A stretch of DNA of 64,000 nucleotides. It comes from Candidatus Heimdallarchaeum aukensis (GTDB lineage Archaea; Asgardarchaeota; Heimdallarchaeia; Heimdallarchaeales; Heimdallarchaeaceae). Shown piece after piece: positions 1 to 64,000 of the stretch. The stretch covers positions 1,376,001 to 1,440,000 of the forward strand of contig CP084166.1 in the NCBI GenBank assembly GCA_021513695.1. Direction: 5' to 3'. How positions within the stretch are numbered: the stretch's first letter is position 1; every line of letters begins with the position of its first letter. Made by a program: the position numbers and the translations under genes. A model generated the notes under the pieces. The model was given only the letters and a program-made list of their open reading frames with translations. It was not told the origin of the DNA and did not search any database.

Positions 1-77
1 TAGCAATTCATATATTAGATGATGGAATTAATGTACACTCAGAACAGCTCCATAGTATTAGTAATATCGATAATGTA

Positions 78-893
78 TTGTTATTTGGCTTTTTAACGGC
101 ATTATATAATTACACTTTTGCTATAGGACAAGAAAAAATATTAAACATAGATTTAGAGCAATATAAGATTATTTTTCAAGAATTAAAAGATAACAAATTA
201 TTAGTAGTCATTACAGATTCTCTTATCGACTATGATGATGAAAAGAATCTTATCGAAAAAATCAAACTTAGGTATGAAGTTCTTACTTATGATAAAGATA
301 TAAGCGAAATTGATTCTTTACTTACAGTAGAAGAAGGAATAATTCCTTTAGAACTTATAGCTGAAATAAGAAGTAAGGGGACTATGTACGCGAAGCAAGA
401 AGAAAAAAGCAAAGCAGAAATCCAAGCAGAGATAGATATTCCAAAAATAAAATCAGAAAAATTCTTTTTCCATATCATTTTGAATGAAGGAATTATCGAT
501 TCGGATAAAGAAGTAAATATCAGAAAAACTTTATCTAATTTTTTTCTAGGTTACCGAAAATTGGTTTTATGTATATTTGCGTATAATATTAGAGGAAAAC
601 TTTGTATTTTTTCCTTTGGTAGAAGTTCTCAAGCAGATAATCATAGAGAGTTCAGCACGCACATCATTAACGAAACTTTAGCCAAAGCCGTGAAGAAAGA
701 ATGTAGTATCATAAATCAGATTGAATATGGTGGAAAGAAATTTTGGGCAAATATATTTCTTGATCAGAAGAAACATTCGAGCTATGTTTTTCTCTCAACT
801 TCTAAAAATGAATTAGTAAGTTTAGAAGTTCATATAAAAAGAATATCTACTTTTATTTATAAATTGTTTCAAAAAAAGTTAGTAGATGCTTGA
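78..893 (+). CDS. Hypothetical protein. The open frame continues upstream to the window edge, so the gene is probably 5'-truncated by the window. The first in-frame start inside the window is TTG at 78.
   Basis: A 271-aa ORF. The same frame stays open from position 3 to 77 (..AIHILDDGINVHSEQLHSISNIDNV..). I recognise no motif. Confidence 0.4.
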   Translation: MLFGFLTALYNYTFAIGQEKILNIDLEQYKIIFQELKDNKLLVVITDSLIDYDDEKNLIEKIKLRYEVLTYDKDISEIDSLLTVEEGIIPLELIAEIRSKGTMYAKQEEKSKAEIQAEIDIPKIKSEKFFFHIILNEGIIDSDKEVNIRKTLSNFFLGYRKLVLCIFAYNIRGKLCIFSFGRSSQADNHREFSTHIINETLAKAVKKECSIINQIEYGGKKFWANIFLDQKKHSSYVFLSTSKNELVSLEVHIKRISTFIYKLFQKKLVDA

Positions 894-1003
894 AAACAGA
901 TATTTAATAAAATTGCAATTTCAGTTTGTCACACAAATCCCACAAAGTTAAAAAAGAAAAAGATTGAAATAACAGTTATAGAATTAATGTACGAGGAATA
1001 TTT

Positions 1004-1387
1004 ATGAGTATCTCTGGTCGAGAAATGGAAAAATTGCTACAAGAGTTTTCTGACAATACAGAAGGAGTTTTAGGCTGTTCTATCATCCTTGCAAAAGATG
1101 CTTTAATGTTAGCTGAAATCTCTCAGAAATATGATAGTATGGTAATTCAATGGCTAAGTGAACGTATTTTATCTATGGCAAAAGAATCACTTAAGCAGTT
1201 AATGAACGATTACCAATTACAAAGCGTAACTATTGAAGAAGAAAATCATCTAATTTTTCTGAGACCAGTAGGAACAGAATATTATCTCGTTTTTATTCTA
1301 AATAAGGAAGAAAATAGAGGTTTAATTGAATATAATATAAAAAGACTTCAAAAGAAGTTTAGTAAAGCATTAGGAATACAAGAATAA
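1004..1387 (+). CDS. Roadblock/LC7 (MglB-like) domain protein
   Basis: 127 aa. The N-terminal 'EGVLGCSIILAKDALMLAEIS' and overall alpha/beta pattern are typical of Robl/LC7. GAGGAA sits 8 nt upstream of the ATG. Confidence 0.72.
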   Translation: MSISGREMEKLLQEFSDNTEGVLGCSIILAKDALMLAEISQKYDSMVIQWLSERILSMAKESLKQLMNDYQLQSVTIEEENHLIFLRPVGTEYYLVFILNKEENRGLIEYNIKRLQKKFSKALGIQE

Positions 1388-1406
1388 AAAAATTAAGAGG
1401 ATTGTA

Positions 1407-1781
1407 ATGAATATCACAACACTAAAGATACTTTCTAAGATAGCAAAAGATAAAAGAAATTTGAAATTTAGTTTTATCTCTCCTGAAACAAAAGAAATAC
1501 TTTGTACAGCTGCAACATTAGAAGAGCTCTATCAGTGCATTTTAAACTTGGACCCTGAAATCATTAAGCATCATGTTTCTTTAGCTGAAGAATCTCCAGA
1601 AGAGACTAGAGATCTTGCTTTTTGGATACAATATATTCTTGCAGATTCAGACCTTTCTATGAAAATATACACAGCTGCTAAACGATTTAAAGATGACCCA
1701 GAAAAACTGAAGTTAGAATTAATAAATCTCTTATTTACCAGGCTGCTTAATATATCAGAGATTTCTTCTATTCCAGAATAA
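1407..1781 (+). CDS. Hypothetical protein, probably co-transcribed with the upstream roadblock gene
   Basis: 124-aa ORF, 19 nt downstream of the roadblock gene on the same strand. AAGAGGA lies just upstream. Confidence 0.4.
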   Translation: MNITTLKILSKIAKDKRNLKFSFISPETKEILCTAATLEELYQCILNLDPEIIKHHVSLAEESPEETRDLAFWIQYILADSDLSMKIYTAAKRFKDDPEKLKLELINLLFTRLLNISEISSIPE

Positions 1782-1846
1782 TTATTTTTCTTCAATCAAT
1801 ATATTTTTGAAATATTTCTTTGACAGTTAGTCAATAGCAAAAGAAG

Positions 1847-3982
1847 ATGGTGTTTGAAATTAGTATTACATGTCCAAAATGTAAGGGAAAAGGAAAGATA
1901 CATAAAGAAAAGACTACATGTCCTGCTTGTTATGGTGTAGGAAAAACTTCTTTTTCCTTGAGTGGTAAAGGCGTAGAAGGAGATATTTGCAAAAAATGTA
2001 AAGGGACTGGAAAAATCACAACTTATGAGAAATGTCCAGTATGTAACGGAAAAAGAACAGTATTCATATGTAAGAATTGTAAAAGTATAATGAAAGCTCC
2101 AAGTAGATCAGGATTATGTCCTGCTTGTGAAATACAAAAAAAGCCCATAGTTTACAAATTGCGCCCACCAATAGATTCACAACTTATTAGGAATGGTATG
2201 GTCTTTATAGGAAGAGTAGACCAGATCAAGAATTTTGGAGTTTTTGTTAAACTAGCTGAAGATGCTAAAGTTTTAATAAGAAAAGAAGATATGAGCGACG
2301 AATATGCTTGGGATTTAGGAGAGGAAGTCCAAGTCAAAATCAAAAATGTTAGCGATTCTGGCAAACTTTACGGTAAGTCCGTAAACATAAAAGATTACTC
2401 TCTGTTACCAATTAGAGGAAGAGTAAGAGCTGTCCAAATCAAAGATATAACACATGAAAGAGTGGGAGCATTTTTGTCATTTAAAGCTCAAGTTGTATCT
2501 ATTTTACAAACTTCTGGACCAACTAGATTTACTTTTGCAGATGCTACTGGTTCAATAAACGGTGCAGCATTTATAAAAGCAGGAGAAAGAGCTTTTCCTG
2601 AAATCGTTGAAGATATGGTCGTAGAATGTTTTGGAGAAGTAACAGAGTTTAGAGATTCATTACAGATCGAAATTCAAGACATTGAAGCTCTTGAAGAAGA
2701 AGAAACAAAGAAATTGTTAAATGAAATTGAAATTGCTTTGGATAAGAAAGCAACTCCAGCAAAATTAGATTTTTCTGTTAAATCAGAAATACTTACAAAA
2801 TTAAAACCAGATATTATTAAAGCAGCAAAAAGAATAAGAAAAGCAATTTTTACAGGGCAACCAATTTATATCAGACATCATGCAGATGCAGATGGTGTCG
2901 TAGCAGGTTTCTCGGTACAACAAGCTCTTATCCAGTTGATGGAAGAAGAAGGATATGATGCCGATACAATAAGAATTAGAATAAAAAGACTTCCTAACAA
3001 ACCACCATTTTATGATCCCATTGATGTTGTTAAGGATTTAGATTTTGCTTTAGCAGATAAAGAAAGATTTGGAGATAAACTGCCTTTAATTATTTGTTTA
3101 GATTTTGGTTCTTCATTAGAATCTATTCTTCCATATTTACAGATAAAAGCATTAGGTCTAGAAATAATTGTAGTAGACCATCATTTTCCTGATAAGAAAA
3201 TAAGAGAAATTGTCGATCTTCATATCAACCCTTATTTTGTAGGAGGAGGTTATGAGATTTCTGGGGGAATGTTAGGTTATGAACTTGCAAGATTCATACA
3301 CCCTACGATCATCACTGATTCGATGAAACATTTACCAGCCATTGCAGGACTTATGGATAGAGTTGAAGGAGACGAGATAAAAGAATATATTAAGTTAGCA
3401 AAGGAAAAGGGCTATTCAGAAGAAGACTTGAAGACAATAGGTATTGCTGTAGATTATGAATTATACCAATTAAAATTTAGTGAAGGAACAAATTTGATGA
3501 AAATTCTATTTGGAGTAGACACCGACATAGAATGGCATAAGCAAATGTACAAAATCTTGGGTGAAGAAGCGAAAAAGTTGATGGATAATACTCTAAAAAG
3601 TGTGCTTCCACATGTTAAACAAAAGACTCTAGAAAATGATGTCTTATTAACTCAAATTGATGTTGAACTTTTTTCACACAGATTTACATTTCCTAATCCA
3701 GGAAAAATTACAGGAATGGTTTTTGATCACTTTGTTGAGAACAATGAAGACAAGCCCGTAGTTACACTTGGTGAAGGTCCTGATTTTCTCATTTTACGTT
3801 CTAAAGGGTTAGCTATCAACTTTCCTGAAGTTGTAAAGTTGATGCAAGAGAAAATACCTGAAGCTGATGTTCAAGGAGGAGGACATGAAGTTGTGGGTTC
3901 ATTAAAATTCTATGAAGGAACAAGAGAGAAAGTGCTTAACTTTTTCATTAAATATTTGGCCAAATCCTCTCTTGCTCTTTAA
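1847..3982 (+). CDS. DHH-family phosphoesterase (RecJ/HAN-like nuclease) with N-terminal DnaJ-type zinc-finger repeats and an S1/OB domain
   Basis: 711 aa. It has four CxxCxGxG repeats (CPKCKGKGKI, CPACYGVGKT, CKKCKGTGKI, CPVCNGKRTV) plus a further CxxC..CxxC ribbon. An S1/OB-like segment follows (GMVFIGRVDQIKNFGVFVKL). The DHH motifs 'IRHHADADGV' and 'VVDHHFPD' come next, then a DHHA1-like C-terminus with GGGHE. Confidence 0.75.
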   Translation: MVFEISITCPKCKGKGKIHKEKTTCPACYGVGKTSFSLSGKGVEGDICKKCKGTGKITTYEKCPVCNGKRTVFICKNCKSIMKAPSRSGLCPACEIQKKPIVYKLRPPIDSQLIRNGMVFIGRVDQIKNFGVFVKLAEDAKVLIRKEDMSDEYAWDLGEEVQVKIKNVSDSGKLYGKSVNIKDYSLLPIRGRVRAVQIKDITHERVGAFLSFKAQVVSILQTSGPTRFTFADATGSINGAAFIKAGERAFPEIVEDMVVECFGEVTEFRDSLQIEIQDIEALEEEETKKLLNEIEIALDKKATPAKLDFSVKSEILTKLKPDIIKAAKRIRKAIFTGQPIYIRHHADADGVVAGFSVQQALIQLMEEEGYDADTIRIRIKRLPNKPPFYDPIDVVKDLDFALADKERFGDKLPLIICLDFGSSLESILPYLQIKALGLEIIVVDHHFPDKKIREIVDLHINPYFVGGGYEISGGMLGYELARFIHPTIITDSMKHLPAIAGLMDRVEGDEIKEYIKLAKEKGYSEEDLKTIGIAVDYELYQLKFSEGTNLMKILFGVDTDIEWHKQMYKILGEEAKKLMDNTLKSVLPHVKQKTLENDVLLTQIDVELFSHRFTFPNPGKITGMVFDHFVENNEDKPVVTLGEGPDFLILRSKGLAINFPEVVKLMQEKIPEADVQGGGHEVVGSLKFYEGTREKVLNFFIKYLAKSSLAL

Positions 3983-4044
3983 ATATTCTTTTACATTCAT
4001 TTTTATTTAGCAAGTTTTTTATTTAAGTAAAATAATTTCATACT

Positions 4045-5712
4045 ATGAGTTACGTAGAAAAAGCATTATATCAATATATAAAGGGAATATTTGTAGATGG
4101 TTTTAAAGTTCTGTTTAGTAAGAAATATGTTGTATATACAAGTATATTCTTAGCTTCTATCATAAGTACGACAGTTTTGTATATTCTCCAAGCATTCCAA
4201 ATAAATACTGCAGTTGACCTAGGTAATTTGGCTTCATTATTCTTGAAGATTGAATTAGCACTTGCTTTAACATATTTTCTAAGTGGTTTAATCTTAGCTA
4301 GGTGTCCAATTTACTTTTGGATAATTCCAGTGGTAATTTTGACAGGTGGTCTAGTTGTGGTATTTTATTTTCTTCCGGACATATTAAATATTATTCCTGA
4401 CTTAAGCCCTTATTTTGCAGTCATTTTTTATTTGTCTTGGATTGTACTATCAGTCTTTCTTTCATTCTCCCTGTCAAGAAACTTTTTTGGAAATAAATAT
4501 TTGGGAAGCGCTCTATTCTTAGGTAAAAAGAAAAACGAAGGAGGAATCCTATTTTCTGGTATTGTTTTTGTCGTGGCATTAGTTAATCTTGCTTTATCTG
4601 TTTACTTACTCCGCTTAAGTATAATGAGTCTTTTTACCCCAAATAAACAGTTCTTTCTCCTCGTAGCTTCAGTCGCTTCAATAATATCTACAACAATCAT
4701 TTTTGCTATTATCTTTAAATTGGGTACCTATGATGATGTTTTTTATACAATTATTGCATTTTATTATGTTTTTACTAGTTACATTCTCTGGAAATTAGCT
4801 TATTACTATTTTACATCATCAGATATTGGAGAAATTACTGTTTCAAATGTTGACGTTATAATAAGTGTATTTACTAGTTTGTTCTGGGCTATCTATTCAA
4901 TGAGTAGTTATGGAAGAAAAATTATACAGATTAAAGCTTTAGATGAAGAACTAGAAAAAACAGAGAAAATCATTAAACAAGAAACATTAGAGGAACAAAA
5001 AGAGTTTGAGAGAATTAAAAGTATGAAGATTCCCCAAATTAAAATCACAGACGATGACTCATGGCTAGAAAAAAGGAAGAAAATCCAACAGATGAAAAAA
5101 GCAGAAAAAGAAAAATTGAAGGCTTTAAAGAAATTCAATAAGAAAAGAGAAAAAAGAAAGAAACTTGCTCAAGTAAGATTAGAAGAAGCTAAAAAAGAAA
5201 CAGAAGAACGTATTGCGAAATCTAAAGAAAAGTGGTTTATTTTTAGAATCCCAGACCTTTTAGGACCAGACGGTGTATTATTAACTATAATGGGAATGAT
5301 TCTCGGATATCATGTTACCAATATCCAATTTCTTTCTCAAGAAGATTTATTTAGTTCAATTTATTACTTAAGCTCTGACAGATTGTTTGGTTTAAGAGAT
5401 AAGTTTGCCATTGTATCAATAATGGTTATTATTGTCATATTTTTAATAAGCTACGAAACATCAGAAAAATTCAGAAAATATGCCTCACCAGAGCTGTACA
5501 GGTTAGAGATCTTACCTTCTTTTGATGAACTGATGGAACTTATCGAAAAAGTGAGAACTGGAGAAGTTTCATGGCAATCAATAGCAAAAGACATAATTCT
5601 ATCAGGGGCTAAGGCGGCAGTTGGAGCAGCAGCCACAAAGGCCTTTATAACTCCTAGCAAAACAATTGCTCGTAAGTTTAAGAAGTTGATTTCGAGGGAT
5701 GAAGAAGGATAA
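4045..5712 (+). CDS. Polytopic membrane protein with a Lys/Glu-rich coiled-coil segment
   Basis: 555 aa. Several hydrophobic helices sit in the N-terminal 300 aa. A charged coiled-coil region follows (KEKLKALKKFNKKREKRKK), then another TM segment. No recognisable catalytic motif. Confidence 0.45.
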   Translation: MSYVEKALYQYIKGIFVDGFKVLFSKKYVVYTSIFLASIISTTVLYILQAFQINTAVDLGNLASLFLKIELALALTYFLSGLILARCPIYFWIIPVVILTGGLVVVFYFLPDILNIIPDLSPYFAVIFYLSWIVLSVFLSFSLSRNFFGNKYLGSALFLGKKKNEGGILFSGIVFVVALVNLALSVYLLRLSIMSLFTPNKQFFLLVASVASIISTTIIFAIIFKLGTYDDVFYTIIAFYYVFTSYILWKLAYYYFTSSDIGEITVSNVDVIISVFTSLFWAIYSMSSYGRKIIQIKALDEELEKTEKIIKQETLEEQKEFERIKSMKIPQIKITDDDSWLEKRKKIQQMKKAEKEKLKALKKFNKKREKRKKLAQVRLEEAKKETEERIAKSKEKWFIFRIPDLLGPDGVLLTIMGMILGYHVTNIQFLSQEDLFSSIYYLSSDRLFGLRDKFAIVSIMVIIVIFLISYETSEKFRKYASPELYRLEILPSFDELMELIEKVRTGEVSWQSIAKDIILSGAKAAVGAAATKAFITPSKTIARKFKKLISRDEEG

Positions 5713-5726
5713 AAAAACCAATCAAT

Positions 5727-5740
5727 TTTCCTTTTTTTTT
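5727..5740 (+). terminator. Oligo-T tract (TTTTCC then 9 T) directly after the stop of the 4045..5712 gene; candidate archaeal terminator
   Basis: A run of 9 T at 5732..5740, 15 to 20 nt past the stop codon, lying between convergent genes. Confidence 0.3.
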
Positions 5741-6590
5741 AAAATAATTGAACTAAATCTGAAAGCGAATTAGTAATAATATCAGGATAAAATGTTTTAT
5801 CTAATTTCACTAAATCAGACAGTTTCGATGCTCCACCTAACACAAAACAAGTATTTATACCAACATTCTTCGCACCCACAATATCGGTTTCAAGCCTATC
5901 ACCAAACATAATTGCATCTGTTTTTTTAGCTGAGGATAACTCCAAGGCCATGTTAAACATTAAAGGCTTTGGTTTTCCAATAATTGTATCTATTTTCCTA
6001 TTTGATAATGTCTCAAGAATGTCAATCATTGCTCCTCCTCCAGGTACAAAACCAGAGGGAGTAGGAAAAGTGATATCCGCATTTGTTCCTATAAATCGAA
6101 CATGTTTATTTTTTAAAATATTCATAGCTCTGGCTAACTTCACGTAAGTCAATTTTCTATCCATACCTGTAATTACAATGTCAACACTTTCTAAGTCAAA
6201 ATCAAATGGATCTTCAGAGTTTTTTTCTTCCCAGTTATTTAGAACTTGTAGATTAACTCTTTCTAATTCTTCTTTTAGACCTTGCTCTCCAATAACATAA
6301 ATTTTGGATTCAGGAAAAGTTTCTGAAACGTGTTTTGCTGTAAGATAAGCAGAAGTAAGAATCTGATTAAGATTAACATTAATTCCAAAATTCTTCAACT
6401 TTTCTACATATTCTTCTCGAGTTTTTGTGCTATTATTAGTTAATATGAAAATTTTCTTTTTTTTCTCTTCTAAAATGGATAACAGCTCTTTAGCGCCTGG
6501 AAGAATAGTATTTTCTTTATATAGCACTCCATCTCCATCAAAAAAGAAAGCATTAAATTGAAATAATTTTTCACCTAAATTAGAGCTCAT
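5739..6590 (-). CDS. HAD-superfamily hydrolase, subfamily IIA (NagD/PNPase-like sugar phosphatase)
   Basis: 283 aa. Motif I 'FFFDGDGVLY' and 'ILTNNSTKTREE' are characteristic of HAD-IIA. A C-terminal 'MFGDRLETDI' motif III/IV is present. Confidence 0.75.
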   Translation of the reverse strand: MSSNLGEKLFQFNAFFFDGDGVLYKENTILPGAKELLSILEEKKKKIFILTNNSTKTREEYVEKLKNFGINVNLNQILTSAYLTAKHVSETFPESKIYVIGEQGLKEELERVNLQVLNNWEEKNSEDPFDFDLESVDIVITGMDRKLTYVKLARAMNILKNKHVRFIGTNADITFPTPSGFVPGGGAMIDILETLSNRKIDTIIGKPKPLMFNMALELSSAKKTDAIMFGDRLETDIVGAKNVGINTCFVLGGASKLSDLVKLDKTFYPDIITNSLSDLVQLF

Positions 6591-6655
6591 TCTTTTTCAC
6601 ACTTATAAGTAAGGAAAACATTAGTTTTTTATACATTACCTTTCTTTCTTTATAC

Positions 6656-9484
6656 GTGATTGCAATCAAAAAAATTTCTTGTACTATTATTCTTGTTTTA
6701 TTATTAAGTTCAGAGGTATATGGGACAATATATAACAATCAAGCAGAACAAGAAGAAAATAAAGAAAAAATGGATTTTACTAATCTTAAAAACATATTTA
6801 AAGAAAAGCAATTGTTAGAAGAATTCAATAAAGCACCAAGAAATCAAGATTTCAGGTTATTTATCAAACCAAGAAATTATGATTCAAGAATAATTTTACT
6901 TGATAAAGGTAGAAGAGCAAATCCAATTTCAATAGTTAATGGACTTTTTGCAACATATACTAAAGCAGAATTATTAAATTTAATTAATAGAGGTTTAATA
7001 TTTTCTGTCTGGAATAATAGTCAGATCATGATAGCAGATTCTGAAATAAATGTATCATCCTCACTTGTTCAAAACACTGCTAACTTCACAGAAATGATAA
7101 ATACAACAACATTATGGAAAAATAATATTAAAGGAGATAATGTCACAGTAGCTATTCTTGACACGGGGATATTGAAAAATCACCCTGCATTAAACACAAC
7201 ACAAGATGGAAAAAATAGAATTATCGCAACAAGGAATTTTTTTGATGAAGATTCGTATCCAACTGACAACAATGGACATGGTTCAGCATTAGCAGGAATT
7301 ATTGGGAGTAATGGTCTTTTTGGCTATCCTATAGGCGTTTCTCCCAATTGTAATTTCATAATAGGTAAAATCTTGACTAACGAAGGTCAAGGTACATTAG
7401 AAACTTTGCTTTCTGGGATGGATTGGGCAATTAGCCAAGGAGCGGACATTATCAACCTCTCAATAGGAAAAAAAGTTGAAAGCCTTCATGCTCCAGAAAT
7501 AGAAGCAGTAAATAATGCAGTAAATAAAGGTGTAATTGTAGTTAGCGCTGTTGGTAATTCAAGAGGTAAATTAGAATTTGGATATAACTCTAAATACACA
7601 GTTCTTAGCCCTGGAATAGCTAGCAATGTAATAACTGTTGGTGCAATTGATACAAATGAAGTTTTATACGAATTTAGTAGTGGAGGGCCAGTGACTATCA
7701 ATTTTAACGAAACTGAAGGAAAATATCTCTATGATTTCCAAGATGTGGATTACTGGATAAAACCTGATATTGTAGCTCCTGGAGTTAAAATTAATACAAC
7801 AACAAATTCTTTAGATTCAACAAAAATAGTAACAGGTACTAGTTATTCCACTGCTGTAGTATCAGGATTATGTGCGCTAGTTTTATCAAAAAACAAGGAA
7901 TATAAGCCATCAATAATAAAATCAGCAATTTTGAATAGCGCAACGAAATTAGAAAACAACCTAATATTTAGCTCTAATTCAACTATTAAAATAATCCCTG
8001 ATATTTTTTATCAAGGTGCAGGATTAGTTAATGCGGGTCATACTTTAGATGAATTAGAAAACATTCAAGATTTCACAATATGGCCTGCAGATTTTTCATT
8101 TTTAGATAAAAAATTATTCATTAACGAAAAAAAGCAGTTCTATATTAGTTTATTCATAAATAGACCCATTGAACATCTAACAATAAACATTGAGGGAGAT
8201 ATAAATAAAGGATTAACAATAAGCAATTTAGACACTTTAAACTCTAGTTCTATAGGACAATATAACCTTGCTTTTTTGATTGATGGTGAGAAATTTTCTT
8301 CAGGAATTCATAAAGGGGAAATAACCTTTGTCTCATCCGTATTAAACATAACCTTATCTCTACAAATAAATATCATTAATGCAAAAGGAAAGGTTTTAGT
8401 AGACTTTTTTGAGAAAAGTCCTATTGATTATTATTCATTAAAAGGGACTTTAACTAGCCTAGTAAGGACTTTACGAAAATTACAATTAGTTACTTCTTTT
8501 CTTAGAAGAGATATTGAGCAAAGAACATTATCTAGTCTAAACCTTTTAGACTATGATTTAATTATCTTAATCAATCCTAATGGATCTACAGAATTAAGAG
8601 ATTATTACTCAAATAGTGATTTAGAAGCTCTAAAAGACTATGTGCTACCTAGAGGAAATTATAAAGGAGGAAGTCTTTTAATTTTACCTTCACAATCAAG
8701 TGACTTCAATTTTATAGCTAACTTAACAAGTTTATTCAAAATCTCTCTTAGTCAAACAGAAATCGAAGAAGAATTTTTTGAATTTGGTTTCACGACTGGT
8801 CAGTTATTTTCATTTCCCAATGAAATAAGTGAGTTTTATATTCCAAAACCATTCATTGTAAAAGGAGAAAATAGTTCAGTAAAAAATTATGAAAACCGCT
8901 TTGCTTATGTAGATAACAGATATGGTGGAGGTTCACTCGTTTTTGTAGCTAATAACGTTGATATGTTTCTCTCATCTCCATACTTATACTCAACTACTAG
9001 TGAAAAATATATTACAACTCGATTTTCTTCAAAATACGGAAACAATACAAAACTCCTTGAAAACATAGTTTATACATGTAGACCTAATTACATACTGACA
9101 TCCGTTGAAACGGATAAAAAGGAATTCATAAAGAATGAAAAAATAACGTTAAAAATTTCTCTTAAAAATTATCACAAATATATTTCAGGATGGACTTTTA
9201 CTATTACTTTGGAAAATGAACAGACTTACATGGTTCCTTCATTCCAATACGTTGATCTTGAAAATGGTTCATATTTCTTGATTATAGATATAGAAAAGAA
9301 TAATATTAAACCTGGTCATTACTCTTTAGTTGTAAGGTCTTTTGCAGGAAATGAAAAAATTGAGGTAAACATTATAACTAACTTCTCTCTTACTCCAAGA
9401 TTCGTTGAAATTCCTCTCATTGTATGCGTTATTATAATTATATATACCCAAACCAAAAAAAGAAGAGTGAAGATTAAGAAATAG
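6656..9484 (+). CDS. Secreted or surface-anchored subtilisin-like serine protease (peptidase S8) with a long C-terminal extension and a C-terminal TM anchor
   Basis: 942 aa. It has an N-terminal signal peptide (ILVLLLSSEVYG). The catalytic triad motifs are VAILDTGI (Asp), HGSALAGIIGS (His) and GTSYSTAVVSGL (Ser). Many N-x-S/T sequons are present. A C-terminal hydrophobic helix is followed by KKRRVKIKK. Confidence 0.85.
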   Translation: MIAIKKISCTIILVLLLSSEVYGTIYNNQAEQEENKEKMDFTNLKNIFKEKQLLEEFNKAPRNQDFRLFIKPRNYDSRIILLDKGRRANPISIVNGLFATYTKAELLNLINRGLIFSVWNNSQIMIADSEINVSSSLVQNTANFTEMINTTTLWKNNIKGDNVTVAILDTGILKNHPALNTTQDGKNRIIATRNFFDEDSYPTDNNGHGSALAGIIGSNGLFGYPIGVSPNCNFIIGKILTNEGQGTLETLLSGMDWAISQGADIINLSIGKKVESLHAPEIEAVNNAVNKGVIVVSAVGNSRGKLEFGYNSKYTVLSPGIASNVITVGAIDTNEVLYEFSSGGPVTINFNETEGKYLYDFQDVDYWIKPDIVAPGVKINTTTNSLDSTKIVTGTSYSTAVVSGLCALVLSKNKEYKPSIIKSAILNSATKLENNLIFSSNSTIKIIPDIFYQGAGLVNAGHTLDELENIQDFTIWPADFSFLDKKLFINEKKQFYISLFINRPIEHLTINIEGDINKGLTISNLDTLNSSSIGQYNLAFLIDGEKFSSGIHKGEITFVSSVLNITLSLQINIINAKGKVLVDFFEKSPIDYYSLKGTLTSLVRTLRKLQLVTSFLRRDIEQRTLSSLNLLDYDLIILINPNGSTELRDYYSNSDLEALKDYVLPRGNYKGGSLLILPSQSSDFNFIANLTSLFKISLSQTEIEEEFFEFGFTTGQLFSFPNEISEFYIPKPFIVKGENSSVKNYENRFAYVDNRYGGGSLVFVANNVDMFLSSPYLYSTTSEKYITTRFSSKYGNNTKLLENIVYTCRPNYILTSVETDKKEFIKNEKITLKISLKNYHKYISGWTFTITLENEQTYMVPSFQYVDLENGSYFLIIDIEKNNIKPGHYSLVVRSFAGNEKIEVNIITNFSLTPRFVEIPLIVCVIIIIYTQTKKRRVKIKK

Positions 9485-9854
9485 CGTTTCTTATATCAGA
9501 AGCATATCTTGCTAGAACTTGCATGGATAATGCAAGACTGTAGATTTCTCTTGAAGCTGCTAAAGTTATTACTTCTCCAGTATTTTGGAGTATGACAAAA
9601 CCCTCTCTTCCTTTTATAATAACTTGGTCTAATTCTCCATACTTTAATTGGGTGACAGTTTGCATTCCTGCAGCATTCAAAGCAGAAGCTAAAGCTGCCA
9701 TAATAACTGAATCAGTTCCTTGTTCTGCAAAAAAAGCTAATTCTTGTCCTTCTGAGGTTACTACTGCTATAGCACCAAGATCACATTTCTTTGTTATCTG
9801 TTTAAGTATCTGAATTACTGCTTTTTTTTGTTCGGGTGTTAAATCTGTAATCAT
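9474..9854 (-). CDS. Roadblock/LC7 (MglB-like) domain protein
   Basis: 126 aa. The pattern 'LGAIAVVTSEGQELAFFAE...' shows Robl-like alternation and has the length typical of the family. Confidence 0.72.
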   Translation of the reverse strand: MITDLTPEQKKAVIQILKQITKKCDLGAIAVVTSEGQELAFFAEQGTDSVIMAALASALNAAGMQTVTQLKYGELDQVIIKGREGFVILQNTGEVITLAASREIYSLALSMQVLARYASDIRNAIS

Positions 9855-9931
9855 TGTTAAATAATAGATAAATCACTATTAAAAACTCTTTGCTTGAAAA
9901 GGATATTTTAAATTAGAGATTAAAGTGTTAA

Positions 9932-10591
9932 CTAAAAAATACGAGAACTATGGGTATTACAGACAGGCGTAAATACATCTTCCACAATTCCATTATGTTC
10001 ATACTTCCAATTGTTTAGAAACTTTGCTTCTTTTCCACAGATATAACATTTTCTTGGCCTGTCAAGTGGTTTTCTAATCCTTGATTTTCTATTCCAATAA
10101 ACTTGAAATTCTTCTACTTTCTTTGTAAATTTATCTAACATTTTCTGTGCATTTTCTGATTCATTTGGTTTCACACCGGTAGTAAAAACAATCCAGCTCC
10201 ATACAACGATTGTTAAGATATTTTTGAAAGATTTAATTGGAATCTTTGTAAAACCACTGATCATTATTTCCCTATATGTATCATGAACTCTGAAGTCAAG
10301 CCTTACTTCTTTTTTGGTATATTGATCACCAAAATCTAAATCATATTTTTCTTTAATTCGGATTAGTCTTTTACCAATTTCAGAAAACAACCAATCAACA
10401 GTATTCCAGCTTCCTTTTCTTTTTAATTCCAAGAACTTTATTCTAACATTTGGGTAAGATATCGAAATAAACAGTTCATTTACAGCACTGTTAGCCTTTC
10501 TTACCAAGTATTCGTAAATTCCTACCGGGAATTCTAGTGATTTTTCTAGGTGCACTGGAATCACTCTAGAATTAGAACACGTTTTTTTCAC
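9932..10591 (-). CDS. Hypothetical protein with a C-terminal Cys/His zinc-binding motif
   Basis: 219 aa. The C-terminal motif is 'CYICGKEAKF...HNG...CNTHS'. It has no P-loop. It lies 77 nt upstream of the roadblock gene on the same strand. Confidence 0.35.
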   Translation of the reverse strand: MKKTCSNSRVIPVHLEKSLEFPVGIYEYLVRKANSAVNELFISISYPNVRIKFLELKRKGSWNTVDWLFSEIGKRLIRIKEKYDLDFGDQYTKKEVRLDFRVHDTYREIMISGFTKIPIKSFKNILTIVVWSWIVFTTGVKPNESENAQKMLDKFTKKVEEFQVYWNRKSRIRKPLDRPRKCYICGKEAKFLNNWKYEHNGIVEDVFTPVCNTHSSRIF

Positions 10592-10701
10592 CTATAAATC
10601 TTATCCTTTTAAGATTTCATTGTTTGAGAAAATATTTTTTATTAAAAAATAAAAATTCTACAAGTTTATATAATCATACCTATTTAGAATTTTAGATTTG
10701 C

Positions 10702-12861
10702 TTGAATGAAGAAAACCTAGATTTTTGTCCTAATTGTGGAAAGATACTTGTAATAAAAAATAACAAAGCTTTTTGTTCCAAATGCAGAATTAGAATCAAA
10801 ATTAGCTCAACAAACTCAGATAATGTGACAATAGAACAAGACAGTTTTAGTAATTATCAAAAAAGAAGGGAACAAAAAAAGAAAGACAGAAAGTTAAAAG
10901 ACCTCAAAAAAGACATAACAGGACAGAGTTTACAAGAATGGGAGAAATTTTTTCCATATGAAACTATTAGAGCACAACAAAAGACGATTATATCAAGTAT
11001 CTCTAATGCCATTAATGAAAAAAAGCACATACTTATTCAAGCTGTAAATGGAGTAGGAAAAACAATTTCACTACTTACTGGAGTTTTACCTACTGCTAAA
11101 AAACAAAAAAAAGTTGTTATATATACTTGCAGAACACACGAACAGATGGACAGAGTTGCTGAAGAATTAAAGAATATCCGCTTATTTCAAAAAATAAGTG
11201 CTATCACTTTAAGAGGAAGAAAAGAATTATGTCCAAATAAACTTATCCAAAAATTTGCAGTTGATGCAAAAAATACTGCTGAAATTTGTGCTCAATTAAA
11301 AAAAGAAGGTAAATGCAAATTTTTTAATAATCTCTCAAATAGCGCCTTAATTTCTAAACTTATAAAAGATCTTGAAGTAAGTGTATTAGACAGCACAGAC
11401 TTATGGGAAATAGGTGAAACATTCGAAATATGTCCCTATGAAATAAGTAAAAAATTATTGCTAAAAGCTGATGTAGTTGCAACTAGCTATCAATATATAT
11501 TTAATCCCTTTATCTTCAACACGTTTCTTTCTCACTTAGAAAAAAATTTTGATGATATAATCCTTATAATTGATGAAGCCCACAATTTACCCTCTACAGC
11601 AATTGAAATCAGTAGTGAAAGTTTATCTTCTATTGCTATAGAGAATGCTATGTCTGAAGCAGCAAAGGCAAGAGAAGGATTTCTATATGACTTTTTGGAA
11701 GCTTTAAATTTTGAGCTAGAGAGAAGATCAAAGGAACTAAGACCAGAAGTGGATTTACCCTACAACCCAATTGATTTGCTTGAAAAAGTAAGAAAAAGAT
11801 CAAGGATTAGATGTGATGAAACGGTAATAGAATCATTAGAATTACTTGCTGACAAAATAAAAGAAGAGAAACTGAAAAGGAACAAAGCTCCTTTATCTTC
11901 AGCATCTTCTGTAGCACGTTTCCTTGGACACTTATTAGACTCAATTGATAAAGATGAATATGCTCAATTTATTTCAGTTATAGAAGGAAGAAGGAGAGAT
12001 CGCATCCCTACATTTACAACTTTAGCTTTAGACCCTAGAGTTATCACAAAAAGAATCCTTCAAAACGTTTATTTCACTATTTCCGCGTCTGGTACTCTAG
12101 AACCAATTGAATCGTATCAATCCTTAATTGGTGTTGAAAAAAAGGGATCTGAAGTTTTAATTCTTGATTCTCCTTATACGACCGAAAATATTCAATCTCT
12201 TGTGATTAATGGAGTTTCTACAAAGTTAAGTTTTAGAACCCCTGAAAATTTTAAGAAAATGAATGAGATAATTGAAGCAGTAGTAAATGCCACACCTAAA
12301 AATATAGGTATATTTTGTGCTTCATATAAGGTTCTAGAAAGCCTTCTTGAAAATGGATTAGAAGAGAGAATATCCAAACCCTTGTTCATCACATACCAAG
12401 GCATGAGTTCTAGAGACAGTTTCAGCGTAATTAATTCATTTAAAGATGAAGGAAAGTTTGAAGGAGGAGTCTTACTTTCTGTATTAGGTGGGAGAAGTTC
12501 TGAAGGTTCTGATTATCCTGCTGAAATGATGCAAAGTGTGATTATTGTAGGTATTCCTTTTGCTAAACCTAACGCTAAAATTGAAGCTTCAATTCAGTAT
12601 TTAGAAAAACAATTTCCTGGAAAAGGAAGAGAATATGGGTATACCATACCAGCAATGACCAGAGCAGCACAAGCGGCCGGAAGGCCTATTAGGAGTTTAA
12701 AAGATATCGCTTCAATAATTTTAATGGATTATCGATTTGGCATAGACTATTATAGAAAGCATCTTCCATCATGGATTACAGGAAATATTAGAATAGTTCC
12801 TGCAGATAAAGACATTGTAGAAGAAAGAGTAAAAGAATTCTTTGATTACCACTTCAAATAA
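10702..12861 (+). CDS. xpd: XPD/Rad3-family 5'-3' DNA helicase (FeS helicase) with an N-terminal zinc ribbon and a Lys-rich linker
   Basis: 719 aa. Walker A is 'AVNGVGKTIS' and the DEAH box is 'LIIDEAHNL'. The four Cys of the FeS domain sit at CRTHEQ, LCPNK, CAQLKKEGKCKF and CPYE. The N-terminus has CPNCG...CSKCR. The apparent start is TTG, because an in-frame stop lies 9 nt upstream. Confidence 0.88.
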   Translation: MNEENLDFCPNCGKILVIKNNKAFCSKCRIRIKISSTNSDNVTIEQDSFSNYQKRREQKKKDRKLKDLKKDITGQSLQEWEKFFPYETIRAQQKTIISSISNAINEKKHILIQAVNGVGKTISLLTGVLPTAKKQKKVVIYTCRTHEQMDRVAEELKNIRLFQKISAITLRGRKELCPNKLIQKFAVDAKNTAEICAQLKKEGKCKFFNNLSNSALISKLIKDLEVSVLDSTDLWEIGETFEICPYEISKKLLLKADVVATSYQYIFNPFIFNTFLSHLEKNFDDIILIIDEAHNLPSTAIEISSESLSSIAIENAMSEAAKAREGFLYDFLEALNFELERRSKELRPEVDLPYNPIDLLEKVRKRSRIRCDETVIESLELLADKIKEEKLKRNKAPLSSASSVARFLGHLLDSIDKDEYAQFISVIEGRRRDRIPTFTTLALDPRVITKRILQNVYFTISASGTLEPIESYQSLIGVEKKGSEVLILDSPYTTENIQSLVINGVSTKLSFRTPENFKKMNEIIEAVVNATPKNIGIFCASYKVLESLLENGLEERISKPLFITYQGMSSRDSFSVINSFKDEGKFEGGVLLSVLGGRSSEGSDYPAEMMQSVIIVGIPFAKPNAKIEASIQYLEKQFPGKGREYGYTIPAMTRAAQAAGRPIRSLKDIASIILMDYRFGIDYYRKHLPSWITGNIRIVPADKDIVEERVKEFFDYHFK

Positions 12862-12901
12862 TTGAGAAACGCTTTTATTACTTATTTTTGTTTTTTAAAC
12901 A

Positions 12902-13360
12902 ATGAAAGCAATTTTTGAAATTAAAAATAAATCAGAGAAACAAGTTCTTTTGGATTTAGAAGAGCTTTCTGAAAAATATAACAGTTCTGTAAAAAAGGAA
13001 GATCAAGGAGAAGGACACTTTATTCTTACAGAATCAAAACTTCAAATTGTAGAAAGAGTTGAAGGTGATCAAATAATAGTTCAAGTCTGGGGAGCTTCAG
13101 AAGGAGACATTCAAGAGCTTTCAAATTACTGGGGACAACCAAAAAAGCTGATAAAAGAAAAACCATCACCTAACGATTTAGCTAAAGAGATAATATATAT
13201 TCCAAATATAACTGAAATGAAGAAAAATGAGTTGTTAGAATTGTTAGAAATAAGTGAGAAAGACTTGGATAAATATAAAAGATTAATTGACAGATTAGCA
13301 CAAAGAAAAAACGTAAGCGATGAATTAAAGAAAGCAAATGAGATACTAAAAAAATTCTAA
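12902..13360 (+). CDS. Hypothetical protein
   Basis: 152-aa ORF that is charged and helical, with no recognisable motif. Confidence 0.35.
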   Translation: MKAIFEIKNKSEKQVLLDLEELSEKYNSSVKKEDQGEGHFILTESKLQIVERVEGDQIIVQVWGASEGDIQELSNYWGQPKKLIKEKPSPNDLAKEIIYIPNITEMKKNELLELLEISEKDLDKYKRLIDRLAQRKNVSDELKKANEILKKF

Positions 13361-13423
13361 TATTTGGTGTAAATTCATTCAAAATTAGTAGATAAGCTAG
13401 ACTTATTTATAGGAAAAACTTAA

Positions 13424-15493
13424 TTGTCTATTATGGGCAAGAAAATATTTTCAATAATAATTGTTCTTTTACTGGTAATACCTTTTTCCAGTTTAAGTAA
13501 TATTTCAAATTCTCAAGCAGAAAATAAAACAGTAAAAAGTTATTTTGAGCAAGCAATAACAACTACTACATTTAAAGGAGAAACAAATATTACAACTTTA
13601 ATAGGACCTGATTATGCCTATGATGTTATTATTAACTCATTAAAACGAGCTCAAACTTCATTTTATTTAGAAGTTTATACTTTATCCAGCGAACCACTTG
13701 TAAATGAGCTCATTAGAGCAAAAGAAAGAGGAGTAGAAGTAATTGTTTTACTTTCTCACGATAGAGTAAGCGGATATGAAGATGAGTATACTAAAGAAGC
13801 TGCTTACAGATTAGATAATGCAGGAATTGACGTATTATGGACAAGCAGCGAATTCCGTTTTACTCATGCCAAATTCTGGATAGTTGACAGTGAAACAGTC
13901 TTTGTTTATTCTGGAAATTGGGCTCCATCTAGTATCCCACAATATCCTTCAGCTTATAAAAATAGAGAAATGGGTTTTGCAATTACTGATACTGAAATTG
14001 CAGCCTACTATGAAGATGTATTTTTCGATGATATGGCTGCATCAACACCCTATGATCCTTCTATTGGTCATACAGGAAATCTTCAAGCAAATTCAACTAG
14101 CGGATCATATGAACATCCTTTTAATTCTGCCATTTTTATCGAATATGCAGAAGTTACACCTATTTTCTCTCCTGATAACAGTTATGCGCTTCTCTCATCA
14201 CTAATCAAATCAGCCAATGTATCAATTGATATAGAAATGCAATATATTCTATTTGACTGTGAGCTTCTACAAGACATTATAGATGCATCACAAAGAGGTG
14301 TCGCAATAAGAGTAATAATTAACAAACCAGACTCATCAGGAGAAAATGTTACAGAAACTTTGCTTACTAATGGCATTCAAGTCAAATTTTTCAAAGGATT
14401 GAGTCATAACCATAACAAATATGTTAGCGTCGATGGAGAGATTGTACAAATTTCAAGTATTAATTGGTCTAACAACTCACTTACCAATAATAGAGAAGCA
14501 GGAGCTATAATCAAAAATTCAAATGTAGCAGAATATTTCAAGCAAATTTTTGATTATGATTGGAATAAAGGTGAAACACCAGAAGGTTTTGCAGTTCCAG
14601 TTGCATTAATTGATCCTCTCCCAGGAGGGATAGTTAAAGGTACATATGATTTCAAAGCTTCTTTCTCAGTTTATAATTATTCTTCCGCAGAACTTCAGAT
14701 TGATGGTTCTACAGCTCATTCTTGGACGAATCCCGAAAACATTGAAACAGTATCAATAGATACATCATCTTATTCAGACGGAATTCACACTGTAAAGATT
14801 ATAGCTACAAAAGATGACGATAGTACAGTTGAAATAGAAGAGAAAATCAATATTATCAACGTAGACGAATGGTTATTATTAATTAGCGAAGTAAGATATG
14901 ATGCAGTTTCTGAACCAGGTGGAGAATTTGTAGAGTTATACAATGCCTTTGATTTTTCTCTATACTTGCAAAATTGGAAATTTACAGATAATGAAGGAGA
15001 ATATAAAATGTCTGAAGGCACTATGATTACTTCTGGACAAGTTTTAATTTTCGCAAGTGATAGCAGTGCTTTTGTTTCCGAAATGGCAGACTTAGGAATT
15101 TCTGGTGTATCTGCAGATTTTGGGCTAGGAGATATATCTCTTGCTAATACAGGAGATGAAATTTTACTAGTGTCTCCAGATGGTGAGGTAAGAGATGCTG
15201 TTTCATGGGGATCAGGAAGTGCTTCTGGAGTCATTGCATGGAGTGGTTCAACAGGAGAGGATAAAACTCTTCAGAGAGTACCAGCCAATGAAGATACTGA
15301 TGATTGTACAAATGATTTTCAGGCTAAAGCCCCTACTCCAGGAGAAGTAGATTTAGATTCAATAAATACAGAAACAGGAGCAAACACAGACGACACAGAG
15401 CCAGAATTTACAAGTTTCAATTTCCTATACGTCATTTTTGGTATAATTTCTCTAACTGCTTTAAGTAGTATTTTTAAAAGAATAAGAAAATAG
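13424..15493 (+). CDS. Secreted phospholipase D-family (HKD) phosphodiesterase/nuclease fused to a lamin-tail domain (LTD), with a C-terminal TM anchor
   Basis: 689 aa. It has a signal peptide (IIVLLLVIPFSSLS). There are two HKD motifs, 'FTHAKFWIVDSE' and 'SHNHNKYVSVDGE'. The LTD signature is 'LLISEVRYDAVSEPGGEFVELYNAFDFSLYLQNWKFTDNEGEY'. A C-terminal hydrophobic segment is followed by KRIRK. Confidence 0.75.
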   Translation: MSIMGKKIFSIIIVLLLVIPFSSLSNISNSQAENKTVKSYFEQAITTTTFKGETNITTLIGPDYAYDVIINSLKRAQTSFYLEVYTLSSEPLVNELIRAKERGVEVIVLLSHDRVSGYEDEYTKEAAYRLDNAGIDVLWTSSEFRFTHAKFWIVDSETVFVYSGNWAPSSIPQYPSAYKNREMGFAITDTEIAAYYEDVFFDDMAASTPYDPSIGHTGNLQANSTSGSYEHPFNSAIFIEYAEVTPIFSPDNSYALLSSLIKSANVSIDIEMQYILFDCELLQDIIDASQRGVAIRVIINKPDSSGENVTETLLTNGIQVKFFKGLSHNHNKYVSVDGEIVQISSINWSNNSLTNNREAGAIIKNSNVAEYFKQIFDYDWNKGETPEGFAVPVALIDPLPGGIVKGTYDFKASFSVYNYSSAELQIDGSTAHSWTNPENIETVSIDTSSYSDGIHTVKIIATKDDDSTVEIEEKINIINVDEWLLLISEVRYDAVSEPGGEFVELYNAFDFSLYLQNWKFTDNEGEYKMSEGTMITSGQVLIFASDSSAFVSEMADLGISGVSADFGLGDISLANTGDEILLVSPDGEVRDAVSWGSGSASGVIAWSGSTGEDKTLQRVPANEDTDDCTNDFQAKAPTPGEVDLDSINTETGANTDDTEPEFTSFNFLYVIFGIISLTALSSIFKRIRK

Positions 15494-15599
15494 CATCTTT
15501 TTCTTATTTTTTCTATTTTTAGGCACTTTATTATTAGGTAAAAACTATTGATAAAACTGATACTGAGTTTAAATAGTAAAATACCATAATGTAAATGAT

Positions 15600-16745
15600 A
15601 TGGTTTTGTTTCTTAACGAAGGGCCAATAATAACTAAAAATGAGCGGGAATTTAACTATATTATCTTATATATGGATTTAGATGCCTTTTATGCATCTGT
15701 TGAAATTAGAGACAAACCATTTTTAAAAGGAAAACCTGTAATCATTGGGGGAAATCCTGAAACAAAGAGAGGTGTCGTTTCTACTTGTTCCTATGAAGCA
15801 AGAAAATTTGGTATTCACTCTGGTATGCCAATAAACAAGGCTCTAGAGCTATGTCCTGATGTAATTATTCTAAGAGGTAATTTTCAACTATATTCTCAAG
15901 TTTCAAAGAATATAATGGAGATTTTAGAGAGGTATGCTTCTACTTTGAAAGTTTCAAGTATAGATGAAGCATACATTGATATTACTGATGTAGTTGAAAA
16001 TTATGAGGAAGCAAAGCTTCTTGCAATTGACATCAAAGATGAGATCTATTCAATTGAGAAAATCACTTGTTCTATTGGAATTGCACCTAATAAAATTTTA
16101 GCAAAAATCGCATCAGATGTAAATAAACCCAATGGATTAACTATAGTAAAACCTTCTAAAGTTAAAGATTTCCTAGCGCCCTTAGATATTACAAAAATTC
16201 CGGGAGTTGGTAAAAAATCAAAACAATATTTTGATAAATTAAACATTAAAACTTGTGGTGATTTAGCAAGAACTCCATATTATAAAATATTCCATTCTTT
16301 TGGTAATCATGGCTTAAAACTTTGGAAACTAGTAAATGGATATAACACAGAATCAACTGAAAAAAAGTTTGAAAAAAGAGAAAGAAAATCAATTAGTAAA
16401 GAGCAAACCTTTTTTGAAACTAAAAAAAGTTGGCAAGAAATAGAAATAGAAATCAAAAAAGCAACTGAAAAAATTGTACAAAAAGCTAAAGAAAGAAGGA
16501 TGCAGTTTCGTACAGTTTCTTTAAAAATCAGAGATAGGAAATTTAATACTTCAATCAGGAGTTATTCATTAAATTGTTATTCTGTAAAGGAGAATGATGT
16601 CTATCTAGCAATTGAGAAACTACTTATCCCATTCAAAGAGAAATATCTCCCAAAGGATATTAGGCTTATAGGAGTAAAAATTAGCAATTTAATTAAAATT
16701 CCAGATGAGCAAAAAAATCTATCACAATTTTTTAATAATGTTTAG
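15600..16745 (+). CDS. dinB: Y-family DNA polymerase IV (DinB/Dbh/Dpo4-like). The true start may be the internal Met at 15672 (MDLDAFYAS..).
   Basis: It contains 'MDLDAFYASVEIRDKPFLKGKPVIIGG' and 'SIDEAYIDIT' (the catalytic D/E). It has the HhH 'KIPGVGKK' motif and a little-finger C-terminus. Confidence 0.85.
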   Translation: MVLFLNEGPIITKNEREFNYIILYMDLDAFYASVEIRDKPFLKGKPVIIGGNPETKRGVVSTCSYEARKFGIHSGMPINKALELCPDVIILRGNFQLYSQVSKNIMEILERYASTLKVSSIDEAYIDITDVVENYEEAKLLAIDIKDEIYSIEKITCSIGIAPNKILAKIASDVNKPNGLTIVKPSKVKDFLAPLDITKIPGVGKKSKQYFDKLNIKTCGDLARTPYYKIFHSFGNHGLKLWKLVNGYNTESTEKKFEKRERKSISKEQTFFETKKSWQEIEIEIKKATEKIVQKAKERRMQFRTVSLKIRDRKFNTSIRSYSLNCYSVKENDVYLAIEKLLIPFKEKYLPKDIRLIGVKISNLIKIPDEQKNLSQFFNNV

Positions 16746-16775
16746 AATATTCATTTTTGGAAAACGCTGATATCA

Positions 16776-18173
16776 ATGTCCTCATTTTACGGTACGATTG
16801 AAGAAGAACTACCTGAATGGTATATTTTTCGAAAACCAGAAGATTTTGAAATTGATGTTAAAAAATGGTATGAATATGCTGAAAAAAGGATAGAGAAATT
16901 TGTTAATTCAGAACAAGAATTATGGTTGTTGTACAGAACAACATGGATGACAGAAGAGCAGTGGAGAGAAGTAATTGAAGAAGAAATAGGAGGACATTAT
17001 CTTCTTAGGTTAGCAGTATCTAGAAATCTCAGATTAACTTCGTGGTTAGTAGAGATTGAAGCAGATCTATTTGAGTTTCGTTTTGTTAACAGTATAACAT
17101 TTGAAGAGAAAATTAGCGTGTTGAAACATTTATATGGAGAAGATAATCTTCTAACAATTCAAGAATTAAACTTTCTTTTAAAAGAGAATAACATCCTTCT
17201 AAAATTTGGATTAGTGGAAACAGGAACAAGAAAAGTACAATACACTTCAAGAAGAAGAACCACTAAAAAGAGAGGAGGAGATCTTGAGAGATATATTGCT
17301 GTAAAATTCGACAAAATCCCAAAGGTTGTTGGAGCTAGAAAAGCTCTTCTTTACAAAGGTTGGGCAATTGTAAAAATTGCAGATATACGGTTATCAACTA
17401 AAAGAATATTTGAGAACAAACTTAGAGATATAATTAAACGCTCTGTAGAGTTTTTAGATAAGGACCCTGTTTTAGAAAATACTATTGAACCAATCAGGAA
17501 AAAAATAGAAGAAATTGCAGCAAAATCGAGTAGAAAAGCTTTTTCTGACATGGACTTTTTTAAAGATGAAAAAATGGCCCAGAGAATAGATTGTTATCCA
17601 CCTTGTATATATGAATTATTAACTAATCTCCAATCTAAAGGACATCTTGCTCACATGGAAAATTGGCAACTAGGAACTTTCCTAAAAAAAGTAGGAATGT
17701 CGATTGAGGAACAGAAACAGTTTTGGTACAAAAATTCAATAGATAATGTTGGCCAATCTTATGAAGAATTTGAAAAGAAAGTAGGATATCAAATTGAACA
17801 TATTTATGGTCTAGCAGGAGGGGGAGTAGATTACGAACCTCCAAAATGTCAAACATGCATTGATGGATATTTTTGTTTCTTTGCCCATGAAAGTATTGAG
17901 GAAATATCTAAATCTATGTCTTTACGTTTCTCAAGCATTCCAGAAGATAAGTTAATTAAAACAATAGATAAAATAACCCATTTAGTTGTTAGCGGAAGAT
18001 ATCAAGAAGCTTGTTCAGAGTATTTTAAGTTGCACACTGGGGGATTAATAGGGAGAAGAGTTAACCATATGTTAATGTATACTAAACGTGCTTACGAAAT
18101 TTTGTACGGGAAAAATAAGAAAAAAGAAGTGCTGAAAGAGGAGAGAAAAGCAGATGAAGCAAGTTTTGACTAA
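16776..18173 (+). CDS. priL: DNA primase large subunit PriL
   Basis: 465 aa. The C-terminal FeS domain has the Cys cluster 'CYPPCIYELL ... CQTCIDGYFC' and conserved 'HLAHMENWQLGTFLKK'. Confidence 0.82.
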   Translation: MSSFYGTIEEELPEWYIFRKPEDFEIDVKKWYEYAEKRIEKFVNSEQELWLLYRTTWMTEEQWREVIEEEIGGHYLLRLAVSRNLRLTSWLVEIEADLFEFRFVNSITFEEKISVLKHLYGEDNLLTIQELNFLLKENNILLKFGLVETGTRKVQYTSRRRTTKKRGGDLERYIAVKFDKIPKVVGARKALLYKGWAIVKIADIRLSTKRIFENKLRDIIKRSVEFLDKDPVLENTIEPIRKKIEEIAAKSSRKAFSDMDFFKDEKMAQRIDCYPPCIYELLTNLQSKGHLAHMENWQLGTFLKKVGMSIEEQKQFWYKNSIDNVGQSYEEFEKKVGYQIEHIYGLAGGGVDYEPPKCQTCIDGYFCFFAHESIEEISKSMSLRFSSIPEDKLIKTIDKITHLVVSGRYQEACSEYFKLHTGGLIGRRVNHMLMYTKRAYEILYGKNKKKEVLKEERKADEASFD

Positions 18174-19167
18174 GAAGCATATCAGTGAGTACTACGAAAA
18201 TCATTTTGATATTGATTCTATTATGCCTTATATAGGACTATCAGACTTTAGAAACAGAGAATTTGGTTTTGTCATTGAAGAAAGCAATAGAGAACGCTTT
18301 ATTAGAAACATTTCTTTCGGCACTAGTACTACCTTAAAAGAGTACATGGTTTCAAATAATGTTAAACACGCTTATATTGGAGCAGTTTATGATAAACCCC
18401 CATCAAATAGAAATCCTATAGGAAAAATCAAATGGGTGAGAAGAGAACTCATTTTTGATCTAGACATTGACGAATATGATGAAGTTCGAACTTGCGGGTG
18501 CAAAGGAGATGAATATTGTATTGATTGCTGGTCTCTCATTCAAGATGCTGTAATATTCATTGAAAAAACGATGAGAGAAGATTTTGGAATGCAACAAATA
18601 AAATGGATATATTCAGGTAGGAGAGGAGTTCATGGATGGATTTTAGATAGAGAGACACAATTCTATGACCAACAAGTAAGAATTGCTATACTAAACTATC
18701 TTACGTTTGTCCAAGGTAAATCTTCAGGAGAAAAGGTAGATAGAATTGATACGCTTCCTACGGAGGCAAAACCTTTGAGAAATAGAATCTATTCATTAAT
18801 TGGTAGATCTTATTTGAGCCATGTTTCTCCAGAAGAATTATATGAGATAAGCAAGGAAACAGATGCTAAAATGACTAAAAAGAGTTTAGAAACGATTATT
18901 AAGAGAGTAAAGATGAGCAAAGAATTTGATTTTAATTCTTACAGTAGGATTATGCCACCAAACAATAATTTTAGAGAGAGATTATCTCAAGAAATGATTT
19001 ATAGACGATTCCCAAGAATTGACAGAAAAGTTACAATGGATACTAGAAGAGTAAGTAGAATGCCCTATTCAATACACGGAAAAACAGGAAAAATAGCTGT
19101 AGAAATAGATGACATATTAAAATTTGATCCTTTCAATTCTCCTAGTGTTTGGGAATATGTAAAATAA
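18154..19167 (+). CDS. priS: DNA primase small catalytic subunit PriS
   Basis: 337 aa. Conserved 'ELIFDLDIDEYDEV' (catalytic Asp), the 'CGC..C..C' zinc knuckle, and 'RVSRMPYSIHGKTGK'. It overlaps the priL stop by 20 nt. GGAGAG sits 9 nt upstream. Confidence 0.85.
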   Translation: MKQVLTKKHISEYYENHFDIDSIMPYIGLSDFRNREFGFVIEESNRERFIRNISFGTSTTLKEYMVSNNVKHAYIGAVYDKPPSNRNPIGKIKWVRRELIFDLDIDEYDEVRTCGCKGDEYCIDCWSLIQDAVIFIEKTMREDFGMQQIKWIYSGRRGVHGWILDRETQFYDQQVRIAILNYLTFVQGKSSGEKVDRIDTLPTEAKPLRNRIYSLIGRSYLSHVSPEELYEISKETDAKMTKKSLETIIKRVKMSKEFDFNSYSRIMPPNNNFRERLSQEMIYRRFPRIDRKVTMDTRRVSRMPYSIHGKTGKIAVEIDDILKFDPFNSPSVWEYVK

Positions 19168-19176
19168 AAAAATAAA

Positions 19177-20571
19177 TCAAACATCTAAATAGGGATTAAT
19201 TTCTTTTGCCAGCTTTAAAGCTTTTTTCAGCAAAGCATTAGGGTAAGACCATTGTGTTCTAATTTCTCTAATTTTGGATTGTAATTCTTTTTTACCTAAT
19301 AAGGCAAATGAGGTAATTATAAAAGTCATTGAAACTAGTTGATTCAATTCACGTTGAATTCGTTTAATAGCTTCCTCATAAGGTTCATCTTTCAATTCAT
19401 CAAATAATTTCTTGAAGTAATCGCTTTCTCTTATGCCATGCACTATTCTATTGTCTAAATCGATTAAAGTTGCAGTCTCCTCTAGAATGTTTTTCTTCTC
19501 TAAAAATTCAAAAGTTTCTTTTGACATTCCAACAATTTTAGGAGTAAAACGTTTTTCTTCAGAGGGCCTATATTTGTCGTCTACATATTCCATATATGCA
19601 GTTTGTAGATGTTGCGTAAAAATGGCAAGGTTATCCATTACTATTCGTACAGAAACTCTATCCCCAGTAATATATATAGGCTCTCCAACAATTGCAGAAT
19701 AGATTGCTTTTCCTATATTATCTTTAACAAGTCGTAATAATAAATGAAATGAAACATGATCGCGGTTTACAAAGGCAAGTTTATTTCCTGGATCTTCAAT
19801 ATTTCTTAACTTTTCTAACATTATAGGAATAGAAATATCTTGTTTAGATAATTCACTCACTTTTTTTTCAAATAAAGGAAACATACGAAAAATTGTATAA
19901 TCTAACGCATTTGGAAAAAGCAAATAACCAATTGATAATATTTTTCCAGATTTTTTTAAGACAATAAAAGGGACAGTTTTTTCTTCAGGAAAGAGCATTA
20001 GAATACTTCGCAAATAATTTGTTTTAAGAACTTCATTTTTCTGTTTATAAAGAACATTAACAATTTTACTAAAAAAGGGCTCAACAATCCCGTCAGTTTT
20101 TAAGATAGTCCATGGATTAGTAGAAAGATCGACATCAAAATATTTGATATAGGCTAACTTTATGGGTTGGTCACTTAGAGTAATGAAAAGACGTTCAATA
20201 TCAAATAAACACTGTTCTACTAAAAGGTTAGCCTCTCCCTCTGTAAGTTCGCTAGGTTTAACGTGCTCTAGTAATTCTCCCCCAACATTCTTAATTGTTG
20301 TATATATCTCGTTTCTCTTCTTGTCTGATAACTCTGTTTCATCCATAATTTCTAAAATGAAAATGTAATCTTCTCCAATTCTAGTAGTTAATATGGTTCT
20401 ATCATGATAAGCTATTGATTGAAGTTCTCTTTTATGAATTTCATGCGAAAAAGAGATAATTGCACTAATTAGTCCTGTTGCTAGTACATGTTTTGTTTTA
20501 TCTTCAATATCTGGTTTGGTTGCGAGTAATATTCCAGCTGAGTTAACAAGCGAGAGTCTAAAACTAGGCAT
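19177..20571 (-). CDS. Hypothetical protein with an N-terminal roadblock/longin-like alpha/beta module
   Basis: 464 aa. The N-terminal 100 aa (GILLATKPDIEDKTKHVLATGLISAI...YIFILEIMDE) resemble a Robl/longin-type fold. I recognise nothing in the remainder. Confidence 0.4.
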   Translation of the reverse strand: MPSFRLSLVNSAGILLATKPDIEDKTKHVLATGLISAIISFSHEIHKRELQSIAYHDRTILTTRIGEDYIFILEIMDETELSDKKRNEIYTTIKNVGGELLEHVKPSELTEGEANLLVEQCLFDIERLFITLSDQPIKLAYIKYFDVDLSTNPWTILKTDGIVEPFFSKIVNVLYKQKNEVLKTNYLRSILMLFPEEKTVPFIVLKKSGKILSIGYLLFPNALDYTIFRMFPLFEKKVSELSKQDISIPIMLEKLRNIEDPGNKLAFVNRDHVSFHLLLRLVKDNIGKAIYSAIVGEPIYITGDRVSVRIVMDNLAIFTQHLQTAYMEYVDDKYRPSEEKRFTPKIVGMSKETFEFLEKKNILEETATLIDLDNRIVHGIRESDYFKKLFDELKDEPYEEAIKRIQRELNQLVSMTFIITSFALLGKKELQSKIREIRTQWSYPNALLKKALKLAKEINPYLDV

Positions 20572-20665
20572 TCTACTTTAAAGAAACTGAAGTCATTTAA
20601 GTAAATTTCCCTTACAAACTAAAAGAAAATCGAATTACAAAAAAACTAAGTTTTTAAATCCTTTA

Positions 20666-23470
20666 TTGATTTTTCTTTCAGATTTGCCAATGACTTTATC
20701 AAAAGATGAACTTAGAAAGAGATTTTCCGCAAAAGATTATGAAGTAGAGCTTTTTAGAGAAGAAGGGTTCATTAGGAAACAATGTCCTAAATGCGGACAC
20801 TTTTATTGGACTGTGAATCCTGAACAAGAAACGTGTGGAGATACTATTTGTCATGGTGGTTACAAATTTTTAGATAAAAAAGGAAAGAATTTAGATTTTG
20901 ATGAAACAATCAAGAGTCTTACTAACTTTTTTGTTAAACATGGTCACACTGCAATAAAAGATTATCCTGTTGTTGCTCGTTGGAGAGCAGATATGGAATT
21001 CACAATTGCATCAATAGCAGATTTTCAACCATGGGTTCTAAATGGAATTATTCCTCCCCCAGCTAACCCTTTAGTTGTTCCACAGTTTTGTATTAGAACT
21101 GGAGGAGAATTTAGTGATATTGATAACATTGGTAAAACAGCTAGACATCTAACAAGTTTTGTTATGTTTGGTCAACATTCATTTAACTCAAAAGAACTTA
21201 CTGATGGATATTGGATGGATAGGTGTATTGAACTTAATTTCAAGTATTTAACAGAAGAACTAGGATTAAAAAAAGAAGAAATTTCTTATTCTGAAGGAAT
21301 TTGGGCGGGAGGAGGAAACTTCGGTCCTAACTTAGAAGCTTTTGCATATGGTTCTGAACTTGTTAATAATGTTTTTATTGCTTATGGATTTGAAAATGGA
21401 ACAGTCAAAAAATTAGATATGCAAGTTATAGATGTTGGTTGGGGACTAGAAAGAGTGTCTTGGTTTACACAAGGAACACCAACGATTTATGAGGCAATTT
21501 TTCCGAAAGCTATTGAATATTTACAAAAAGAAAATGGATACAAAGCAGATCATGAACTATTGGTTAAGTACAGTAAATTAGCTGGAATGCTTGCCGTTGA
21601 TGAAGTAAAGAATCTTAAAATGGCAAGAAGAGAGATGGCCAAAAAACTCGGATTGTCATATGAAGAAATGTTAGAAAAACTTGGTCCCCAAGAAGCAATG
21701 TATGCAATAGCTGACCATACAAGAACGCTTTCTATCGCTATAGCCGATGGAGCTATTCCCTCAAATGTTGGAGGAGGATATAACTTAAGAGTGCTTCTTC
21801 GAAGGATTTTATCACTTAAGGAGATTTACAATTTAGAATTTTCTTTAGATAAATTATTTGATTTACAAATTGATCATCTCTCTGTTTCTTACCCTCGTGT
21901 AAAAGAAGGAAGGAATCAAATTCAAGAGATAGTTAATGTTGAGGTATCAAGATTTTACGAGACTAGAAAAGCGGGGAGAAAAATTGTTAGCAATATTCTA
22001 AAGAAAAAAACGAAAATAGGTTTTAACACACTAGTTGACCTTTATCAAACTAAAGGAATAAATCCTCTAATGGTAAAAGAAATTGCGAAAGAATACAATA
22101 AGACCGTGGATGTACCTGATGACTTCTACATTAAACTCAACGAATATCTCTCTGAAAAAAATGGAAATGGGATAAAGGAAGAGAAGAAGGAAGACGAGTA
22201 CGACAAGCTCTCAATTGACAGAACTTTGTACACAGAGCAAACTTATTACAAAGATGTATATGCATACAAGTTTAAGGCAAAAGTATTAGATGTAATAAAC
22301 AAGAGGTATGTTATTCTTGATAAAACATTATTTTATCCTACAGGAGGAGGACAGATACACGATACAGGAAAGCTTATTGTGGGCAAAAAACAATATAACG
22401 TTATTGATGTCGTTAAGAAAGGGCAAGCTATAATTCATAAATTAGAGACAGAAAGCGATTTAAAGAAAGGAATCACAGTTGTTGGCGAAATTGATAGAGA
22501 ACGAAGACTTGACATTATGAGACATCATACAGCAGTGCATGTAGTTAATAATGCAGCAAGAGAAGTACTAGGTTCTCATGTATGGCAAGCAGGTGCAGAT
22601 AAAACAGAAGATAAAGCTAGATTGGATATAACTCATTACAAATCAATTTCTTTCGAAGAACTTCAAAAAATAGAATACATTGCTAACGAAATTGTTCTAG
22701 AGAAAAGACCTATTAAAAAAATAGATCTAGAAAGAGATGAAGCAGAGAAAAAATTTGGTTTTACTATCTATCAAGGAGGAGTTGTCCCAGGCAAAGAATT
22801 GCATATTGTAATTATAGATGACTGGGATGTAGAAGCTTGCGGAGGAACACATCTGGATAACACAGCAGATATAGGACTTATCAAACTCGTTGGTAGCGAA
22901 AGAATACAAGATGGTGTTGTTAGATTAGAGATTGTAGCTGGGCGTAAGGCTGTTAAATATGTCCAAAAACAAGAAACAATCCTCAGAAAATCAGGGGAGA
23001 TTTTGAGTGTAAATCCTGATATTTTGCCGAAAACAATTAAACGATTCTTCGAAGAATGGAAAAAACAGAGAAAAACCATTGAAAATCTGAATAAGAAAAT
23101 TGCTGAACTTCAGTTCAGTCACGAAAAAGAAGATGTTCTAAGATTTGGAGATACAATTGTAGTGGTACAAAAAACTGAAGGTAATCAAAAAGAACTCATA
23201 TTACAGGCAAGTGAAGCAATAAAAAATAAAGAAAAAGCTGTATGTATACTATTTTCTGATTTCAAAGGGAAAGCAATTATTGTTGGAATGAAGAGCCCCA
23301 ACACACAAATTGACATAGTAAAAATAGTGAAAGATATTTCGGAGATGTTAGGTGGTTCAGGAGGAGGAAAAGGAGAACTTGCTAGAGGTGGCGGTTCAAA
23401 AGCTGAAATGATCAGCGAAGCAATTGAGAAAACAAAACAACTATTGGAAAAAGAATTAGGTGGAAAATAA
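20666..23470 (+). CDS. alaS: Alanyl-tRNA synthetase (archaeal type)
   Basis: 934 aa. Class II core. The editing-domain motifs 'HTAVHVVNNA' and 'CGGTHL' are present. The C-terminal DHHA1-like 'GGGSGGGKGELARGGG' is present. Confidence 0.92.
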   Translation: MIFLSDLPMTLSKDELRKRFSAKDYEVELFREEGFIRKQCPKCGHFYWTVNPEQETCGDTICHGGYKFLDKKGKNLDFDETIKSLTNFFVKHGHTAIKDYPVVARWRADMEFTIASIADFQPWVLNGIIPPPANPLVVPQFCIRTGGEFSDIDNIGKTARHLTSFVMFGQHSFNSKELTDGYWMDRCIELNFKYLTEELGLKKEEISYSEGIWAGGGNFGPNLEAFAYGSELVNNVFIAYGFENGTVKKLDMQVIDVGWGLERVSWFTQGTPTIYEAIFPKAIEYLQKENGYKADHELLVKYSKLAGMLAVDEVKNLKMARREMAKKLGLSYEEMLEKLGPQEAMYAIADHTRTLSIAIADGAIPSNVGGGYNLRVLLRRILSLKEIYNLEFSLDKLFDLQIDHLSVSYPRVKEGRNQIQEIVNVEVSRFYETRKAGRKIVSNILKKKTKIGFNTLVDLYQTKGINPLMVKEIAKEYNKTVDVPDDFYIKLNEYLSEKNGNGIKEEKKEDEYDKLSIDRTLYTEQTYYKDVYAYKFKAKVLDVINKRYVILDKTLFYPTGGGQIHDTGKLIVGKKQYNVIDVVKKGQAIIHKLETESDLKKGITVVGEIDRERRLDIMRHHTAVHVVNNAAREVLGSHVWQAGADKTEDKARLDITHYKSISFEELQKIEYIANEIVLEKRPIKKIDLERDEAEKKFGFTIYQGGVVPGKELHIVIIDDWDVEACGGTHLDNTADIGLIKLVGSERIQDGVVRLEIVAGRKAVKYVQKQETILRKSGEILSVNPDILPKTIKRFFEEWKKQRKTIENLNKKIAELQFSHEKEDVLRFGDTIVVVQKTEGNQKELILQASEAIKNKEKAVCILFSDFKGKAIIVGMKSPNTQIDIVKIVKDISEMLGGSGGGKGELARGGGSKAEMISEAIEKTKQLLEKELGGK

Positions 23471-23496
23471 CGAACAAAAAACAGATGAAAAATAAA

Positions 23497-23865
23497 TTAT
23501 TCTCCTGCCTTTCTTTCTTTTTGATTAGATGGGCCTAAATTTCTAATATGAATTGGGATTGTTGAAGGAATAATCATCACTGTATCTTCACTAACCATTC
23601 TAACAGTAGAGAACGATTCTGAAGCACAGAGTTTTAGAGCAGTCAAAAATCTTTTTCTACGATCTGGGTATGGGTTTATTTTTCCTATATTAAGAAAGAC
23701 TAAGTTGCCAGTTTTTACTTCATTAACAATTGGTTCAGCATTAACTACATCAGAAAGGCGATAGAATTTAACTTGAGGTTGGATTATTTTAGGTTCTTCT
23801 TTTTTTTCTTCGCTTTCCTCTTCTTTACTCTGAGCAAAAAATTTTCCTATTCTCAAGATTAGCAC
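23497..23865 (-). CDS. sepF: SepF-like cell-division protein (FtsZ-associated)
   Basis: 122 aa. Its core 'VKTGNLVFLNIGKINPYPDRRKRFLTALKLCASESFSTVRMVSEDTVMIIP' matches the SepF/DUF552 pattern (..VNL..l....a.R..DFl.G.....G....i...vfl.P). Confidence 0.5.
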   Translation of the reverse strand: MLILRIGKFFAQSKEEESEEKKEEPKIIQPQVKFYRLSDVVNAEPIVNEVKTGNLVFLNIGKINPYPDRRKRFLTALKLCASESFSTVRMVSEDTVMIIPSTIPIHIRNLGPSNQKERKAGE

Positions 23866-24009
23866 CAGTATGTTTTTTCTTCTTTTTCTCTTAAATTTAC
23901 ATTAATATCTCGACAACATGTGGGTATTACAAGAAAAGTTTTCTTTCTTAAAAAATAAAAGAGTAAGAATTTGTAAAAAATAAAATACAACAATTAAATA
24001 GAAAAAAAG

Positions 24010-25020
24010 TTATCTTTTCCAAGGATCTTTAAGATATACGGGTGCTGATGCAGCTCCTCTTTTTACAATTACATTTGCTAACTCTAAAGCATCGACAATT
24101 TCTCTAAAGCGGTTTCTTAATGTAACAGGAGTTGTTTTAGCTGCTTTAGAAACTTGTTGTTGAGTTCTTCTTTCACCTGTTCGTATTCCAGCTATATAAA
24201 TTGAAGCTGCGGCAATACTTGAAGGGTTTTTTCCAACATCCAATCGCAAATGTTTTGTCTCTTCAAGTATTTTAATTGCTTCATTTTGTGTTCTCATTGT
24301 TAATTCAAGTTCATCGCATATCTTTGAAATTAGTACTACTGGATTCACTGGAGTTGGTCTAATCTGAAGTTCTTGAACAAAAAGTCTGAAACATCGAGCT
24401 ATAACTTTTCTGTCAGCATTAATATGATTTTCAATATCCTTTAAAGTCACAGGAATATTAGATTGTCTTGCTGCGAGATATATAGCTGCAGCCACCATTG
24501 ACTCTATACTTCTTCCTCTAATCAAATCTTCTTTTAGAGCTTTTCGATAGAATGTAGCAGCGATTTCTGCAATTTCGTCACTTAACTCAAGTTGAGAACA
24601 AATTCTTTTTAGTTCTCTTAGAGCGATCCTCAAGTTTCGAATATGAGACCGAGATTCTCTCCTGTTTAATCTTCGTAATCGTCTCATTTTTGATAAAATA
24701 TTAGGATTCAATTTATTTCCATAAATATCTTTATCTCCATAACTAATGCTGGAAGATACTCCAAAATCAGTTTTTAATACAGATATAGGAGAACCTACTC
24801 TACTTCGAGAGGTTTTTTCATCCTCTGAGAAAGCTCTCCACTCAGGAGAGTGATCGATTATTTTTGACATTACTAAACCACAATTTCTACAGATCATCTC
24901 TCCACGAGTATAATCATGTTTTACATCTTTTGAACTACAATTTGGACAAACATCACTAGTGCGATTCAATGTTTTACCACTAAGGTAGTTGTTCGCACCC
25001 ACATATATAAAGGTTTCCAA
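24010..25020 (-). CDS. tfb: Transcription initiation factor IIB (TFB)
   Basis: 336 aa. The N-terminal zinc ribbon is 'CPNCSSKDVKHDYTRGEMICRNCGLV'. The B-reader and two cyclin-fold repeats follow. The C-terminal HTH is 'KAAKTTPVTLRNRFRE'. Confidence 0.9.
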   Translation of the reverse strand: METFIYVGANNYLSGKTLNRTSDVCPNCSSKDVKHDYTRGEMICRNCGLVMSKIIDHSPEWRAFSEDEKTSRSRVGSPISVLKTDFGVSSSISYGDKDIYGNKLNPNILSKMRRLRRLNRRESRSHIRNLRIALRELKRICSQLELSDEIAEIAATFYRKALKEDLIRGRSIESMVAAAIYLAARQSNIPVTLKDIENHINADRKVIARCFRLFVQELQIRPTPVNPVVLISKICDELELTMRTQNEAIKILEETKHLRLDVGKNPSSIAAASIYIAGIRTGERRTQQQVSKAAKTTPVTLRNRFREIVDALELANVIVKRGAASAPVYLKDPWKR

Positions 25021-25138
25021 ATAAAGTTGGCGAAACGCCCTTATTTTAAAGAATTTGCATACATACCAAAAAACCGTATCAATATATTTAAAAAATAGAT
25101 ATATAATTAATCAAATATTAATAAGTATAAGGAAAATA

Positions 25139-25468
25139 TTATTCTTCTTCATTAATTTCCTCTTCAATAAATTTGAGTAGTTTTTTTCTTGTAGCTCCAA
25201 CAAATGAATTGTGTGGTTTACCGTCTTTAAAAACGATAAATGTAGGAACACCAGTGATCATATATCGTTGTGCAATTTCAGGTTCTTCTTCGATATTGAT
25301 GCTTAAAAAACGTAATTTGTCTCCGAACTGCTCACTTAAAGTTTCAAAGTAAGGAGAAATGGACTTGCAGGGACCACAAGTCGGAGTCCAAGTATCTACA
25401 ATTATTTTTCTTTTCTCAGAAGACAATATCTTATCAAACTCGTCTTTTGTTACATGTTCTACAACCAT
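25139..25468 (-). CDS. trxA: Thioredoxin
   Basis: 109 aa, with the active site 'WTPTCGPCK' (WCGPC) and a cis-Pro region 'GVPTF'. Confidence 0.85.
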   Translation of the reverse strand: MVVEHVTKDEFDKILSSEKRKIIVDTWTPTCGPCKSISPYFETLSEQFGDKLRFLSINIEEEPEIAQRYMITGVPTFIVFKDGKPHNSFVGATRKKLLKFIEEEINEEE

Positions 25469-25638
25469 AATAATACAACCTTTAGAGTTTTTAATCTTAC
25501 TTTGGTTGAATAATTTTAATTATTTTCCTTAAGTCACAAAAATATATTCAATCCTTCAGAATCAAAATATTTGCTTAAGGAAGATTTAAGTATTGAATTA
25601 ACAACCAAAAGATAAAGTAAAGAACATATACTTCACAA

Positions 25639-25643
25639 GGAGG
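25639..25643 (+). promoter_or_regulatory. Shine-Dalgarno-like GGAGG, 6 nt upstream of the argS ATG
   Basis: The sequence reads 'caaGGAGGaaaaaaATG'. Similar GAGG(A) motifs precede the 1004, 1407 and 18154 starts. Confidence 0.45.
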
Positions 25644-25649
25644 AAAAAA

Positions 25650-27677
25650 ATGAGCGAAAAACCAGTAGATAAAATTGCTGGAATAATTAATGATCATATA
25701 TTCGAGAATTATAAAAAAAACATTACAATTATCTGGAATAAACCTCCTTCTTCAAATTTGGGTGATGTGAGTTTTCCTCTTTTCTCTATAGCTAAAAACG
25801 TAGGAGAGAAGATAGAAGTAATTGGTCAATCACTTAAATCAAAAATAGAAAATCAAGAAGTTGTTGAAAAAGTAGAACTAAAAGGTGGTTTCCTTAATAT
25901 CTTTTTTAACAGAAATTATTTTTCTGATAAGGTATTAAAAAACGTAGTAAAAGCAGAAAAATATGGTAAATCAACTGTAGAGTCGTCCAAACGGGTTATT
26001 ATTGAGCATACATCTAGTAACCCTAATGGTCCTCTTCACATTGGTAATTTTAGGGGGTCAGTAGTTGGTGATTTACTAGCAAGACTTTACAAAATGAGTG
26101 GAGCAGCAGTAAATGTTAGATATTACGTTAACGACTTGGGAAGACAAATTGCTCCAGTTGTTATAGGTTATAAATTACTTAAAAAAAATAATATTGCACC
26201 AGATACAAAAATTGACCTATGGATTGGAAAAATCTATGCAACGATGAATACATTATTAGATATTCAAGAAATAAAAAAAGAGATACAAACGAAAACTGGA
26301 AAATATCATATTAATGATGATTTAAAGTATAAAATAGAACCAAACGATAAAGAAGAAATAGAAAATTTACTAATGTCTAGTGAGTTGGACGAAAAAACAA
26401 AGGAAATTCTATTAAAAAGAACAAAGAAACTATTTTCTGTTCAGAAAGCTCTTTCATCAAAAATACCTGATCTCTTTAACTTATTGAGAAAACTTACAGA
26501 AAAAGAAGTAAGTGATTTATCATCTTTAACACAAGAATACATCGAGGAATATCTAAAAGGAGAAAATAAACAGATCGTGAGTGAATATAGAGAATTAACA
26601 GAAAAAGCTCTTTCAGGGCACATTGAGACTTTATCAAGATTCAACATTTTTCATGATGATTTTGACAGAGAATCAGATATTGCTTGGTCAGGTGAAGTAA
26701 AGGAAATTCTTCAAAAATTAGAAACAAAACAATGGTTAAGGCATGATGGGAGAGCTAGATTGTTAAAAAATGATGAAATTGCAACAGCCCTTAGATACAA
26801 AGAAAAATACAATATCAAGCATGAAATTCCTGATTTAATCCTTGTAAATTCTGAAGGAATTCCTCTCTATCCATGTAGAGATATTGCCTATCATCTACAC
26901 AAATTAGAGAAGTTTAACGCTAATTTATGTATAAATGTAATTGGAAAACAACAGCAATCTCTCCAATTAGGAGTGCGTTTAGCTTTATATGCTCTCAACA
27001 GAAGTGACATCGCTGATAAAATCATTCACTTTGATTATGAATATGTTACATTAGTTGGAAGAAAAATGGCAGGGAGAGAACTTGAATATGTAACACCAGA
27101 TGAATTATATTCACTTGCTAAAGAGGAAGTCTATAAATTCTTGAATGAAAGAGATTATTCGGAAGAAGAGAAATCAAATATAGCCAATATTGTCTCAGCT
27201 GCAAGCGTAAAAATATCAATTGCAAAGATTGACCCGAACAAAGCAGTAATGTTTGATGTCAAAAAGGCTACTGATTTGAATGAAAACAGTGGACCTTTTC
27301 TTTTGTATTCTTTCACTAGAGCTAAGAATATTATCATAAAAGCAAAAGAAGAGAGCATACCAATTGAAGATATTATAAATAATTGTGAAACAGTTGAAAT
27401 ATCAATTGTAAAAGATGAAGAGTGGAACCTTATCAAACTCATAGAAGAATTACCTATGATATATAAACGAGCTATAAACACAAAACGTCCAGACACCATT
27501 GTAAACTTTAGTTTTGAGTTGTGTAAGGCGTTTAATAAATTCTATGACAATTGCCCAGTAATTAGTGAGAATGACGAAAAGGTTAGAAAAACTAGAATAT
27601 TAATTGTACAATCTACAATAAAAGCTCTTGAGAGCCTATTTGAAGTCTTAGGAATAGATTCTTTAGAAAAGATGTGA
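25650..27677 (+). CDS. argS: Arginyl-tRNA synthetase
   Basis: 675 aa. The class I HIGH-region is 'HTSSNPNGPLHIGNFRGSVVGD'. Its length and the C-terminal DALR-type anticodon-binding region are typical of ArgRS. Confidence 0.82.
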   Translation: MSEKPVDKIAGIINDHIFENYKKNITIIWNKPPSSNLGDVSFPLFSIAKNVGEKIEVIGQSLKSKIENQEVVEKVELKGGFLNIFFNRNYFSDKVLKNVVKAEKYGKSTVESSKRVIIEHTSSNPNGPLHIGNFRGSVVGDLLARLYKMSGAAVNVRYYVNDLGRQIAPVVIGYKLLKKNNIAPDTKIDLWIGKIYATMNTLLDIQEIKKEIQTKTGKYHINDDLKYKIEPNDKEEIENLLMSSELDEKTKEILLKRTKKLFSVQKALSSKIPDLFNLLRKLTEKEVSDLSSLTQEYIEEYLKGENKQIVSEYRELTEKALSGHIETLSRFNIFHDDFDRESDIAWSGEVKEILQKLETKQWLRHDGRARLLKNDEIATALRYKEKYNIKHEIPDLILVNSEGIPLYPCRDIAYHLHKLEKFNANLCINVIGKQQQSLQLGVRLALYALNRSDIADKIIHFDYEYVTLVGRKMAGRELEYVTPDELYSLAKEEVYKFLNERDYSEEEKSNIANIVSAASVKISIAKIDPNKAVMFDVKKATDLNENSGPFLLYSFTRAKNIIIKAKEESIPIEDIINNCETVEISIVKDEEWNLIKLIEELPMIYKRAINTKRPDTIVNFSFELCKAFNKFYDNCPVISENDEKVRKTRILIVQSTIKALESLFEVLGIDSLEKM

Positions 27678-27687
27678 AGGTAAAAAA

Positions 27688-28671
27688 ATGATACATGCAG
27701 GATTTGATCCATCCTTTATTGATATAAACATCAGACCTTTAACCAGTGAAAACGAGCTGTTATCAAAGCTTCCTGCATTTGGAGAACATTGGCCAAACAC
27801 TGAAATTACTTTTATTCCAGGAGGAAATGGATTTAACTTCTGTCGTACTTTATCTTCATTAGGAGAAAATACAACCTATGTCGGACCTTTAGATGATTTT
27901 TTTGTTTCACTAGTAAACGAACAAAAAATAAATGTTGATCTTATTGGAATAGAGGGAGCAAAGGTAAATTATACTGCCATATTGAATACGCATAAAGGAG
28001 AAATTCAATTTAACAACATTCGAGGAGAACTTTCGCCTAGTTTACTAAATGAAAAAATCCTAAAACTTTTTTTAAAATCTCCTGTTAAACCTATAAGCAA
28101 CATTGCTTTTAACCCTAAAGCTAATGAATGGGTCAGTTCTCTACTACTTGGATTAAGAGAGGAATATGATCAATTAATTTTTAGTGATAACACAAAGTTG
28201 GAAGAAAAAATAAAACTCTTAAATGGAATTTCTTTTGAAGGAATAATTTTTGTAGATCCTTCTGATATTTCTCATTATCCAAGAATAAAAGAATTTTTTC
28301 AGATACTACAAGCACTCAACACCATGGAAGGAGACAAGTATCTTTCAGTTAATGAGTTTGAAATGAACAGACTTCTATCATTACATAACATTTCTCCACT
28401 TGAACTATCAAAAACCCTTAATTATCCAATTATTTTTCATACAACAGAAGTTGTAAAGTTTTATTACAACGGAGAAGAGTTATATTCATTAGATACACAA
28501 AAGCTTTCGGAAAAGAAGACTTTTGTAGGAGCTGGGGATGTTTTTAATGCTTCTTTTGTTTTTAAAGTGTTAAAAAGTAGTCATATTGAAGATGCTTTAA
28601 ATTATGCGATAAAATCAGCAAGTTTTTTAATTGAGAAAGGAGTCTATCCCTCTAGTGAAAACTTGAAATAA
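27688..28671 (+). CDS. PfkB/ribokinase-family carbohydrate or nucleoside kinase
   Basis: 327 aa. The N-terminal motif is 'PGGNGFNFCRTLSSLG' and the C-terminal anion-hole motif is 'TFVGAGDVFNASFV' (GAGD). Confidence 0.65.
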   Translation: MIHAGFDPSFIDINIRPLTSENELLSKLPAFGEHWPNTEITFIPGGNGFNFCRTLSSLGENTTYVGPLDDFFVSLVNEQKINVDLIGIEGAKVNYTAILNTHKGEIQFNNIRGELSPSLLNEKILKLFLKSPVKPISNIAFNPKANEWVSSLLLGLREEYDQLIFSDNTKLEEKIKLLNGISFEGIIFVDPSDISHYPRIKEFFQILQALNTMEGDKYLSVNEFEMNRLLSLHNISPLELSKTLNYPIIFHTTEVVKFYYNGEELYSLDTQKLSEKKTFVGAGDVFNASFVFKVLKSSHIEDALNYAIKSASFLIEKGVYPSSENLK

Positions 28672-28730
28672 TAATAAACGAATAATAAACAAAATATAAT
28701 AAGATTTCATATTTCTTAAGTGTGGTTTAA

Positions 28731-29765
28731 ATGAAAAAATTATCTGTAGAAGATTCAGAAGCTTACAAAAAGATAGAGAAGAGAGTAACGATGTTAAATT
28801 TGGTTAAACAATATTACGCCTCAGGAGCTAATTATTATGAATTTGATTCGGGGGATGTTCCTTTACGAGAATTAATCAGATTTATGAATGATGAAGGATA
28901 TCCACGTCGGTTACCAGAAGCAGATATAGTTTTGAAAAGGATAGATGAAGAAATAAATGAACTAAATGAAAAAAAGAAAAACATGCGATTAGAAGAAATT
29001 GAGTCACGTAATTTGAATTCTCTACTTATTATTCCAAGTTGGACCAAACTTATTGGAACCCAAATGAAAGGTTACTATTTAGGAAAACCAGTTAGAGAAC
29101 TAAAGAGAGACACTATAGTAATGTTAACTGATACTACACAAATGTTTAAAGAAATAACTGAAGAAAGAATAGCAGTTATTTTTGGTCCTGGCATCTTTTA
29201 CAGTGAATTTTCCATTGAGCCAGGTAATTTCTTAACAAATAGCTTTGAAATTAATGGAATATGTCTTCCTTTGGACTTATTAGGTAAGATATATACAGCA
29301 GAGAAGATATACCACTCTGATAAAATTGAAGCAACAATTACAGAAGTTTCAACAATTTTACCTTTTCATATAATTGAACAACCTCAGACAATTCAAGCTT
29401 ACATAAGAGGGGTTATTAGCCGCAATGTCTTTTATCCAAATAAAGCTGCATTAGAATTTTTCAATAAGCATGCAGTCGATGATAAATCTTACAAAATTGA
29501 AGAAGGTTTCAAAATTCTTTCAGCACACCCACTGTGGTTTAATAAGCTCTTAGTAAACAGTAGCCAGATTCCAAAATCAGGAAGTGGAAAGAAGGAGTAT
29601 AGTACAGCTGGTTTAGGTACAGTTTCTGCTTCAATAAATAAGATCCTACCGTTAATATTCTCTTCTCCATCAAAAGAAGAGGAACAATTAGAGAAAATTA
29701 AAGAAATAGCAAAACAGTATAAGGAGATGGGTTTAGGCATTTTAAAAAGTTGGATTCCAACTTAA
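28731..29765 (+). CDS. Hypothetical protein
   Basis: 344-aa ORF with no motif I recognise. Confidence 0.35.
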   Translation: MKKLSVEDSEAYKKIEKRVTMLNLVKQYYASGANYYEFDSGDVPLRELIRFMNDEGYPRRLPEADIVLKRIDEEINELNEKKKNMRLEEIESRNLNSLLIIPSWTKLIGTQMKGYYLGKPVRELKRDTIVMLTDTTQMFKEITEERIAVIFGPGIFYSEFSIEPGNFLTNSFEINGICLPLDLLGKIYTAEKIYHSDKIEATITEVSTILPFHIIEQPQTIQAYIRGVISRNVFYPNKAALEFFNKHAVDDKSYKIEEGFKILSAHPLWFNKLLVNSSQIPKSGSGKKEYSTAGLGTVSASINKILPLIFSSPSKEEEQLEKIKEIAKQYKEMGLGILKSWIPT

Positions 29766-29862
29766 ACCTAGATTCATTTTCTAATTTTTTTCGAAAAAGT
29801 ATTTCGTAAGATTCACAACGTTTTTTAACACAGCAAAGTTTCTTTTATAATAAAAGGATAAT

Positions 29863-38559: not shown

Positions 38560-39579
38560 ATGAATAGGTTTGGGGTAATGAATAGTTTAGACTTTAAAGA
38601 CATTATAAATCCACTAGTCGCTGTACTTACTTACAATGCAGAAATTGGAAAATGTGAAATAAAAGTAGAGAACGTAAGAACAAACAGAGAATTGGAGGAA
38701 ATTGAGAAAAATTTTAATAGATTATCTTACGATTTTTTAGAATGGGTAAAACGATATAATGAAATTACTATCTTTAAAGGCTCTTTTAGAGCAACATACA
38801 TTAAATTTTACAACATGCTACTTCTCTTTGTTTCAAGGTTGGAAAATTCTGGATTTGAAATAAGACCTGTTATCAAAAAGTTCTTGGAAGAGTTTGCACG
38901 TAAGTTAGTCGATGATTATATCTCAAAAAACCTTTCAAGCTCAAGAATCAAATCTTTTTTAGAGATAGAAAAATTAGATAAAGAGATTCTAAAGTCTGAA
39001 ATTGTTAAGACTTTCACTAGAATGAAAATGGATCCTTCTGCTTTACTAGAAAAATTAAGTAAAGAAAAGAAGGAAGAAGGAGTTCAAGAAATTTATATAC
39101 AAGACCAGAAAAAAAGAAGAAAAGAGATTCTCTCAGAATATCAAAAAAGCGAACAATTTGAACTTGTACCAAGTGTAAACAACATACATATGACTGCAGA
39201 AATTATTGAATCTGCAAATAAAAAAGCAATAATTTCTTTATTATTTACAGTTATAAAAGGATGTAAATCACCATCTGCAGCAGCTTATATCTATCCAATG
39301 GAGGGAAGAACTATTGGAGAACTTTATGCGGGTGATTTAGAAGAACATAAAATTTTATACGTTCTTGAGGCGATTTCTGAACATCCAAAAGCAATAAATG
39401 AAATGCTTCAGTCAAAAGAAGATCTAAAAATGCTTGATGCAGGGATAGTACAAATAATTTTAGAAGATCTAACAGAAGGTAAAATCCTAATTGGAATAAC
39501 AACAAATAAGGATGATGTTTTCAATGTTGGATACAAGATTAAGATTGCTAAATTCATCATCAAGCAATTTGGATTCTAA
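38560..39579 (+). CDS. Paralogue 3: N-terminal domain of unknown function plus a conserved C-terminal Roadblock/LC7-like domain
   Basis: 339 aa. The C-terminus reads 'SAAAYIYPMEGRTIGELYAG...EHPKAINEMLQSKEDLKMLDAGIVQIILEDLTEGKILIGIT...GYKIKIA'. Confidence 0.45.
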   Translation: MNRFGVMNSLDFKDIINPLVAVLTYNAEIGKCEIKVENVRTNRELEEIEKNFNRLSYDFLEWVKRYNEITIFKGSFRATYIKFYNMLLLFVSRLENSGFEIRPVIKKFLEEFARKLVDDYISKNLSSSRIKSFLEIEKLDKEILKSEIVKTFTRMKMDPSALLEKLSKEKKEEGVQEIYIQDQKKRRKEILSEYQKSEQFELVPSVNNIHMTAEIIESANKKAIISLLFTVIKGCKSPSAAAYIYPMEGRTIGELYAGDLEEHKILYVLEAISEHPKAINEMLQSKEDLKMLDAGIVQIILEDLTEGKILIGITTNKDDVFNVGYKIKIAKFIIKQFGF

Positions 39580-39641
39580 AGAGTAGAGAAACAAAATAAC
39601 CTATAAGAACATTTTTAGATTTGTGCTCTTCTTAACAGACA

Positions 39642-40676
39642 ATGAAAGAAGGTAAACTACCAATTCCAAAACTTAACGAGATACTAGCGCTAAAAGGAGC
39701 AAAAAATGATGGCATAATCTCTGCGGGAATAATTGGTCATGATGTGGCAGTAATTGATATTCAGTCAGCAAAGCAAAATGCATTGAAGTTTTATGACAGT
39801 AAATCAGAGGTTTTGTTAGTAGAAAAATCAGATCCCATCACTTTTCCTACTCCAAACCCAGGATACTATTCTGTTATAGTAAATTCTAATGACATTGCTT
39901 GCTCAGGGGGAGTACCTTATGGTTTTTTGATCACAATTATTGCTCCTCCAGATACAACTTTTGATAAAATCAAAGCAATTCAAAAAGAAATCCACAGACA
40001 GTGTGAAAAATTTGATATTAGTATCCTTGGCGGACATACTGAAATATCGCAATCTGTAAACACAATAATTATTTCTGGACATATGATAGGCTTTGTCCCA
40101 AAAGAATTCCTTGTTCCAAATTACTTGTCACCTGGCGATAAGATTATTGCATTAGGTTATTCGGGTAAAGAAGGAACAAATATTTTGATTGAAGAAGCAG
40201 GAGAAGCAATATATGATAAATTTACGAAAAAAGAGATATATGAATGGAAAGAAAGAAATTCAGATATAAGTATTCTTAATATTGCCCTCGAGCTAAATAA
40301 AGAATTTAAGCCAAAACTGCTACATGACCCTACAGAAGGAGGAATTTTTGGCGCATTGTATGAAATTGTTGCTCTAACAAAATTAGGTATTATGTTAGAT
40401 AGACTTCCTCCTCTTTCAGATGTTACAAAAAAACTCTCTGAATGGCTGAATTTTAATCCGTATCGATTAATTTCTTCTGGAGGATTAATTATTGCAGCAG
40501 AAGAGGAAAAAGCATTAAAGATTGTAGAGTTCTTAAAAATGAAAAAATATCCTGTAGAAATGATAGGAACAGTAATAACAAGTGACAAAAAATTAATTTA
40601 CAAAGAAAAAGAAATTCACCCTCCCGAGGGTGATGATATTATTATAGCTCTCAATATTCTTAATAAAAGAAAGTGA
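39642..40676 (+). CDS. AIR-synthase-related (PurM-like) protein; ThiL/HypE-like ATP-binding fold
   Basis: 344 aa. An N-terminal PurM-N-like segment (GHDVAVIDI ... NSNDIACSGGVPYGFLITI) and a C-terminal PurM-C-like segment (HDPTEGGIFGALYE) are present. Confidence 0.55.
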   Translation: MKEGKLPIPKLNEILALKGAKNDGIISAGIIGHDVAVIDIQSAKQNALKFYDSKSEVLLVEKSDPITFPTPNPGYYSVIVNSNDIACSGGVPYGFLITIIAPPDTTFDKIKAIQKEIHRQCEKFDISILGGHTEISQSVNTIIISGHMIGFVPKEFLVPNYLSPGDKIIALGYSGKEGTNILIEEAGEAIYDKFTKKEIYEWKERNSDISILNIALELNKEFKPKLLHDPTEGGIFGALYEIVALTKLGIMLDRLPPLSDVTKKLSEWLNFNPYRLISSGGLIIAAEEEKALKIVEFLKMKKYPVEMIGTVITSDKKLIYKEKEIHPPEGDDIIIALNILNKRK

Positions 40677-40682
40677 TACAGA

Positions 40683-41357
40683 ATGGAGCAAAAAACAAGC
40701 TATAACTATGATTTTTGGGGAGCTGAAGCTGAATTAACAAAAATTAAATGGTTTGGTTTAGAAGCTATAAAAAAGGTGAGAATTTCCAAGAAATATAGAA
40801 TTTCTGAAATTGATGAAATGTTAAGAAAAAAAAGAACAATCACTGAGGCAAAGCTTCTAATTACTGCAAAAAAAGCTAAAGTCCAGACCCCATTCGTATA
40901 TGATGTTGATTCTAAAAAACGAACAATAATTATGGAATTTATTGATGGAACTAAAGTCAAAGATTTTCTGAAATCAGAAGAATTTGATAGTAAAGTCAAA
41001 AGGAAATTAATGGAAGAGATAGGAAAAAAAGTAGGTTTACTTCACGCTAATCATCTGATACATGGAGATTTAACTACTAGCAACATACTTCTCAGAAATA
41101 AAAAGTTAGTATTCATTGATTTTGGTCTCGGAAAGTTCTCAAATGAAATTGAGGATAAGGCAGTTGATGTTCTACTTATGAAAAAATGTCTAACTAGTAC
41201 TCACGCAGAGGATAACAAGGAATACTTCATTTCTTTTCAAAAAGGATATGTATCTAGTTACACCAAAGGTGATGAAATATTAAAACGTGCATTAAAAGTA
41301 GAAGCAAGAGGAAGACATCTAAAAGAAGAGGATGTAATTTCAGAGTATATTTTCTAA
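40683..41357 (+). CDS. bud32: Bud32/PRPK atypical kinase (KEOPS subunit)
   Basis: 224 aa. The catalytic loop is 'LIHGDLTTSNILL' and the DFG-equivalent is 'FIDFGLG'. The N-terminus binds Kae1. The length is typical of archaeal Bud32. Confidence 0.8.
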   Translation: MEQKTSYNYDFWGAEAELTKIKWFGLEAIKKVRISKKYRISEIDEMLRKKRTITEAKLLITAKKAKVQTPFVYDVDSKKRTIIMEFIDGTKVKDFLKSEEFDSKVKRKLMEEIGKKVGLLHANHLIHGDLTTSNILLRNKKLVFIDFGLGKFSNEIEDKAVDVLLMKKCLTSTHAEDNKEYFISFQKGYVSSYTKGDEILKRALKVEARGRHLKEEDVISEYIF

Positions 41358-41362
41358 ATCTA

Positions 41363-42670
41363 CTAACCCCTTTTTCTGATAATTGACAATGAATTTATTT
41401 TTTGTATAATTTTCCATGTTTCTTCTGCATACTTCTCCTGATGTGTCCAATTACCCTCTATTACTCCTTGCTTTGATAATTTTCCTAATTCTTTTCTTAT
41501 TTTTTTGGAAGTCTTACCAACTGGAGCATTAGCTAATTTTGAACCTGGTAAAGGCATAAAAACATGTGCTCTTATTTTTGATCCAATTTTACTAAGGGAT
41601 TTTATTACTTCAATTGATTGGAATTCATCTGCTTCAGTTGCATCTGGTAAACCAAAGATGAAGTCTACAATTGGGATAAAACCAGCATCACGGATATATT
41701 TTATTGCTCTTAAGCCTTCTTCTACTGAATGCCCTCTATGGTACATTCGTAAAATTTTATCACTTCCTGATTGTAATCCAATAGCTATTTTTTTATTTGA
41801 AACTATTTTCTTCAACTTAGTCATAATGCTTTGAGTAACAGTTTCTGGTCTAACTTCTCCAGGAAAAGTTCCAAAAAAGACTCTTTTTATTCCATCAGTA
41901 TTCTTTATTTTTGTTAGTAAATCTATTATTTCCTCTTCATTTGTCTCTTTTGGTTTCTGTGATAAGTATCCAAAGGAATTTGGAGTGATAAACCTTATAT
42001 CATCTAATTTATGTTTTGCCATCCATTGAACTGTCTCCAATATAACATCTGGTGACCTGTGGCGAGTTTTCTTGTTAAATATACTTGGAACTTGACAGAA
42101 TGCACAACCAAAAGAGCAACCTCTTGTAATTTCTAGTGGGGGAAACAACTTTCTTTGTCTTGATATCATAGGGTAATCGTCTAATTTTATTTGTGGAGGA
42201 GAAGGGTTAACAATTAGCTTTTCTTTATCTTCTGCTAGATAAGCTATGCCAGGTGTTGTTTCCAACTTGTCATTATTTAACCATTTTTCCAAAAAAAGAG
42301 AGAATGATAATTCTCCTTCTCCGATAAAAGCATAATCAAATCCAAGCCTTAAAGTGCTCAAGGGATCTCCAGTAGGATGACTTCCTCCAGCAACAAATAT
42401 AATTTTATTCAGATCTTGAGTTTTTAAATTAGAATACAGATCATCCATACTAGAATATATTTTTTCTAGTTGTGCTGTTCTAAAAGAGAAAGCAAATATC
42501 ACTTTATCATATCTTTCTAAATAAGATTGAATCTTCTTGCTGTCAACATCCGATTCAAGTAAAATGTCAAACCCATCTAGTTTTTCATTTTGATCGATTG
42601 AGGCAACTAATGGGGTAATGCTATAGAAATTCTTTTTTTCAAGACTGAAAATAAGAGCTGAATTATTCAA
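41363..42670 (-). CDS. Radical SAM protein with an N-terminal Rossmann/B12-binding-like domain
   Basis: 435 aa. It has 'ITRGCSFGCAFCQV' (CxxxCxxC) and an upstream 'IIFVAGGSHPTGDP' module. The apparent TTG start overlaps the kae1 stop (TTGA). Confidence 0.68.
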   Translation of the reverse strand: MNNSALIFSLEKKNFYSITPLVASIDQNEKLDGFDILLESDVDSKKIQSYLERYDKVIFAFSFRTAQLEKIYSSMDDLYSNLKTQDLNKIIFVAGGSHPTGDPLSTLRLGFDYAFIGEGELSFSLFLEKWLNNDKLETTPGIAYLAEDKEKLIVNPSPPQIKLDDYPMISRQRKLFPPLEITRGCSFGCAFCQVPSIFNKKTRHRSPDVILETVQWMAKHKLDDIRFITPNSFGYLSQKPKETNEEEIIDLLTKIKNTDGIKRVFFGTFPGEVRPETVTQSIMTKLKKIVSNKKIAIGLQSGSDKILRMYHRGHSVEEGLRAIKYIRDAGFIPIVDFIFGLPDATEADEFQSIEVIKSLSKIGSKIRAHVFMPLPGSKLANAPVGKTSKKIRKELGKLSKQGVIEGNWTHQEKYAEETWKIIQKINSLSIIRKRG

Positions 42671-43671
42671 TTTTCATTTCTCCAGTTAACGACTACATCT
42701 TCAACCCTATAATGTTGGTCAATAATTGTTTCTTTTAGAGGAGTAGAATATCCTTGGTTGTACATTATGAGTCCTAACCATGCTATCATTAATCCATTAT
42801 CAATCGCTAAACTCGGTTCTAATCCAAAGAATCTAGCACCATGTGATTCTGCCATAACTTTAAGCATTGCTTTCAATCGATTGTTTGAAGCAACGCCACC
42901 ACATACTAATACTTCATTCTTTTTAGTATGTGCTAAAGCTCTTTCAGTAACTTCAACTAGCATTGCAAAAACCGTTTCTTGCAAACTGTAAGAGAGATCC
43001 TCAAGAGTATATTCCTTTTTTTTGAGTAGCTTAGAAATGTGTGTGAGAATTCCAGAAAAAGACACATCCATTCCTTTTATAACATAAGGGATTGGAATAT
43101 ATTTTGTTCCATTTTCTGCTAATAGCTCGATTACACGACCCATTGGAGCTTTTTTATCGCTTAAACCCGCGTTTCTTCCAAAAACATCCAAACAATTTCC
43201 AACAGGAATATCAATAGTTTCTCCAAAAACGCGATATCTGCCTTCGCTAAAAGCAATTATTTGTGTGTTACCTCCTGATACATACAACACTACAGGATCA
43301 TCCATGTTTCCAACTAGTCGTCCTATCTCCACGTGAGCTATAGGATGATTTACGCCAACTAACGGTTTTTTGTATTTTAGCGCTAGTGTCCTTGCAGCAA
43401 CTGCACCAACCCTAAGGCAGGGACCCAACCCTGGACCCTTTGTAAAAGAGATAATATCTATATTGTCCATAGTAAGTTTAGATGTTTTAAGCGCTTCACT
43501 GATTACTTCTGGAATATTTTTGGCATGGAATTCAGAAGCTTCACGAGGGTGAATACCAGAACCTAAGGGGGGTTTGTAGGTTCTTCTAACATTTGCAAGT
43601 ATATTTCCGTTATTATCTATTATTCCTACACCTAATTTGTCAGCAGAACTTTCAATGCCAAGAGATAACAT
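42667..43671 (-). CDS. kae1: Kae1 / tRNA N6-threonylcarbamoyladenosine synthase (KEOPS catalytic subunit)
   Basis: 334 aa. It has 'MLSLGIESSADKLGVGII', the metal-binding 'HPIAHVE' (HxxxH) and 'VCGGVASN'. Confidence 0.9.
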   Translation of the reverse strand: MLSLGIESSADKLGVGIIDNNGNILANVRRTYKPPLGSGIHPREASEFHAKNIPEVISEALKTSKLTMDNIDIISFTKGPGLGPCLRVGAVAARTLALKYKKPLVGVNHPIAHVEIGRLVGNMDDPVVLYVSGGNTQIIAFSEGRYRVFGETIDIPVGNCLDVFGRNAGLSDKKAPMGRVIELLAENGTKYIPIPYVIKGMDVSFSGILTHISKLLKKKEYTLEDLSYSLQETVFAMLVEVTERALAHTKKNEVLVCGGVASNNRLKAMLKVMAESHGARFFGLEPSLAIDNGLMIAWLGLIMYNQGYSTPLKETIIDQHYRVEDVVVNWRNEN

Positions 43672-43759
43672 TATATTAGCTCACGACAACCACATAATCT
43701 TACACTTAAAAAGGTATTTCTGTAAAACTAGGTTAATCTTTTAATATAAGAAAAATATT

Positions 43760-44731
43760 TTGAATTTAATGAATAGATTCTTTTTGATCATTTACCCCTG
43801 GGACTCTATTGATAGGAAAAATGAGAAAAAGAAAAATTTGATTGGTACATTCCTCATGATGTCTTTTTCAGGAATATATTCATTAATACTCTTAAGTATA
43901 TTTTTGAAAAAGATTTTACCTATCATTTCTAAGTCCGAAAATGAACTTCTTGGTAAAAACAGCATAACAGTCAGATTCCTAAATTCTATTTTTTCCAATG
44001 GTTGGCTATTTGCAATTATTTTTGTTATCATAGTAGTTTTATATAGCATAACTTACTTTTTTAATCTCAAAATTGATCAAAATACTATCAAATTTCTTTT
44101 TACAAGAATAAAAGCTATTAAGGATTATTATAATTCTCTATTTCGTGTGTTCCTTATTATTTGTAAAGAGTTAATCGAGGTTATTTTTATTGCTTTATTA
44201 GAGTTTATTATTGCTGAAATAATAACCCTAGGATTAGTGTCAATTATCTCGACAATTTCAATCTCTTTAGCTCTTAATTCAAGTTTATCCATTTACGGTT
44301 TAGCTTTAGCCACAGGAATCTTTATTCATGTCCTAGCTTATCCTATTATGAATGCCTTGTATTTTCTTATTATTATAAAAGAGAAAAAAGAGAAAAAAGT
44401 TTTTAGACATTTAGACCACGAAAAAATAGATTTTGAACTAGAAAAATGGAGAGAGCACACATGGGGTAAGAAAGGTTATTCATATGATTGGAGAGAAGAA
44501 GAATATGCTCCCTTCATCTGTCCAAATTGTAATTCTGTTATTTCAAGTAATTTAGTTATTTGTCCAATTTGTGGAGAAAATGTAGTTGAATTGTTAGAAA
44601 AATTGATGGAAGATGAAGGTAATGAAAAACAAACAGAAAATGACCAAATTAGAACAGAAAGCAATGAAGATGAAAGGAAGATAAATGAAGAAAAGCCAGA
44701 AAATAATGAGAAGAAAACAGAAATTGATTGA
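43760..44731 (+). CDS. Membrane protein with a C-terminal zinc ribbon and an acidic tail
   Basis: 323 aa. Several TM helices are followed by 'CPNCNSVISSNLVICPICGEN' and a Glu-rich tail. Confidence 0.4.
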   Translation: MNLMNRFFLIIYPWDSIDRKNEKKKNLIGTFLMMSFSGIYSLILLSIFLKKILPIISKSENELLGKNSITVRFLNSIFSNGWLFAIIFVIIVVLYSITYFFNLKIDQNTIKFLFTRIKAIKDYYNSLFRVFLIICKELIEVIFIALLEFIIAEIITLGLVSIISTISISLALNSSLSIYGLALATGIFIHVLAYPIMNALYFLIIIKEKKEKKVFRHLDHEKIDFELEKWREHTWGKKGYSYDWREEEYAPFICPNCNSVISSNLVICPICGENVVELLEKLMEDEGNEKQTENDQIRTESNEDERKINEEKPENNEKKTEID

Positions 44732-44772
44732 AAAGTTGGAGAAGAGAAGTAGAAAAAAAGATTAATCTCAAA

Positions 44773-46017
44773 TTATATTGTTGTTGGAAACTTTGCATAA
44801 GACCTAAACTCTATCCAATCTTCTAAATGTCTATTGATTATATTTTCAATTTCATCCTGGTCTAGTTTTCTTGCAACTGATTCATCTGATGTTAATAGTG
44901 CCATAATATATCTTTCATTTTTGAACTCTAAATCTCGTAATATAAAAATCTCATTTGTTTTTTCTTCGTCGTCTAAAACATATCTTCTTATTCTTAAGAA
45001 AGGTTCTCTCATATTTGCTATCGTTTCTATTGCTTCATAGTATGCATTATGAGATAATTCTTCTAGCTTTTCATTTTTTGAGTACTGGGCAAAACAGATG
45101 TTACTTCTGAAATCATATAAACCAAAAAATTCTGCATTTAAAGTTTCAGCTACTTGTTTTGATGCATTTGCGATATAATCTTGAATCAAACTTATGTTTC
45201 TAAATATGTGCGAGAATGCACCCAATATAGAAGAGCGTATATGAACACTTGTTCTAAAGATTCCTCTTGCAGGATCAAAGGTGGGGACATTAGAATGTAA
45301 ATATTGGACCATTGAGCCAAAGATGGAATTAGCTTTCTCACTTAAAACAAAATCAGGATCAGATTTATGAAAGAATATGGTCCATGGAACATCTAATTTA
45401 AGTTTTTGAGTGACATTAACAATCTGTTTTAAATATTCAAAGCTTTCTTCATATCTATCTTCAGCTTGAACATCTACTACATAGATAATTGTGTCTGTTC
45501 CAATAAAGTACTGTTCAGGATTGTTTAGATAGTCATCTCTATATATTTTCTGTCCTCCTAATTCATGTAGATGAATATCAAGACCAAAAACCTCTAATTT
45601 TCCACGTAAAAGTCCTCTTGTTGGCGTTAGTGCATTCAACTTTTGAAAAAGTAATGAAAAAGCTCCTCTATGTTTCAAGGCTATAGAAAGTGAGGTTTTT
45701 CCTACATTATCAATTCCTGCTAAAATAATTTTAGCTCCAGAGGTTATTTTTTCAGTTTTTTCTACCAATAAAAGTTTGCTTGCAGCTATCCAACTATCTA
45801 TACGCTCTTTTGGAAAAAGTTTTGACAGATCACTATAGTGCTTATTCCACTCTTTTGCTAATTTTTCAATTGTTACCAAACCAAATTTTTCTAGTGATTT
45901 CACCTCACTTTCTCTAATATCTAAGAGAGCTATTACTGGCAAATCAGCTAAATTATCTTCTTTCCTATAATCCTCTTTCAATAGCTTTTCTTTTATATCT
46001 AACACTTTTTTCACCAA
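44773..46017 (-). CDS. Ras-superfamily small GTPase (Arf/Rag-Gtr-like G domain) with N- and C-terminal extensions. The C-terminal extension is possibly a roadblock-like CRD.
   Basis: 414 aa. G1 is 'ILAGIDNVGKTSL'. The switch I Thr lies in 'LTPTRG'. G3 is 'HELGGQ' (WDxGGQ-type). G4 is 'FFHKSD' (HKxD, as in the Rag/Gtr family). About 150 aa follow the G domain. Confidence 0.62.
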   Translation of the reverse strand: MVKKVLDIKEKLLKEDYRKEDNLADLPVIALLDIRESEVKSLEKFGLVTIEKLAKEWNKHYSDLSKLFPKERIDSWIAASKLLLVEKTEKITSGAKIILAGIDNVGKTSLSIALKHRGAFSLLFQKLNALTPTRGLLRGKLEVFGLDIHLHELGGQKIYRDDYLNNPEQYFIGTDTIIYVVDVQAEDRYEESFEYLKQIVNVTQKLKLDVPWTIFFHKSDPDFVLSEKANSIFGSMVQYLHSNVPTFDPARGIFRTSVHIRSSILGAFSHIFRNISLIQDYIANASKQVAETLNAEFFGLYDFRSNICFAQYSKNEKLEELSHNAYYEAIETIANMREPFLRIRRYVLDDEEKTNEIFILRDLEFKNERYIMALLTSDESVARKLDQDEIENIINRHLEDWIEFRSYAKFPTTI

Positions 46018-46193
46018 ATTCTGCGAAGTAATTACACGTAAGAGCGCTTGAAATATAGTTGTCTAACTATCAAAATAAGTATTTTGTTTCTATTACTAAG
46101 GAGATATAAAAAAATTAGATAAAAAATAAACTAAGGAAAATAAAAATTATAAAAAAAAAATAGAACTTACGACGGAAAAGTTAAAAAGATTTT

Positions 46194-48203
46194 ATGTTTT
46201 TTACGGATAAACAGCAACGAATGGAGAAAAGAAAATTGCGTGCACGTAGATTAAACAAAATACTGTTGATTACATTATTATTAATTACCACTTTTTCGGT
46301 AAGCGTATTAGGAAGAGCATATTTTTCTTCAGTTAGTGATTTTGGAAAGACAGACCTAAGTTATTCGAAAAATAATATCGTAGCTTTTGACACCAATGAA
46401 CCCATAATTGACGGGGATTTGGAATCTTATGAAGGAGAATGGGCTAATGCTACAGTTTATAGTAATATAATAGATGGGATAAATTATACTATTACCTTAA
46501 AAGCCAATGAGACTCATCTTTTCTTTGGTATAAGTTATGAGACTAATTTGTTTGTCTCACTCACAGAAACTAACGCAAGCATTCCTCACACTTGGTATGC
46601 AATTGTCTTTGACAGTAACTTTGACAAAGAATTTGGAACAGAACTTGTTCCTGAAGATACTATTTTGTTTAACTATCAAGAAAAAGATGCAACTGACGCT
46701 ACTTTGAATGGTACAGAAACTAATTCATTGGCTTTGGATGAAGATTTAGGAGGAGAAGATAACACAATAGGTGCTATTCAAACAGATCTTTTTGTTGAAG
46801 AATACACTGTAACAATAGAAATCGCTAAAGAATTAAACTCAGGAGATAAGGAAGGGAATGATATAGCCCTAAACCCAAGCGATGCTATTCTATTTGCTTT
46901 AATTCCATTTGCTAACCATACGGATGTATTCAATAATACCGAGGTTCCTTCATTAGAATGGAATACTTTAAGATTAGAACCCACACAAGAATTCTACACA
47001 TATATAGAAAATACCGAAGATCTGTCAGTAGTAACCTACGTTTCAGATTCAGTAAGAACAAAGAGAGTAGAGTTTAATTCAATAGGAAATATGTTAGAAG
47101 CCTATCAATTAAATTCTCAATTAGCAAATAAGGATAATTTTGAGATTACAACTGAAAATCTCAACGATGTTGATCTATTTATTATGGCAGGAAATCAAAA
47201 ATCCCTAACTTCTAGCCAAATATCTGTTTTACGTTCATATTTGACAAATGGAGGAAGTATACTCCTTATTGCAGATGAAGTGAAAAATGAAAGTTCAATT
47301 AATGAATTCTTACGAATGTTCAATATGGAACTATACAATTCAACACTCTACTCAAACAATACTGCCATCAATGAATCTCTAACTTTTGATCAAACAACAC
47401 TTGCACAACTACAATATTTACAAGAAGATAGTGCTTTTACAGAAACAGAATTCAGTAATATCTTTTACACAGGTACAGCAATAAAAAACATTTCTGCCTA
47501 TGGAGAAACCATTTTATTTGGACAAGATGCTGACTTATATCCGATCCTTTCAAAAGAAGGAGAATTCTTCATCAATTTAGGTGAAAAAACAGGATACAAT
47601 AGCACAGAAGATATTGCGATAAACAATGTGACTTTGCAAACTGCTTTAGAACTAAAATATGGAGGAAAAATGATTGTTTCTGCCTCAGCTGACATGTATA
47701 ATTCATCAAATCTTGTATTTGGTTCAAATAAGATGTTACTGTTGAAAGAGATACAATGGTTACTTAACTTCAGATTCAGAATAAGCTATGAAAACTTTAA
47801 CGTCCCTCAGACAAAAGTTAAAGAGGGAAATCCAATAGAAATGAACATTAGCGTTACAGGAGATAACGATACAGTTCTAGCAAATGTTAAAGTACAAGGA
47901 AGAGTGCTTGTTCTTAAATCAGTTGTTTCTTCTGTTGAACTTAATGCTTCAGAAAACAAAATCGATTTCTATGGACAAATTGTTCCTGAAACTAAAGCTT
48001 CATGGGTTGACATTGAGATACTGATGCACAAAAGAGGATATGGATATAACTACACTGAACTAGTAGAAGTTTTAATTGAAAAACAAATAGAAATTCCTAT
48101 AGCGGTAGATTACGTGTCTTTAATTGTTTTTATAGCTTCCATTGGATTAGCTATAATAGGAATGATAACTATAAGAAGACACAAAATTCAAAAAGAAGAA
48201 TAA
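46194..48203 (+). CDS. Surface or secreted protein with an N-terminal signal/anchor, an N-glycosylation-sequon-rich ectodomain and a C-terminal TM anchor
   Basis: 669 aa. The N-terminus is 'LLITLLLITTFSVSVLG'. More than 20 N-x-S/T sequons are present. The C-terminus is 'VSLIVFIASIGLAIIGMITIRRHK'. Confidence 0.45.
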   Translation: MFFTDKQQRMEKRKLRARRLNKILLITLLLITTFSVSVLGRAYFSSVSDFGKTDLSYSKNNIVAFDTNEPIIDGDLESYEGEWANATVYSNIIDGINYTITLKANETHLFFGISYETNLFVSLTETNASIPHTWYAIVFDSNFDKEFGTELVPEDTILFNYQEKDATDATLNGTETNSLALDEDLGGEDNTIGAIQTDLFVEEYTVTIEIAKELNSGDKEGNDIALNPSDAILFALIPFANHTDVFNNTEVPSLEWNTLRLEPTQEFYTYIENTEDLSVVTYVSDSVRTKRVEFNSIGNMLEAYQLNSQLANKDNFEITTENLNDVDLFIMAGNQKSLTSSQISVLRSYLTNGGSILLIADEVKNESSINEFLRMFNMELYNSTLYSNNTAINESLTFDQTTLAQLQYLQEDSAFTETEFSNIFYTGTAIKNISAYGETILFGQDADLYPILSKEGEFFINLGEKTGYNSTEDIAINNVTLQTALELKYGGKMIVSASADMYNSSNLVFGSNKMLLLKEIQWLLNFRFRISYENFNVPQTKVKEGNPIEMNISVTGDNDTVLANVKVQGRVLVLKSVVSSVELNASENKIDFYGQIVPETKASWVDIEILMHKRGYGYNYTELVEVLIEKQIEIPIAVDYVSLIVFIASIGLAIIGMITIRRHKIQKEE

Positions 48204-48284
48204 AAAACTTTTTTTTACTTTTTATTTTTTGATTTATTGTAGTAGTAGGTAAACTTTTTATTTTTATAAAGGATTAAAAAAATA

Positions 48285-48986
48285 ATGTCAGAAATTCAAA
48301 GAAAAATAGATTTACTTATATCTGAGGCAAATGCCCATTATGAAACTAAACGTTACAAAGATGCTGCAAAAACTTTTGCCCATTTAATTGATTTAACTTT
48401 GAAAAATAATGATCCTGAAGAAGCAATTTATTTTGGTTATCGTGTTGCTGATTGTTGGAAAAAAGAGAAGAATGAATTAAATAGAGCTAAAACATTCAGA
48501 CTTATTGCAGAGATAGCTAATTCATCAACAGCGTTAGTATCTGAAAGTTATGCAAAAAGAACAAAGAATTTACATGAGAAAGCTGAATCGCTGATAATAG
48601 CGGGTGAATCTTATCTTCCAAGTAATAAAGCAAAAGCAAAAGAGAAAATCAAAAAAGCGTTAGAGATATTAGAAGAAATGGAAAAAAAGGAAAAAAAATT
48701 GGAAAAGAAAGAAGAAATACTAAATGGGATAGTAAAAGCTGTTAAACTTACAGGAAATACTAGAAAATTAAAAACTATTAACACAAAATTGATTGCTATC
48801 AAAAAGGAAATAGCTGAAAAAGCTCTAAAAAAAGGGGGTCAAACTAATCTATTAACCGCTCTTAGGGAATTTGAAGATATCATTCAAATTTATAAAGAAA
48901 GTAAGCTTCCAAAAGATAGTGAAATTATGTCAAAAATAGAAATGATAAAGAAAAAAATTGAGGATTATGACCCATTCTCAACTTAG
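48285..48986 (+). CDS. Helical Lys/Glu-rich hypothetical protein. The N-terminal three-helix region is faintly MIT/TPR-like.
   Basis: 233 aa. The N-terminal 'KIDLLISEANAHYETKRYKDAAKTFAHLIDL' shows MIT/TPR-like packing residues. The remainder is predicted coiled coil. Confidence 0.3.
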   Translation: MSEIQRKIDLLISEANAHYETKRYKDAAKTFAHLIDLTLKNNDPEEAIYFGYRVADCWKKEKNELNRAKTFRLIAEIANSSTALVSESYAKRTKNLHEKAESLIIAGESYLPSNKAKAKEKIKKALEILEEMEKKEKKLEKKEEILNGIVKAVKLTGNTRKLKTINTKLIAIKKEIAEKALKKGGQTNLLTALREFEDIIQIYKESKLPKDSEIMSKIEMIKKKIEDYDPFST

Positions 48987-49027
48987 ACCCTTTAAAAATG
49001 TTTATAGGAGTTTAATGTTCCTTTGGC

Positions 49028-50002
49028 TTGGAATTGGTAGAGAGAAAAATGTTCAACCAAACAAAAAATGAAAGAGGTTTTTTGAAAAATTTCCTTAAGT
49101 ACAAGAAAATATTCTTTTCGCAAATTTTTCATATTTACTCTTATGGATTGTTTTTAGCGATGTATTTATGGTTCGTTTTTTTTGATATTTTAGCTCTACA
49201 CATTATAATTTTTAGTTTTATAGTAGGATTTTTAGCAATAATAGCAGATACTGTAATTTATTACACACTAAAGAAACTTTACTACGATACATTTGATTTC
49301 GGAAAAGTAATTGTAACTTTTTTAATTTTTTACTTATTCCAAATGTCGTATTTTTTAAAAGCTTGGTTTAATATTGAACCACAGCAATTAATGTTAGGTT
49401 ATTTAATAGGATATTCTCAATTAAAGATGACAGGAGTATTGGCTACAATTCTTAAGTCTGTAGGGTCTATTGCTTTATTGTTATCTTTCATTTCTTGTTT
49501 AAATTATGCTAGATCTGGTTATAGTAAATTAATCCCAGGATGGAATAAAAAAGTCAGTTCAGGAGAATTCGTGTTTTTATCCTTTATTGTTGCCACTATC
49601 AATATAATAGCTGCCTTGCAGATGGCTAGTTATATAAAAGAGAGAATTGTTAATGTTTATATTTTACTAACATTTTTCACATTAGCGAGTTTGTTAATAA
49701 TTCCAACCTATAAATCAAAAATTAAAATTTTCTCTGAAGAGTCCCCAGAAACTAAAAAAATGTTGATGATGATCAAAAATAATAAAACATCAATTATAAT
49801 TGATGCATTGTTTCTTTTTCTTAGCGATGCTATTCTTTTCTTTAGTTTCACAGTAATTGGGCCTTGGGAGATATTTTCTATTTTTCTATCAGCTTTCGTT
49901 ATAATAGGAAATAGATACAGAGCTATCGGTTCTGTTCAGAGAGAAAGAAAAGAAGAAGAACTAGATTTGATATCACAAAAAATTTTTAACAATTTTAATT
50001 AA
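49028..50002 (+). CDS. Polytopic membrane protein, hypothetical
   Basis: 324 aa with at least 7 hydrophobic helices and no motif. Confidence 0.4.
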   Translation: MELVERKMFNQTKNERGFLKNFLKYKKIFFSQIFHIYSYGLFLAMYLWFVFFDILALHIIIFSFIVGFLAIIADTVIYYTLKKLYYDTFDFGKVIVTFLIFYLFQMSYFLKAWFNIEPQQLMLGYLIGYSQLKMTGVLATILKSVGSIALLLSFISCLNYARSGYSKLIPGWNKKVSSGEFVFLSFIVATINIIAALQMASYIKERIVNVYILLTFFTLASLLIIPTYKSKIKIFSEESPETKKMLMMIKNNKTSIIIDALFLFLSDAILFFSFTVIGPWEIFSIFLSAFVIIGNRYRAIGSVQRERKEEELDLISQKIFNNFN

Positions 50003-50071
50003 ATCTGGAAAAAATAAACAACTAAAGCAAAAAATAAATAGTAATTTAGAAAAAAAGTCATAACAACATTT

Positions 50072-50148
50072 GACCCTGTAGCTCAGTAGGATAGAGCACC
50101 TGCCTCCTAAGCAGGGGGTCGACGGTTCGAATCCGCCCAGGGTCGCCA
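50072..50148 (+). tRNA. tRNA-Arg (anticodon CCT), with genomically encoded CCA
   Basis: The gene folds as a cloverleaf: 7-bp acceptor GACCCTG/CAGGGTC, D-arm GCTC..GAGC, anticodon stem CCTGC/GCAGG with loop CTCCTAA (U33, CCT, A37), T-loop TTCGAAT, discriminator G, then CCA. The GC-rich 77-nt island stands out against an AT-rich background. Confidence 0.9.
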
Positions 50149-50230
50149 TGATTGATTGTTTATAATTAATAAATATTCAATATTTCTTTAAAATCATAAA
50201 TTTATAATTTCAAAAAAGCGGGTAAAGTAA

Positions 50231-50758
50231 ATGCATTATGATAAAATTCCTGTGTTTATTTGCGATTTTCACACATGTAATCCCAAAAAATGCACAGCGA
50301 ATAGAATTTTAAGGTTCAACAAAGCTAAAGAGATAAAAAAGAAAGAAATATCCAAATTTAACATAGTTTTAACTCCTTTTTCGATGACTGCTCTTTCACC
50401 CGCAGATAAGAAACAAGCTAAGAAATATGGTATAGTAGGTGTTGATTGCAGTTGGAATAATATAGAATCAGGAAGGGAAGCTTTAACTAGAGGAACAGGA
50501 AGAGCTTTACCATACCTTGTACCTGCAAATCCAATAAACTATGGAAAGCCAACAAAGTTAAGCACTTTAGAAGCAATTGCTGCAGCATTAATAATTTTAG
50601 GCAATGTAGAGCAAGCAGAAGAAATTTTAAAACTTGAAAAGTGGGGATTTGAGTTTTATAAAATTAATAAAAAATATTTAGATCTATACTCTCAAGCAAA
50701 AACAAGTAAAGAAATTGTAGAAATACAATCACAGATCATTTCTGAATTAAAAAAATAA
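50231..50758 (+). CDS. tsr3: Tsr3-like 16S/18S rRNA aminocarboxypropyltransferase (DUF367)
   Basis: 175 aa. The N-terminus 'FICDFHTCNPKKCTANRIL' matches the Tsr3 'D.H.cdPkkCTg.kL' signature. Confidence 0.58.
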   Translation: MHYDKIPVFICDFHTCNPKKCTANRILRFNKAKEIKKKEISKFNIVLTPFSMTALSPADKKQAKKYGIVGVDCSWNNIESGREALTRGTGRALPYLVPANPINYGKPTKLSTLEAIAAALIILGNVEQAEEILKLEKWGFEFYKINKKYLDLYSQAKTSKEIVEIQSQIISELKK

Positions 50759-50862
50759 TCCCATTACTAACAAAATTTTTCCAAGTTTAAAACTTAGATG
50801 TGGTCTAATTTCTCAAACAGTTCTTTCAAAAATTTTTTTAATACAGCAACTTTAAGTTCCCA

Positions 50863-51981
50863 ATGAAAATTGGATTGTGTTTTTTCCCTAAAGTCGGAGG
50901 TTCAGGAATTGCTGCAACACAGCTAGCAATTGAACTTGCAAAAAAGGGACATGAGGTAATTGTTTTTACATATGACACTCCTTTCTTACTTCGCCAATCA
51001 AGACATGAAAACATACAATTAATGCTTATAGACCTTGTTTCATATCCTCTCTTCAAAGATATAGGATACCCCTATACTATTTTAAGCGCAAGTAAGTTTG
51101 TTGAAGTCATAAGAAAGGAGAAACTCGATGTTTTAAATGTACATTATGCTATACCAGCTGGTGTTTCTGCTTATTTAGCTAAAGAAATAACAGGTATTCC
51201 AGTTGGAATCACAGCTCATGGTAGTGATATACACATTTTAGGAGTTGATCCTGCTTATAATTCTGTTATGAGTCATGTTTTTGAAAAAACTAATGGAGTA
51301 TCAACGGTTTCCGAATATATGAAAAAAGAAATACACAAACATTTTCTTAAGGATAATGATAAAATTCATGTGATTTATAACCCTATCGACACAGAGCGAT
51401 TTAAAAAACAAGAAGTAAAACAATGCGACTTTAAAAAACTGTTCAACAACTATTTCATTCATGTTTCAAATTTCCGAAAAGTCAAAAATGCTCCTTTTAT
51501 TGTTAAAGCTTTCTCAGAAGTACTTAATCACAACGATGATGTAGGATTAATTATGGTTGGAGAAGGCCCTGAAAGAAAAGATTGTGAAATTATTGCAAAA
51601 AGTCTTGGGATTGAAGATCATGTGTTATTTCAAGGAGTTAGATACAATTTAGCCCCACTTTACAGTTGTTCTTCAGCTTTAATAAGTGCAAGTGAGAATG
51701 AAAGTTTTGGTTTAACATTAGCTGAAGCAATGGCTTGCGAAACACCAGTTATTGCGTCTAGAGTGGGCGGAATACCAGAAGTTGTGGAAGATGGAGAAAC
51801 GGGCTTATTATTCGAATATGGAAATAAAGATCAATTAGTAAAACATATGCTTACATTACTAGAAGACAAAGAATTAGCAAAAAAAATGGGTGTAAAGGGA
51901 AGAAAGAGAGTATTAGAAAACTTTCGATGTGACAAAATCGCAGACCAATATATACAATGGTATGAAACCCTAATTGACTAA
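50863..51981 (+). CDS. bshA: GT4 (GT-B) glycosyltransferase most similar to BshA (N-acetyl-alpha-D-glucosaminyl L-malate synthase) / MshA-type thiol-pathway glycosyltransferases
   Basis: 372 aa. 'KIGLCFFPKVGGSGIAATQLAIELAKKGHEV', 'LDVLNVHYAIPAGVSAYLAKEITG', 'IHVSNFRKVKN' and the EX7E motif 'ESFGLTLAEAMACETPVIASRVGGIPEVVEDGETGLL' track the BshA family closely, from memory of B. subtilis BshA. Confidence 0.72.
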   Translation: MKIGLCFFPKVGGSGIAATQLAIELAKKGHEVIVFTYDTPFLLRQSRHENIQLMLIDLVSYPLFKDIGYPYTILSASKFVEVIRKEKLDVLNVHYAIPAGVSAYLAKEITGIPVGITAHGSDIHILGVDPAYNSVMSHVFEKTNGVSTVSEYMKKEIHKHFLKDNDKIHVIYNPIDTERFKKQEVKQCDFKKLFNNYFIHVSNFRKVKNAPFIVKAFSEVLNHNDDVGLIMVGEGPERKDCEIIAKSLGIEDHVLFQGVRYNLAPLYSCSSALISASENESFGLTLAEAMACETPVIASRVGGIPEVVEDGETGLLFEYGNKDQLVKHMLTLLEDKELAKKMGVKGRKRVLENFRCDKIADQYIQWYETLID

Positions 51982-52022
51982 TTTTTTCATTTTATTAGTT
52001 CTAGCTTCTTTAGGACATATTA

Positions 52023-53642
52023 CTAAACATGAGTATTTAGGAACTGGATTCCACCAACGGGCGAATATTTAGAATATTGACGTTTATAAGCTCTTAAGTA
52101 ATCTGATAAGCCAGTGATACTTGCTAGACAAAACCAAGGATAACTTACTTCTTGCCAAGTTTTTTTACTGGTATAGATTCCCCACTGCCAAGATTTTAAC
52201 AATGATACTTTTGAAGTGGGAGAATCATCTACTTGCTTTATTTTTTCTAACTTTTCAAGAATAAACGCTCTAAGACTTTTTGCATTTTCAAAAAGTTTAT
52301 CTTTTTCATTTTTCTTTTTTGCTTTAGAAATTTGCCCCAGAAGTTTAAATAATTCTGGTGTGATTAAGCTATATTCCTTCAATTCTGGAGAATTACTCAT
52401 TTCTTCTATCCAATTGGAATTGTAAACCATTCTAGTATATTTTAATAATACGGGAAATTGAACACCAAGCTTTCTAACTGCAGGAATGACTTGAGCATTA
52501 TAATTTATCTCCCCGGGCCCAGATACTCTCAGATACACGGGCATAACAGATTGAAGTGTTGCTTGATTCGTATCTAACCTTGCAGCCAAATTTCTCGCAT
52601 AAGGTTTTAAATTTATTTTCTCTTTGTCAATATCAAAACTTATTTCTTGACCGTCAATTTTACACTTGCCTGAAAAAATTAGAGAATCTTCTTCTTCTTT
52701 GCAAGACAAAACAACCCTATGTCCATTTTCACACTCATAGAAAAAGGGTGAATAATCTTTTTCTTTTTTTGGAGTAGTAGGACGTAAACCGAGAGAAAAA
52801 AGTTTGTTAGAAGCTTTATTGAATTCTTCAATATATTCATCTCTTCTTTTAAGAATAGGTTTATATCCTTTTACAAGTAGTTCTCTGATTTCAGGATGAG
52901 AAGTTGGAAATAATACAAGCCCCCAATCGTTGATGATATTTGCTTGGATTCCATAAATTAAAGCAGCCCAATCACCAAAAGAAAAAGAAGAACGATAAGT
53001 TTCTCTCATGAATGTAAGTATATGTTCTACCCTCTCAAGGAAAAGATTTTGCTTTTCTTTGGGTAAAAGAGATCGAAACTCGAGAAATATGTTCTTTATA
53101 ACCTTTAAGTTCTCATCTAACCAATCAAAATTTCTCATTGAAATTGCAAAAGAAGCAATATTTTCTTGAATGCTAATTAAAGAAATAGGTTTAGTAAAGG
53201 AAGTTTGGGCATTTGGTATGTGAATTGTTGTGATTTCAGGCTGAACCACATCATGAGTATTAACTAAAAAAACAGGTGATAATTTACGCCCATACTCTTT
53301 ACTTAATTCTGAGAGTGTAACAGTAGCCGCAATTTTATTACCAATTAGACTTACTCCCCCAAAAATCGTTGCTTGTTGACCTGCTAAAACAACGCCATTG
53401 TTAATATTATGAATATTGGATCTAACTCTATCTGTAAGTAGACCCAACTTTTCATGATATGATAATAATATTTTCTTCAAAGATTCAACAGTATTTGTTT
53501 CAATATATACTTCTGGAAGTTTACTTACTTTTTCCAGAGCTTCATGAAAAGTTTTAGGAACAAAGTTATAAAAGTACTCTAAATAAGGATGTTTTATATT
53601 TTCCCAGATGTATGAAGAGTATAAATCACCTGCTGTATTCAT
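52023..53642 (-). CDS. bshC: BshC-like protein (putative bacillithiol-pathway cysteine-adding enzyme family, PF10079-like)
   Basis: 539 aa, the same length as B. subtilis BshC. It contains 'GVVLAGQQATIFGGVSLIGNKIAA' (the GQQ motif) and 'LRVSGPGEINYNAQV' (the GPGEINY motif). It is convergent with the bshA-like gene. Confidence 0.58.
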   Translation of the reverse strand: MNTAGDLYSSYIWENIKHPYLEYFYNFVPKTFHEALEKVSKLPEVYIETNTVESLKKILLSYHEKLGLLTDRVRSNIHNINNGVVLAGQQATIFGGVSLIGNKIAATVTLSELSKEYGRKLSPVFLVNTHDVVQPEITTIHIPNAQTSFTKPISLISIQENIASFAISMRNFDWLDENLKVIKNIFLEFRSLLPKEKQNLFLERVEHILTFMRETYRSSFSFGDWAALIYGIQANIINDWGLVLFPTSHPEIRELLVKGYKPILKRRDEYIEEFNKASNKLFSLGLRPTTPKKEKDYSPFFYECENGHRVVLSCKEEEDSLIFSGKCKIDGQEISFDIDKEKINLKPYARNLAARLDTNQATLQSVMPVYLRVSGPGEINYNAQVIPAVRKLGVQFPVLLKYTRMVYNSNWIEEMSNSPELKEYSLITPELFKLLGQISKAKKKNEKDKLFENAKSLRAFILEKLEKIKQVDDSPTSKVSLLKSWQWGIYTSKKTWQEVSYPWFCLASITGLSDYLRAYKRQYSKYSPVGGIQFLNTHV

Positions 53643-53917
53643 TAAAAAGCATTAAATGTAAATAGATAAGAATGTTCTGTTACGACAAAGGATATTTACA
53701 TGCTCTCTTTTTAAATAATAAGAATTCTTCTCTATACTTTTTACAACTCTTTTTATAGATTTTTACTTTTCATTTTATTTGAAATACAGTGTTTTTAATT
53801 TTTGTTAAGATTCGCTTACAAAATCACTTAAGACTCAATAATTATCTATCTTCTTAACATACTTTGTCATGTAAGGATAGTCACTTTTGCAAAAAAGTTT
53901 TAAATGAATAATTCTTA

Positions 53918-54118
53918 ATGTCTCAAGAAGAAAATCGAAGTTTTCTTAAAGGTGAGAAAATGGCAAGAGTAGAATGTCCTAAATGTAAGAGTTTAAACGT
54001 AAAAGAGGTAGAAGACAAGAGCAAAGTGATTGCATACTTTAATCACGTACCAGTCTATAAGAAAAAGCTTGTGTGTAAAGACTGTACATACGAATGGTAT
54101 CCTGATGAGAAAGAATAG
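53918..54118 (+). CDS. Small zinc-ribbon protein
   Basis: 66 aa with 'CPKCKSLNV ... CKDCTYEW' (CxxC..CxxC). Confidence 0.35.
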   Translation: MSQEENRSFLKGEKMARVECPKCKSLNVKEVEDKSKVIAYFNHVPVYKKKLVCKDCTYEWYPDEKE

Positions 54119-54171
54119 AGAACTCTACCTTTAAAACCTTTTTTTATAATTTTCAATGGATAAAATTATAT

Positions 54172-54894
54172 TTATAGTCCTTTTGATAGTCTATTTATTA
54201 AAAATTCGTTAAATCCATTTTCTTTCATTTTCTCTTGTGTAGTTTGTATATCATACTCTAATCTAACAAGTTCATAGTCAAAATTCAATGTTTCTTCATC
54301 AATATTAAAAACCATAAAAGAAGCGCGAGGATCGCCATCTCTTGGTTGACCAACTGAACCAGGGTTAAAAAGATGTTTTCGTCCAACAACAATATGTAAG
54401 GGTTTATGTGTATGTCCCAAAAATAGAAAATCTATCTCTGTAAAATCATTAGAAATTTCAAAAAAAACAGTATAAGTCCATGAAGGAAGATCGGGACTGA
54501 CATAATCTTTTAAGGGACTTCGTGGAGAACCATGCACAAACATTGCATTTTCTCCACTTCTACTAAAAGGGAATATGGAATAAAATGGAAGTGAACCTAA
54601 CTTCTTTTTTTCATAATCACTTAATACATCTCTAGTCCAAAAGAAAGATTCTTTTGGAATTTCATTGAAATGTGCGTATTCATTCTTGTAAACAGCATAA
54701 TCCCAATTGCCTATAATCTGAATGTTAGCCTTTTTTTCAACTAAGTTTAAGCATTCTTTAGGATTAGGACCATATCCTACTATATCACCTAATGAGATAA
54801 TGATATCCGGAGATAAATCTTCAATATAATCTAGTACTACAGTTAGTGCTTCTAGATTACTATGAATATCTGAAATTATTGCGTAAGTTTTCAT
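54172..54894 (-). CDS. Calcineurin-like metallophosphoesterase (YfcE/MJ0936-type)
   Basis: 240 aa. Motifs 'AIISDIHSN', 'SLGDIVGYGP', 'GNWD' and 'GHTHKP' correspond to D-x-H ... GD ... GNH[DE] ... GH-x-H. Confidence 0.8.
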   Translation of the reverse strand: MKTYAIISDIHSNLEALTVVLDYIEDLSPDIIISLGDIVGYGPNPKECLNLVEKKANIQIIGNWDYAVYKNEYAHFNEIPKESFFWTRDVLSDYEKKKLGSLPFYSIFPFSRSGENAMFVHGSPRSPLKDYVSPDLPSWTYTVFFEISNDFTEIDFLFLGHTHKPLHIVVGRKHLFNPGSVGQPRDGDPRASFMVFNIDEETLNFDYELVRLEYDIQTTQEKMKENGFNEFLINRLSKGL

Positions 54895-54997
54895 TAGTTG
54901 ACACTTATAATTGGAAAAATGGTATTCAATATTTAAAAATTTTTAAGGTACAATTAAACAAATAAAAAAGAATAAAAGGAACAAAGTTTTCAAAAGG

Positions 54998-57430
54998 TTG
55001 AATAATATGGCATTCGATGATTTAATATCCTACTTTTGGTCTTATGTTACATCAGACACCAAAATTATCTTAGGTCTTTTTATCGCGTTAATTGGGCTTA
55101 TTTTTTTAATTTCAGAGGTTTATACAAAACTAAAACATGACACAACTAGCGAAAACATGGTATTATCCGCAATTGTGCTAATATTTGGTTTAATTTTATT
55201 TTTCCTTCAAGATTGGTTAATAGCAATAGCATTTAGTTTCTTCATTTTAGCAATTTATCAAACATGGCAATTAAGAGAATCTCCTGTATGGAGAGAATTA
55301 ATGATCACTTCAGTAGCTACTTATTTTGTATTTTTAGTAGGGACAGTTGCTGACAAAGTTTACGAAATTGTTAAAGGAGAAGAAACAGAGATATTTACTG
55401 GTTGGGCTTACAATTTAATGATTTATGTTTTCCTTATTATGGCTTTAATTTTCTTCGGGAAAAAGTTCATTTTAGTAACAAGGTTTATGTCTCCACAAAT
55501 ATTGTATCTAACACTGTTTGCATTTGCCTATCTCGCGTTATGGACAGTTGGTAAATTTATTCCAAATTTTGACAATCTCACTTTAAATTATTTACCTATA
55601 AATCCTGAGATTTCAAAAAGAATTATTTTTCTTTCTTTTGGACCTTATGAAATAATAATCATTTTATCATTTTTCTTATATTTTATTTCAGGTTGGCTAC
55701 TTGACTTATTATTAGGAATAAAACGTACAGATGATGAAAGATTAAGGAAACTAGTCTATGAAGTTAAAGAAAAATTAGGGATTAAAAAGCAAATAAAGAT
55801 CGGAACAGTGAAAGCACCTATTCTCAACGCAATGGCTTATGGTCCTTTTTTTGATCAAAGAGTAGCCTTTATTTCTAATGATTTGAGTGAATTTAGCGAC
55901 GATGATATCAGAGGAATAGTCGCACATGAATTAGCCCATAACAAGAGAGCACATGTTGTTTGGCTACAAGTAATTTCTTCAATGGAGATGATAATAAAGA
56001 AGGCATTCTTGCTTCCTGCAACAACACTAGATTATGCTGTAGTAAAAGAAAATATTCCTTTCATCCAATATTTCTTTCTTAGTTATGGAATTATTGCTTT
56101 TTTGATGATATTTGTTAGAATCATGGAAGGAGATGCAGATAGGAAAACAAAGGAAATTGGATATGGAATAGAACTAGCTCAAGCACTATACAAGTTAGAA
56201 GGATTTTATCAAGGAATAGCTGGAGATTTCGGATTAAATGTGCAACTTCTAACAGGAAAAGAATTTACAGAATCAGAGAAACTTCGTTTTAGAGGAGAAG
56301 CAGCTATCTCTCTGTATACTCAATTATATAAACCAAGTAGATGGGCGATGTTCTCAAATATTTTCATGTCTCACCCAAGAACATCATTCAGAATTGTAGC
56401 AGCTATTGATGATAGCCTATCCCCAGTAAAAGGTGCATTATTACCCTATTGGTTAATTTTACCTAATTTCATAAGAAAAAAAGCTGTAAAGGACCTAACA
56501 AAGAAGAGAGACACATTTGATGAATTAATATCAAGCAGATTTAGAGAATACTATGGGAGTGAAGGTGTCAAGCAATTCTTGGAAATAACCCATGTAAATG
56601 AATTATATCAAACTTATCTAGGTAAAAATGTTGTTGCGTTCGATAAGACAGAAAATACAATTATTTCTGGGAAAGCAGAAGAATTAATAATTAAAGAATC
56701 GATTTGCCGTCCTTTACAACTACTCATTATTACAGAAGAAGGAGAGCGACCAATATATGTAACCGATTACGTCATTAATGAAGCTGAAATAGGTAAAAAA
56801 TATATCCTAAAAAATGGAAAAATGGGAGAACTAAAATCCTATATCGTTAAAGAAAAAAGCAACAGACCTATCTTCATTCTTGTTGATCACAGAGAAAAGG
56901 AAGTAAAAAGTTATTCAACAGGAAAATCGCTTGATTATTTACTTTCTAAAGTTAATCAACAATTATTCATTTACAAAGATGGAATTGATCAGATTATCAA
57001 GTTATCAAATATTAAAGTTGCTGAAACTTACGATGAAACAATATTTGATTTTGAGGAAACAAAAGGAGAACACTTTACTGTAAAAGGAAAAGAGCTTATC
57101 ATTGAATTTCCTCCAGTTCTATTAAGGATTAGAGGTAAAAACAAAGAATTGCGCTATCAACTATTAGAAGGATTAAAAGGTATGTCAGTCATTTTATACA
57201 CAAAAGAAGAGATAGAAGTAGGAATAGCTTGCAAGATTAAAGATATTGAAGAAGATAAATTAACTTATGAGACAAGAGAAGGAGAGAATAAAGTACAAAT
57301 AAGTAAAATAGACTATGTTACTGTGTATGCAGACAAACCAAAACTGTTCCTGAAAAAGCACTTAAGCGCAATTGATAGATTTCTTATCTGGTGGGAAAAT
57401 AAACATAATGATAAATACATTTTCCCCTAA
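54998..57430 (+). CDS. Membrane zinc metallopeptidase (M48/M56-like HExxH) with a large C-terminal soluble domain
   Basis: 810 aa. About 8 TM helices surround 'GIVAHELAHNKRAHVVW' (HExxH). A C-terminal region of about 350 aa is of unknown function. Confidence 0.58.
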   Translation: MNNMAFDDLISYFWSYVTSDTKIILGLFIALIGLIFLISEVYTKLKHDTTSENMVLSAIVLIFGLILFFLQDWLIAIAFSFFILAIYQTWQLRESPVWRELMITSVATYFVFLVGTVADKVYEIVKGEETEIFTGWAYNLMIYVFLIMALIFFGKKFILVTRFMSPQILYLTLFAFAYLALWTVGKFIPNFDNLTLNYLPINPEISKRIIFLSFGPYEIIIILSFFLYFISGWLLDLLLGIKRTDDERLRKLVYEVKEKLGIKKQIKIGTVKAPILNAMAYGPFFDQRVAFISNDLSEFSDDDIRGIVAHELAHNKRAHVVWLQVISSMEMIIKKAFLLPATTLDYAVVKENIPFIQYFFLSYGIIAFLMIFVRIMEGDADRKTKEIGYGIELAQALYKLEGFYQGIAGDFGLNVQLLTGKEFTESEKLRFRGEAAISLYTQLYKPSRWAMFSNIFMSHPRTSFRIVAAIDDSLSPVKGALLPYWLILPNFIRKKAVKDLTKKRDTFDELISSRFREYYGSEGVKQFLEITHVNELYQTYLGKNVVAFDKTENTIISGKAEELIIKESICRPLQLLIITEEGERPIYVTDYVINEAEIGKKYILKNGKMGELKSYIVKEKSNRPIFILVDHREKEVKSYSTGKSLDYLLSKVNQQLFIYKDGIDQIIKLSNIKVAETYDETIFDFEETKGEHFTVKGKELIIEFPPVLLRIRGKNKELRYQLLEGLKGMSVILYTKEEIEVGIACKIKDIEEDKLTYETREGENKVQISKIDYVTVYADKPKLFLKKHLSAIDRFLIWWENKHNDKYIFP

Positions 57431-57538
57431 TTTATTTGCTTTTTTCAACTTATAATTTTCTTCTTTTTTGTCGATAGATATTATTGCGATATTATTTCAA
57501 TAATTCTTAATAATATAAATAAAGCTTAAAACATTTAA

Positions 57539-57898
57539 TTGAGACCTATGGAAGCAAAGCAAATACTAAGAGAACAGTTTAGTGAAAGGAAACTTAATGT
57601 AAGCGAAAATGTTCGAATAAGAATGGGAAGAAAGGACTATAGAGTAGACTTCTATTTGAAAGATTATAAAATAGGTATTATTACTTTAGACTGGAATAGA
57701 ACTATTCCTGTGAGTAAGATTTTACAATTGGAAAGAGTCAAACATGCATTAAAGTTGAAAAAACTAATTTTAGTATGCAATTCTATCAGTGAAAATGCAA
57801 AGGAATTTTTGACATATAGAAATCAGATCAATATACAAGTTGTTCATTCTTCAGAGATAGTAAAATTTGAAAGAAAGATTGATGATTTTGTCAGTTAG
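57539..57898 (+). CDS. Hypothetical small protein
   Basis: 119-aa ORF, convergent with the MBL gene. I could not assign its fold. Confidence 0.35.
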   Translation: MRPMEAKQILREQFSERKLNVSENVRIRMGRKDYRVDFYLKDYKIGIITLDWNRTIPVSKILQLERVKHALKLKKLILVCNSISENAKEFLTYRNQINIQVVHSSEIVKFERKIDDFVS

Positions 57899-58930
57899 TT
57901 ATATATAGAAGTCTAAAGTTCTTTGCTTCGTTAGTGGAATCGCATCAAATCCTCTTCTTTTTAATTCAGAAGCAAAATTAAGAGAAGAACCATAGATTGT
58001 ATACACTTTCCGAGGATTACATCGTTCTACAATTTCAATTAGTTCATTAAAATCGGCATGGTCACTAATAACTATCCCATGGTCGATTGACATTTGAAAC
58101 TTATATCTAGGAAAATTACACCAACCAGAAAAGGCAAATAATTTAACATTATATTTTGACCTCAAATGTTTGAGAAAGCCGTTTCTTCCACTCATTAAAG
58201 GAGAAAACAAAATCCAAGGTTTTTCGTTTGCTAATAGATTATTCTTTTTCATATATTCATAGGAATTATAATTAAAACATATATTCGGGTTAACTGACTC
58301 TAGTATTTTCTGGATTTTTAGATTCGAATCATGTAAAATCAAATTATCAGAAAGATTAGAGAATTTTTCATATAATATTTGGGCTTTACCATAAGGATAA
58401 CCCATCAGCACTACAGGAATATTTTTTGATAAATAGTCCTCAATGAGATCTTTCGCTCTTTTAATCTCTTCTTCAAAAGGTGGAAATTGGTACTTAGGTT
58501 CTCCAAAGGTAGATTCAATGATTAACGTATCACAGTCTTTGGGTTGAAAAGGTTCAATTAATTTTCCTTTTCTTTGAATAGAAACATCACCAGTGTAAAT
58601 TATCCTTTTATCATTAGAATCGATTTGTAAAGCTGTAGAACCAACGGTATGTCCACTTGGAATTTGAGTAAATTTCACCTCTTCAAATTCTAAAAATCTA
58701 ACGAAATTGTTTGCCTTTAACCTTGGAAAAAAGTGTTTTAATAAAGATTCAGTGTAAGAACTACTAAGAATAACAGTATTTTCTAAAACAGATCTAGTTG
58801 TATGATCAGAGTGAGCGTGACTTACAAAAAGTAGATCTGTCGTATTTTTTCTTGTGACATCACAAGTAATAGACCAAGCTCTATCAGTTATTTGAATACC
58901 AGAATTCTTTATAATCTTCATTTCAACCAA
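57899..58930 (-). CDS. Metallo-beta-lactamase-fold hydrolase, beta-CASP-like (SNM1/CPSF/ligase-associated exonuclease type)
   Basis: 343 aa. Motifs are 'FVSHAHSDHT' (HxHxDH), 'PSGHTVGS', 'IYTGDVS', 'IIESTFGE' and the C-terminal 'ISDHADFNE'. Confidence 0.68.
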   Translation of the reverse strand: MVEMKIIKNSGIQITDRAWSITCDVTRKNTTDLLFVSHAHSDHTTRSVLENTVILSSSYTESLLKHFFPRLKANNFVRFLEFEEVKFTQIPSGHTVGSTALQIDSNDKRIIYTGDVSIQRKGKLIEPFQPKDCDTLIIESTFGEPKYQFPPFEEEIKRAKDLIEDYLSKNIPVVLMGYPYGKAQILYEKFSNLSDNLILHDSNLKIQKILESVNPNICFNYNSYEYMKKNNLLANEKPWILFSPLMSGRNGFLKHLRSKYNVKLFAFSGWCNFPRYKFQMSIDHGIVISDHADFNELIEIVERCNPRKVYTIYGSSLNFASELKRRGFDAIPLTKQRTLDFYI

Positions 58931-58967
58931 TTAAACGTAAGAATTCTTAAGAAAAAAAAAGAAAATA

Positions 58968-59618
58968 TTATTCAAGTGGTATAGAAACTACCATTATGTC
59001 TTTTTCTTCTACTTCATCTTTGACTATTTTCTTTATGACATCTTTTGCTAATTCTTCCATCTCTTCAATTGTTAAATCTTCTTTGTACTTTTCTTTAAGA
59101 ATGGAAATTGCTTCTGTATCTCCTTCTCCTATTGCTTTTGCTTTTACAGAGATTACTCCGCCACCAGGGTCTACATAATACAGAGATGATCCTGTATCAT
59201 CTACTCCTCCTATCAACAATCCTACTCCAAAAGGCCTTACTCCTCCTTGTTGAGTGTAAAGTTGGCAGTAATCTCCAATTTTTGTAGATAATCCCTTAAT
59301 ATCTGTTGGGAGATCATAGGTCATTCTAAATATTTGAGCTTCTAGTCTTGCTCTTGAAATTAGTACTCTCCCATCTGCAGCTACTCCTGCAAAGGTTGCA
59401 TATACTTTTTCATCTATTTTATGTACTTTGGCATCTGGTTCGTTTAAATCAACGACTCTTAATAAGCCAGCTAGTACAACACCATTTTTACTCTTTATAC
59501 CTACTGCTATGCTTCCTCGTCTTACGGATTCTCTTGCATATTCTACTTGTATCAATCGTCCTTCAGGACTATACATGATTGAAGTTCTATCATATCCCAT
59601 TGATTGTGGACCTAACAT
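58968..59618 (-). CDS. psmA: Proteasome alpha subunit
   Basis: 216 aa. The N-terminal alpha-type signature is 'YDRTSIMYSPEGRLIQVEYA'. Confidence 0.88.
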   Translation of the reverse strand: MLGPQSMGYDRTSIMYSPEGRLIQVEYARESVRRGSIAVGIKSKNGVVLAGLLRVVDLNEPDAKVHKIDEKVYATFAGVAADGRVLISRARLEAQIFRMTYDLPTDIKGLSTKIGDYCQLYTQQGGVRPFGVGLLIGGVDDTGSSLYYVDPGGGVISVKAKAIGEGDTEAISILKEKYKEDLTIEEMEELAKDVIKKIVKDEVEEKDIMVVSIPLE

Positions 59619-59619
59619 T

Positions 59620-60306
59620 TTATAACTCCTCCAATATTTTCTTTATCTCTTCTTCAGTTAACCAACGGATTCCATCTTTGTTTACAACCAATGCATCCAT
59701 ACCATTTCCAGTTGCTGTATCTCTGCTAATTGAAGTTGATAGTGCTCTTAGTCCTAGTTTAATTGCTTCATCTTCTGTAAGACCTTCTTTCCAGAAAGCT
59801 TCTAATACACCATAAGAGAAGAGCGAACCTGAACCTGTTGAAGCATAGTCTTCATCAATTATTGCACCAGAAGCATCCAAATTATAAACGTGAGGACCAT
59901 ATTTATCTAGACCACATACTAACATTGCAACATAGAACGGCATGTAAGATCTAAACTGTTCATATAGTATAGAAGCAAGAAGATTTCCTGCCATTTTTGT
60001 TGTTGGGGGATAACCTCTGTTTAGTTCATATAGATTTAAGTTAGCTTTAGTAAGGTTAACTAAATATTGGGCATCAGCTACTAAACCAGCGATCGTTGCA
60101 ACAGTATAATCATTTAATTGGTGGAGCTTTTTAGCTCTCTTCGAAGCAACGAAGGTTCCTGCAGAAGCTCGTCTATCAGTAGCAACAACAACACCATCTT
60201 TAAATCTAAGAGCAACAGTAGTTGTCCCTTTCATTGGATTTTCAAATGGATTTTGTTGTCCATAATTATTCATCATATTCATTTTCAAACCTCTATTTTT
60301 TTTCAC
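59620..60306 (-). CDS. psmB: Proteasome beta subunit (with propeptide)
   Basis: 228 aa. The propeptide is followed by 'G|TTTVALRFKDGVVVATDRRAS' with the catalytic Thr. Its stop lies 1 nt from the psmA start. Confidence 0.88.
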   Translation of the reverse strand: MKKNRGLKMNMMNNYGQQNPFENPMKGTTTVALRFKDGVVVATDRRASAGTFVASKRAKKLHQLNDYTVATIAGLVADAQYLVNLTKANLNLYELNRGYPPTTKMAGNLLASILYEQFRSYMPFYVAMLVCGLDKYGPHVYNLDASGAIIDEDYASTGSGSLFSYGVLEAFWKEGLTEDEAIKLGLRALSTSISRDTATGNGMDALVVNKDGIRWLTEEEIKKILEEL

Positions 60307-60458
60307 TAATAATGTGATTGTTTCTAAATATCAATTATCTTTTTCCTTTATAATGACTCACTTTTTACAGATTTTGAGTAAGTAAAATGAAGAATTATAA
60401 GAAATACTCACAATTCGTATATAAAGATATATTTATTATATTTAATAACATTTGAATA

Positions 60459-61154
60459 ATGAATGCAATGAATCTGCATAGAGATGATTTTGAGAAATTC
60501 CAATATAGTGAGCCTAACTTAGGAAACTTACCATATGACTTTTTTTACTCAAATGAATATAATTACATTACACTCCCTGAAGTGCAAGTTCTCTTTGCTT
60601 TATCAGATTCAAGTGTATCATATACATTCTCCGGACTAAGAAAGAAAACTCAATTACATCAATATAAAATCTCTAAATCTTTAAAAAGGTTACAAGAGCG
60701 AGACTTAATTGATAAGGAACAAGATGGAACTTATTCCTTAACAACAAAGGGAGAAGAATTTTCTCGAAAACTAGTCAAGGAACTATTAAAAAGAAAAAAT
60801 ATTTCTTATGAAAAATATGACGATTTTCAAACTCAAAGGGTAAAATTATTTACAAAAAGAAGTTTAGACCAACATTATATTAAAAATAAGCTTTATGGAC
60901 GTTGGTTTGGTGACTTCAGGTTTTTATACGCTAAAGAAGATGGAAAAAGTTTGAAACTTTGTTGGGAAGATACAGAAAATTGGCAAATAACTTTAGAGAA
61001 CACTTCGAATAACCAGTTGTACATCCAATTTAATCACAGAGATTATGAAAAAACGAAAATTGACAACTTCACTAACTGGCTATCAAAAGAGTTACTTACA
61101 GAAGTTGATATTCCATCTTATTCAATAGATAAAGAGTCAGAAGTCTACAATTAA
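60459..61154 (+). CDS. Hypothetical protein with a winged-helix (MarR/ArsR-like) DNA-binding segment
   Basis: 231 aa. 'LSGLRKKTQLHQYKISKSLKRLQERDLIDKEQDGTYSLTTKG' looks like a wHTH recognition helix plus wing. Confidence 0.42.
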   Translation: MNAMNLHRDDFEKFQYSEPNLGNLPYDFFYSNEYNYITLPEVQVLFALSDSSVSYTFSGLRKKTQLHQYKISKSLKRLQERDLIDKEQDGTYSLTTKGEEFSRKLVKELLKRKNISYEKYDDFQTQRVKLFTKRSLDQHYIKNKLYGRWFGDFRFLYAKEDGKSLKLCWEDTENWQITLENTSNNQLYIQFNHRDYEKTKIDNFTNWLSKELLTEVDIPSYSIDKESEVYN

Positions 61155-61184
61155 CTTAAAAAATCATAATAAACCTTTTTTGAT

Positions 61185-62930
61185 TTAATTTTCAAAAACC
61201 GAATGCATGTCTGAAATATCGTCTTCTGGTGTTTCTGCAGTGGGGTGTAGAAACACTTCTCCATCTAATATCGTAAAGGGAATCCTCCTTTTATCGATCC
61301 ATGGTGCAATTTCTCTAAATTCTTTAAAGAGATCATTACTTACAATCATTGCTGTTTCCTCTTCTGCTATTCTAAGAATAAATTTATCTCCGTCAACTCT
61401 CGCAGGTAGCATCTTTATAGCTCCTTCTTTCACTAGTTGATCCAACCTTCTTTGATTATCAATTTGATACCTAAGTGCAGCATCTGCAACCGTAATTATT
61501 TTCTTAAAGTTTGACCGACTAAGTTTATTGATCATTGCTTCAATGTTAGCTAACTTCGGATGACCAGCAGCATCTTTTTCTTCCCAAGCAACATTGCTTC
61601 CATCAACTATGACTACATCATAAGGATAAGTTGTTTCTGGAAATATGCGTTCTTGCTCACCTTTAGTTATCTTTACTAATCCTTTAATGATGTCTCTTGA
61701 GAAATAACCTATTCCTAGAAGTACTGTTATTAAAAGAATGATAATTGTAATATTTTTATCAAATGGATTTAACGGTTCGTCATTAGATATAATCTGAATA
61801 TGAAATACACCACTAAAATAAAAACTTGTAAACCAATAAATATCAGGTTGAATTTCCCAAGCTATTTGAATCGAAAGGGTGATCGTGGTATTGCCAGCTT
61901 CTATGGGTTTATCCTTTAAGATTATATGATGCCCTGAAAAGCTTGGAGATATAGCAAATATTTCTCCATTAACCTCTGAAAAAGCTATTAGAGGACAAGT
62001 GATTTCATGTTCAATATATACAACATCATCCTCAAAATTTGCTATGTTATAAGTGATTGAATAGTCTTTATTTAGTGAAGCATTCACGGAAAAATGAACA
62101 TTACTAATTGAAATATTAGGATAACAGATTATATACAAAGGCTCACTTAATACAATAACAGGATTATCTGGATCATCTAGATTTGTAAATGAAACCTGAT
62201 ATGAATGTTTTTGGTATAAAGGCTCATTTGTAAAAAACCTTATTGTTCCTTTGTAGCTTTCTCCACTATTTAACATTAGATTCAAATATGGAAGATAGAT
62301 AATGGGACTAGCTTCTGTCCCTTGCCGATTAACCAAGGCTGAGATAGTTACATTAGTTACAGCTGTACCCCCAACATTTACCAACTGGAAGTCTACTTCA
62401 GTAGTTGAATTACGTTTGAGGATTATTTTATTATTAACAAATGTCATTTCTATTTGCCCACTAGGGAGAACCTCGAGGGTAAAAATAGCAGTTTGATAAG
62501 TGGTTATGACATTTGTTCCATTAACAAAACTTTCGACTGAATAGTTTCCTGCTGGCTGGCTGTAAAAATCTTTTTTGTTGATTTTTACTACATAATCAGT
62601 TGAAGAATTACTAACTATATGCTTGTTTTCAATGATGTTTGCAGTTTCATAAGAGATGTTATAAAAAATAGTAGCATCACCATCAATAGGACTACCATTT
62701 AACCAAGACAAATGGAAAAATAAAATTAAATCATTTATTCCGCGTTTAATTACAGAAGAATTCAAAGATAAAGTAAAATTCACTTCTGATTTCTCTGAAA
62801 AATTATAATAATTCGAAACTGGTTCTTGTGAAACAATTACTTCAGAATTTGACATTGGAGAACTTATTAAGAAACTTGAGAACATGAAGAATGTGAGGAT
62901 AGATAGCGTAATTACTAGCTTTTTTTTCAT
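61185..62930 (-). CDS. Single-pass membrane protein: signal peptide, large extracellular domain, TM helix and a cytoplasmic Zc3h12a-type NYN ribonuclease domain
   Basis: 581 aa. The N-terminus is 'LVITLSILTFFMFSSFLISS' and the TM is 'ITIIILLITVLLGIGYF'. The C-terminus 'VVIVDGSNVAWEE...IITVADAALR...AMIVSNDLF' matches the NYN/Zc3h12a motifs (vviDGsNva ... ivSND). Confidence 0.65.
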   Translation of the reverse strand: MKKKLVITLSILTFFMFSSFLISSPMSNSEVIVSQEPVSNYYNFSEKSEVNFTLSLNSSVIKRGINDLILFFHLSWLNGSPIDGDATIFYNISYETANIIENKHIVSNSSTDYVVKINKKDFYSQPAGNYSVESFVNGTNVITTYQTAIFTLEVLPSGQIEMTFVNNKIILKRNSTTEVDFQLVNVGGTAVTNVTISALVNRQGTEASPIIYLPYLNLMLNSGESYKGTIRFFTNEPLYQKHSYQVSFTNLDDPDNPVIVLSEPLYIICYPNISISNVHFSVNASLNKDYSITYNIANFEDDVVYIEHEITCPLIAFSEVNGEIFAISPSFSGHHIILKDKPIEAGNTTITLSIQIAWEIQPDIYWFTSFYFSGVFHIQIISNDEPLNPFDKNITIIILLITVLLGIGYFSRDIIKGLVKITKGEQERIFPETTYPYDVVIVDGSNVAWEEKDAAGHPKLANIEAMINKLSRSNFKKIITVADAALRYQIDNQRRLDQLVKEGAIKMLPARVDGDKFILRIAEEETAMIVSNDLFKEFREIAPWIDKRRIPFTILDGEVFLHPTAETPEDDISDMHSVFEN

Positions 62931-63005
62931 TTAATGACCTCCAATGTTATTAGTGAAGTAATAATTCCATTATAGTATATTCTCTTAATAAATCTTTATC
63001 TTAAA

Positions 63006-63704
63006 GGGTGTGCGGGAATACCCCTGATTCTGTTCGGAAGTCATTTACATGAAACTTCTTAGCAACATTCATCTATGCGCTTTACCCGACTTAGAAAGTC
63101 CTATTTAAGCTTGCACCACGATGTATGATCGTTTCATCGCTCCCTCTTTACTCCTCAATAACTTCATAGGACACCCTATGTGTCATATCATTGTCAACGT
63201 AAAGAGGACGTGTCGTTTCTATTTCAGGGACCACGTTCTCACGTGATGGGTTTGCACCCATATCGCTTGTTAGGTGTCAGGAGGTTCCTCAGGTTTAACC
63301 CGAAAGTTGCTCTCCCGCTCACCCTAAGAGTACTATGTTTTTATCAAAAATAAAGATAGCTGTCACAGATTGCTGACATTCTCTCACGCTAAAGCGTGGG
63401 AGGTTCTTGATTCTACAGAGAGAAGCAAAGGGCGTGCCACCGCCCCGTTAATGACTCCCGCAGGGAAACGTTCACCCTGAGCGAGACCTATATTTAAACA
63501 ACCTACAGCGTCTCTATGGGGCTCTAAGCCACAATCAAGACATTTGAATAATCTTTTTCTTTTGAATACGTGCGTAGAACGACAACGGGGGCAAATAGAG
63601 GAACTGTGTGCTTCTATAACTTCTTTTACGCTTATACCGTATTCTTCTGCCTTTGCTTTGATTCTCGTAACGAGATAATTATGACTCCAAAAATTGTGTA
63701 CCAT
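63006..63704 (-). mobile_element. Remnant of an IS200/IS605-family element: tnpB 3' fragment plus a GC-rich downstream (right-end / possible omega-RNA) region
   Basis: An abrupt GC-rich block of about 700 bp (about 50% GC by eye) lies in about 30% GC surroundings. Hairpins occur at the tnpB stop, e.g. ctctcacgc-taaa-gcgtgggag at 63381..63402 and tgtca-cagattgc-tgaca at 63361..63378. Confidence 0.4.
63384..63704 (-). pseudogene. tnpB: Truncated TnpB (IS200/IS605 OrfB) gene: only the C-terminal RuvC-III / zinc-ribbon part is present
   Basis: 106-aa ORF. 'RIKAKAEEYGISVKEVIEAHSSSICPRCRSTHVFKRKRLFKCLDCGLEPHRDAVGCLNIGL' fits the TnpB C-terminal pattern (..TSqtC..CG...R.f.C..CG...dRD.NAa.NI). Stops occur within 8 codons upstream of the Met, and the AT-rich 5' flank does not code. 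Confidence 0.6.
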
Positions 63705-64000
63705 AGAATTGGTTTTTTTTTCTCTTTAAATTATTTTTTCTAATTCTTGTTATATTCTTTTTTATTACAGTTTTATATTTAACTTAAGCGTTTTTAATTC
63801 TTACATAATTTATCTCAACCCTGAAGGGTATGAGCTTTTTTGCGTATAAAATAGCAAATATATTTTGAAAATGGAACAAAAATATTAAATCTTAAGTCGA
63901 TACTTTACAACAAAAGACATTAAATATCGAATGATTTATTTAGGTAAGGAAAATTCAATGTTTGAAGAGTGAAAAAGGGCCAGTAGTCTAGCTTGGATAA

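Follow-up and report, generated by a model that had tools for sequence, protein, structure and literature searches.

A gene in the 64,000-nucleotide stretch of Candidatus Heimdallarchaeum aukensis DNA analyzed here (contig CP084166.1; below, the window) codes for a protein, PLD-LTD, which sequence and structural model together support as a secreted, C-terminally anchored PLD-family enzyme with two HKD motifs, fused to a genuine lamin tail domain (LTD). It may be seen as a tethered HKD phosphodiesterase of the cell surface, whose most likely role, to which about an even chance can be given, would be the cutting of extracellular DNA or RNA for the scavenging of nucleotides and phosphate. The original prediction, made from the DNA letters, had named a signal peptide, two HKD motifs, an LTD and a C-terminal TM segment, and all of these are present, far beyond chance, by Pfam, sequence and model alike. 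It had also proposed a surface enzyme processing DNA or phospholipid: the secreted, anchored combination of two HKD motifs with an LTD bears this out, while model scores and Foldseek matches, being alike for both classes, do not establish a nuclease over a lipase.

Gene boundaries and transcription signals

The probable true start of the gene is the ATG at 13433 (MGKKIF...) rather than the TTG at 13424; it is favored because the start of the ortholog P0001 (90% identity) lies at the equivalent position and because a TTTATA hexamer stands about 25 nt upstream (Table 1). This hexamer would provide the gene with its own promoter and a leader that is short or absent, and, judging from the letters on either side, the gene appears to have both promoter-like and terminator-like signals of its own.

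Table 1. Features of the PLD-LTD locus (nucleotide positions are those of the window; residues are counted from TTG 13424)
Feature	Residues	Nucleotides	Strand	Description and basis
Partner gene		12902..13360	+	152 aa, without signal peptide; Heimdall-only, no known family; directly upstream of PLD-LTD
TTTATA		13406..13411	+	Archaeal TATA-box-like; ~25 nt 5' of ATG 13433; read from sequence
PLD-LTD gene	689 aa from TTG	13424..15493	+	ORF list; stop TAG 15491-15493
Signal peptide	1-32	13424..13519	+	KK n-region, hydrophobic core IFSIIIVLLLVIPF, cleavage-like site SQA/E; sequence, model
PLD N-lobe	44-210	13553..14053	+	Pfam PLDc_2 and PLDc
HKD motif 1	H148-K150-D155	13865-13888	+	HAKFWIVD; within PLD N-lobe
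PLD C-lobe	236-388	14129..14587	+	Pfam PLDc_2 at 258-380
HKD motif 2	H330-K332-D337	14411-14434	+	HNKYVSVD; within PLD C-lobe
Ig-like beta-sandwich spacer	389-480	14588..14863	+	Seven strands between 393 and 477, pLDDT mostly >90
LTD	481-642	14864..15349	+	PF00932; net charge -23
Disordered linker	643-666	15350..15421	+	Thr/Asp-rich, ending ...TEPEFTSFN; pLDDT <50 for residues 648-666
C-terminal TM helix and basic tail	667-689	15422..15490	+	Tail KRIRK; helix 667-688 in model
T-rich tract		15494..15520	+	Putative, archaeal terminator-like; abuts stop codon; read from sequence

Domain architecture

The AlphaFold model of the protein (pLDDT 85.5) confidently lays out, in order, a signal-peptide helix, two lobes, an Ig-like domain, the LTD, a disordered linker and a TM helix. 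The motifs with their downstream GSxN and scores above the Pfam gathering cut-offs place the catalytic module in the PLD (HKD) superfamily: PLDc_2 matches it twice (E 3e-50, 169.9 bits vs a cut-off of 27), and PLDc reaches 28.7 bits against 21.9. The modeled fold is the bilobal alpha/beta fold of PLD enzymes, in which both HKD motifs are predicted to make one active site. The two lobes share 28% identity, and across 41 orthologs the HKD, GSxN and NRE residues are all invariant, i.e., H148, K150, D155, N165, N180, R181 and E182 in the N-lobe and H330, K332, D337, N347, N356, R357 and E358 in the C-lobe. Both motifs are found in 88 of the 91 family matches.

The lamin tail domain is assigned by a PF00932 match at residues 485-596 (E 9.8e-14, 52.1 bits vs a cut-off of 34.3), such that both domain models proposed as a check on the original prediction, PLDc_2 and PF00932, score over their cut-offs. 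In the model the LTD region (485-635) is beta-rich, with pLDDT mostly >90. The Ig-like domain before it matches no Pfam or NCBIfam family, and two long paralogs, P0002 and P0003, carry the pair of Ig-like domain and LTD in duplicate. Neither the Ig-like domain nor the 24-residue disordered linker had featured in the original prediction.

The ectodomain is very acidic by its sequence-derived charge (pI 4.2, net charge -57), with the LTD contributing -23 at a pI of 4.05. An inter-domain disulfide between the conserved C279 and C628 was considered and found unsupported, the three losses among the 41 orthologs being independent. The density of N-glycosylation sequons is above that of the cytoplasmic neighbors and near the compositional expectation; it is also high in the cytoplasmic 152-aa protein, and it is not counted here as evidence.

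Export and the C-terminal tail

In the model, the signal-peptide region forms a helix (residues 6-22) followed by a disordered stretch, and cleavage would probably occur at SQA/E. An N-terminal hydrophobic segment is present in 76 of the 91 family members and a TM segment with a basic tail in 83; in the wider set of 131 relatives, 86 have a signal-peptide-like N-terminus and 70 the TM-plus-basic tail.

The C-terminus of PLD-LTD is tripartite by sequence and model, with ...TEPEF TSFN leading into FLYVIFGIISLTALSSIF, which is followed by KRIRK, the hydrophobic helix occupying residues 667-685. Thus, the membrane anchor of the original prediction holds as to the TM helix and basic tail, while the plain label of an anchor does not, and the element is better described as a tripartite tail resembling a C-terminal sorting signal. 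Such a tail is common to PLD-LTD and the Heimdall-, Loki- and PEF-CTERM surface proteins, but the window tail TEPEF-TSFN-TM-KRIRK matches none of the three curated models. Among 48 ortholog tails compared with these models at E<=0.01, ten matched Heimdall-CTERM (NF045529), eight Loki-CTERM (NF033507) and three PEF-CTERM (TIGR03024), and one (P0087) clears the cut-offs of both Loki-CTERM (25.0 vs 19.9) and Heimdall-CTERM (24.5 vs 24). A PEF-CTERM or PGF-CTERM label for the window tail was rejected, given that no model passed and that matches are confined to some of the orthologs. The same type of tail is seen on two other secreted proteins of the window. Pfam models matched no exosortase or archaeosortase among the polytopic membrane ORFs tested, and no sortase-like gene was identified in the window; we know of no processing enzyme for Asgard C-terminal sorting signals.

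Relationships of the catalytic module

By sequence and by modeled fold, PLD-LTD is equally near to the nucleases and the lipases of the PLD family. The best NCBIfam model is a NucT one (NF010490, 73.6 bits vs a cut-off of 211; the other NucT models give 19-39 bits vs 225-351), and over the 41 orthologs the models for NucT (best 1.9e-20), DrmC (9.3e-20) and cardiolipin synthase (5.2e-18) score about alike and far below their cut-offs. By none of the curated cut-offs applied to its sequence does PLD-LTD count as cardiolipin synthase, NucT, DrmC or lamin relative. The best PDB matches in sequence and profile searches are Zucchini (7.6e-13), Nuc (7e-12), the poxvirus nicking-joining enzyme, the PLD3/4 exonucleases and Serratia PLD, the profile match to the last (7e0m, 4e-12) being on par with Nuc and Zucchini. 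Foldseek returned 173 PDB matches at E<=0.001, of which the best 50 are all PLD-family enzymes; at the top, phospholipases (Serratia 7e0m, 3.3e-19, and Streptomyces PLD) are level with PLD3/4, their E-values being indistinguishable. It is by the compactness of the module (TMt) alone that PLD-LTD groups with F13, PLD3/4 and Serratia PLD 7e0m, all compact two-HKD enzymes (0.60-0.74), as against Streptomyces PLD and human PLD1/2 (0.41-0.51).

The known systems resemble PLD-LTD in different respects. In sequence, the C-lobe is matched best by Nuc/NucT and Zucchini (Nuc 1byr, Zucchini 4ggj and the NucT model), which share with it the signature HxKx4Dx6GSxN...NxE in alignments, and Nuc is likewise exported; yet these are homodimers, each chain of ~155-200 aa carrying a single HKD, whereas PLD-LTD carries both lobes in one chain together with an Ig-like domain, an LTD and an anchor. 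Membership in Nuc/NucT was rejected on this ground and on the scores below cut-off. PLD3/PLD4, the poxvirus K4 nicking-joining enzyme and F13 are compact single-chain two-HKD modules of similar size, but they are only ~16-18% identical to PLD-LTD, none has an LTD, and the anchor of PLD3/4 is N-terminal (type II). PLD3/4 act as 5'-3' exonucleases and are glycosylated proteins tethered to the membrane on its lumenal, topologically extracellular side. The Serratia plymuthica (7e0m) and Streptomyces PLDs are secreted two-HKD enzymes with the best Foldseek E-values, but they are without LTD, Ig-like domain or anchor, and the Streptomyces enzyme has extra loops (TMt ~0.5); a lipid substrate is demonstrated for these PLDs and not for PLD-LTD.

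Phyletic distribution and gene neighborhood

Homologs of PLD-LTD number 204 at E<=1e-5, the best, with 90% identity, coming from a Heimdallarchaeaceae MAG, and the family is conserved across Heimdallarchaeota, in about 40 genomes at species level. In DNA, the window and Ca. Heimdallarchaeum endolithica are 86% identical, and a search for the exact sequence of PLD-LTD retrieved no record. LTD fusions, N- or C-terminal, occur in 29 of the 69 nearest representatives of the PLD clade, in Asgard and Thermoplasmata archaea. Accessory domains of glycan type (CARDB, PKD, CBM_56, ChitinaseA_N and Glucodextran_B) are also found in relatives. A Thorarchaeota relative (P0253), 36% identical in the PLD module, combines a signal peptide, a PnrA/Bmp nucleoside-binding domain (E 1.3e-45), the PLD module and an anchor; no ABC transporter genes adjoin its locus, and this fusion is limited to a single lineage. 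A eukaryotic origin was entertained for the large four-HKD relatives and dismissed, the named ones being Thermoplasmata archaea. The domain combination is widespread in Asgard and Thermoplasmata archaea and the genes are already annotated generically. The JGI names of homologs read 'phosphatidylserine/phosphatidylglycerophosphate/cardiolipin synthase-like enzyme'. In the literature, nothing was found on proteins combining PLD and LTD or on LTDs in Asgard archaea.

As had been predicted, the gene lies upstream of replication and repair genes, with DinB/Dpo4, PriL and PriS downstream and an XPD helicase upstream in the window. The same-strand order XPD, 152-aa gene, PLD-LTD, DinB, PriL and PriS is kept in the clade whose members are 54% identical or more; it is lost in 10 of 34 loci, where the pair of the small gene and the PLD gene alone is retained. 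The small gene stands directly upstream of the PLD gene in all 34. TATA-like boxes can be read in the sequence 5' of both PLD-LTD and dinB. The tie to the replication and repair genes is positional only, and, with synteny lost in these loci and with the apparent promoter- and terminator-like signals of the gene itself, a functional meaning of the adjacency is not supported. No conserved nucleoside, phosphate or lipid genes were seen around the Heimdall or Hodarchaeales loci or the Thorarchaeota fusion locus, nor do the Heimdall genes have conserved neighbors of nucleotide salvage.

The 152-aa protein consists of an N-terminal alpha/beta domain of TBP-like fold and a helical part at its C-terminus, and it would be a functional partner of PLD-LTD, with a regulator or a cytoplasmic inhibitor or chaperone as candidates. 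One could go further and imagine a Heimdallarchaeia-specific pair of the enzyme/antidote or enzyme/regulator kind, in which the tethered phosphodiesterase attacks the DNA or membranes of neighboring bacteria, in contact-dependent interaction or predation, while the TBP-like-fold partner neutralizes or controls it in the producer, but this must be rated a long shot.

Functional alternatives

A surface phospholipase D or transphosphatidylase, which would act on foreign membranes (of bacterial partners or prey, vesicles or detrital lipids) or, in its own cell, on the outer membrane leaflet, with the LTD targeting membranes, is possible if rather doubtful. The top Foldseek matches are experimentally verified phospholipases, the 7e0m profile match is as good as those of Nuc and Zucchini, an acidic surface would be no hindrance to lipid head-group chemistry, and a role in directing proteins to membranes was originally proposed for prokaryotic LTDs, in the statement of Mans et al. 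2004 that PMC6085458 quotes. Set against these are the missing extra loops of classical PLDs, as reflected in the TMt values above, a catalytic domain held ~300 residues away from the anchor, LTD partners that the literature consulted documents as nucleases, and the PnrA fusion, which points to nucleic-acid products; at such a distance from the anchor, a substrate that is soluble or foreign would fit better than the lipids of its own membrane. Another extracellular phosphodiester, such as glycerophosphodiesters, teichoic-acid-like or phosphoglycan polymers or polyphosphate-like chains, with the Ig-like domain and LTD binding glycans, is unlikely: many phosphoryl-transfer reactions use the PLD fold, relatives carry glycan-type domains, and the many conserved acidic residues of the LTD might fit Ca-dependent glycan binding, but there is no positive evidence for a specific substrate, and the weak matches to the polyphosphate kinase C-terminal domain reach 18.4 bits against a cut-off of 25.7. 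A cardiolipin or phospholipid synthase of membrane lipid biosynthesis is what the JGI names and a TIGR04265 match (1.1e-16) would suggest, and a grouping of this kind, along with a missing LTD match, had been raised with the original prediction as grounds for abandoning it. The PF00932 match is significant. The synthase models stay far below their cut-offs (TIGR04265 60.9 bits vs 290; ClsB 34.2 vs 281); in place of an N-terminal pair of TM helices there are a signal peptide, predicted to be cleavable, and an anchor at the C-terminus, the catalytic domain would lie outside the cell and far from the membrane, and partner domains such as LTD, Ig, PKD and CARDB are those usual in surface proteins, all of which makes a synthase highly improbable.

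That PLD-LTD belongs to an XPD-DinB/Dpo4-PriL-PriS repair cluster, or is a DrmC-like component of a DISARM-type defense, draws on the conserved same-strand gene order and on PADLOC DrmC models matching up to 1.3e-23, and it too has very little probability: PLD-LTD is secreted while its neighbors are cytoplasmic, the synteny is missing in the 10 loci mentioned, TATA-like boxes precede both PLD-LTD and dinB with a T-rich tract after the PLD-LTD stop, the NCBIfam DrmC model NF038319 gives 64 bits against a cut-off of 133, and the loci examined have no DrmA, DrmB or methyltransferase genes. An identity as DISARM DrmC was accordingly set aside, the PADLOC matches reflecting the common PLD fold in a secreted protein without DISARM neighbors. 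Few known archaea are as closely related to eukaryotes as Heimdallarchaea, and the presence of a Pfam LTD in such a host invites the idea, akin to the eukaryote-like LTD protein of the original prediction, that the domain marks a lamin-related protein bearing on the origin of the nuclear lamina. This idea is scarcely credible and the eukaryote-like label finds no support, considering that neither the single sequence nor the family profile finds a PDB lamin tail at E<=10, that the closest LTDs outside the family are Asgard fragments and then those of Chloroflexota/Anaerolineae bacteria at 30-36% identity, that the domain is predicted to be extracellular and is hydrolase-fused, as in bacterial LTDs, and that there is no coiled-coil rod.

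A proposed tethered extracellular nuclease and its bacterial analogs

The context favors an extracellular nuclease, through a layout like that of ExeM, the 29 of 69 nearest relatives with an LTD and the one Thorarchaeota fusion of PnrA type, and the best PDB sequence and profile matches and the top NCBIfam model, NucT, lean the same way. The acidic ectodomain argues mildly against it, since DNA would be poorly bound in a non-specific manner if no divalent cations bridged the charges. Also against it are the confinement of the nucleoside-binding fusion to one lineage, with no ABC transporter genes beside it, the absence of conserved nucleotide-salvage neighbors around the Heimdall genes, and a window tail that passes no curated sorting-signal model. 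As a nuclease, PLD-LTD would be exported via Sec by its cleavable signal peptide and tethered on the exterior of the membrane by its C-terminal motif, TM helix and basic cluster, a tail of the type curated as Heimdall-CTERM and Loki-CTERM in related Heimdall and Loki proteins. The Ig-like domain, the LTD and the flexible linker would make up a stalk with the bilobal HKD module at its distal end, and the two lobes of this module would form one active site working by standard PLD chemistry, through a covalent phospho-histidine intermediate and independently of metals, as is established for the family. The most likely substrate would be extracellular DNA or RNA, cut for the scavenging of nucleotides and phosphate in the sediment, and the LTD would probably serve as an accessory domain binding the substrate or a surface, with nothing lamin-like about it. 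The analysis shows the architecture of domains, the conserved catalytic residues, the topology as predicted, the phyletic spread and the linkage of the two genes; the substrate, what the LTD and the partner protein do, and any tail processing are inferred.

The original prediction had pointed to bacterial LTD-nuclease fusions as extracellular nucleases, and this is documented for ExeM of Shewanella oneidensis, which can do without its LTD but degrades DNA better with it (PMC6085458); sediment bacteria that degrade DNA have likewise been reported to possess LTD nucleases (PMC8289736). Like PLD-LTD, ExeM and Xds of Vibrio cholerae combine a signal peptide, an LTD, a hydrolase of nuclease type and a tripartite C-terminal tail that retains the protein at the membrane. 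However, their catalytic domain is an EEP with OB folds in contrast to a two-HKD PLD module, the LTD of PLD-LTD lies C-terminal of the catalytic domain, unlike theirs, and their tail is GlyGly-CTERM as against the archaeal Heimdall/Loki/PEF-CTERM type in an archaeal host. Pfam finds no EEP or YhcR-like OB domains in PLD-LTD, which has a PLD catalytic module instead; it is therefore an analog of ExeM/Xds and not a member of their family.

Implications

The finding is too unsurprising to alter any view, and part of its value is corrective: database names such as 'cardiolipin synthase' are put right, and a connection of Asgard LTDs to the nuclear lamins, inviting but unsupported, is removed. It also defines a strictly linked two-gene unit, the small partner of which is without known relatives. 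In marine sediments, extracellular DNA counts among the major sources of phosphorus, nitrogen and carbon (PMC8289736). To our knowledge, the archaeal enzymes tapping it are essentially uncharacterized. If PLD-LTD is a nuclease, it would represent an archaeal solution that relies on metal-independent PLD chemistry while sharing the plan of the bacterial LTD nucleases, and a case of convergent domain recruitment in which an LTD and a C-terminal sorting signal were joined to an unrelated catalytic fold. PLD-LTD further adds a concrete, conserved cargo for the poorly understood C-terminal sorting signals of the Asgard archaea.

Gene and domain architecture

The gene PLD-LTD encodes a secreted, C-terminally tethered and catalytically intact two-HKD phosphodiesterase with immunoglobulin (Ig)-like and lamin-tail (LTD) stalk domains, which is conserved throughout Heimdallarchaeota, in strict linkage with a small cytoplasmic protein. 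What the original prediction observed of it is borne out in full: the open reading frame lies exactly where it had been placed, and its product carries both predicted HxKxxxxD motifs, in two PLDc_2 domains (Pfam, E 3e-50) with the PLDc active-site motif. The LTD is recovered by PF00932 at E 9.8e-14 (52.1 bits against a gathering score of 34.3), the N-terminus has the classical Sec layout of a signal peptide (KK, a hydrophobic core, then SQA followed by E), and a C-terminal hydrophobic transmembrane (TM) helix precedes KRIRK. Because an ATG shortly 3' of the TTG is the equivalent of the start in the 90%-identical ortholog P0001, and a TTTATA element lies about 25 nt before it, we consider this ATG the probable real start.

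AlphaFold, given 41 orthologs, models the protein with confidence (mean pLDDT 85.5) and resolves the segments listed in the table. The base composition of the gene is unremarkable, and the window has no paralog of it elsewhere. The protein has exactly two cysteines, C279 in the PLD C-lobe and C628 in the LTD, both of which occur in 38 of the 41 orthologs; an inter-domain disulfide between them is unsupported, the three losses being independent and showing no covariation.

Features discussed in the text, by nucleotide (window, unless a locus is named) or by residue of the PLD-LTD protein
Feature	Position	Strand	Remark
PLD-LTD gene	13424-15493	+	689 aa from TTG
Alternative start, ATG (MGKKIF...)	13433	+	three codons 3' of TTG
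TTTATA element	13406-13411
Upstream partner gene	12902-13360	+	152 aa
Polytopic ORF	4045-5712	+	~6 predicted TM
S8 subtilase	6656-9484	+	942 aa
ORF with Robl_LC7 ortholog	9474-9854	-
IFT52-GIFT/ABC_transp_aux-like-domain protein	46194-48203	+	669 aa
Polytopic ORF	49028-50002	+	~7 predicted TM
NYN/Zc3h12a-like RNase-domain protein	61185-62930	-	581 aa
P0253 gene (Thorarchaeota)	L009 8001-11444
Signal helix	residues 6-22		AlphaFold model
Two alpha/beta lobes	residues about 50-205 and 236-382		AlphaFold model
HKD motif HAKFWIVD	residue 148
HKD motif HNKYVSVD	residue 330
Ig-like beta-sandwich	residues 393-477		AlphaFold model; recognised by no family model
LTD	residues 485-596		PF00932
LTD	residues 485-635		AlphaFold model
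Disordered linker	residues 648-666		AlphaFold model
Terminal TM helix	residues 667-688		AlphaFold model

Distribution and conservation

At E<=1e-5 the protein has 204 homologs, and the close ones all bear the label Heimdallarchaeota, Heimdallarchaeaceae or Asgard and share the architecture, at a length of about 675 aa and 44-90% identity. A scan of species-representative genomes places the gene in about 40 Heimdallarchaeota genomes, among them that of Ca. Heimdallarchaeum endolithica PR6, which is complete (89% protein identity; 86% DNA identity with the window over 8 kb). Among the 91 closest family hits, both HKD motifs are kept in 88, the C-terminal TM-plus-basic tail in 83 and the N-terminal hydrophobic segment in 76, and in the 41-sequence alignment the catalytic-signature residues of both lobes (H, K, D, the GSxN Asn and the downstream N-R-E) are invariant. 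Judged from these sequences, PLD-LTD is in all probability an active enzyme under purifying selection and not a decayed domain.

The family also shows variation in its layout. Some Heimdall genomes have long second paralogs, P0002 (994 aa) and P0003 (1011 aa), in which the Ig-like and LTD pair is tandem-duplicated, and which share contigs with the standard-length paralogs P0055 and P0062. In Hodarchaeales-type homologs of 25-29% identity (P0092, P0094, P0097 and P0111; loci L007, L069 and L070) the order of the lobes is swapped, the first being of the PLD-LTD C-lobe type and the second of the N-lobe type, with the LTD and anchor still C-terminal, as if the lobes of a pseudo-dimeric enzyme had been permuted. 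The upstream partner is absent from these three loci, and in L007 and L069 a small ORF of about 80 aa follows the homolog.

The gene neighborhood

The predicted adjacency to replication and repair genes holds for the window itself, with XPD upstream and DinB/Dpo4, PriL and PriS downstream, but is not conserved throughout the family. Among 34 species-level loci with usable flanks, the XPD...DinB-PriL-PriS arrangement is limited to the clade with at least 54% identity and is absent in 10, where, for example, a lipoate-protein ligase gene lies upstream instead. A gene for a protein of 149-152 aa, in contrast, lies directly upstream on the same strand in 34/34 loci. These proteins are homologous at 30-40% identity, their family comprises 55 clusters restricted to Heimdallarchaeota, and in three MAGs the two locus tags are consecutive. 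It is this gene pair, and not the repair cluster, that forms the conserved functional unit. Since TATA-like boxes precede both PLD-LTD and dinB, and a T-rich tract follows the PLD-LTD stop codon, these signals suggest that PLD-LTD would be transcribed separately from the repair genes.

Two further genes of the window may be mentioned: one on the minus strand, whose ortholog in L001 and L002, two loci of 90% identity, bears the annotation Robl_LC7 (Roadblock/LC7), and another, whose product has a hydrophobic N-terminus, numerous N-x-S/T sequons and, at its C-terminus, an NYN/Zc3h12a-like RNase domain (E 9e-16), and could be a further nuclease that is exported or associated with the membrane.

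The C-terminal anchor

The tail of PLD-LTD (TEPEF-TSFN-TM-KRIRK) has a tripartite architecture, and by analogy it might be processed. NCBIfam has sorting-domain models for such tails, Heimdall-CTERM (NF045529) and Loki-CTERM (NF033507), and that of the ortholog P0087 (PSGFIPGF...RKRKK) exceeds the cut-offs of both. At E<=0.01, 10 of 48 ortholog tails match Heimdall-CTERM, eight Loki-CTERM and three PEF-CTERM; PLD-LTD's own tail passes none of the three models. The same tail type, together with a signal peptide, occurs in the S8 subtilase and the GIFT-domain protein of the window, which suggests a surface-anchoring route common to all three. No sortase-like protein was detected among the window's polytopic ORFs; the two listed in the table have no Pfam match, and nothing supports them as sorting enzymes.

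A near-identical tail of another kind, a TM helix followed by (R/H)DW(R/K)(R/K)R-(K/S/Q)W, ends nine PLD(+LTD) relatives of unrelated length (P0258, P0262, P0267, P0268, P0270, P0273, P0274, P0277 and P0299), and may represent another, unnamed C-terminal sorting signal.

The catalytic module and its substrate

Comparisons of the query and the family profile with PDB sequences returned Zucchini/MitoPLD (7.6e-13), Serratia plymuthica phospholipase D (7e0m, 4e-12; identified via PMC8004604) and the Nuc endonuclease (7e-12), as well as the poxvirus nicking-joining enzyme, the PLD3/PLD4 5'-3' exonucleases and F13. Among NCBIfam models, NucT (73.6 bits) precedes DrmC (64) and bacterial cardiolipin synthase (60.9), a near-tie repeated in all 41 orthologs; as all three scores fall three- to five-fold under the curated cut-offs, membership in these families is out. 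Foldseek E-values are equal for true phospholipases and nucleases (about 1e-17 to 1e-19), with target coverage (TMt) highest, at 0.60-0.74, for F13, 7e0m and PLD3/4, which are compact two-HKD enzymes, and lower for Streptomyces PLD (~0.5) and human PLD1/2 (~0.42). The module represents a separate clade of two-HKD PLD enzymes of compact build. As to whether it would group with cardiolipin synthases or with Nuc-like nucleases, the former grouping is not found and the latter is weakly favored; similarity by itself cannot assign the substrate.

Domain partners offer another view of this clade. Searched exhaustively with HMMER, the PLD module by itself yields 7,133 representatives at E<=1e-3 (160 at E<=1e-30). 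The 131 top hits that carry at least two HKD motifs include 86 with a signal-peptide-like N-terminus and 70 with the TM-plus-basic tail. In 69 of these, Pfam detects an LTD in 29, the other partners being CARDB, Big, PKD and similar domains of surface proteins. Among sediment archaea the PLD+LTD combination is common, its taxon-named bearers being Asgard and Thermoplasmata archaea, and several relatives have one or two LTDs on the N-terminal side of the PLD module; therefore, the combination was assembled in more than one order. In the Thorarchaeota protein P0253 a signal peptide is followed by a PnrA/Bmp-type nucleoside-binding domain (E 1.3e-45), a two-HKD PLD module of the type in PLD-LTD (36% identical), an Ig domain and an anchor. 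Such a nucleoside-receptor fusion is what one expects if the products of the enzyme are nucleotides or nucleosides, making P0253 a possible Rosetta-stone link between the clade and nucleoside uptake. The fusion is confined to a single lineage, and its locus has no ABC permease gene, only an adjoining MFS gene.

A parallel might be struck with ExeM, an extracellular nuclease of Shewanella, which carries an LTD, OB folds and an EEP nuclease domain between its signal peptide and a GlyGly-CTERM tail made up of a motif, a TM helix and a basic cluster. ExeM remains membrane-associated, and has an LTD that is dispensable yet raises DNA degradation (PMC6085458). LTD-containing nucleases have likewise been highlighted in DNA-degrading sediment bacteria (PMC8289736). 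The Heimdall protein is alike in plan, whereas its catalytic fold is different and its tail archaeal. A literature search for PLD+LTD fusions or LTDs in Asgard archaea found no paper.

A phospho-histidine, metal-free mechanism is established for the PLD superfamily, and PLD-LTD would act in this usual way, on a substrate outside the cell. The ExeM analogy, the recurrence of the LTD, the PnrA fusion and a slight sequence leaning to Nuc and Zucchini make DNA or RNA, used for nutrient scavenging, the most likely substrate, a reading to which we give about an even chance. What speaks most against simple DNA binding is acidity: the LTD (net -23, pI 4.05) is extremely acidic, as is the whole ectodomain (net -57, pI 4.2; family median -63). 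If the substrate is a nucleic acid, binding must be local, via the conserved K321, K324, R296 and K364 near the C-lobe motif, or cation-bridged.

A phospholipase or transphosphatidylase, as the match to 7e0m might indicate, is rather unlikely, and the stalk of about 300 residues would disfavor the cell's own membrane lipids; action on another phosphodiester substrate is still less probable. A cardiolipin synthase, as some members are misleadingly named, a repair or defense component, and a lamin relative are together very improbable. As to the last, the suggestion of a eukaryote-like LTD is unsupported: neither the LTD sequence nor its family profile has a lamin-tail match among PDB sequences at E<=10, and outside the family Asgard fragments have the nearest LTDs, before small LTD-only Chloroflexota/Anaerolineae proteins of 30-36% identity.

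Implications

These proteins already carry generic names, 'phospholipase D-like domain-containing protein' or 'lamin tail domain-containing protein'. New here is that the family is recognised as an analogue, with a PLD module, of the LTD nucleases of bacteria, with an Asgard-type sorting tail as a design element and an invariant partner gene, and that the lamin and repair-cluster readings are rejected.

Follow-up and report, generated by a model that had tools for sequence, protein, structure and literature searches.

A kae1-linked radical SAM protein of the orphan family TIGR04013 in Candidatus Heimdallarchaeum aukensis, a candidate B12-dependent tRNA C-methylase

Results

In Candidatus Heimdallarchaeum aukensis the gene for a radical SAM (rSAM) protein of the orphan family TIGR04013 directly follows and overlaps kae1, which encodes the catalytic subunit of the KEOPS t6A synthase, and this order is conserved throughout the Heimdall-clade genomes sampled. 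We propose that the rSAM protein may be a B12-dependent radical C-methylase that acts on tRNA, a reading to which we assign a probability of roughly 0.4. The stretch of DNA analyzed, here called the window, is 64,000 nucleotides long. The features that bear on the argument are as follows (positions are those of the window).

31391..31927, plus strand: cgi121, KEOPS subunit, 178 aa (PF08617, 69 bits; NF011465, 82 bits, cutoff 40)
39642..40676, plus strand: AIRS/HypE-like gene (PurM superfamily), 344 aa (PF00586 and PF02769 matches)
40683..41357, plus strand: bud32, KEOPS kinase/ATPase, 224 aa (TIGR03724, 221 bits, cutoff 125)
41363..42670, minus strand: TIGR04013-family rSAM gene, 435 aa (TIGR04013, PF04055 and PF02310 matches)
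42667..42670, minus strand: TTGA stop/start overlap of 4 nt (kae1 TGA stop and rSAM TTG start, read from the sequence)
42667..43671, minus strand: kae1, KEOPS t6A synthase catalytic subunit, 334 aa (TIGR03722, 465 bits, cutoff 375; PF00814, 260 bits)

Organization of the locus

The original prediction, made from the sequence of the window, had placed bud32, an rSAM gene with a B12-type domain, kae1, and a Cgi121-like gene where they are listed above, and the model matches bear out all four. The KEOPS subunits Kae1, Bud32, and Cgi121 are thus all encoded in the window, each scoring above its curated cutoff. The orientation had been misread. Bud32 was described as divergent from the minus-strand pair, and it is convergent with it, the stop codons of bud32 (41357) and the rSAM gene (41363) being 5 nt apart. 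The arrangement is best explained as a two-gene operon, kae1 first and the rSAM gene second, that converges on an operon of the AIRS-like gene and bud32. The AIRS-like gene, which ends 6 nt upstream of bud32, was absent from the original prediction, though it is part of the same conserved block.

cgi121 lies about 9 kb from the rSAM gene and, as predicted, comes after an AMP-phosphorylase-like gene, from which it is separated by 4 nt; the product of that gene is 507 aa long and has Glycos_transf_3/PYNP_C domains. No match to Pcc1, which the original prediction had not seen either, was found among the small ORFs of the window that were scanned (at least 55 aa). Genes for Pcc1/Pcc2 may lie outside the 64-kb window.

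The overlap between kae1 and the rSAM gene, also part of the original prediction, is genuine: no in-frame start lies upstream of the TTG, the next canonical start codon would come only at residue 75, and alignments to the rSAM homologs and to the TIGR04013 model already begin at about residue 7 or before. A GGAG sits 9 nt upstream of the TTG. At the same junction in 13 related loci, measured from the first possible start codon, the two genes overlap by up to 13 nt or stand up to 5 nt apart. The TTGA overlap suggests that translation of the rSAM gene is coupled to termination of kae1.

The AIRS-like protein has HypE as both its best model match (84 bits, cutoff 252) and its best PDB match (3VTI, 50 bits). 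It scores 59 bits against the ThiL model (cutoff 184) and is 24% identical to true ThiL. As both models fall below their cutoffs, it is neither HypE nor ThiL, and unlike HypE it has no C-terminal cysteine, ending in ...NILNKRK. HypF contains Sua5/YrdC-like and Kae1-like domains. By analogy, a HypE-like gene beside KEOPS genes may echo the HypF-HypE pairing of [NiFe]-hydrogenase maturation.

Family, domains, and fold of the rSAM protein

By sequence, the rSAM protein clearly belongs to TIGR04013, the orphan family that also includes M. jannaschii MJ1487 and T. maritima TM0182. It scores 399.2 bits against a cutoff of 251, with residues 7-408 aligned to model positions 2-382 of 382, and NCBI gives a 100%-identical protein (P0001) the name of the family. 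Membership in a well-defined family unrelated to RNA would have spoken against the original prediction; the protein falls in no such family, TIGR04013 being an orphan family that NCBI labels a "hypothetical equivalog". It is found in at least 585 species, among Asgard archaea, Bathyarchaeia, Desulfurococcales, and many anaerobic bacteria, and its members have a median pI of 8.8. The family may occur as one copy per genome, as in its description; no two of the 80 genome loci listed come from the same assembly. The Heimdall-clade proteins branch off separately on a long stem: their identity to every other clade is 33-37%, compared with 45-55% among the core clades.

Residues 1 to about 130 form a Rossmann domain of the cobalamin type (PF02310, 37.7 bits, cutoff 32.1, residues 32-124), which is followed by a TIM-barrel-like rSAM core (PF04055, 88 bits, residues 180-348) and a C-terminal helical region. 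The protein has exactly three cysteines, C185, C189, and C192, all in the CxxxCxxC motif, and these are the only invariant cysteines in the family alignment. In the Rossmann domain S62 and G95-G96-x-H98 are invariant, and the family-specific motifs FP(S/G)EVRPE and RFITPN are present. The protein almost certainly has the class B architecture, in which a cobalamin-type Rossmann domain at the N terminus is combined with a single [4Fe-4S] radical SAM cluster.

In the literature TM0182 is described as a radical SAM enzyme dependent on Cbl, and a structure of its Cbl-binding domain alone (N-TM0182) has been solved. This structure, which we equate with PDB 4Q37, matches the TIGR04013 N-terminal domain; it is the sole solved piece of the family and has no cobalamin bound (PMC13331322). 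A 2026 review of B12-dependent rSAM enzymes places 4Q37 under enzymes of other/unknown transformation. When the 107-aa fragment of 4Q37 was used as a query there were only 2 matches, and the nearest database relative was a partial homolog (on L081); the genes upstream of that homolog have no Pfam match.

Comparison with characterized enzymes

The AF2 model of the rSAM protein (pLDDT 92.8) has MgmA (9CCB) as its best fold match, with a TM score of 0.68-0.70, followed by CysS, TokK, MiaB, and TsrM. E values for the matches to MgmA, CysS, TokK, TsrM, and OxsB range from 1e-21 to 1e-15. MgmA is also the best match in sequence among solved structures (122 bits, profile E = 2e-34), with RimO next. 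These comparisons point to MgmA, the B12-dependent glutamine C-methyltransferase of methyl-coenzyme M reductase (MCR), as the nearest characterized relative, and the two proteins have the same order of an N-terminal Rossmann cobalamin domain and an rSAM core. The rSAM protein is not itself a member of the MgmA/QCMT family (TIGR04014, 98.9 bits, cutoff 360), and MgmA occurs only where MCR or a related alkyl-CoM reductase is encoded, unlike the broadly distributed TIGR04013. MgmA methylates a protein and not RNA, which we counted against the tRNA reading.

TokK and CysS are cobalamin-dependent radical SAM sp3 C-methyltransferases that act iteratively. They match the fold with TM scores of about 0.65, but differ from the rSAM protein in their low identity (16-19%), their extra C-terminal domains, and their substrates, which are antibiotic precursors and not RNA.

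Enzymes of the MiaB/MtaB/RimO type, one of which (MtaB) acts on t6A37, share with the rSAM protein a related rSAM core, a fold match (MiaB), and a common R-x-R-S motif after the cluster loop. Assignment to this group was rejected, in agreement with the original prediction that the protein is not an MtaB-type methylthiotransferase. The only three cysteines are those of the CxxxCxxC motif, none precedes C185, and there is therefore no N-terminal auxiliary Cys triad. There is also no TRAM match, and the scores are below cutoff for both TIGR00089 (90.8 bits, cutoff 251) and the MtaB model (70.8 bits, cutoff 357).

Conservation and gene neighborhoods

The block of the AIRS-like gene, bud32, the rSAM gene, and kae1 is conserved across all 13 Heimdall-clade genomes sampled, as far as the contigs reach. 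kae1 is directly upstream of the rSAM gene in 13/13 loci, with 72-77% identity for Kae1 and 50-56% identity to the window protein for the rSAM protein. Where the contig extends past the rSAM gene, bud32 occupies the same position (11/11 loci), and the AIRS-like gene is detected in all 11 of these, partial at contig ends in two. None of the related loci showed a cgi121 at 8 kb or less from the rSAM gene.

This clade is the only one in TIGR04013 in which the rSAM gene follows kae1. The linkage appears in none of the 67 other genome loci listed and none of the 80 metagenome loci, which were scanned in the core clade for linkage to kae1 or tsaD. Its absence from these loci indicates that the kae1-rSAM linkage was one evolutionary event. 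Conservation of the linkage, which the original prediction had named as a check, is thus complete within the clade of the window (13/13) and does not extend to 147 other loci of the family.

Elsewhere, family members have several neighbors related to tRNA or translation. In 4 Thor-clade loci TYW1 (363 bits) lies on the same strand, 4-91 nt downstream of the rSAM gene. A gene for a TtuA-like PP-loop enzyme adjoins the family member in Anaerolineae, as do the TyrRS and AspRS genes in Desulfurococcales; the order ileS-lspA-rSAM is found in 4 Nitrospirota loci and MetRS-rSAM-aRF1 in one locus (L047). Of roughly 40 distinct synteny classes, only about 6-8 have such neighbors, against a chance expectation of about 2-5 by our own rough estimate. 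The enrichment is modest. Other neighbors include murI-argD, ThiL, ThiN, NadE, PyrB/PyrI, proteasome beta, and glycosyl hydrolases or transferases. In one clade the rSAM gene is coupled by a 4-nt overlap to a gene for a membrane-anchored HEAT-like repeat protein with two transmembrane helices.

Two associations were considered and set aside. A link to thiamine was suggested by ThiL and ThiN-domain neighbors in Bathyarchaeia and a Desulfurococcaceae MAG, but the association does not recur, and the AIRS-like protein of the window is not ThiL. A racemase/aminotransferase/rSAM operon in Thermodesulfobacteria, considered as a route to hydroxynorvaline, consists of ordinary murI and argD genes beside the rSAM gene.

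Discussion

The linkage to kae1 in 13/13 genomes and the scattered tRNA-related neighbors favor the predicted role of the rSAM enzyme in tRNA/RNA modification, while the restriction of the linkage to a single clade and the uninformative contexts elsewhere weigh against it. A tRNA-modifying role is a reasonable working hypothesis. The chemistry is probably that of a C-methyltransferase. tRNA is tentatively the most likely class of substrate.

If the usual class B mechanism applies, as we infer, SAM would methylate cob(I)alamin, and a second SAM would be cleaved to give a 5'-deoxyadenosyl radical. This radical would remove hydrogen from an unactivated carbon, and the substrate radical so formed would accept the methyl group from methylcobalamin. 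Our candidate for the carbon lies in t6A37, which Kae1 makes on tRNA; methylation of its threonyl gamma-methyl would give hydroxynorvalylcarbamoyl-adenosine (hn6A). TokK and CysS extend a methyl to an ethyl group, formally the same chemistry as the conversion of t6A to hn6A. That the TIGR04013 enzymes are the missing hn6A synthases, converting t6A to hn6A on tRNA after Kae1/TsaD, is a specific proposal and, taken at its full detail, an unlikely one. The "methyl-hn6A" that has been reported from Methanopyrus and Stetteria could arise by a second round of methylation.

The description of hn6A dates from 1992, and the literature still gives no known biosynthetic origin for it (PMC7430679; PMC10702137). 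Among bacteria, hn6A is described only from T. maritima and Thermodesulfobacterium commune (PMC6313347), and M. jannaschii carries hn6A37. TIGR04013 is present in T. maritima (TM0182), M. jannaschii (MJ1487), and Thermodesulfobacterium (L041, L050, P0081). M. maripaludis is also reported to carry hn6A37, and T. kodakarensis has ms2hn6A. A query with the Methanocaldococcus protein returned no homolog from Methanococcus, Methanotorris, or Thermococcus among its best 120 matches, all of at least 55% identity, and M. maripaludis is a possible counter-example to hn6A as the product.

It is somewhat unlikely that the rSAM enzyme is unrelated to t6A, with a role in small-molecule, cofactor, or lipid metabolism and a place beside kae1 that is an inherited accident of gene order. 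The confinement of the linkage to one clade would fit this, as would the neighbors found elsewhere (ThiL in Bathyarchaeia, a ThiN-domain protein, NadE, PyrB/PyrI, and murI-argD), the HEAT-like repeat protein with its two transmembrane helices as the tightly coupled partner in one clade, and the many class B rSAM enzymes that act on cofactors and lipids (NCBIfam matches). MjCyc proposes, from 29% identity, that MJ1487 is a BzaE-like dimethylbenzimidazole synthase (PMC11742838). Against this, the Methanocaldococcus protein scores only 43.6 bits with the BzaD model (TIGR04385, cutoff 450), on which we rejected BzaD/BzaE for MJ1487, and the BzaD model is not among the matches listed for the rSAM protein of the window. 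Different lineages share no recurrent cofactor or lipid operon, tRNA-related neighbors do recur in unrelated lineages, and the kae1 junction is kept in every Heimdall-clade genome sampled despite the divergence of the rSAM protein.

The MgmA and RimO matches raise a different alternative, in which the enzyme would be a protein C-methylase with its target in the translation machinery or in KEOPS; a ribosomal protein, a translation factor, Kae1, or Bud32 would be examples. MgmA/QCMT is the best match in both sequence and fold, RimO, the next in sequence, is a methylthiotransferase of a ribosomal protein, and the neighbors aRF1, tRNA synthetases, proteasome beta, and KEOPS subunits are compatible with such a target. 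We regard it as quite improbable, given the score against TIGR04014, far under its cutoff, and neighbors (TYW1 and the TtuA-like enzyme) that act on tRNA and not on proteins. We also know of no report of a C-methylated residue in a protein common to bacteria and archaea, as the distribution of the family would call for.

Methylation of free threonine or a precursor to hydroxynorvaline, for loading by Sua5 and Kae1 as demonstrated in vitro with the bacterial system, is very improbable, even though co-expression with kae1 would suit a supplier: hydroxynorvaline in its free form is toxic, being an analogue of threonine, the amino-acid-looking operon of Thermodesulfobacteria is ordinary murI-argD, and no linkage to sua5/tsaC was seen in the loci that were queried for Kae1-like sequences. 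In its favor, T. maritima TsaC2 and TsaD accept hydroxynorvaline, whose source is unknown (PMC7430679).

Relative to these alternatives, C-methylation of tRNA is the reading that we prefer. The rSAM protein of the window is already named as TIGR04013 by NCBI; the link considered here is that to kae1 and hn6A. Searches of the literature on hn6A with radical SAM or cobalamin, on MJ1487/TIGR04013, and on Asgard KEOPS found no earlier report of it. If the link to hn6A and tRNA fails, what is left is a clade-specific gene order around an already catalogued family member. If TIGR04013 enzymes do convert t6A to hn6A, they would be the first cobalamin-dependent radical SAM enzymes shown to act on RNA. 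Such a route would displace the present view, in which the t6A machinery loads free hydroxynorvaline. In E. coli and T. maritima that machinery can form hn6A directly from the free amino acid (PMC7430679), a capacity that counts against the proposal. [quoted passage not shown]

Organization of the kae1-radical SAM region

The original prediction placed bud32, kae1, cgi121 and a radical SAM gene in this part of the window, and all four calls stand on model scores or domain matches. A gene overlooked there lies next to bud32.

Genes of the kae1-radical SAM region
31391..31927, plus strand: cgi121 (its NCBIfam model, 82 bits)
39642..40676, plus strand: AIRS/HypE-like gene, uncharacterised PurM-superfamily, 6 nt upstream of bud32
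40683..41357, plus strand: bud32 (archaeal Bud32 model, 221 bits)
41363..42670, minus strand: radical SAM gene, with radical SAM and B12-binding domains, between kae1 and bud32
42667..43671, minus strand: kae1 (archaeal Kae1 model, 465 bits)

The minus strand reads ...AAT GAA AAT TGA, where the TTG start of the radical SAM gene consists of the last T of AAT and the TG of the kae1 stop codon, in agreement with the predicted 4-nt overlap, TTGA. This overlap is real, because the TTG is the earliest start available in frame, the canonical start codon that follows it comes only at residue 75, and the alignment to the TIGR04013 family model begins at residue 7. GGAG is found 9 nt upstream of the TTG. 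The description of bud32 as divergent from the radical SAM gene was wrong; the two are convergent, with their stop codons 5 nt apart. No Pcc1 matched among the small ORFs scanned in the window, as had been predicted.

Related loci with a visible bud32 number 11, and the AIRS-like gene was detected in every one of them. The top matches of its product are to HypE, yet they fall well under the cutoff, and assignment as ThiL was rejected. HypF, the partner of HypE, has Kae1-like and Sua5-like domains, which makes a carbamoyl or t6A-type intermediate a possible substrate of this HypE-like, ATP-dependent enzyme encoded alongside KEOPS genes.

Other features of the window
1004-1387, plus strand, and 9474-9854, minus strand: Roadblock/LC7 genes
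33399-34250, minus strand: 283-aa protein with motif HTHPGYGCFLSGTD and a C-terminal hydrophobic tail
44773-46017, minus strand: Gtr1/RagA-family GTPase
46194-48203, plus strand: IFT52 GIFT-like gene
50072-50148, plus strand: tRNA-Arg(CCU), the window's sole tRNA gene
50231-50758, plus strand: Tsr3-like rRNA aminocarboxypropyltransferase (Ribo_biogen_C and Fer4_RLI domains)
63384-63704, minus strand: 106-aa ORF matching a Cas12f1-like/TnpB TNB zinc-ribbon domain

The Gtr1/RagA, Roadblock/LC7 and IFT52 GIFT-like genes are eukaryote-like signatures typical of Asgard archaea. The tRNA-Arg(CCU) decodes an ANN codon and is therefore expected to carry t6A, the tRNA nucleoside made by Kae1/KEOPS; its gene is just upstream of the Tsr3-like gene. 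In translation, HTHPGYGCFLSGTD reads as a putative JAMM/MPN+ metalloprotease motif. The zinc-ribbon ORF probably represents only part of a transposon-associated nuclease gene.

Family and fold of the radical SAM protein

By HMM classification the protein clearly belongs to NCBIfam TIGR04013, B12_SAM_MJ_1487 (399 bits, cutoff 251), which NCBI labels a hypothetical equivalog. An identical NCBI protein, from a Candidatus Heimdallarchaeota MAG, already bears this name, and the protein thus adds a member to a catalogued orphan family. MgmA (99 bits, cutoff 360) was rejected, as were MiaB/RimO/MtaB and every other class B model, with scores far under cutoffs. All of the protein's cysteines, exactly three, fall within CxxxCxxC, which implies a single Fe-S cluster without a methylthiotransferase-type auxiliary cluster, and it has no TRAM domain. 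Together with the sub-cutoff MtaB score, these features uphold the earlier statement that this is not an MtaB-type methylthiotransferase.

A confident AlphaFold model was obtained with 56 homologues (pLDDT 92.8, pTM 0.89). Its top PDB match is MgmA, a B12-dependent glutamine C-methyltransferase (9CCB, TM 0.68-0.70); a protein substrate for the radical SAM enzyme is judged improbable. CysS and TokK follow, both iterative B12-dependent sp3 C-methylases that the model resembles in fold, and then MiaB, TsrM and OxsB. Architecture and modelled fold point to class B radical SAM chemistry, of which the simplest reading would be C-methylation of an unactivated carbon.

By sequence, 4Q37 is the sole fragment of a family member with a solved structure. 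[quoted passage not shown] In MjCyc, MJ1487 was proposed to be BzaE-like on 29% identity (PMC11742838). For the Methanocaldococcus protein the BzaD model gives 44 bits against a cutoff of 450 and lends this no support.

Conservation of the kae1 linkage

With one genome scanned per species, at least 585 species proved to have a relative, and 80 loci were kept. In all 13 loci that group with the window (the Heimdall clade), kae1 is directly upstream of the radical SAM gene, with junctions that vary between 13 nt of overlap and a gap of 5 nt. The radical SAM proteins there are 50-56%, and the Kae1 proteins 72-77%, identical to those of the window. The convergent bud32 and AIRS-like genes recur in 11 of 11 of these loci with a long enough contig. 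No Kae1/TsaD-like sequence was found within 8 kb of the radical SAM gene in the 67 other kept loci, nor in another 80 loci of the core clade taken from metagenomes. The kae1-linked clade forms a long separate branch (distance matrix, NJ tree), 33-37% identical to every other clade, versus 45-55% among core clades, and all tested clades still score above the TIGR04013 cutoff. The linkage is thus conserved in one clade and not across the family: it is ancient within one Heimdall lineage and arose once. The literature searched contains no earlier account of this conserved overlap with kae1.

Neighbours of family members in other lineages

Loci with partner genes (L-numbers denote loci of relatives)
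L061, 7986-9266 and 9357-10328, same strand: radical SAM gene, then TYW1; also L071, L072, L073
L083, 5401-6603, and L015, 1989-3191: HEAT-like partner gene; also L084-L087, L126, L130, L154, L027

Four Thor-clade loci carry TYW1 (363 bits) 4-91 nt downstream of the radical SAM gene and in the same orientation. These are a second long-branch clade, from Thorarchaeota-labelled MAGs, and the pair has proteasome beta and a translin-like gene as flanking genes. TYW1 is 4-demethylwyosine synthase and, like the t6A enzymes, modifies tRNA position 37. A TtuA-like tRNA thiolase adjoins the gene in Anaerolineae, TyrRS and AspRS do so in Desulfurococcales, four Nitrospirota loci have the order ileS-lspA-radical SAM gene, and one archaeal locus has MetRS-radical SAM gene-aRF1.

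A role in small-molecule, cofactor or lipid metabolism unrelated to t6A, with the kae1 linkage incidental, is possible, if on the unlikely side. Neighbours outside tRNA and translation include murI-argD in Thermodesulfobacteria, ThiL in Bathyarchaeia, ThiN, NadE and PyrB/PyrI in other lineages, and glycosyl hydrolases and transferases. Translation-related synteny classes number about 6-8 of about 40, with perhaps 2-5 expected by chance (a rough estimate), an excess that is suggestive, not decisive. In about 50 Loki-type loci the gene is monocistronic, between opposite-strand genes. One clade has an apparently obligate partner of about 400 aa, which has HEAT-like repeats, begins with two transmembrane helices and matches no family in Pfam or NCBIfam. 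The radical SAM stop and the partner's start typically share 4 nt, and more in a few loci.

Possible substrates

The product of the upstream kae1, t6A37, is exactly one methyl, on the threonyl gamma-carbon, short of the orphan nucleoside hydroxynorvalylcarbamoyl-adenosine (hn6A). TokK-type enzymes carry out a methyl-to-ethyl step, the same as t6A to hn6A. That the family is an hn6A synthase is a long shot. The family is present in T. maritima (TM0182), the genus Thermodesulfobacterium and M. jannaschii. M. jannaschii carries hn6A37 (PMC7430679), hn6A in bacteria is known only from T. maritima and Thermodesulfobacterium commune (PMC6313347), and the source of hn6A or free hydroxynorvaline is stated to be unknown (PMC7430679; PMC10702137). 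Against such a synthase, bacterial t6A enzymes load hydroxynorvaline directly in vitro (PMC7430679). Also against it, M. maripaludis is tabulated with hn6A37, assigned by mass and isobaric with m6t6A, and T. kodakarensis has ms2hn6A; among the 120 best matches to a Methanocaldococcus protein, all at 55% identity or more, none bears the name of Methanococcus, Methanotorris or Thermococcus. The nucleoside is reported as well from M. acetivorans, Methanococcoides burtonii, Stetteria hydrogenophila and M. kandleri, whereas E. coli, B. subtilis, H. volcanii, P. furiosus and S. acidocaldarius are negative or have no report of it. Methanocaldococcus (83-100% identity) is the only named member of the Methanococcales among those matches, followed by an unrelated metagenomic clade at about 64% and Loki-type archaea and bacteria at 57-61% (cf. 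L016, L032), a pattern that suggests horizontal transfer across domains.

The proposal that the enzyme acts in a related tRNA or RNA modification is neither confirmed nor refuted; it is a reasonable lead. Proteins of the family tend to be basic, with a median pI of 8.8. We put the probability of a tRNA substrate for the radical SAM protein at roughly 0.4. The substrate of the family as a whole would have to occur in both archaea and anaerobic bacteria.

Follow-up and report, generated by a model that had tools for sequence, protein, structure and literature searches.

A convergent bshA/bshC-like gene pair and a likely bacillithiol-type pathway in a Heimdallarchaeaceae archaeon

Layout of the locus

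The window, i.e. the whole 64-kb stretch of DNA analysed here, contains two genes arranged tail to tail. The first, bshA, encodes a GT4 glycosyltransferase of 372 aa (50863..51981, plus strand). The second, referred to as bshC-like, encodes a protein of 539 aa (52023..53642, minus strand) that falls in the archaeal BshC clade of PF10079 and carries a class-I-aaRS-like Rossmann domain. A sequence-only reading of this DNA had reported such a convergent BshA-like/BshC-like pair, and both ORFs are present exactly as first described. They are separated by a 41 bp intergenic spacer (51982..52022) which, read directly, is T-rich on the plus strand right past the bshA stop codon. Of the 32 Heimdallarchaeaceae loci, 30 have a spacer of 7-50 bp; in the remaining two it extends over 453 bp. 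Housekeeping genes flank the pair. Its GC content of 0.31-0.32 lies within the range of the window (0.27-0.34), in agreement with the earlier statement that its base composition cannot be distinguished from that of the host. The assignment to an archaeon also held, as the window includes an archaeal RNase P RNA (63008-63322; 178 bits) and the nearest proteins carry the name Candidatus Heimdallarchaeaceae. The host belongs to this family and is close to Ca. Heimdallarchaeum endolithica.

A small ORF located next to bshC and divergent from it (53918..54118, plus strand) encodes a zinc-ribbon protein of 66 aa, with a conserved core of about 50 aa and a CPxC...CxxC signature. With tblastn, this ORF was detected in 29 loci of Heimdallarchaeaceae, with identities of 57-98%, and its conservation exceeds that of BshC and BshA. 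Loci L003 and L004 are rearranged, and there it is positioned between bshC and bshA. No Pfam, NCBIfam or PDB family matched the protein. The zinc-ribbon gene is possibly an accessory gene of the bshC/bshA system.

BshA and the BshC-like protein

The 372 aa protein was compared with TIGR03999, an equivalog model built to tell malate-using BshA apart from other GT4 enzymes. The score of 345.9 bits is above the cutoff of 273.7 (E = 2.5e-103) and the match is full length, residues 1-371 aligning with profile positions 1-374 of 375. The runner-up family obtained 152.8 bits and MshA 96.9 bits, so that the BshA model is ahead of every other GT4 model by 190 bits. The suggested identity with BshA was thus borne out by the HMM search. 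Among known structures, the best matches are BshA from B. anthracis (2JJM/3MBO, 274 bits; 41% identity over 375 aa), followed by the B. subtilis enzyme (5D00, 244 bits) and the S. aureus-type structures 6N1X/6D9T (219 bits). The Pfam architecture is Glyco_transf_4 + Glycos_transf_1, and the blocks VGGSG, HG(T/S)DI, SNFRKVK, ESFGL..EAMAC and GGIPEV are conserved in the BshA alignment. Heimdallarchaeaceae orthologues share 58-90% identity and are labelled BshA by NCBI and JGI. From its sequence, the protein is predicted to be a UDP-GlcNAc:L-malate N-acetylglucosaminyltransferase (BshA).

Both sequence and fold place the 539 aa protein in the BshC/PF10079 family. It matches PF10079 with 87.5 bits (gathering cutoff 27, E = 1.6e-24), residues 19-400 covering profile positions 23-377 of 380. 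With the BshC equivalog model TIGR03998, the score is 91.6 bits (E = 5.2e-26; profile positions 40-442 of 529), below the cutoff of 265.8. Hence the expected family membership was confirmed but the equivalog assignment was not. Canonical bacterial representatives score 464-575 bits with the same model, and the archaeal relatives compared 30-85 bits (30-92 bits for the archaeal proteins as a whole). Similarly, comparison with B. subtilis BshC (4WBD) by sequence gives 45.5 bits only. The GQQ and GPGEINY motifs pointed out in the sequence-only reading are indeed present, at residues 88-90 and 375-381 respectively; they align with the same motifs of 4WBD and do not vary among 38 members of the family. 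The fold is of the BshC type, with a class-I-aaRS-like Rossmann core and a helical C-terminal domain, and resembles BshC more closely than it does MshC or any tRNA synthetase.

Fourteen positions are occupied by the same residue, with at least 85% conservation, in archaea (36 sequences) and bacteria (66 sequences): Q90, G96, K103, P123, D131, E136, F300, R309, G375, E378, Y381, P397, Q497 and E498. These common residues point to the catalytic essentials of the enzyme. The archaeal clade has switched residue at two sites where bacteria show almost no variation, from Asn to R355 and from Arg to Y402. Among 38 BshC-like homologues sharing 48-86% identity, about 80 columns are invariant, which indicates strong purifying selection. 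On this sequence evidence the BshC-like protein is a predicted cysteine-adding enzyme. However, since it misses the equivalog cutoff and the archaeal clade stands well apart from bacterial BshC, we can only infer that the product is the same.

Conservation in archaea and the deacetylase gene

Wherever both genes are present, in 45 of 45 loci, bshC and bshA adjoin each other in convergent orientation. The loci come from Heimdallarchaeaceae, Kariarchaeum-type lineages, Hodarchaeota, Promethearchaeota and Bathyarchaeia, and the adjacency survives rearrangements. This constant convergent adjacency shows that bshA and bshC-like are functionally coupled. Genomic association with bshA is also how BshC first came to be discovered. 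The arrangement differs from that of Bacillus, where bshA shares a transcript with bshB1 and mgsA, and bshC is located elsewhere with panE. In about 30 species-level Heimdallarchaeaceae genomes the two genes are intact and highly conserved, and their catalytic motifs are invariant. The clusters of the other Asgard archaea and Bathyarchaeia (loci L035, L036, L037 and L067, and metagenome loci L039-L066) share the archaeal BshC clade and the convergent order, and their BshA passes TIGR03999 at 316-383 bits, as observed here. In the BshC phylogeny the archaeal clade is monophyletic and far from all bacterial representatives.

GT4 enzymes are abundant and promiscuously annotated, and the genes on either side of the pair are housekeeping genes, as would be expected if a generic archaeal GT4 and an unrelated aaRS-like enzyme had become neighbours by coincidence. 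The lead of the BshA model over other GT4 models and the maintenance of the adjacency in several archaeal phyla argue against such a coincidence, and the BshC phylogeny and host-like GC content against the recent arrival of the pair from Firmicutes. Synteny and phylogeny therefore contradict both explanations, which we regard as very improbable. The proposal in the sequence-only reading of a horizontally acquired module was not borne out: the genes occur widely among Asgard archaea and in Bathyarchaeia, and their BshC forms a deep clade of its own. The BshC phylogeny and the host-like composition rule out that the genes were acquired recently from Firmicutes or Deinococcus; an ancient inter-domain transfer, in either direction, is possible.

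The middle enzyme of the bacterial pathway, the LmbE-type deacetylase BshB, was searched for with the motif [ASGV]H[PA]DD, validated on genuine archaeal BshB-like proteins. As stated earlier for BshB, no occurrence was found in the six frames of the 64-kb window, and a scan of 34 related loci gave no match either. No BshB-like gene lies within 10 kb on either side of the pair in any of the 32 Heimdallarchaeaceae loci. By contrast, an LmbE-type (PIG-L) gene adjoins bshA, within 3 kb, in 13 of the 13 loci outside this family, and the zinc-ribbon gene is found beside bshC in Heimdallarchaeaceae instead. The best NCBIfam match of these 13 PIG-L genes is BshB1, with scores of 58-98 bits that are below the cutoff of 182.5. 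A homology search with an archaeal BshB alignment yielded no Heimdallarchaeaceae name among the best 120 of 6026 matches, all of at least 295 bits; this search is uninformative for the family because the Kariarchaeum-type BshB itself reaches 188 bits on a similar profile, under the 295-bit floor. A metagenome scan (at least 600 rows) recovered many full bsh clusters as well as the Kariarchaeum-type one, and none of its low-GC generic PIG-L matches was assignable to Heimdallarchaeaceae. Finally, bacillithiol, LmbE and PIG-L are mentioned neither in the publication that describes the closed Heimdallarchaeum genomes nor in its 25 supplements.

One explanation for this pattern is that Heimdallarchaeaceae have an incomplete or vestigial pathway, in which bshB was lost and the two remaining genes are relics or co-opted for another role. 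It would account for the contrast between 0 of 32 loci in this family and 13 of 13 in other archaea, and for the lack of a Heimdallarchaeaceae BshB among the matches listed. However, relics would hardly be expected to remain intact, with invariant catalytic motifs, in about 30 species-level genomes. Moreover, bacterial bshC often lies apart from bshA and bshB, so that missing linkage of bshB is weak evidence, and the searches made here were below whole-genome scope. We consider a vestigial pathway quite improbable.

Alternatively, with a diverged BshC and no canonical BshB, the Heimdallarchaeaceae pair could serve to make a related but different product, for example a GlcN conjugate in which the aglycone or the amino acid is a different one, or a metabolite that is not a thiol. 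The scores of the BshC-like protein and all its archaeal relatives far under the equivalog cutoff would be consistent with this, as would the clade-specific switches at positions 355 and 402, the archaeal BshB-like scores under the BshB1 cutoff, and the linkage in Heimdallarchaeaceae of a novel conserved zinc-ribbon gene where bshB is unlinked or undetected. On the other hand, BshA passes a model that separates malate-using enzymes from other GT4, the catalytic-core residues of BshC are kept, and sister lineages possess the full three-gene set. A different product thus appears somewhat unlikely.

A predicted bacillithiol-type pathway

The best explanation of these data is that the two genes specify the enzymes that open and close a bacillithiol-type low-molecular-weight thiol pathway, leading to Cys-GlcN-malate or a very close analogue, in a Heimdallarchaeaceae archaeon. 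Rather than a recent import from Firmicutes, the genes would represent an old branch of the bsh cluster within archaea, of which the convergent bshC/bshA pair is the hallmark. We assign to this reading as a whole a probability of about 0.6. In the first step, BshA would move GlcNAc from UDP-GlcNAc onto L-malate, as suggested by its equivalog-level homology to characterised bacterial BshA. An LmbE/PIG-L zinc deacetylase would then free the amine; the searches made did not find its gene in this organism, and in loci of the Hodarchaeota, Promethearchaeota, Kariarchaeum and Bathyarchaeia types it is the immediate neighbour of bshA. The BshC-like protein would finally add cysteine to GlcN-malate, a role suggested by the fold that it shares with BshC and by its conserved core residues. 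The same logic is encountered in the mycothiol pathway of Actinobacteria (MshA, MshB, MshC), which combines a GT4 glycosyltransferase with a deacetylase of the LmbE type and a cysteine-adding Rossmann enzyme akin to class I aaRS.

The low equivalog score of the BshC-like protein, the R355 and Y402 switches and the lack of bshB in the 32 Heimdallarchaeaceae loci weigh against this explanation. So do the lack of bacillithiol partner genes among the ORFs scanned in the window and, in the literature, the failure so far to detect bacillithiol in archaea, to find the full pathway in an archaeon of RefSeq or to reconstitute the BshC reaction. The archaeal system also departs from the bacterial one (BshA, BshB1/B2, BshC of Bacillus subtilis, B. 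anthracis and Staphylococcus aureus) in that its BshC-like and BshB-like proteins are far below the respective equivalog cutoffs and form a separate clade. With regard to the pathway first proposed from the sequence, the identity of BshA, the BshC family and the coupling of the two genes are upheld; the BshC equivalog assignment is not, and bshB was not found in Heimdallarchaeaceae loci. Taken together, a bacillithiol-like pathway is likely.

The basic prediction is already known, from a 2020 review (PMC7278568) and from NCBI annotation names. In that review, Rawat and Maupin-Furlow independently predicted an archaeal bacillithiol pathway and noted that bacillithiol had been detected in no archaeon to date (PMC7278568). 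A BLAST survey of RefSeq published in 2025 found no archaeon with the full pathway. The present analysis adds a distinct archaeal BshC clade, the universal convergent order, the linkage of bshB except in Heimdallarchaeaceae, and the linked zinc-ribbon gene. Even for bacterial BshC the reaction has not been reconstituted, and nothing newer was found in the literature. The archaeal clade, which retains a small conserved core, offers a natural experiment on the long-standing BshC problem, i.e. the cysteine donor and the reaction.

A low-molecular-weight thiol dedicated to buffering would matter for the redox physiology of Heimdallarchaeia. No known archaea are closer to eukaryotes, and how the group relates to oxygen is a subject of debate. 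To our knowledge, a thiol of this sort has been measured in no Asgard archaeon. A more far-reaching scenario, to which we give long odds, is that Asgard archaea and Bathyarchaeia possess their own ancient bacillithiol-type lineage, with a BshC that departs from the bacterial enzyme at positions invariant elsewhere, and from whose cluster the Heimdallarchaeaceae LmbE gene departed. The extremely conserved zinc-ribbon protein tied to bshC/bshA might then be the missing partner or cofactor carrier for cysteine addition, or the mark of a modified pathway leading to a new archaeal thiol.

Thiol-dependent partner genes were also considered. Like bshB, the brx and ypdA genes of the bacterial bacillithiol system were not seen in the window: no Brx, YpdA/Bdr, DinB or FosB was present among the ORFs scanned (about 32-64 kb plus selected ORFs upstream of about 13 kb). 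The Hodarchaeota locus L035 carries a TrxR-like gene with 127 bits on the TrxR model. It was considered as a YpdA/Bdr candidate, and the YpdA model is absent from the 25 families shown for it. DinB/MST-type thiol-transferase-like genes are present at the Bathyarchaeia locus L037, a point in favour of a bacillithiol-type pathway. At the L005 locus, a glyoxalase-fold gene adjoins bshC.

The convergent gene pair and its host

The bshA gene (50863-51981, + strand, 372 aa) and the bshC-like gene (52023-53642, - strand, 539 aa) are convergent, with a 41-bp spacer between them that is rich in T directly past the bshA stop codon. GQQ occupies residues 88-90 of the 539-aa protein and GPGEINY residues 375-381, and both align with their counterparts in B. 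subtilis BshC. The host is an archaeon, as indicated by an archaeal RNase P RNA (63008-63322, - strand, 178 bits), by Tsr3, encoded upstream of the pair, and by the closest homologues of both proteins, which are named Candidatus Heimdallarchaeaceae or Ca. Heimdallarchaeum endolithica. A tRNA-Arg(CCT) gene (50072-50148, + strand) closely precedes tsr3 and bshA. The same pair is found in the closed genome CP084167.1, with 86% identity for BshC and 90% for BshA. GC content at the pair is 0.31-0.32, within the range of the window (0.27 to 0.34), and no LmbE motif was found in any frame of the window. The sequence-only reading, which had described a convergent pair with these motifs in an archaeon, a host-like base composition and no BshB in the window, was accurate in each detail.

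Its assignment of the GT4 glycosyltransferase to BshA is borne out by the curated model TIGR03999, matched over the full length with 345.9 bits (cutoff 273.7), compared to 152.8 bits for the runner-up model and 96.9 for MshA. The B. anthracis BshA structures match it with 274 bits (41% identity over 375 residues), and B. subtilis BshA matches with 244. The assignment of the 539-aa protein to BshC holds at the family level: only BshC models were matched, and PF10079 was passed with 87.5 bits (threshold 27). However, its 91.6 bits on TIGR03998 are below the equivalog cutoff of 265.8, and comparison by sequence with the B. subtilis BshC structure (4WBD) gave only 45.5 bits.

An archaeal clade of BshC-like proteins

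An exhaustive profile search retrieved 831 relatives of the BshC-like protein. Those scoring 180-515 bits belong, where named, to Heimdallarchaeota, Kariarchaeaceae, Hodarchaeales, Thorarchaeota, Promethearchaeota and Ca. Harpocratesius, and the Bathyarchaeia proteins group with these. The archaeal relatives tested reach just 30-85 bits on TIGR03998. Representatives with about 70 bits on the Heimdall profile score 464-575 bits on TIGR03998 and are therefore canonical bacterial BshC. Neighbour-joining of 111 full-length proteins places the archaeal sequences in a single clade, separate from the bacterial ones; the Heimdall families are monophyletic inside it. A small intermediate PF10079 group (P0101, P0117, P0136, P0138, P0139, P0166, P0171, P0172 and P0175) lies between the archaeal and bacterial clades; P0166 comes from an Altiarchaeota MAG, where its name is 'hypothetical protein', and P0101, the sole member scanned, had no NCBIfam match at E <= 0.001. 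The genes are old and widespread in archaea. The proposal of a horizontal acquisition has to be put more cautiously: the direction and timing of any transfer between domains are unreadable from these data.

The two clades share an identical residue, conserved to at least 85% in each, at fourteen positions (Q90, G96, K103, P123, D131, E136, F300, R309, G375, E378, Y381, P397, Q497 and E498). Two others are conserved per clade: archaea have R at position 355 and Y at position 402, where bacteria have N and R, respectively. We read this alignment as suggesting a common catalytic core with clade-specific changes at the periphery. A product related to bacillithiol but different from it is conceivable, although we consider it unlikely.

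Gene neighbourhood and the putative pathway

The genome scan returned 29 loci, every one from Heimdallarchaeota MAGs. Among the 118 loci fetched, 45 contain both bshC and bshA, which are convergent in all 45; this arrangement is kept in two Heimdallarchaeaceae loci (L003/L004) despite rearranged flanking genes. With such linkage and a separate archaeal clade, coincidence or recent transfer appears very improbable. Where both genes are present, a bshB gene lies within 3 kb in all 13 non-Heimdallarchaeaceae loci, compared to none of the 32 Heimdallarchaeaceae loci. No search found a Heimdallarchaeaceae bshB among the loci and matches listed, which fall short of whole genomes. An incomplete or co-opted pathway would fit this pattern, although we hold it to be improbable.

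In the Hodarchaeota (L035:9215-9886) and Promethearchaeota (L036:9132-9809) clusters, the PIG-L deacetylase gene adjoins bshA divergently. In Bathyarchaeia (L037:15459-16184) it is head to tail with bshC, as in an operon, and bshA is 2.6 kb away. The trio also occurs in a Kariarchaeum-type contig of 30% GC (L067:5977-6648) and in at least nine further metagenome contigs (in L039-L066). All cluster PIG-L proteins have the zinc motif AH(A/P)DDE; the second motif is of HPDH type, replaced by HHEH in L067. Their top NCBIfam model is BshB1 (58-98 bits, under the 182.5 cutoff).

From homology, fold and conserved linkage, BshA would form GlcNAc-malate from UDP-GlcNAc and L-malate, and the BshC-like enzyme would join cysteine to yield a bacillithiol-type thiol. 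In between, GlcN-malate would be produced by a putative LmbE-type deacetylase, encoded elsewhere or replaced. We give this three-step bacillithiol-type pathway a probability of roughly 60%. For Bacillus, too, the chemistry of the last step is unsolved: its BshC has yet to be reconstituted, and nothing newer was found in the literature.

The sequence-only reading was a correct observation with a sensible and largely right interpretation, but the finding is already known as a prediction, both published and annotated. In NCBI and JGI annotation, these proteins already carry the names BshA and BshC. RefSeq excludes most MAGs. A 2025 BLAST survey of RefSeq (PMC12719100) found the pathway in no archaeon, a result accounted for by the divergence of archaeal BshC and BshB and by this exclusion. 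Rawat and Maupin-Furlow (2020; PMC7278568) counted 39 archaeal InterPro matches each for BshA and BshC, mostly Asgard, and noted that bacillithiol is possibly made by archaea, yet never detected in them. No later paper advancing the question was found in the literature searched.

Neighbouring genes and other features of the window

A 66-aa zinc-ribbon ORF (53918-54118, + strand; CPxC...CxxC, conserved core about 50 aa) is divergent from bshC, 275 bp upstream of it. With 57-98% identity across 29 Heimdallarchaeaceae loci, it is better conserved than BshC or BshA (48-55% and 58-64%, respectively, outside the genus), and it sits between bshC and bshA in the rearranged L003/L004. It matched no family in Pfam, NCBIfam or PDB and is absent from the bsh clusters of other archaeal lineages. 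A role in the pathway is speculation.

Two DinB_2/MST-like genes of the thiol S-transferase type, one of them directly preceding bshA, lie on the Bathyarchaeia contig together with an inositol-1-phosphate synthase gene (L037:3449-4036 and L037:9485-9943; also L037:1898-2860). A nitroreductase-family gene (L036:11163-11666, - strand) is inserted between Promethearchaeota bshA and bshC. At a distance of 4 kb from the Hodarchaeota cluster is a gene for a TrxR-like flavoprotein (L035:4859-5830, + strand), whose 127 bits fall below the cutoff of the TrxR model; the 25 families listed for it include no YpdA model. FosB, a bacillithiol transferase, has the glyoxalase/bleomycin-resistance fold. In one Heimdallarchaeaceae MAG, a 120-aa gene of this fold (L005:9557-9919, - strand) directly precedes bshC, which may be coincidence. 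A Kariarchaeaceae-type BshC-like gene (L034:1768-3414, + strand), 34% identical to the window protein, lies beside glycine-cleavage genes (GcvH, GcvP subunits) on a 7.9-kb contig that has no bshA.

Elsewhere in the window, a divergent pair (44773-46017, - strand; 46194-48203, + strand), syntenic across Heimdallarchaeaceae loci, encodes two eukaryote-signature-type proteins: a 414-aa Gtr1/RagA-Arf family GTPase and a 669-aa protein with an IFT52 GIFT-like domain and an apparent C-terminal hydrophobic stretch. Kae1 and Bud32 are KEOPS components; here, the genes for a Bud32/RIO-like small kinase (40683-41357, + strand) and Kae1/TsaD (42667-43671, - strand) are clustered, separated by that of a B12-binding radical SAM enzyme (41363-42670, - strand). 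Eight ORFs of 195-371 aa occupy 32462-39579. Seven, including those of 277, 345, 371, 358, 195 and 339 aa, had no Pfam match at E <= 1e-4, and the remaining one (33399-34250) encodes a JAB/MPN-domain protein.

Follow-up and report, generated by a model that had tools for sequence, protein, structure and literature searches.

In animals, NYN nucleases of the Regnase type play an important part in controlling what becomes of mRNAs. One of them, Regnase-1, reportedly acts at the ER membrane on mRNAs that are being translated, and NYN domains of this type are reported to work as dimers. Ire1 is a single-pass ER sensor whose cytosolic RNase is switched on by oligomerization and cleaves membrane-associated mRNAs. 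To our knowledge, no characterized eukaryotic member of the Regnase catalytic family (PF11977) spans a membrane and carries an extracellular domain, and archaea have no homologs of RNase E and RNase Y, the organizers of RNA decay at bacterial membranes. No archaeal NYN member of this type appears to have been studied; we know of no assayed member of the prokaryotic Zc3h12a-like group, nor did the searched literature contain one. The main classification keeps a separate prokaryotic RNase_Zc3h12a group and lists these Regnase-type relatives, the stand-alone Zc3h12a-like NYN proteins, only as of "unknown function in bacteria" (PMC5499597).

Here we analyze a gene from the Heimdallarchaeia, the archaea closest to eukaryotes, in which an intact NYN domain is permanently joined to a surface domain that is large, conserved, and probably glycosylated. 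The gene, which we call TM-NYN, lies in a 64,000-nt stretch of the Candidatus Heimdallarchaeum aukensis contig CP084166.1 (the window). It is complete in the ORF list and by homolog search (61185..62930, minus strand), and encodes a protein of 581 aa. Its ATG start codon stands 6 nt downstream of a Shine–Dalgarno-like GGAGGT, read directly from the sequence (62937..62942, minus strand). The ORF is not a chance occurrence, since a deposited Ca. Heimdallarchaeum aukensis protein is 100% identical and 47 full-length or near-full-length homologs align at 40–62% identity. An NCBIfam search returned no matching family, and in PMC and bioRxiv literature searches we found no published description of the family or of such a receptor-like layout for this known enzyme domain; the Heimdallarchaeum genome paper does not mention the locus (PMC8813620). 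Our preferred reading, to which we assign a probability of about one-half, is that TM-NYN is a cytoplasm-facing, membrane-tethered endoribonuclease whose ectodomain probably links it to the cell surface by driving clustering.

The initial annotation proposed a signal peptide, an ectodomain, one TM helix, and a C-terminal NYN domain, and hydropathy, AF2, and Pfam all agree with that layout. The parts run in the order N-terminal signal/anchor, sequon-rich ectodomain, TM helix, linker, and Zc3h12a-type NYN domain. Two hydrophobic segments are evident from hydropathy: aa ~4–25, after MKKK, and aa ~393–415, directly followed by SRDIIKGLVKITKGEQER. The first belongs to an N-terminal signal peptide or signal-anchor (aa 1–29; 62844..62930, minus strand) composed of MKKK, 18–20 hydrophobic residues, and SSPMSNS, with a Kyte–Doolittle peak at aa 5–23. 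AF2 models this end as a helix (aa 2–21) and then a disordered stretch (22–45), and it is the least conserved region of the protein (mean pairwise identity 0.28). The second is the single TM helix (aa 392–415, NITIIILLITVLLGIGYFSRDI; 61686..61757, minus strand), with a hydropathy peak of 2.18 and an AF2 helix spanning 392–422. A basic juxtamembrane linker of ~23 aa (aa 416–437; 61620..61685, minus strand) carries the conserved motifs YFSRD ... FPE..YP; in the orthologue alignment Y409, S411, R412, D413, and Y435 are invariant, and F430 and E432 nearly so.

Both charge and sequon bias orient the chain. Across 53 family members, the 15 residues flanking the TM helix contain on average 0.36 K+R on the ectodomain side vs. 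3.5 on the NYN side. Residues 30–400 hold 14 N-X-S/T sequons, compared with 5.9 ± 2.1 in shuffled sequences (at least 14 in 0 of 2,000 shuffles), and the C-terminal part of the window's protein holds none; the family-wide densities are 3.17 and 0.40 per 100 aa, respectively (53 members). Hydropathy, AF2 helices, and both biases are those of a single-pass (type-I-like) protein with a Nout–Cin mature chain. The two biases were also inspected for signs that the NYN domain lies outside the cell; positive-inside charge and sequon distribution instead place it, by prediction, in the cytoplasm.

The ectodomain (aa 30–391; 61758..62843, minus strand) is predicted to be extracellular. At ~365 aa, with 9.7% N, 10.2% S, and 7.0% T in residues 30–400, it matches its earlier description as an Asn/Ser/Thr-rich region with many sequons. 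Four of the sequons are kept in 95–100% of orthologs. Heimdallarchaeum encodes OST3/STT3/ribophorin (PMC8813620), and the ectodomain is probably N-glycosylated. AF2 confidently models three tandem β-sandwich (MG/Ig-like) domains at ~aa 47–155, 158–262, and 264–382. The structures they resemble are extracellular MG, Ig, and S-layer domains, that is, generic β-sandwich scaffolds; a structure search with the model matched no known ligand-binding sensor, and the ectodomain could be a purely structural part. Its mean pairwise identity of 0.41–0.51, with invariant motifs in the orthologue alignment, indicates purifying selection. The ectodomain is homologous between both TM-NYN subfamilies (hhalign probability 100 over 506 columns), and the homolog search found no protein that has the ectodomain without the NYN domain. 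The confident three-sandwich model, the selection signal, the cross-subfamily homology, and this constant association together argue for a functional ectodomain and against a mere spacer.

At the other end of the chain, the Zc3h12a/Regnase-type NYN (PIN-like) nuclease domain (aa 438–563; 61242..61619, minus strand) is identified concordantly by Pfam, PDB profiles, AF2, and Foldseek, and the original Zc3h12a-type assignment holds. Pfam PF11977 (RNase_Zc3h12a) matches aa 438–556 at E = 9.2e-16, its 58.4 bits lying above the cut-off of 23. Searched as a profile against the PDB, the domain finds ZC3H12C/B/A (E ~3e-13 to 3e-11) and KHNYN (~5e-10 to 7e-10). With an alignment containing more diverse sequences, the AF2 model of the domain reaches a mean pLDDT of 88.4, and its top 20 Foldseek matches are all ZC3H12A/B/C or KHNYN (TM 0.66–0.71; E 1e-8 to 1e-6), which identifies a PIN-like α/β Regnase-type fold. 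The first full-length AF2 model gave this domain a low-confidence pLDDT of ~55, likely because the alignment was almost invariant in the NYN region.

The acidic catalytic motifs pointed out from the sequence, VVIVDGSNVA (D443, N446) and MIVSND (S531, N532, D533), are present. The predicted metal-binding set comprises D443, N446, D483, D513, D515, S531, D533, and E537; these residues and N532 are invariant in 42/42 orthologs, so that a loss of the catalytic Asp constellation, looked for on alignment, did not appear. Subfamily 2 and the bacterial stand-alone homologs show only conservative changes (G514 to A, S531 to T, and E537 to D). From this conservation we infer that the domain is catalytically competent and acts as an RNase.

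The TM-NYN architecture makes up a single family, in which clustering at 50% identity gives at least 25 full-length clusters. All named members are Heimdallarchaeia, the gene is present in one copy per genome in 28 GTDB species representatives, and the family is confined to few archaeal lineages. A word-indexed homolog search with the NYN domain alone gave mostly fragments, and an exhaustive profile search was used instead. Roughly 1,250 NYN domains lie at E ≤ 1e-10. Elsewhere in the NYN clade, members are anchored by simple N-terminal TM segments or carry multi-TM regions, and a Thermofilaceae protein joins an NYN domain to a TM helix, a shorter ectodomain, and a signal peptide; by these predicted architectures, membrane tethering recurs within the clade. 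The wider search also returned an NYN homolog (P0141) fused to a STAND/AAA ATPase. A B. fragilis CRISPR-associated NYN protein considered as a close relative was rejected, being of the MARF1/LabA type.

Under the preferred reading, TM-NYN would be a single-pass (type-I-like) membrane glycoprotein of Heimdallarchaeia, with three MG/Ig-like β-sandwiches outside and the NYN domain at the cytoplasmic face. The NYN domain would cleave RNA in a Mg2+/Mn2+-dependent manner, like its eukaryotic structural relatives. The short tether would limit its reach to membrane-near RNAs, for instance mRNAs being translated at the membrane. The ectodomain would most likely control the enzyme through clustering or position, with a ligand, the cell envelope, or a neighboring cell as partner; this mode is favored because a single TM helix relays conformational change poorly and Regnase-type NYN domains are reported to act as dimers.

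A constitutive housekeeping RNase merely parked at the membrane, following the logic of RNase Y and YacL, is possible, if on the unlikely side. The ectodomain would then be a structural, envelope or S-layer-like element with no regulatory role. Single-copy occurrence, a setting in Heimdallarchaeaceae among the housekeeping genes for RNase P RNA and the proteasome, the extreme conservation of the NYN domain (mean pairwise identity 0.85 among orthologs), and the plain TM anchors without ectodomains elsewhere in the NYN clade all fit such an enzyme. However, a mere anchor would not need ~365 conserved extracellular residues with invariant motifs, a range of a few archaeal lineages is unexpected of a core mRNA-decay enzyme, and the genomic context varies outside Heimdallarchaeaceae.

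A stronger version of surface coupling, which we consider quite unlikely as a full account, would make TM-NYN an Ire1-like archaeal outside-in device. Here the glycosylated ectodomain would bind a cue at the surface, be it a partner cell, an envelope state, or a ligand; the protein would then cluster and switch on its NYN domain to cleave membrane-associated mRNAs. Surface sensing would thereby be tied to the turnover of both RNA and protein, which would account for the proteasome neighborhood. If true, no receptor-type RNase would have been described in archaea before TM-NYN, which would also be a prokaryotic precedent for membrane-localized, regulated mRNA decay of the RIDD/Regnase kind.

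That neighborhood is part of a fixed block in Heimdallarchaeaceae—RNase P RNA, TM-NYN, wHTH, psmB, psmA. The initial annotation mentioned neither the block nor the RNase P RNA gene. In the window, the archaeal RNase P RNA gene (63008..63322, minus strand; Rfam RF00373, 178 bits, E = 4e-52, full-length model) lies 77 bp upstream of TM-NYN in the same direction. Among subfamily-1 loci with upstream sequence, the only ones counted (L003 and L004 being the same contigs as L010 and L025), it stands 76–162 nt upstream and co-directional in 23/23 GTDB species loci as well as in L001 and in the window. On the other side, the wHTH gene (60459..61154, plus strand) encodes a MarR-like protein of 231 aa (Pfam MarR_2, HTH_45, and HTH_27, E ~1e-5) with an uncharacterized C-terminal half; its orthologs are 36–45% identical, rising to 89% in H. 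endolithica (L008). The gene is found downstream of TM-NYN in every subfamily-1 locus with downstream sequence, and psmB and psmA follow it in all subfamily-1 loci with enough sequence. In the window these encode the 20S proteasome β subunit (59620..60306, minus strand; TIGR03634, 204 bits, below the cut-off of 224) and α subunit (58968..59618, minus strand; NCBIfam NF003075, 239 bits, above the cut-off of 219). The block is a useful genomic marker for Heimdallarchaeaceae.

The convergence of the wHTH and TM-NYN genes, to which attention had been drawn, is real in the window, with 30 bp between the stop codons, but it does not generalize: In all examined relatives except L008 and the window, the wHTH gene is co-directional and lies between TM-NYN and psmB–psmA. 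The inversion is confined to the genus Heimdallarchaeum. Inverted repeats flanking the wHTH gene were considered as a recombination signature and rejected; the matches are weak and AT-rich, the best flanking pair being 22 nt at 73% complementarity. A TnpB fragment is the only mobile-element trace near TM-NYN and is unique to the Ca. Heimdallarchaeum aukensis genome.

The block would be explained if TM-NYN were a dedicated factor of the RNase P/tRNA pathway or of the proteasome cluster, acting for example on pre-tRNAs or on the precursor of RNase P RNA, or controlling the psmBA transcript post-transcriptionally. We judge this improbable. In its favor, every subfamily-1 locus with upstream sequence has the co-directional RNase P RNA, and every one with enough sequence continues into wHTH, psmB, and psmA. 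A divergent locus (L037) again has proteasome genes adjacent, in the different order psmB–psmA–NYN, and in another sub-lineage the gene lies between ThrRS and an AlaX-like tRNA-editing gene. Linkage of RNA-processing and proteasome genes is, moreover, said to be an established archaeal theme, with an archaeal exosome/proteasome superoperon reportedly described by Koonin et al. in 2001; the present block is a new instance of such linkage.

Several observations run the other way. The spacer upstream of TM-NYN contains a conserved BRE/TATA-like element, GATTTATTAAG, as a putative promoter (62984..62994, minus strand); an AAnTTTATTAA-type element recurs ~45–60 nt before the ATG across 26 aligned spacers. 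An oligo-T run follows the RNase P RNA in most relatives, with just TTT in Heimdallarchaeum. Together these features suggest separate transcription units for RNase P RNA and TM-NYN and argue against read-through from the RNase P RNA promoter, which may still occur in Heimdallarchaeum. The block survives the wHTH inversion. Outside Heimdallarchaeaceae the genomic context is variable: RNase P RNA was absent beside every divergent TM-NYN member examined, several divergent members have no proteasome neighbors, and no conserved partner gene is common to all TM-NYN loci examined. Inherited synteny suffices to explain the block, given that the subfamily-1 loci all come from one family-level clade, and a membrane tether with an ectodomain is hard to rationalize for tRNA or RNase P maturation.

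The details of the active site bear on whether the NYN domain might be catalytically dead, a module serving instead to bind RNA or a partner protein and hold it at the membrane. The Regnase-1 active-site residues (listed in PMC5499597) D141, N144, D226, S242, D244, and D248 all have equivalents in the alignment, namely D443, N446, D515, S531, D533, and E537. The exception is D225, which aligns to G514 with no acidic equivalent; the invariant D513 lies two residues upstream of D515. Four of the five Regnase-1 Asp positions thus have a direct acidic equivalent (Asp at three, Glu in place of D248) and the fifth has moved, which retains the acidic metal-binding constellation of Regnase-1. The glycine at the D225 position and the absence of an accessory RNA-binding domain would suit a dead module, and inactive RNase_Zc3h12a members do exist, with family members keeping 0–5 active-site residues (PMC5499597). 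Such a module is nonetheless very improbable here: D-x-D in place of D-D is the rule throughout the prokaryotic NYN group, and all other metal-binding positions, together with D483 and D513, are invariant across archaeal and bacterial homologs, the pattern expected of an active enzyme.

The toxin- or defense-like logic raised in the initial annotation, in which the ectodomain would detect a virus or competitor and unleash the RNase with the wHTH protein as partner or antitoxin, is very improbable. In its favor, many prokaryotic PIN/NYN nucleases are toxins or defense effectors (PMC5499597), P0141 carries its STAND/AAA ATPase fusion, one clade has a neighboring wHTH gene, and divergence is much faster in the ectodomain than in the NYN domain. 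Against it, no PADLOC model matches TM-NYN, and the wHTH protein's matches there are weak and generic to winged helices; tblastn found no wHTH in the divergent loci L005, L007, and L036–L038, and nearby mobile-element traces are limited to the one genome-specific TnpB fragment. The gene is single copy (28 GTDB species representatives) and, across Heimdallarchaeaceae, keeps a stable position beside essential genes rather than in a defense island; this is a fixed housekeeping locus in 25 subfamily-1 GTDB species loci, and no partner gene is universal.

If the enzyme is active, as the preferred reading of a membrane-tethered endoribonuclease supposes, TM-NYN would provide a concrete example of an archaeon confining RNA cleavage in space. 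Should the ectodomain control the enzyme as well, the family would represent a new class of signal transduction with RNA cleavage as its output.

Among known proteins, the closest NYN relatives outside the TM-NYN family are the prokaryotic stand-alone NYN proteins (~140–160 aa), which share all invariant motifs at 39–40% identity in alignment A2 and 41–46% by BLASTP. Unlike TM-NYN, they consist of one soluble domain and lack a signal peptide, an ectodomain, and a TM helix. Eukaryotic Regnase-1/ZC3H12A–D, KHNYN, and N4BP1 share the catalytic family (PF11977) and fold, but their NYN domains are only 20–26% identical to that of TM-NYN. The ADAALRYQI motif and the D-x-D arrangement set TM-NYN with the separate prokaryotic group, and a specific eukaryote–Asgard NYN relationship, considered and found unsupported, is at odds with the ~40% identity to bacterial stand-alone proteins. 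TM-NYN also differs from the eukaryotic members in having no CCCH zinc finger, UBA, KH, or CUBAN domain. No CCCH zinc finger, the source of Regnase RNA specificity, follows the NYN domain, after which 18 residues remain; the protein's only two Cys, C269 and C312, are both in the ectodomain. TM-NYN is therefore a member of the wider domain family and not a Regnase ortholog. The action of Regnase-1 at the ER membrane nevertheless resembles the membrane-proximal action proposed here.

PRORP, placed in the same structural group as RNase_Zc3h12a (PMC5499597), invites comparison through the adjoining RNase P RNA gene. Its fold match to TM-NYN is clear and its sequence match weak (Pfam E = 0.004; PDB profile E = 9e-4): PF16953 reaches 17.2 bits where its cut-off demands 39.1, the protein lacks PPR and zinc domains, and in Foldseek every ZC3H12 and KHNYN match ranks above the PRORP structures. 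Unlike PRORP, TM-NYN is membrane-bound, and its host has a canonical RNase P RNA. RNase Y (TM + KH + HD) and YacL/PIN.COG4956 (four TM + PIN + TRAM), the latter a membrane-anchored PIN-like example (PMC5499597), are, as proposed for TM-NYN, membrane-tethered RNases facing the cytoplasm. Their tethers are N-terminal TM segments, and they differ from TM-NYN in their catalytic and accessory domains, in having no large extracellular domain, and in being bacterial and widespread. Ire1, which pairs a kinase with a KEN-domain RNase and has a lumenal domain of its own type, is not homologous: Kinase and KEN domains gave no Pfam match in TM-NYN at E ≤ 1, and TM-NYN instead has a presumably metal-dependent NYN domain and three outer β-sandwiches, with control by oligomerization a conjecture for TM-NYN. 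In layout the two are alike—a sensor-like domain on the far side, a single pass through the membrane, and an RNase domain in the cytosol.

The ORF at 61185..62930 (−) encodes a 581-aa protein and carries GGAGGT 6 nt before its ATG start codon. Kyte–Doolittle analysis identified two hydrophobic segments: the first (aa ~4–25) is preceded by MKKK, and the second (aa ~393–415) is followed by the basic stretch SRDIIKGLVKITKGEQER. Asn, Ser, and Thr account for 27% of residues 30–400, which contain 14 N-X-S/T sequons against a shuffled expectation of 5.9 ± 2.1; none occur in the C-terminal 157 residues. Pfam matched RNase_Zc3h12a (PF11977) at aa 438–556 (E 9.2e-16, well over the curated cut-off). ORF, hydropathy, composition, sequons, and Pfam all agree with the initial annotation's description of a signal peptide, an Asn/Ser/Thr-rich ectodomain, one TM helix, and a C-terminal NYN domain.

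The AF2 full-length model places a helix at aa 2–21, followed by a disordered stretch, an all-β region (aa 47–381; pLDDT 86–95), and one long helix (aa 392–422). Across 53 family members, the 15 residues flanking the TM helix carry a mean of 0.36 Lys + Arg before it and 3.5 after it, and the ectodomain has 3.17 sequons per 100 aa versus 0.40 in the C-terminal part. All orthologues keep sequons N78, N91, and N137, and 95% keep N193; Heimdallarchaeum genomes encode OST3/STT3/ribophorin (PMC8813620). Together, these signals predict a β-rich domain outside the cell and an NYN domain inside it, the orientation proposed earlier from the sequence.

The NYN domain was poorly resolved in the full-length model; when it was modeled separately from a more diverse alignment, mean pLDDT rose to 88.4 (core >94). 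The 20 best PDB matches of this model were exclusively ZC3H12A/B/C or KHNYN (TM 0.66–0.71), with PRORP next. Profile comparison gave E 3e-13 to 7e-10 against the crystallized nuclease domains of ZC3H12C, ZC3H12B, ZC3H12A, and KHNYN, and about 1e-3 against PRORP2. The catalytic residues of Regnase-1 are D141, D225, D226, D244, and D248 (PMC5499597). In the profile alignment, D141, D226, and D244 map to D443, D515, and D533, D248 maps to E537, and N144 and S242 map to N446 and S531; D225 falls on G514 and has no acidic equivalent, with D513 two residues upstream. D483, inside an ADAALRYQI motif, is an additional acidic residue. The mapped positions, D513, and D483 are invariant in 42/42 orthologues, so the catalytic Asp constellation noted at first reading is retained, with glycine at the D225 position. 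In subfamily 2 (divergent full-length relatives) and bacterial stand-alone homologues, only three substitutions occur: Ala for G514, Thr for S531, and Asp for E537. This conservation is the pattern expected of an active enzyme; the protein contains an intact Regnase-type NYN domain.

This domain shares 39–40% identity with proteins of about 140–156 aa in an alignment including bacterial stand-alone homologues (41–46% by BLASTP; one is labeled Gemmatimonadaceae bacterium), versus only 20–26% with eukaryotic domains. It belongs to the prokaryotic branch, in agreement with the "two evolutionarily separated groups" of Matelska et al. (PMC5499597). The protein has no CCCH zinc finger, and both of its Cys residues sit in the ectodomain. 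Lack of the finger and placement in the prokaryotic branch rule out a Regnase orthologue.

The ectodomain, modeled as an array of three β-sandwich domains, resembles integrin legs, PECAM Ig domains, ASH/PapD-like domains, and the Haloferax S-layer glycoprotein, and is therefore a generic extracellular scaffold with no recognizable ligand-specific sensor. Within subfamily 1 (Heimdallarchaeaceae members), its three domains show mean pairwise identities of 0.51, 0.51, and 0.41; the NYN domain reaches 0.85, and the signal segment 0.28. The first domain carries a strongly conserved motif at aa 59–68 (window 62727..62756, −; family consensus ITRGEDDL, VIKRGINDL here), in which R63, G64, and L68 do not vary; this motif may form a functional surface. 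These identities, invariant residues, and the motif indicate that the ectodomain is under constraint. No ectodomain lacking the NYN domain appeared among the homologues found with the full protein.

The query is 100% identical to a Candidatus Heimdallarchaeum aukensis hypothetical protein, and family members are named either "hypothetical protein" or "NYN domain-containing protein." BLAST returned 47 full-length or near-full-length homologues (455–597 aa; 40–62% identity), the named ones labeled Heimdallarchaeota, Heimdallarchaeaceae, or "Asgard group"; six further matches cover the NYN domain only, four of them similar in length (538–587 aa). Profile–profile comparison aligned this second subfamily with the first along 506 columns that extend from ectodomain domain 1 through the end of the NYN domain (probability 100; 23% identity), so the whole architecture is conserved over two deep subfamilies. 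We also searched 1.84 billion cluster representatives exhaustively with an NYN-only HMM, which retrieved 3,297 proteins at E ≤ 1e-3, of which 1,249 had E ≤ 1e-10. The top 150 include 25 full-length clusters (counted at 50% identity) and several fragments with the signal segment–ectodomain–TM helix–NYN layout. A scan of GTDB species representatives found 28 genomes with one locus each. The full family occurs at 25 loci, labeled Heimdallarchaeota, "uncultured archaeon," "archaeon," Thorarchaeota (once), or Promethearchaeati (once); NYN-only matches came from two loci, one in Promethearchaeia and one in Promethearchaeota (Loki-type). The Promethearchaeia product (L034 3897..5411, +) is a soluble 504-aa TPR-repeat protein with an NYN domain of the same prokaryotic type at its C-terminus; at least two architectures of this nuclease thus exist among Asgard archaea.

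The profile search also yielded further prokaryotic Zc3h12a-type NYN proteins with a simple TM anchor at the N-terminus or a multi-TM region (P0114, P0133, P0146, P0157, P0142, P0200, P0121, P0145, and P0135), and in a Thermofilaceae (Thermoproteota) protein at L038 the NYN domain is preceded by a signal peptide, a shorter ectodomain, and a TM helix. Tethering to the membrane seems to recur within this clade, and the simpler TM-anchored members (P0114, P0133, P0146, and P0157) suggest that membrane localization itself matters for this nuclease group.

The TM helix lies ~23 residues upstream of the NYN domain. We infer that the domain would cleave RNA in a metal-dependent manner, that the short tether would confine cleavage to membrane-proximal RNAs, and that the ectodomain would be N-glycosylated. 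We favor control of the nuclease through ectodomain-dependent clustering, since a single helix transmits little besides oligomeric state, Regnase-type domains have been reported to function as dimers, and 365 conserved extracellular residues exceed the needs of an anchor. The generic-scaffold character of the ectodomain leaves some room for a constitutive housekeeping RNase in which this part is purely structural, an alternative we consider possible, if doubtful.

A full-length archaeal RNase P RNA gene (63008..63322, −; Rfam RF00373, 178 bits, E 4e-52) lies 77 bp upstream on the same strand. This adjacency holds at 23/23 GTDB subfamily-1 loci retaining upstream sequence and at L001 (L003 and L004 duplicate the contigs of L010 and L025). 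Spacers span 76–162 nt; comparison of 62931..63007 (−) with its equivalents in L001–L033 revealed a common BRE/TATA-like AAnTTTATTAA element about 45–60 nt ahead of the NYN ATG. An oligo-T run directly follows the RNase P RNA in most relatives, although not in Heimdallarchaeum. Element and T-run suggest that the NYN gene probably has its own promoter. Farther upstream, a 106-aa ORF (63384..63704, −) matches only the C-terminal TNB/zinc-ribbon part of TnpB/Cas12f-like proteins (PF07282, E 1e-16). The 35 related loci compared (L001–L035) have no counterpart, and the ORF is probably what is left of an IS200/605-type element inserted ahead of the RNase P RNA gene here.

On the 3′ side, wHTH, psmB, and psmA follow in every subfamily-1 locus with enough sequence. 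The wHTH gene (60459..61154, +; compare L008 6783..7475 and L001 7963..8664) is real and convergent with the NYN gene, as first annotated. In all relatives examined except the window and H. endolithica (L008), it has the same orientation as the NYN gene and psmB, between which it lies, which makes the convergent arrangement an inversion specific to the genus Heimdallarchaeum. The inverted gene diverges from psmB across 152 bp (60307..60458), and no convincing inverted repeats flank it. A 343-aa metallo-β-lactamase/RMMBL nuclease gene (57899..58930, −) follows psmA here, and MBL/β-CASP-like genes do so at about 18 related GTDB loci; it may belong to the conserved block. Its best NCBIfam match is TIGR04122, ligase-associated DNA-damage-response exonuclease (141 bits, under cut-off). 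An 810-aa peptidase M48 domain protein is encoded at 54998..57430 (+); L003 and L004 likewise have M48 genes at a distance of a few kb from the cluster. Elsewhere in the window, a 414-aa Gtr1/RagA- and Arf-like small GTPase gene (44773..46017, −) adjoins one for a 669-aa protein with an IFT52 GIFT-domain match (46194..48203, +; E 1e-7); both genes are of the eukaryote-signature type that Asgard genomes typically carry.

Outside Heimdallarchaeaceae, context varies: psmB, psmA, and NYN at L037; ThrRS, a 605-aa PIN_12-like protein, NYN, and an AlaX-like gene at L005–L007; metallophosphatase, NYN, and alkaline phosphatase at L036; α/β-hydrolase, NYN, and a TetR-family regulator at L040; polyprenyl synthase and inositol-1-phosphate synthase near NYN at L039 and L041; and glycoside hydrolase neighbors at L038. 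The conserved ~605-aa protein of subfamily-2 loci (L005 2253..4070, L007 2145..3974, L037 1..1455; all −), adjoining or near the NYN gene and accompanied by ThrRS, is PIN_12-like at its N-terminus (E 1.4e-5, under cut-off) and has no homologue in the window. No RNase P RNA gene was found at L005–L007 or L036–L041. The RNase P RNA–NYN–wHTH–psmB–psmA block is therefore a strong Heimdallarchaeaceae marker. A dedicated role in RNase P/tRNA or the proteasome cluster would suit this block, and the proteasome link recurs once in another gene order (L037); most of it can be explained by inherited synteny, and we regard such a role as improbable. An inactive binding module is less credible still, given invariant catalytic positions. 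The toxin/defense-like logic raised initially by analogy with NYN/PIN fusions fares worst: the protein has no PADLOC match, its gene is single-copy in each genome and fixed in position, and the loci compared share no universal partner gene.

The catalytic domain is a PF11977 member, and our searches of PMC and bioRxiv papers turned up no account of an archaeal transmembrane NYN protein; the locus is also absent from the text of the Heimdallarchaeum genome paper (PMC8813620). The protein thus sets a known nuclease domain in a receptor-like architecture that is conserved and so far undescribed. Both this architecture and its conservation are firmly established and out of the ordinary; function, substrates, and regulation are what we infer from them. 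In overall logic the protein is like Ire1, though not homologous to it, and it bears a looser, likewise nonhomologous likeness to RNase Y and YacL.

Follow-up and report, generated by a model that had tools for sequence, protein, structure and literature searches.

Introduction

PATEs arose from IS605-type elements by deletion of the core, with some retaining a C-terminal coding region, and PATEs and core-deleted IS605-type elements are known from haloarchaea, in Haloquadratum walsbyi (PMC3119063). PATEs often encode omega-RNAs that are used in trans, and mini elements encoding omega-RNAs dependent on TnpB in trans have also been described (PMC10055086). Here we analyse a 64,000-nucleotide stretch of the Candidatus Heimdallarchaeum aukensis genome (contig CP084166.1, positions 1,376,001 to 1,440,000; hereafter the window), near the end of which lies a mini element that is PATE-like, of a known kind and not new in kind. 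Like PATEs, it is a non-autonomous IS200/IS605 derivative with an internal deletion, has imperfect subterminal hairpins at both ends, and lacks terminal inverted repeats and a target duplication; HqIRS71 likewise keeps part of the tnpB C-terminal region (PMC3119063). Unlike the haloarchaeal PATEs, it resides in an Asgard archaeon and its retained ORF is still open; no direct repeat was identified through which the deletion might have arisen. Its relatives share with ISDra2/ISGst-type elements a TTAC-type target on the left-end side (PMC10055086), where the window copy itself has TTGC; the element has in common with them a guide scaffold that overlaps the tnpB 3′ end and stops at the right end. 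In contrast to these elements, its TnpB is gutted, its TnpB family carries Gly where RuvC-II canonically has Glu, and its scaffold matches no Rfam family at E ≤ 1. The paper on the Heimdallarchaeum genome mentions neither TnpB, IS200/IS605 nor RNase P (PMC8813620).

The GC-rich island and the RNase P RNA gene

Positions 63006..63704 are the highest-GC 699-bp segment within the 64 kb. Their GC content is 43.8%, compared with 31.0% for the window as a whole (sd 2.5% across 699-bp segments). The original prediction, made from the letters of the DNA, was right that an island exists here, but had described a single block of about 50% GC; the value is closer to 44%, and the island resolves into two GC-rich blocks, rnpB (45.4%) and the omega-RNA-like scaffold (49.2%), on either side of a 50-nt spacer with 30% GC. 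Since both blocks are structured RNA in an AT-rich genome, high GC does not on its own point to a foreign origin here, as had been supposed; the rnpB block is native, with its synteny kept at eight related loci. Our main reading, to which we assign a probability of roughly 0.87, is that the island consists of two unrelated structured-RNA loci, rnpB and the mini element, made neighbours by a transposon insertion. The features on the rnpB side are as follows.

63008..63322, minus strand: archaeal RNase P RNA gene (rnpB), complete, from Rfam RF00373
63346..63361, minus strand: putative rnpB promoter block AGCTATCTTTATTTTT, conserved 5′ of rnpB in relatives
About −32..−24 relative to the rnpB 5′ end, minus strand: TATA-like TTTATTTTT, within the promoter block
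63977..64000, plus strand: 5′ part of tRNA-Arg(GCG), divergent from rnpB and running off the window end, from ARAGORN

The segment 63008..63322 matches RF00373 over model positions 1-288 of 288 with 178.1 bits (gathering cut-off 84; E 2e-52), and is the host's own RNase P RNA gene, with predicted ribozyme activity. An orthologue occupies the same position in L091, L092 and L094 (162-173 bits) and, by nhmmer, in L096 and L099-L102, and the order tRNA-Arg(GCG), rnpB, NYN protein is kept in L091, L092, L094, L096 and L100-L102. The tRNA was completed with ARAGORN on an independent assembly that extends the window (L090, 5881-5958, equivalent to window positions 63977..64054) and was also found in L091, L092, L096, L100, L101 and L102. 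The block AGCTAnnTTTATnT is kept upstream of rnpB in L091, L092 and L096; we take this block to be a promoter from its position and from what is generally known of archaeal TATA boxes. Compared with archaeal RNase P RNA genes at large, this one has a full-length match far over the cut-off, its own putative promoter block and conserved synteny, the sole oddity being the transposon remnant 51 bp upstream.

The original prediction had instead placed the IS605 right end and omega-RNA, or a remnant of the latter, at 63006..63383, which is indeed GC-rich and structured and lies 3′ of tnpB on the same strand. It had also named a match to a different known ncRNA as the outcome that would overturn this assignment, and for the downstream 380 bp that is what was found, since 63008..63322 fits RF00373 along its entire length with 178 bits. 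As rnpB is present at the equivalent position in relatives without the transposon, and homology to all TnpB-family loci ends at 63373, the placement of an omega-RNA or right end in this segment is refuted.

The spacer between tRNA-Arg(GCG) and rnpB measures 654 nt in the window, compared with 174 nt in L096, 160 nt in L091 and 125 nt in L092. Longer spacers in L100, L101 and L102 were considered as TnpB elements and rejected: TnpB is absent from them, and their content resembles small AT-rich genes.

Boundaries, ends and insertion site of the mini element

The mini element and its surroundings comprise the following features.

63373..63853, minus strand: internally deleted IS605-family (tnpB-only, IS1341-type) mini element, 481 bp, delimited by the empty site and homology limits
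63373..63402, minus strand: right end, including subterminal hairpin CCTCCCACGC-TTTA-GCGTGAGAG and terminus AATGTCAG, defined from relatives
63808..63853, minus strand: left end, 10 nt followed by conserved motif GCAAAAAAGCTCATACCCTTCAGGGTTGAGATAAAT, with hairpin 63813..63835
63808..63843, minus strand: left-end hairpin region, kept in the element
Within the element, minus strand: left-end motif GCTCWTAYCCTTYAGGGKTGAGA, shared with relatives
63373..63853, minus strand: element termini, ATGTCAG at the right end and TATTTTATACGC at the left end
63854..63857, minus strand: degenerate target motif TTGC flanking the left end (TTAC in relatives)
63353..63372, minus strand: right-end flank CAATCTGTGACAGCTATCTT, native intergenic DNA at the would-be omega-RNA guide position
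Around 63373..63853, minus strand: flanks of the occupied site, ATATATTTGC on the left side and CAATCTGTGAC on the right side

The boundaries are given by L096, which lacks exactly 63373..63853 while its flanks are about 97% identical and its NYN protein 90% identical: the empty site reads ..TATTTAA|CAATCTG.. and the occupied one ..TATTTGC[element]CAATCTG.., with no target duplication. In L096 the right-end flank directly adjoins the left flank. The corresponding sites in L091 and L092 are likewise empty. Homology to relatives gives the same limits: in about 20 loci it stops at 63370-63373, and on the other side it reaches no further than the left-end motif. The flanks beyond the GRGAGKATGTCAG terminus (the GAGAGAATGTCAG end) are unrelated in more than 35 loci. 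Intact copies within one genome align to one another along their full length of about 1,365 bp, from just past TTAC to the GTCAG terminus; the window element retains both ends in 481 bp, too short for a full protein.

The right end, ...GAGAGAATGTCAG, lies at 63373, just 11 nt beyond the ORF stop codon, and its hairpin (63383..63402) folds as DNA with z = −2.9. The left end at 63808..63853, which fell outside the originally predicted coordinates, is also retained. Its motif recurs at 85-96% identity 40-100 nt 5′ of intact tnpB in L001, L006, L010, L017, L020, L024, L030 and L040, also matches L086, and occurs once in the window against 0 occurrences expected by chance; the left-end hairpin (63813..63835) folds as DNA and is conserved in relatives with compensatory changes. 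TTAC stands 8-10 nt ahead of GCAAG in 8 relatives and in L086, and the TTGC flank of the window copy and the TTAA of the L096 empty site are each one change away from it.

The element inserted into the spacer that separates tRNA-Arg(GCG) from rnpB, apparently 3′ of a TTAC-like site and 51 bp 5′ of rnpB. The insertion appears to have spared the rnpB promoter, and rnpB would be transcribed from its own promoter at about 63346..63361. On the IS605/TnpB mechanism (PMC10055086), a guide would be read from 63353..63372.

The tnpB remnant and the internal deletion

Between the two ends, the element holds three segments.

63384..63704, minus strand: remnant ORF, 106 aa, equivalent to TnpB residues ~301-412, from Pfam and tblastn against L006
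63705..63750, minus strand: frameshifted tnpB stub (..ITRIRKNNLKRKK / TNSM), its frame broken in the A9 run 63713..63721
63751..63807, minus strand: AT-rich leader, with the deletion junction somewhere within, from weak alignment to the left-end-proximal leader of L024

That the ORF is the zinc-ribbon/RuvC-III end of TnpB, as first proposed, is borne out by a match to Pfam PF07282 (Cas12f1-like TNB, E 1.2e-16), by the TNB zinc ribbon and RuvC-III HRDAVG motif that it carries, and by tblastn against the intact TnpB of L006 (412 aa), to whose residues 301-412 it is 73% identical. Its Met is a conserved internal one (..NSM(I/V)HNFWS in longer relatives) and not a true start. An in-frame stop precedes it by 9 codons, in keeping with the stops predicted just upstream, and the predicted absence of the 5′ two-thirds of the gene also holds, as tblastn and motif searches of the whole window recovered no N-terminal TnpB sequence. 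The same searches found no other copy of the element in the 64 kb, and the element itself (63373..63853) contains no TnpA gene. The stub was identified by two-frame translation against GDLKGIRTNTSKGKKINTM of relatives, and DNA homology to L007, L010, L021 and L024 begins at 63747. GC content falls to 16.7% across 63705..63806, and the leader (63751..63807) is probably the former tnpB 5′ untranslated region.

With only residues ~301-412 in frame and the stub out of frame from about residue 288, this is a derivative and not an intact IS200/IS605 member. The internal deletion took out TnpB residues ~1-287. The left-end hairpin and leader remain, as do the right end and ~125 codons from the tail of tnpB, of which the first ~15 are frameshifted. 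Since the remnant is without RuvC-I and the WED/REC parts, it would be incapable of nuclease action by itself. Our first search with the 106-aa sequence returned short fragments only, which raised the idea of a mini-protein family; that idea was dropped, as the majority of the hits examined on their contigs were calls of full-length tnpB that had been frameshifted, truncated or split.

A truncation of this kind could in principle be an assembly artefact, in which an intact tnpB of the true genome was lost through a collapsed or mis-joined repeat, and IS copies are classic collapse sites, with many transposase repeats in the published Heimdallarchaeum genome (PMC8813620). An independent Logan assembly (SRR15988954, L090) however matches the entire locus at 100% identity, with 0 mismatches in 10,617 nt, so the truncation is genuine and the intact gene that would have undone the original prediction is not there. 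Two assemblies from a different Heimdallarchaeaceae lineage (L086, L087) show the same mini architecture, and we give an artefact scarcely any credence.

A putative omega-RNA scaffold

The right-hand part of the element folds into a conserved structure.

63373..63490, minus strand, with a 5′ start possibly up to ~63553: omega-RNA-like scaffold of four helices, from covariation
63487-63453, 63445-63430, 63429-63406 and 63402-63383, minus strand: scaffold helices, from the RNAalifold consensus

Across 19 loci, the RNAalifold consensus comprises 36 pairs, with compensatory changes at 13 of them. Paired cells make up 93.8%, as opposed to 36-52% when the partners are slid, and the covariation score of 0.319 (0.186 in shuffles) is reached in none of 500 shuffles. 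Helix 7, the right-end hairpin, has compensatory changes in 6 of its 8 pairs; covariation in this terminal hairpin may equally reflect an ssDNA hairpin recognised by TnpA. Single-sequence MFE folding yields identical helices at an unremarkable energy (z = −1.3), and as this thermodynamic support is weak, the case for the scaffold rests on covariation. The most strongly covarying helices sit under the poorly conserved tail of the protein. Synonymous change is suppressed over the scaffold, pS falling from 0.70-0.92 in codons 1-50 to 0.33-0.41 from codon 51 to the end with pN equal, and DNA identity to distant relatives is 80-86% there as against about 70% upstream. The window copy has 5 unpaired cells, within a family range of 0-8. 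We regard the scaffold as a conserved omega-RNA-like structure, with a putative transcript.

In this family, the omega-RNA scaffold would lie in the last ~40 tnpB codons and end at the right end. Its encoding there accounts for the GC-rich 3′ half of the ORF and for the nearly intact scaffold that the derivative keeps. Scaffold and right end lie at 63373..~63490, within the 3′ half of the ORF and immediately beyond it, and not at 63006..63383 as had been supposed. The alternative offered at the same time, a right end and omega-RNA kept after tnpB loss and mobilisable in trans, fits what is present.

Similar derivatives and the question of host use

Gutted derivatives alike in kind recur across archaea, and those examined, from several archaeal phyla, retain the right end and the omega-RNA region. 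Some keep the left end as well, with residues 294-402 (L086/L087) or 199-402 (L089), and others keep residues 12-57 plus 292-405 (L003) or residue 217 onward (L008). When the window and L086 mini elements were compared for a common ancestor of their deletions, their interiors between left end and stub proved AT-rich and not reliably alignable.

Another interpretation would be exaptation, in which the host retains the 106-aa TNB stub, the omega-RNA or both, for example in an RNA-guided or RNA-binding role beside the rnpB promoter. TldR-type TnpB-derived RNA-guided regulators are nuclease-dead but of full length, and are conserved at one fixed locus of the host. The window element resembles them in having TnpB-derived sequence and a guide-RNA scaffold beside a host promoter, and differs in keeping only the last quarter of the protein and in that the nearest relatives lack the insertion. 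Its stub ORF is open over 106 codons; in codons 1-50, comparison with the similarly truncated L086 gives pN 0.12 and pS 0.9; four derivatives break near residues 289-301; and L094 carries a distinct mini element at this site. Low pN/pS is nevertheless expected of a stub recently cut from a long-selected full-length gene, and deletion end points elsewhere span residues 199 to 335. The element is wholly absent from L096 (the closest relative), L091 and L092, the L086 and L088 copies lie in unrelated contexts, the stub is without RuvC-I and all RNA-binding WED/REC parts, and there is no TAM beside the would-be target at the occupied site. Exaptation is, on this balance, very unlikely.

A fixed association with rnpB was rejected, as copies in other Heimdallarchaeaceae adjoin unrelated genes and the sites of the nearest relatives are empty. 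The L094 insert was also considered as a copy of the window element; only its end architecture is alike and its interior is unalignable, and the site in L094 is occupied by an IS605-type mini element of another kind.

Mobility and present-day activity

A longer TnpB belonging to this family (P0028, 353 aa) comes from the same 3.08-Mb genome. Movement of the element, or use of its RNA, would require both TnpA and TnpB to be provided in trans. Presence of the short form differs between close relatives, a similar short form occurs elsewhere in L086/L087, and one copy lies in the 64-kb window; the short form was either mobilised as such or deleted in place after insertion.

How alive the window copy is today can be read in more than one way. 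It may be an inert relic, a dead and decaying IS fragment that is not mobilisable and makes or uses no omega-RNA, its features merely not yet eroded since a recent insertion; we put this at somewhat below an even chance. Little time appears to have elapsed, as the flanks are about 97% identical to those of the empty-site relative, and signs of wear are present: the left flank is TTGC and not TTAC, the stub is frameshifted, three helix mismatches are absent or rare in relatives, and the ORF carries substitutions at conserved positions (e.g., EPHRD for EAHRD and HSSS for HTSS). Damage to the scaffold is, however, no worse than in copies beside intact tnpB (5 unpaired cells, family 0-8), both end hairpins are intact, and a TnpB of the same family is encoded in the genome. 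The relic and our preferred reading, two unrelated loci joined by insertion, differ only in present-day activity. Given the TTGC flank, the frameshift and the three helix mismatches, the window copy is probably immobilised or decaying.

At the other extreme, the mini IS could be a maintained module with the tnpB promoter and leader, an open TNB stub and a working omega-RNA, propagated and kept in place in trans by the longer TnpB of the genome and a TnpA. The TTAC|CAATC site, which lies just 5′ of the rnpB promoter, would then be favoured for landing or homing in Heimdallarchaeia. The landing-site component draws on the presence of two different IS605-type mini elements there in two lineages. 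We consider the module as a whole unlikely. In its strongest version, the stub protein would be under selection, with pN far below pS between two similarly truncated copies.

Implications

The locus offers a clean, boundary-resolved case of an Asgard-archaeal IS605-type element cut down to its ends and guide-RNA scaffold, with the empty site preserved in a sister lineage. In AT-rich archaeal genomes, a GC-rich island is more often structured RNA than foreign DNA, and here the essential rnpB could be mistaken for transposon sequence, while the NCBI "transposase" call covers only the tail of a gutted IS. For the family, retention of the right end together with the omega-RNA region fits the idea that the guide RNA, like the ends, is usable in trans.

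The RNase P RNA gene in the GC-rich island

The GC-rich island at 63006..63704 is real: at 43.8% GC it is the richest 699-bp stretch of the whole 64 kb (window mean 31.0%, sd 2.5% for 699-bp windows), although this is nearer 44% than the 50% or so first estimated. Its hairpin-rich 380 bp, which the original prediction read as transposon sequence, are the host's own rnpB gene. An Rfam scan of 60000..64000 returned a single strong match, to archaeal RNase P RNA (RF00373), with 178.1 bits where the gathering score is 84, an E-value of 2e-52 and model positions 1-288 of 288 covered; the match was reproduced in a whole-window scan, and nothing further reached E <= 1 in 60000..64000 except a chance-level microRNA match. 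The hairpins thus belong to rnpB, an outcome that the prediction itself had named as counting against it. Composition is uneven from segment to segment, with 45.4% GC in 63008..63322, 30% in the spacer 63323..63372, 49.2% in 63373..63553, 37.7% in 63554..63704 and 16.7% in 63705..63806.

Features of the locus
61185..62930, minus strand, 581-aa NYN-domain protein, directly downstream of rnpB
63008..63322, minus strand, rnpB
63373..63853, minus strand, IS605-type mini element, 481 bp (left end starts at 63853, right end finishes at 63373)
63384..63704, minus strand, 106-aa TnpB C-terminal ORF (the stub)
63977..64000, plus strand, within-window part of tRNA-Arg(GCG), continuing at 5881..5958 of L090, a second assembly of the same locus

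Across Heimdallarchaeia, the gene order is tRNA-Arg(GCG), rnpB, the NYN protein, a ~232-aa protein and proteasome beta/alpha; the stub has further archaeal genes in its neighbourhood, among them one for a proteasome beta subunit. The tRNA gene was missed by the tRNA scan of the window because it begins 24 nt before the window end. In the more distant locus L094 its orthologue measures 97 nt and received an odd anticodon call, which suggests an intron. The NYN protein starts with a signal- or membrane-like segment and ends in an NYN/Zc3h12a RNase domain (Pfam E 9e-16). It also weakly matches the protein-only RNase P PRORP; an RNase-fold protein fixed beside the RNase P RNA gene possibly deserves attention.

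Element boundaries and the empty site

When the window minus strand was compared with all loci of relatives by blastn, homology broke off abruptly at 63370-63373 in some 20 loci; beyond the right-end terminus GRGAGKATGTCAG, the sequence is unrelated in >35 loci. The last ~150 nt of the element are 80-86% identical to elements of distant lineages, versus about 70% further upstream. A separate 37-54-nt match at 63790..63846 corresponds to a segment that relatives carry 950-1000 nt upstream of the TNB domain. The left-end motif is GCAAGAAAGCTCATACCCTTCAGGGTTGAGATGAAT, preceded by TTAC at 8-10 nt in eight relatives, and copies that share one genome align with each other over about 1,365 bp, beginning just past this TTAC and running to the GTCAG terminus. 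Both motifs occur once each within the window, where chance would give none, and the hairpins of both ends form when the sequence is folded as single-stranded DNA.

Direct proof of insertion comes from syntenic loci reached via orthologues of the NYN protein (L091 5001-6758, L092 5001-6776, L094 3817-5574, L096 1336-3078). In all loci checked rnpB lies just upstream of the NYN gene; most of them also have tRNA-Arg(GCG) upstream of rnpB, in divergent orientation.

tRNA-to-rnpB spacer, with NYN protein identity to the window
L092: 125 nt, 57%
L091: 160 nt, 62%
L096: 174 nt, 90%
H. aukensis (window): 654 nt, reference

L096 and the window are about 97% identical on both sides of one gap, which is exactly the element, 63373..63853. 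The empty site reads ..CAAAATTTATTTAA joined directly to CAATCTGTAACAGC.., and the occupied one ..CAAAATATATTTGC, then 481 bp, then CAATCTGTGACAGC..; the alignment contains no target duplication. The RF00373 match, the right end at 63373 and this empty site all refute the original placement of omega-RNA and right end within 63006..63383. A block, AGCTAnnTTTATnT, kept ahead of rnpB in every species aligned, holds a TATA-like run at about -32..-24 relative to the rnpB 5' end and is the putative rnpB promoter; since it lies 12-27 nt past the right end of the element, the insertion left it untouched. By the IS200/IS605 mechanism, the element would have arrived as single-stranded DNA, 3' of TTAC, and, as it has no transposase, would depend on a Y1 TnpA elsewhere. 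The flanks now read TTGC in the window (63857..63854), where relatives carry TTAC, and TTAA in L096 (~888..893), each one change from TTAC; if TTAC is indeed required, either change would block TnpA cleavage or TnpB recognition.

Other spacers also deserve mention. At the orthologous TTAC/CAATC site upstream of rnpB, L094 carries a different IS605-type mini element (2887..3323; TTAC/TAGCC..GAAAGCCCTGTCCTTGAGGGCGGGGATGAA ... CTGCCTTTAGGTATTGGTAGTTCATCGACA/CAATCATGAACAGCT, slashes marking its boundaries), in which TnpB coding is undetectable and whose interior is unalignable to the window element; the site could be a hot spot, a case of homing or one of old occupancy. Long AT-rich tRNA-Arg/rnpB spacers of 561-1869 nt in L100 (1225..1885), L102 (315..875) and L101 (210..2078) lack TnpB similarity and look like small opposite-strand genes rather than transposons.

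The TnpB remnant

The ORF is, as predicted, the C-terminal end of a TnpB: it matches the entire profile of Pfam PF07282 (Cas12f1-like TNB domain, E 1.2e-16) and is identical to a Candidatus Heimdallarchaeum aukensis protein entry. Compared with L006, an intact 412-aa TnpB, the window matches at residues 301-412 only, and the N-terminal part is absent anywhere in the window. Nine codons ahead of the stub Met the frame is closed by a stop; this Met (of MVHNFWS) corresponds to one that longer relatives conserve internally (..NSMIHNFWS..). In a second frame upstream of it, ..ITRIRKNNLKRKK matches ..LKGIRTNTSKGKK of relatives, and the frame between ITRIRKNNLKRKK and the stub Met is broken inside an A9 run. 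The truncation is genuine and very unlikely to be an assembly artefact, because the independent L090 (Logan assembly, run SRR15988954), which runs beyond the window end, is 100% identical to 53384..64000.

Stub homologues occur at 80 loci in species-representative genomes (Asgard archaea, Bathyarchaeia, Archaeoglobi, Alkanophaga and others), many with intact 400-440-aa ORFs. A protein search had initially suggested many short proteins; inspection of contigs showed most to be ordinary tnpB genes whose calls were split, frameshifted or truncated. The H. aukensis genome itself encodes a longer TnpB of the family (P0028, 353 aa, both Pfam domains, 72% identical to the stub). In this family (L006 2119..3321 and relatives; window ORF residue E31), Gly replaces the RuvC-II catalytic Glu of Cas12f/TnpB (IVVGDL versus IQMEDL in 8j12), and a near-invariant Glu lies ~45 residues downstream (V.E..TSS); the family may be of the 'rearranged catalytic site' type, or may be inactive. 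Two copies from one metagenome (ERZ26872901; L001 3207..4315 and L002 1..518) are split at the same place, the NSMHNFWS site, with an identical 43-nt overlap of the two reading frames, OrfB_IS605 and TNB. An inherited frameshift, spread through transposition, could explain the pattern, or possibly recoding.

A conserved RNA structure within the reading frame

RNAalifold, applied to an alignment of 19 elements over their final 200 nt, gives a consensus of 36 pairs, 13 with compensatory double changes. Standard pairs fill 93.8% of cells, versus 36-52% with partners slid by 1-3 columns; changes on both sides affect 64 cells versus 21 expected; and the covariation score of 0.319 compares with 0.186 in shuffles (0 of 500 reached it). 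The two most covarying helices, at 63429..63406 and 63402..63383, underlie the C-terminal tail, whose protein sequence is poorly conserved. Between the window and L086, L089 and L006, pS is 0.70-0.92 in codons 1-50 and 0.33-0.57 from codon 51 to the end, with pN about 0.12-0.17 and 0.11-0.16, respectively; this drop in pS, an independent signal, is what a second, RNA-level constraint would produce. The window copy has 5 unpaired cells (family range 0 to 8), 3 of them private or rare, and the minimum-energy fold of its sequence alone reproduces the four helices, at an unremarkable energy (z = -1.3). The terminal hairpin may equally be a DNA hairpin read by the transposase, since covariation fits both roles. 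An omega-RNA retained after tnpB loss, as originally proposed, is thus reasonable, at 63373..~63490 inside the ORF rather than at 63006..63383. In an RNA fold including the would-be guide (63355..63378, minus strand), right-end UGUCAG can pair with flank CUGUGACA over 5 bp, probably by chance.

Gutted derivatives and the fate of the window copy

Searching all loci with intact TnpB (tblastn) and the end motifs revealed many internal-deletion derivatives that retain the right end and scaffold. L086/L087, from another Heimdallarchaeaceae lineage and beside a peptidase gene, keep the left end and residues 294-402; L089 keeps the left end and residues 199-402; L003 joins residues 12-57 to 292-405; L008 keeps residues 217 onward; other derivatives begin at residues 305-335. 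The last ~78 codons are present in every derivative examined. This is in line with published descriptions, in which PATE-like elements often encode omega-RNAs needing TnpB in trans (PMC10055086).

Should the window element make its RNA, the guide would be copied from flank CAATCTGTGACAGC.. and TnpB would be needed in trans. The stub, without RuvC-I and RNA-binding lobes, presumably cannot be a nuclease. That the element is completely inert has about even odds. The TTGC flank, the frameshift and substitutions at conserved stub positions (EPHRD for EAHRD, HSSS for HTSS) together suggest early decay. That the element was exapted for a function at rnpB is unlikely, given that the nearest relatives lack it and other family copies are located elsewhere. 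Two observations leave this reading a small chance. One is a pN far below pS in the comparison of two similarly truncated copies, which is expected if stubs were recently cut from a long-selected gene; the other is the different mini element at the same site in L094, which may reflect a favored target.

The locus thus combines a known RNA gene with a new member of an already known class of transposon derivatives. What it mainly offers is a corrected annotation and, from an Asgard archaeon, a well-delimited case in which an IS605-type element has shrunk to its ends and guide-RNA scaffold.
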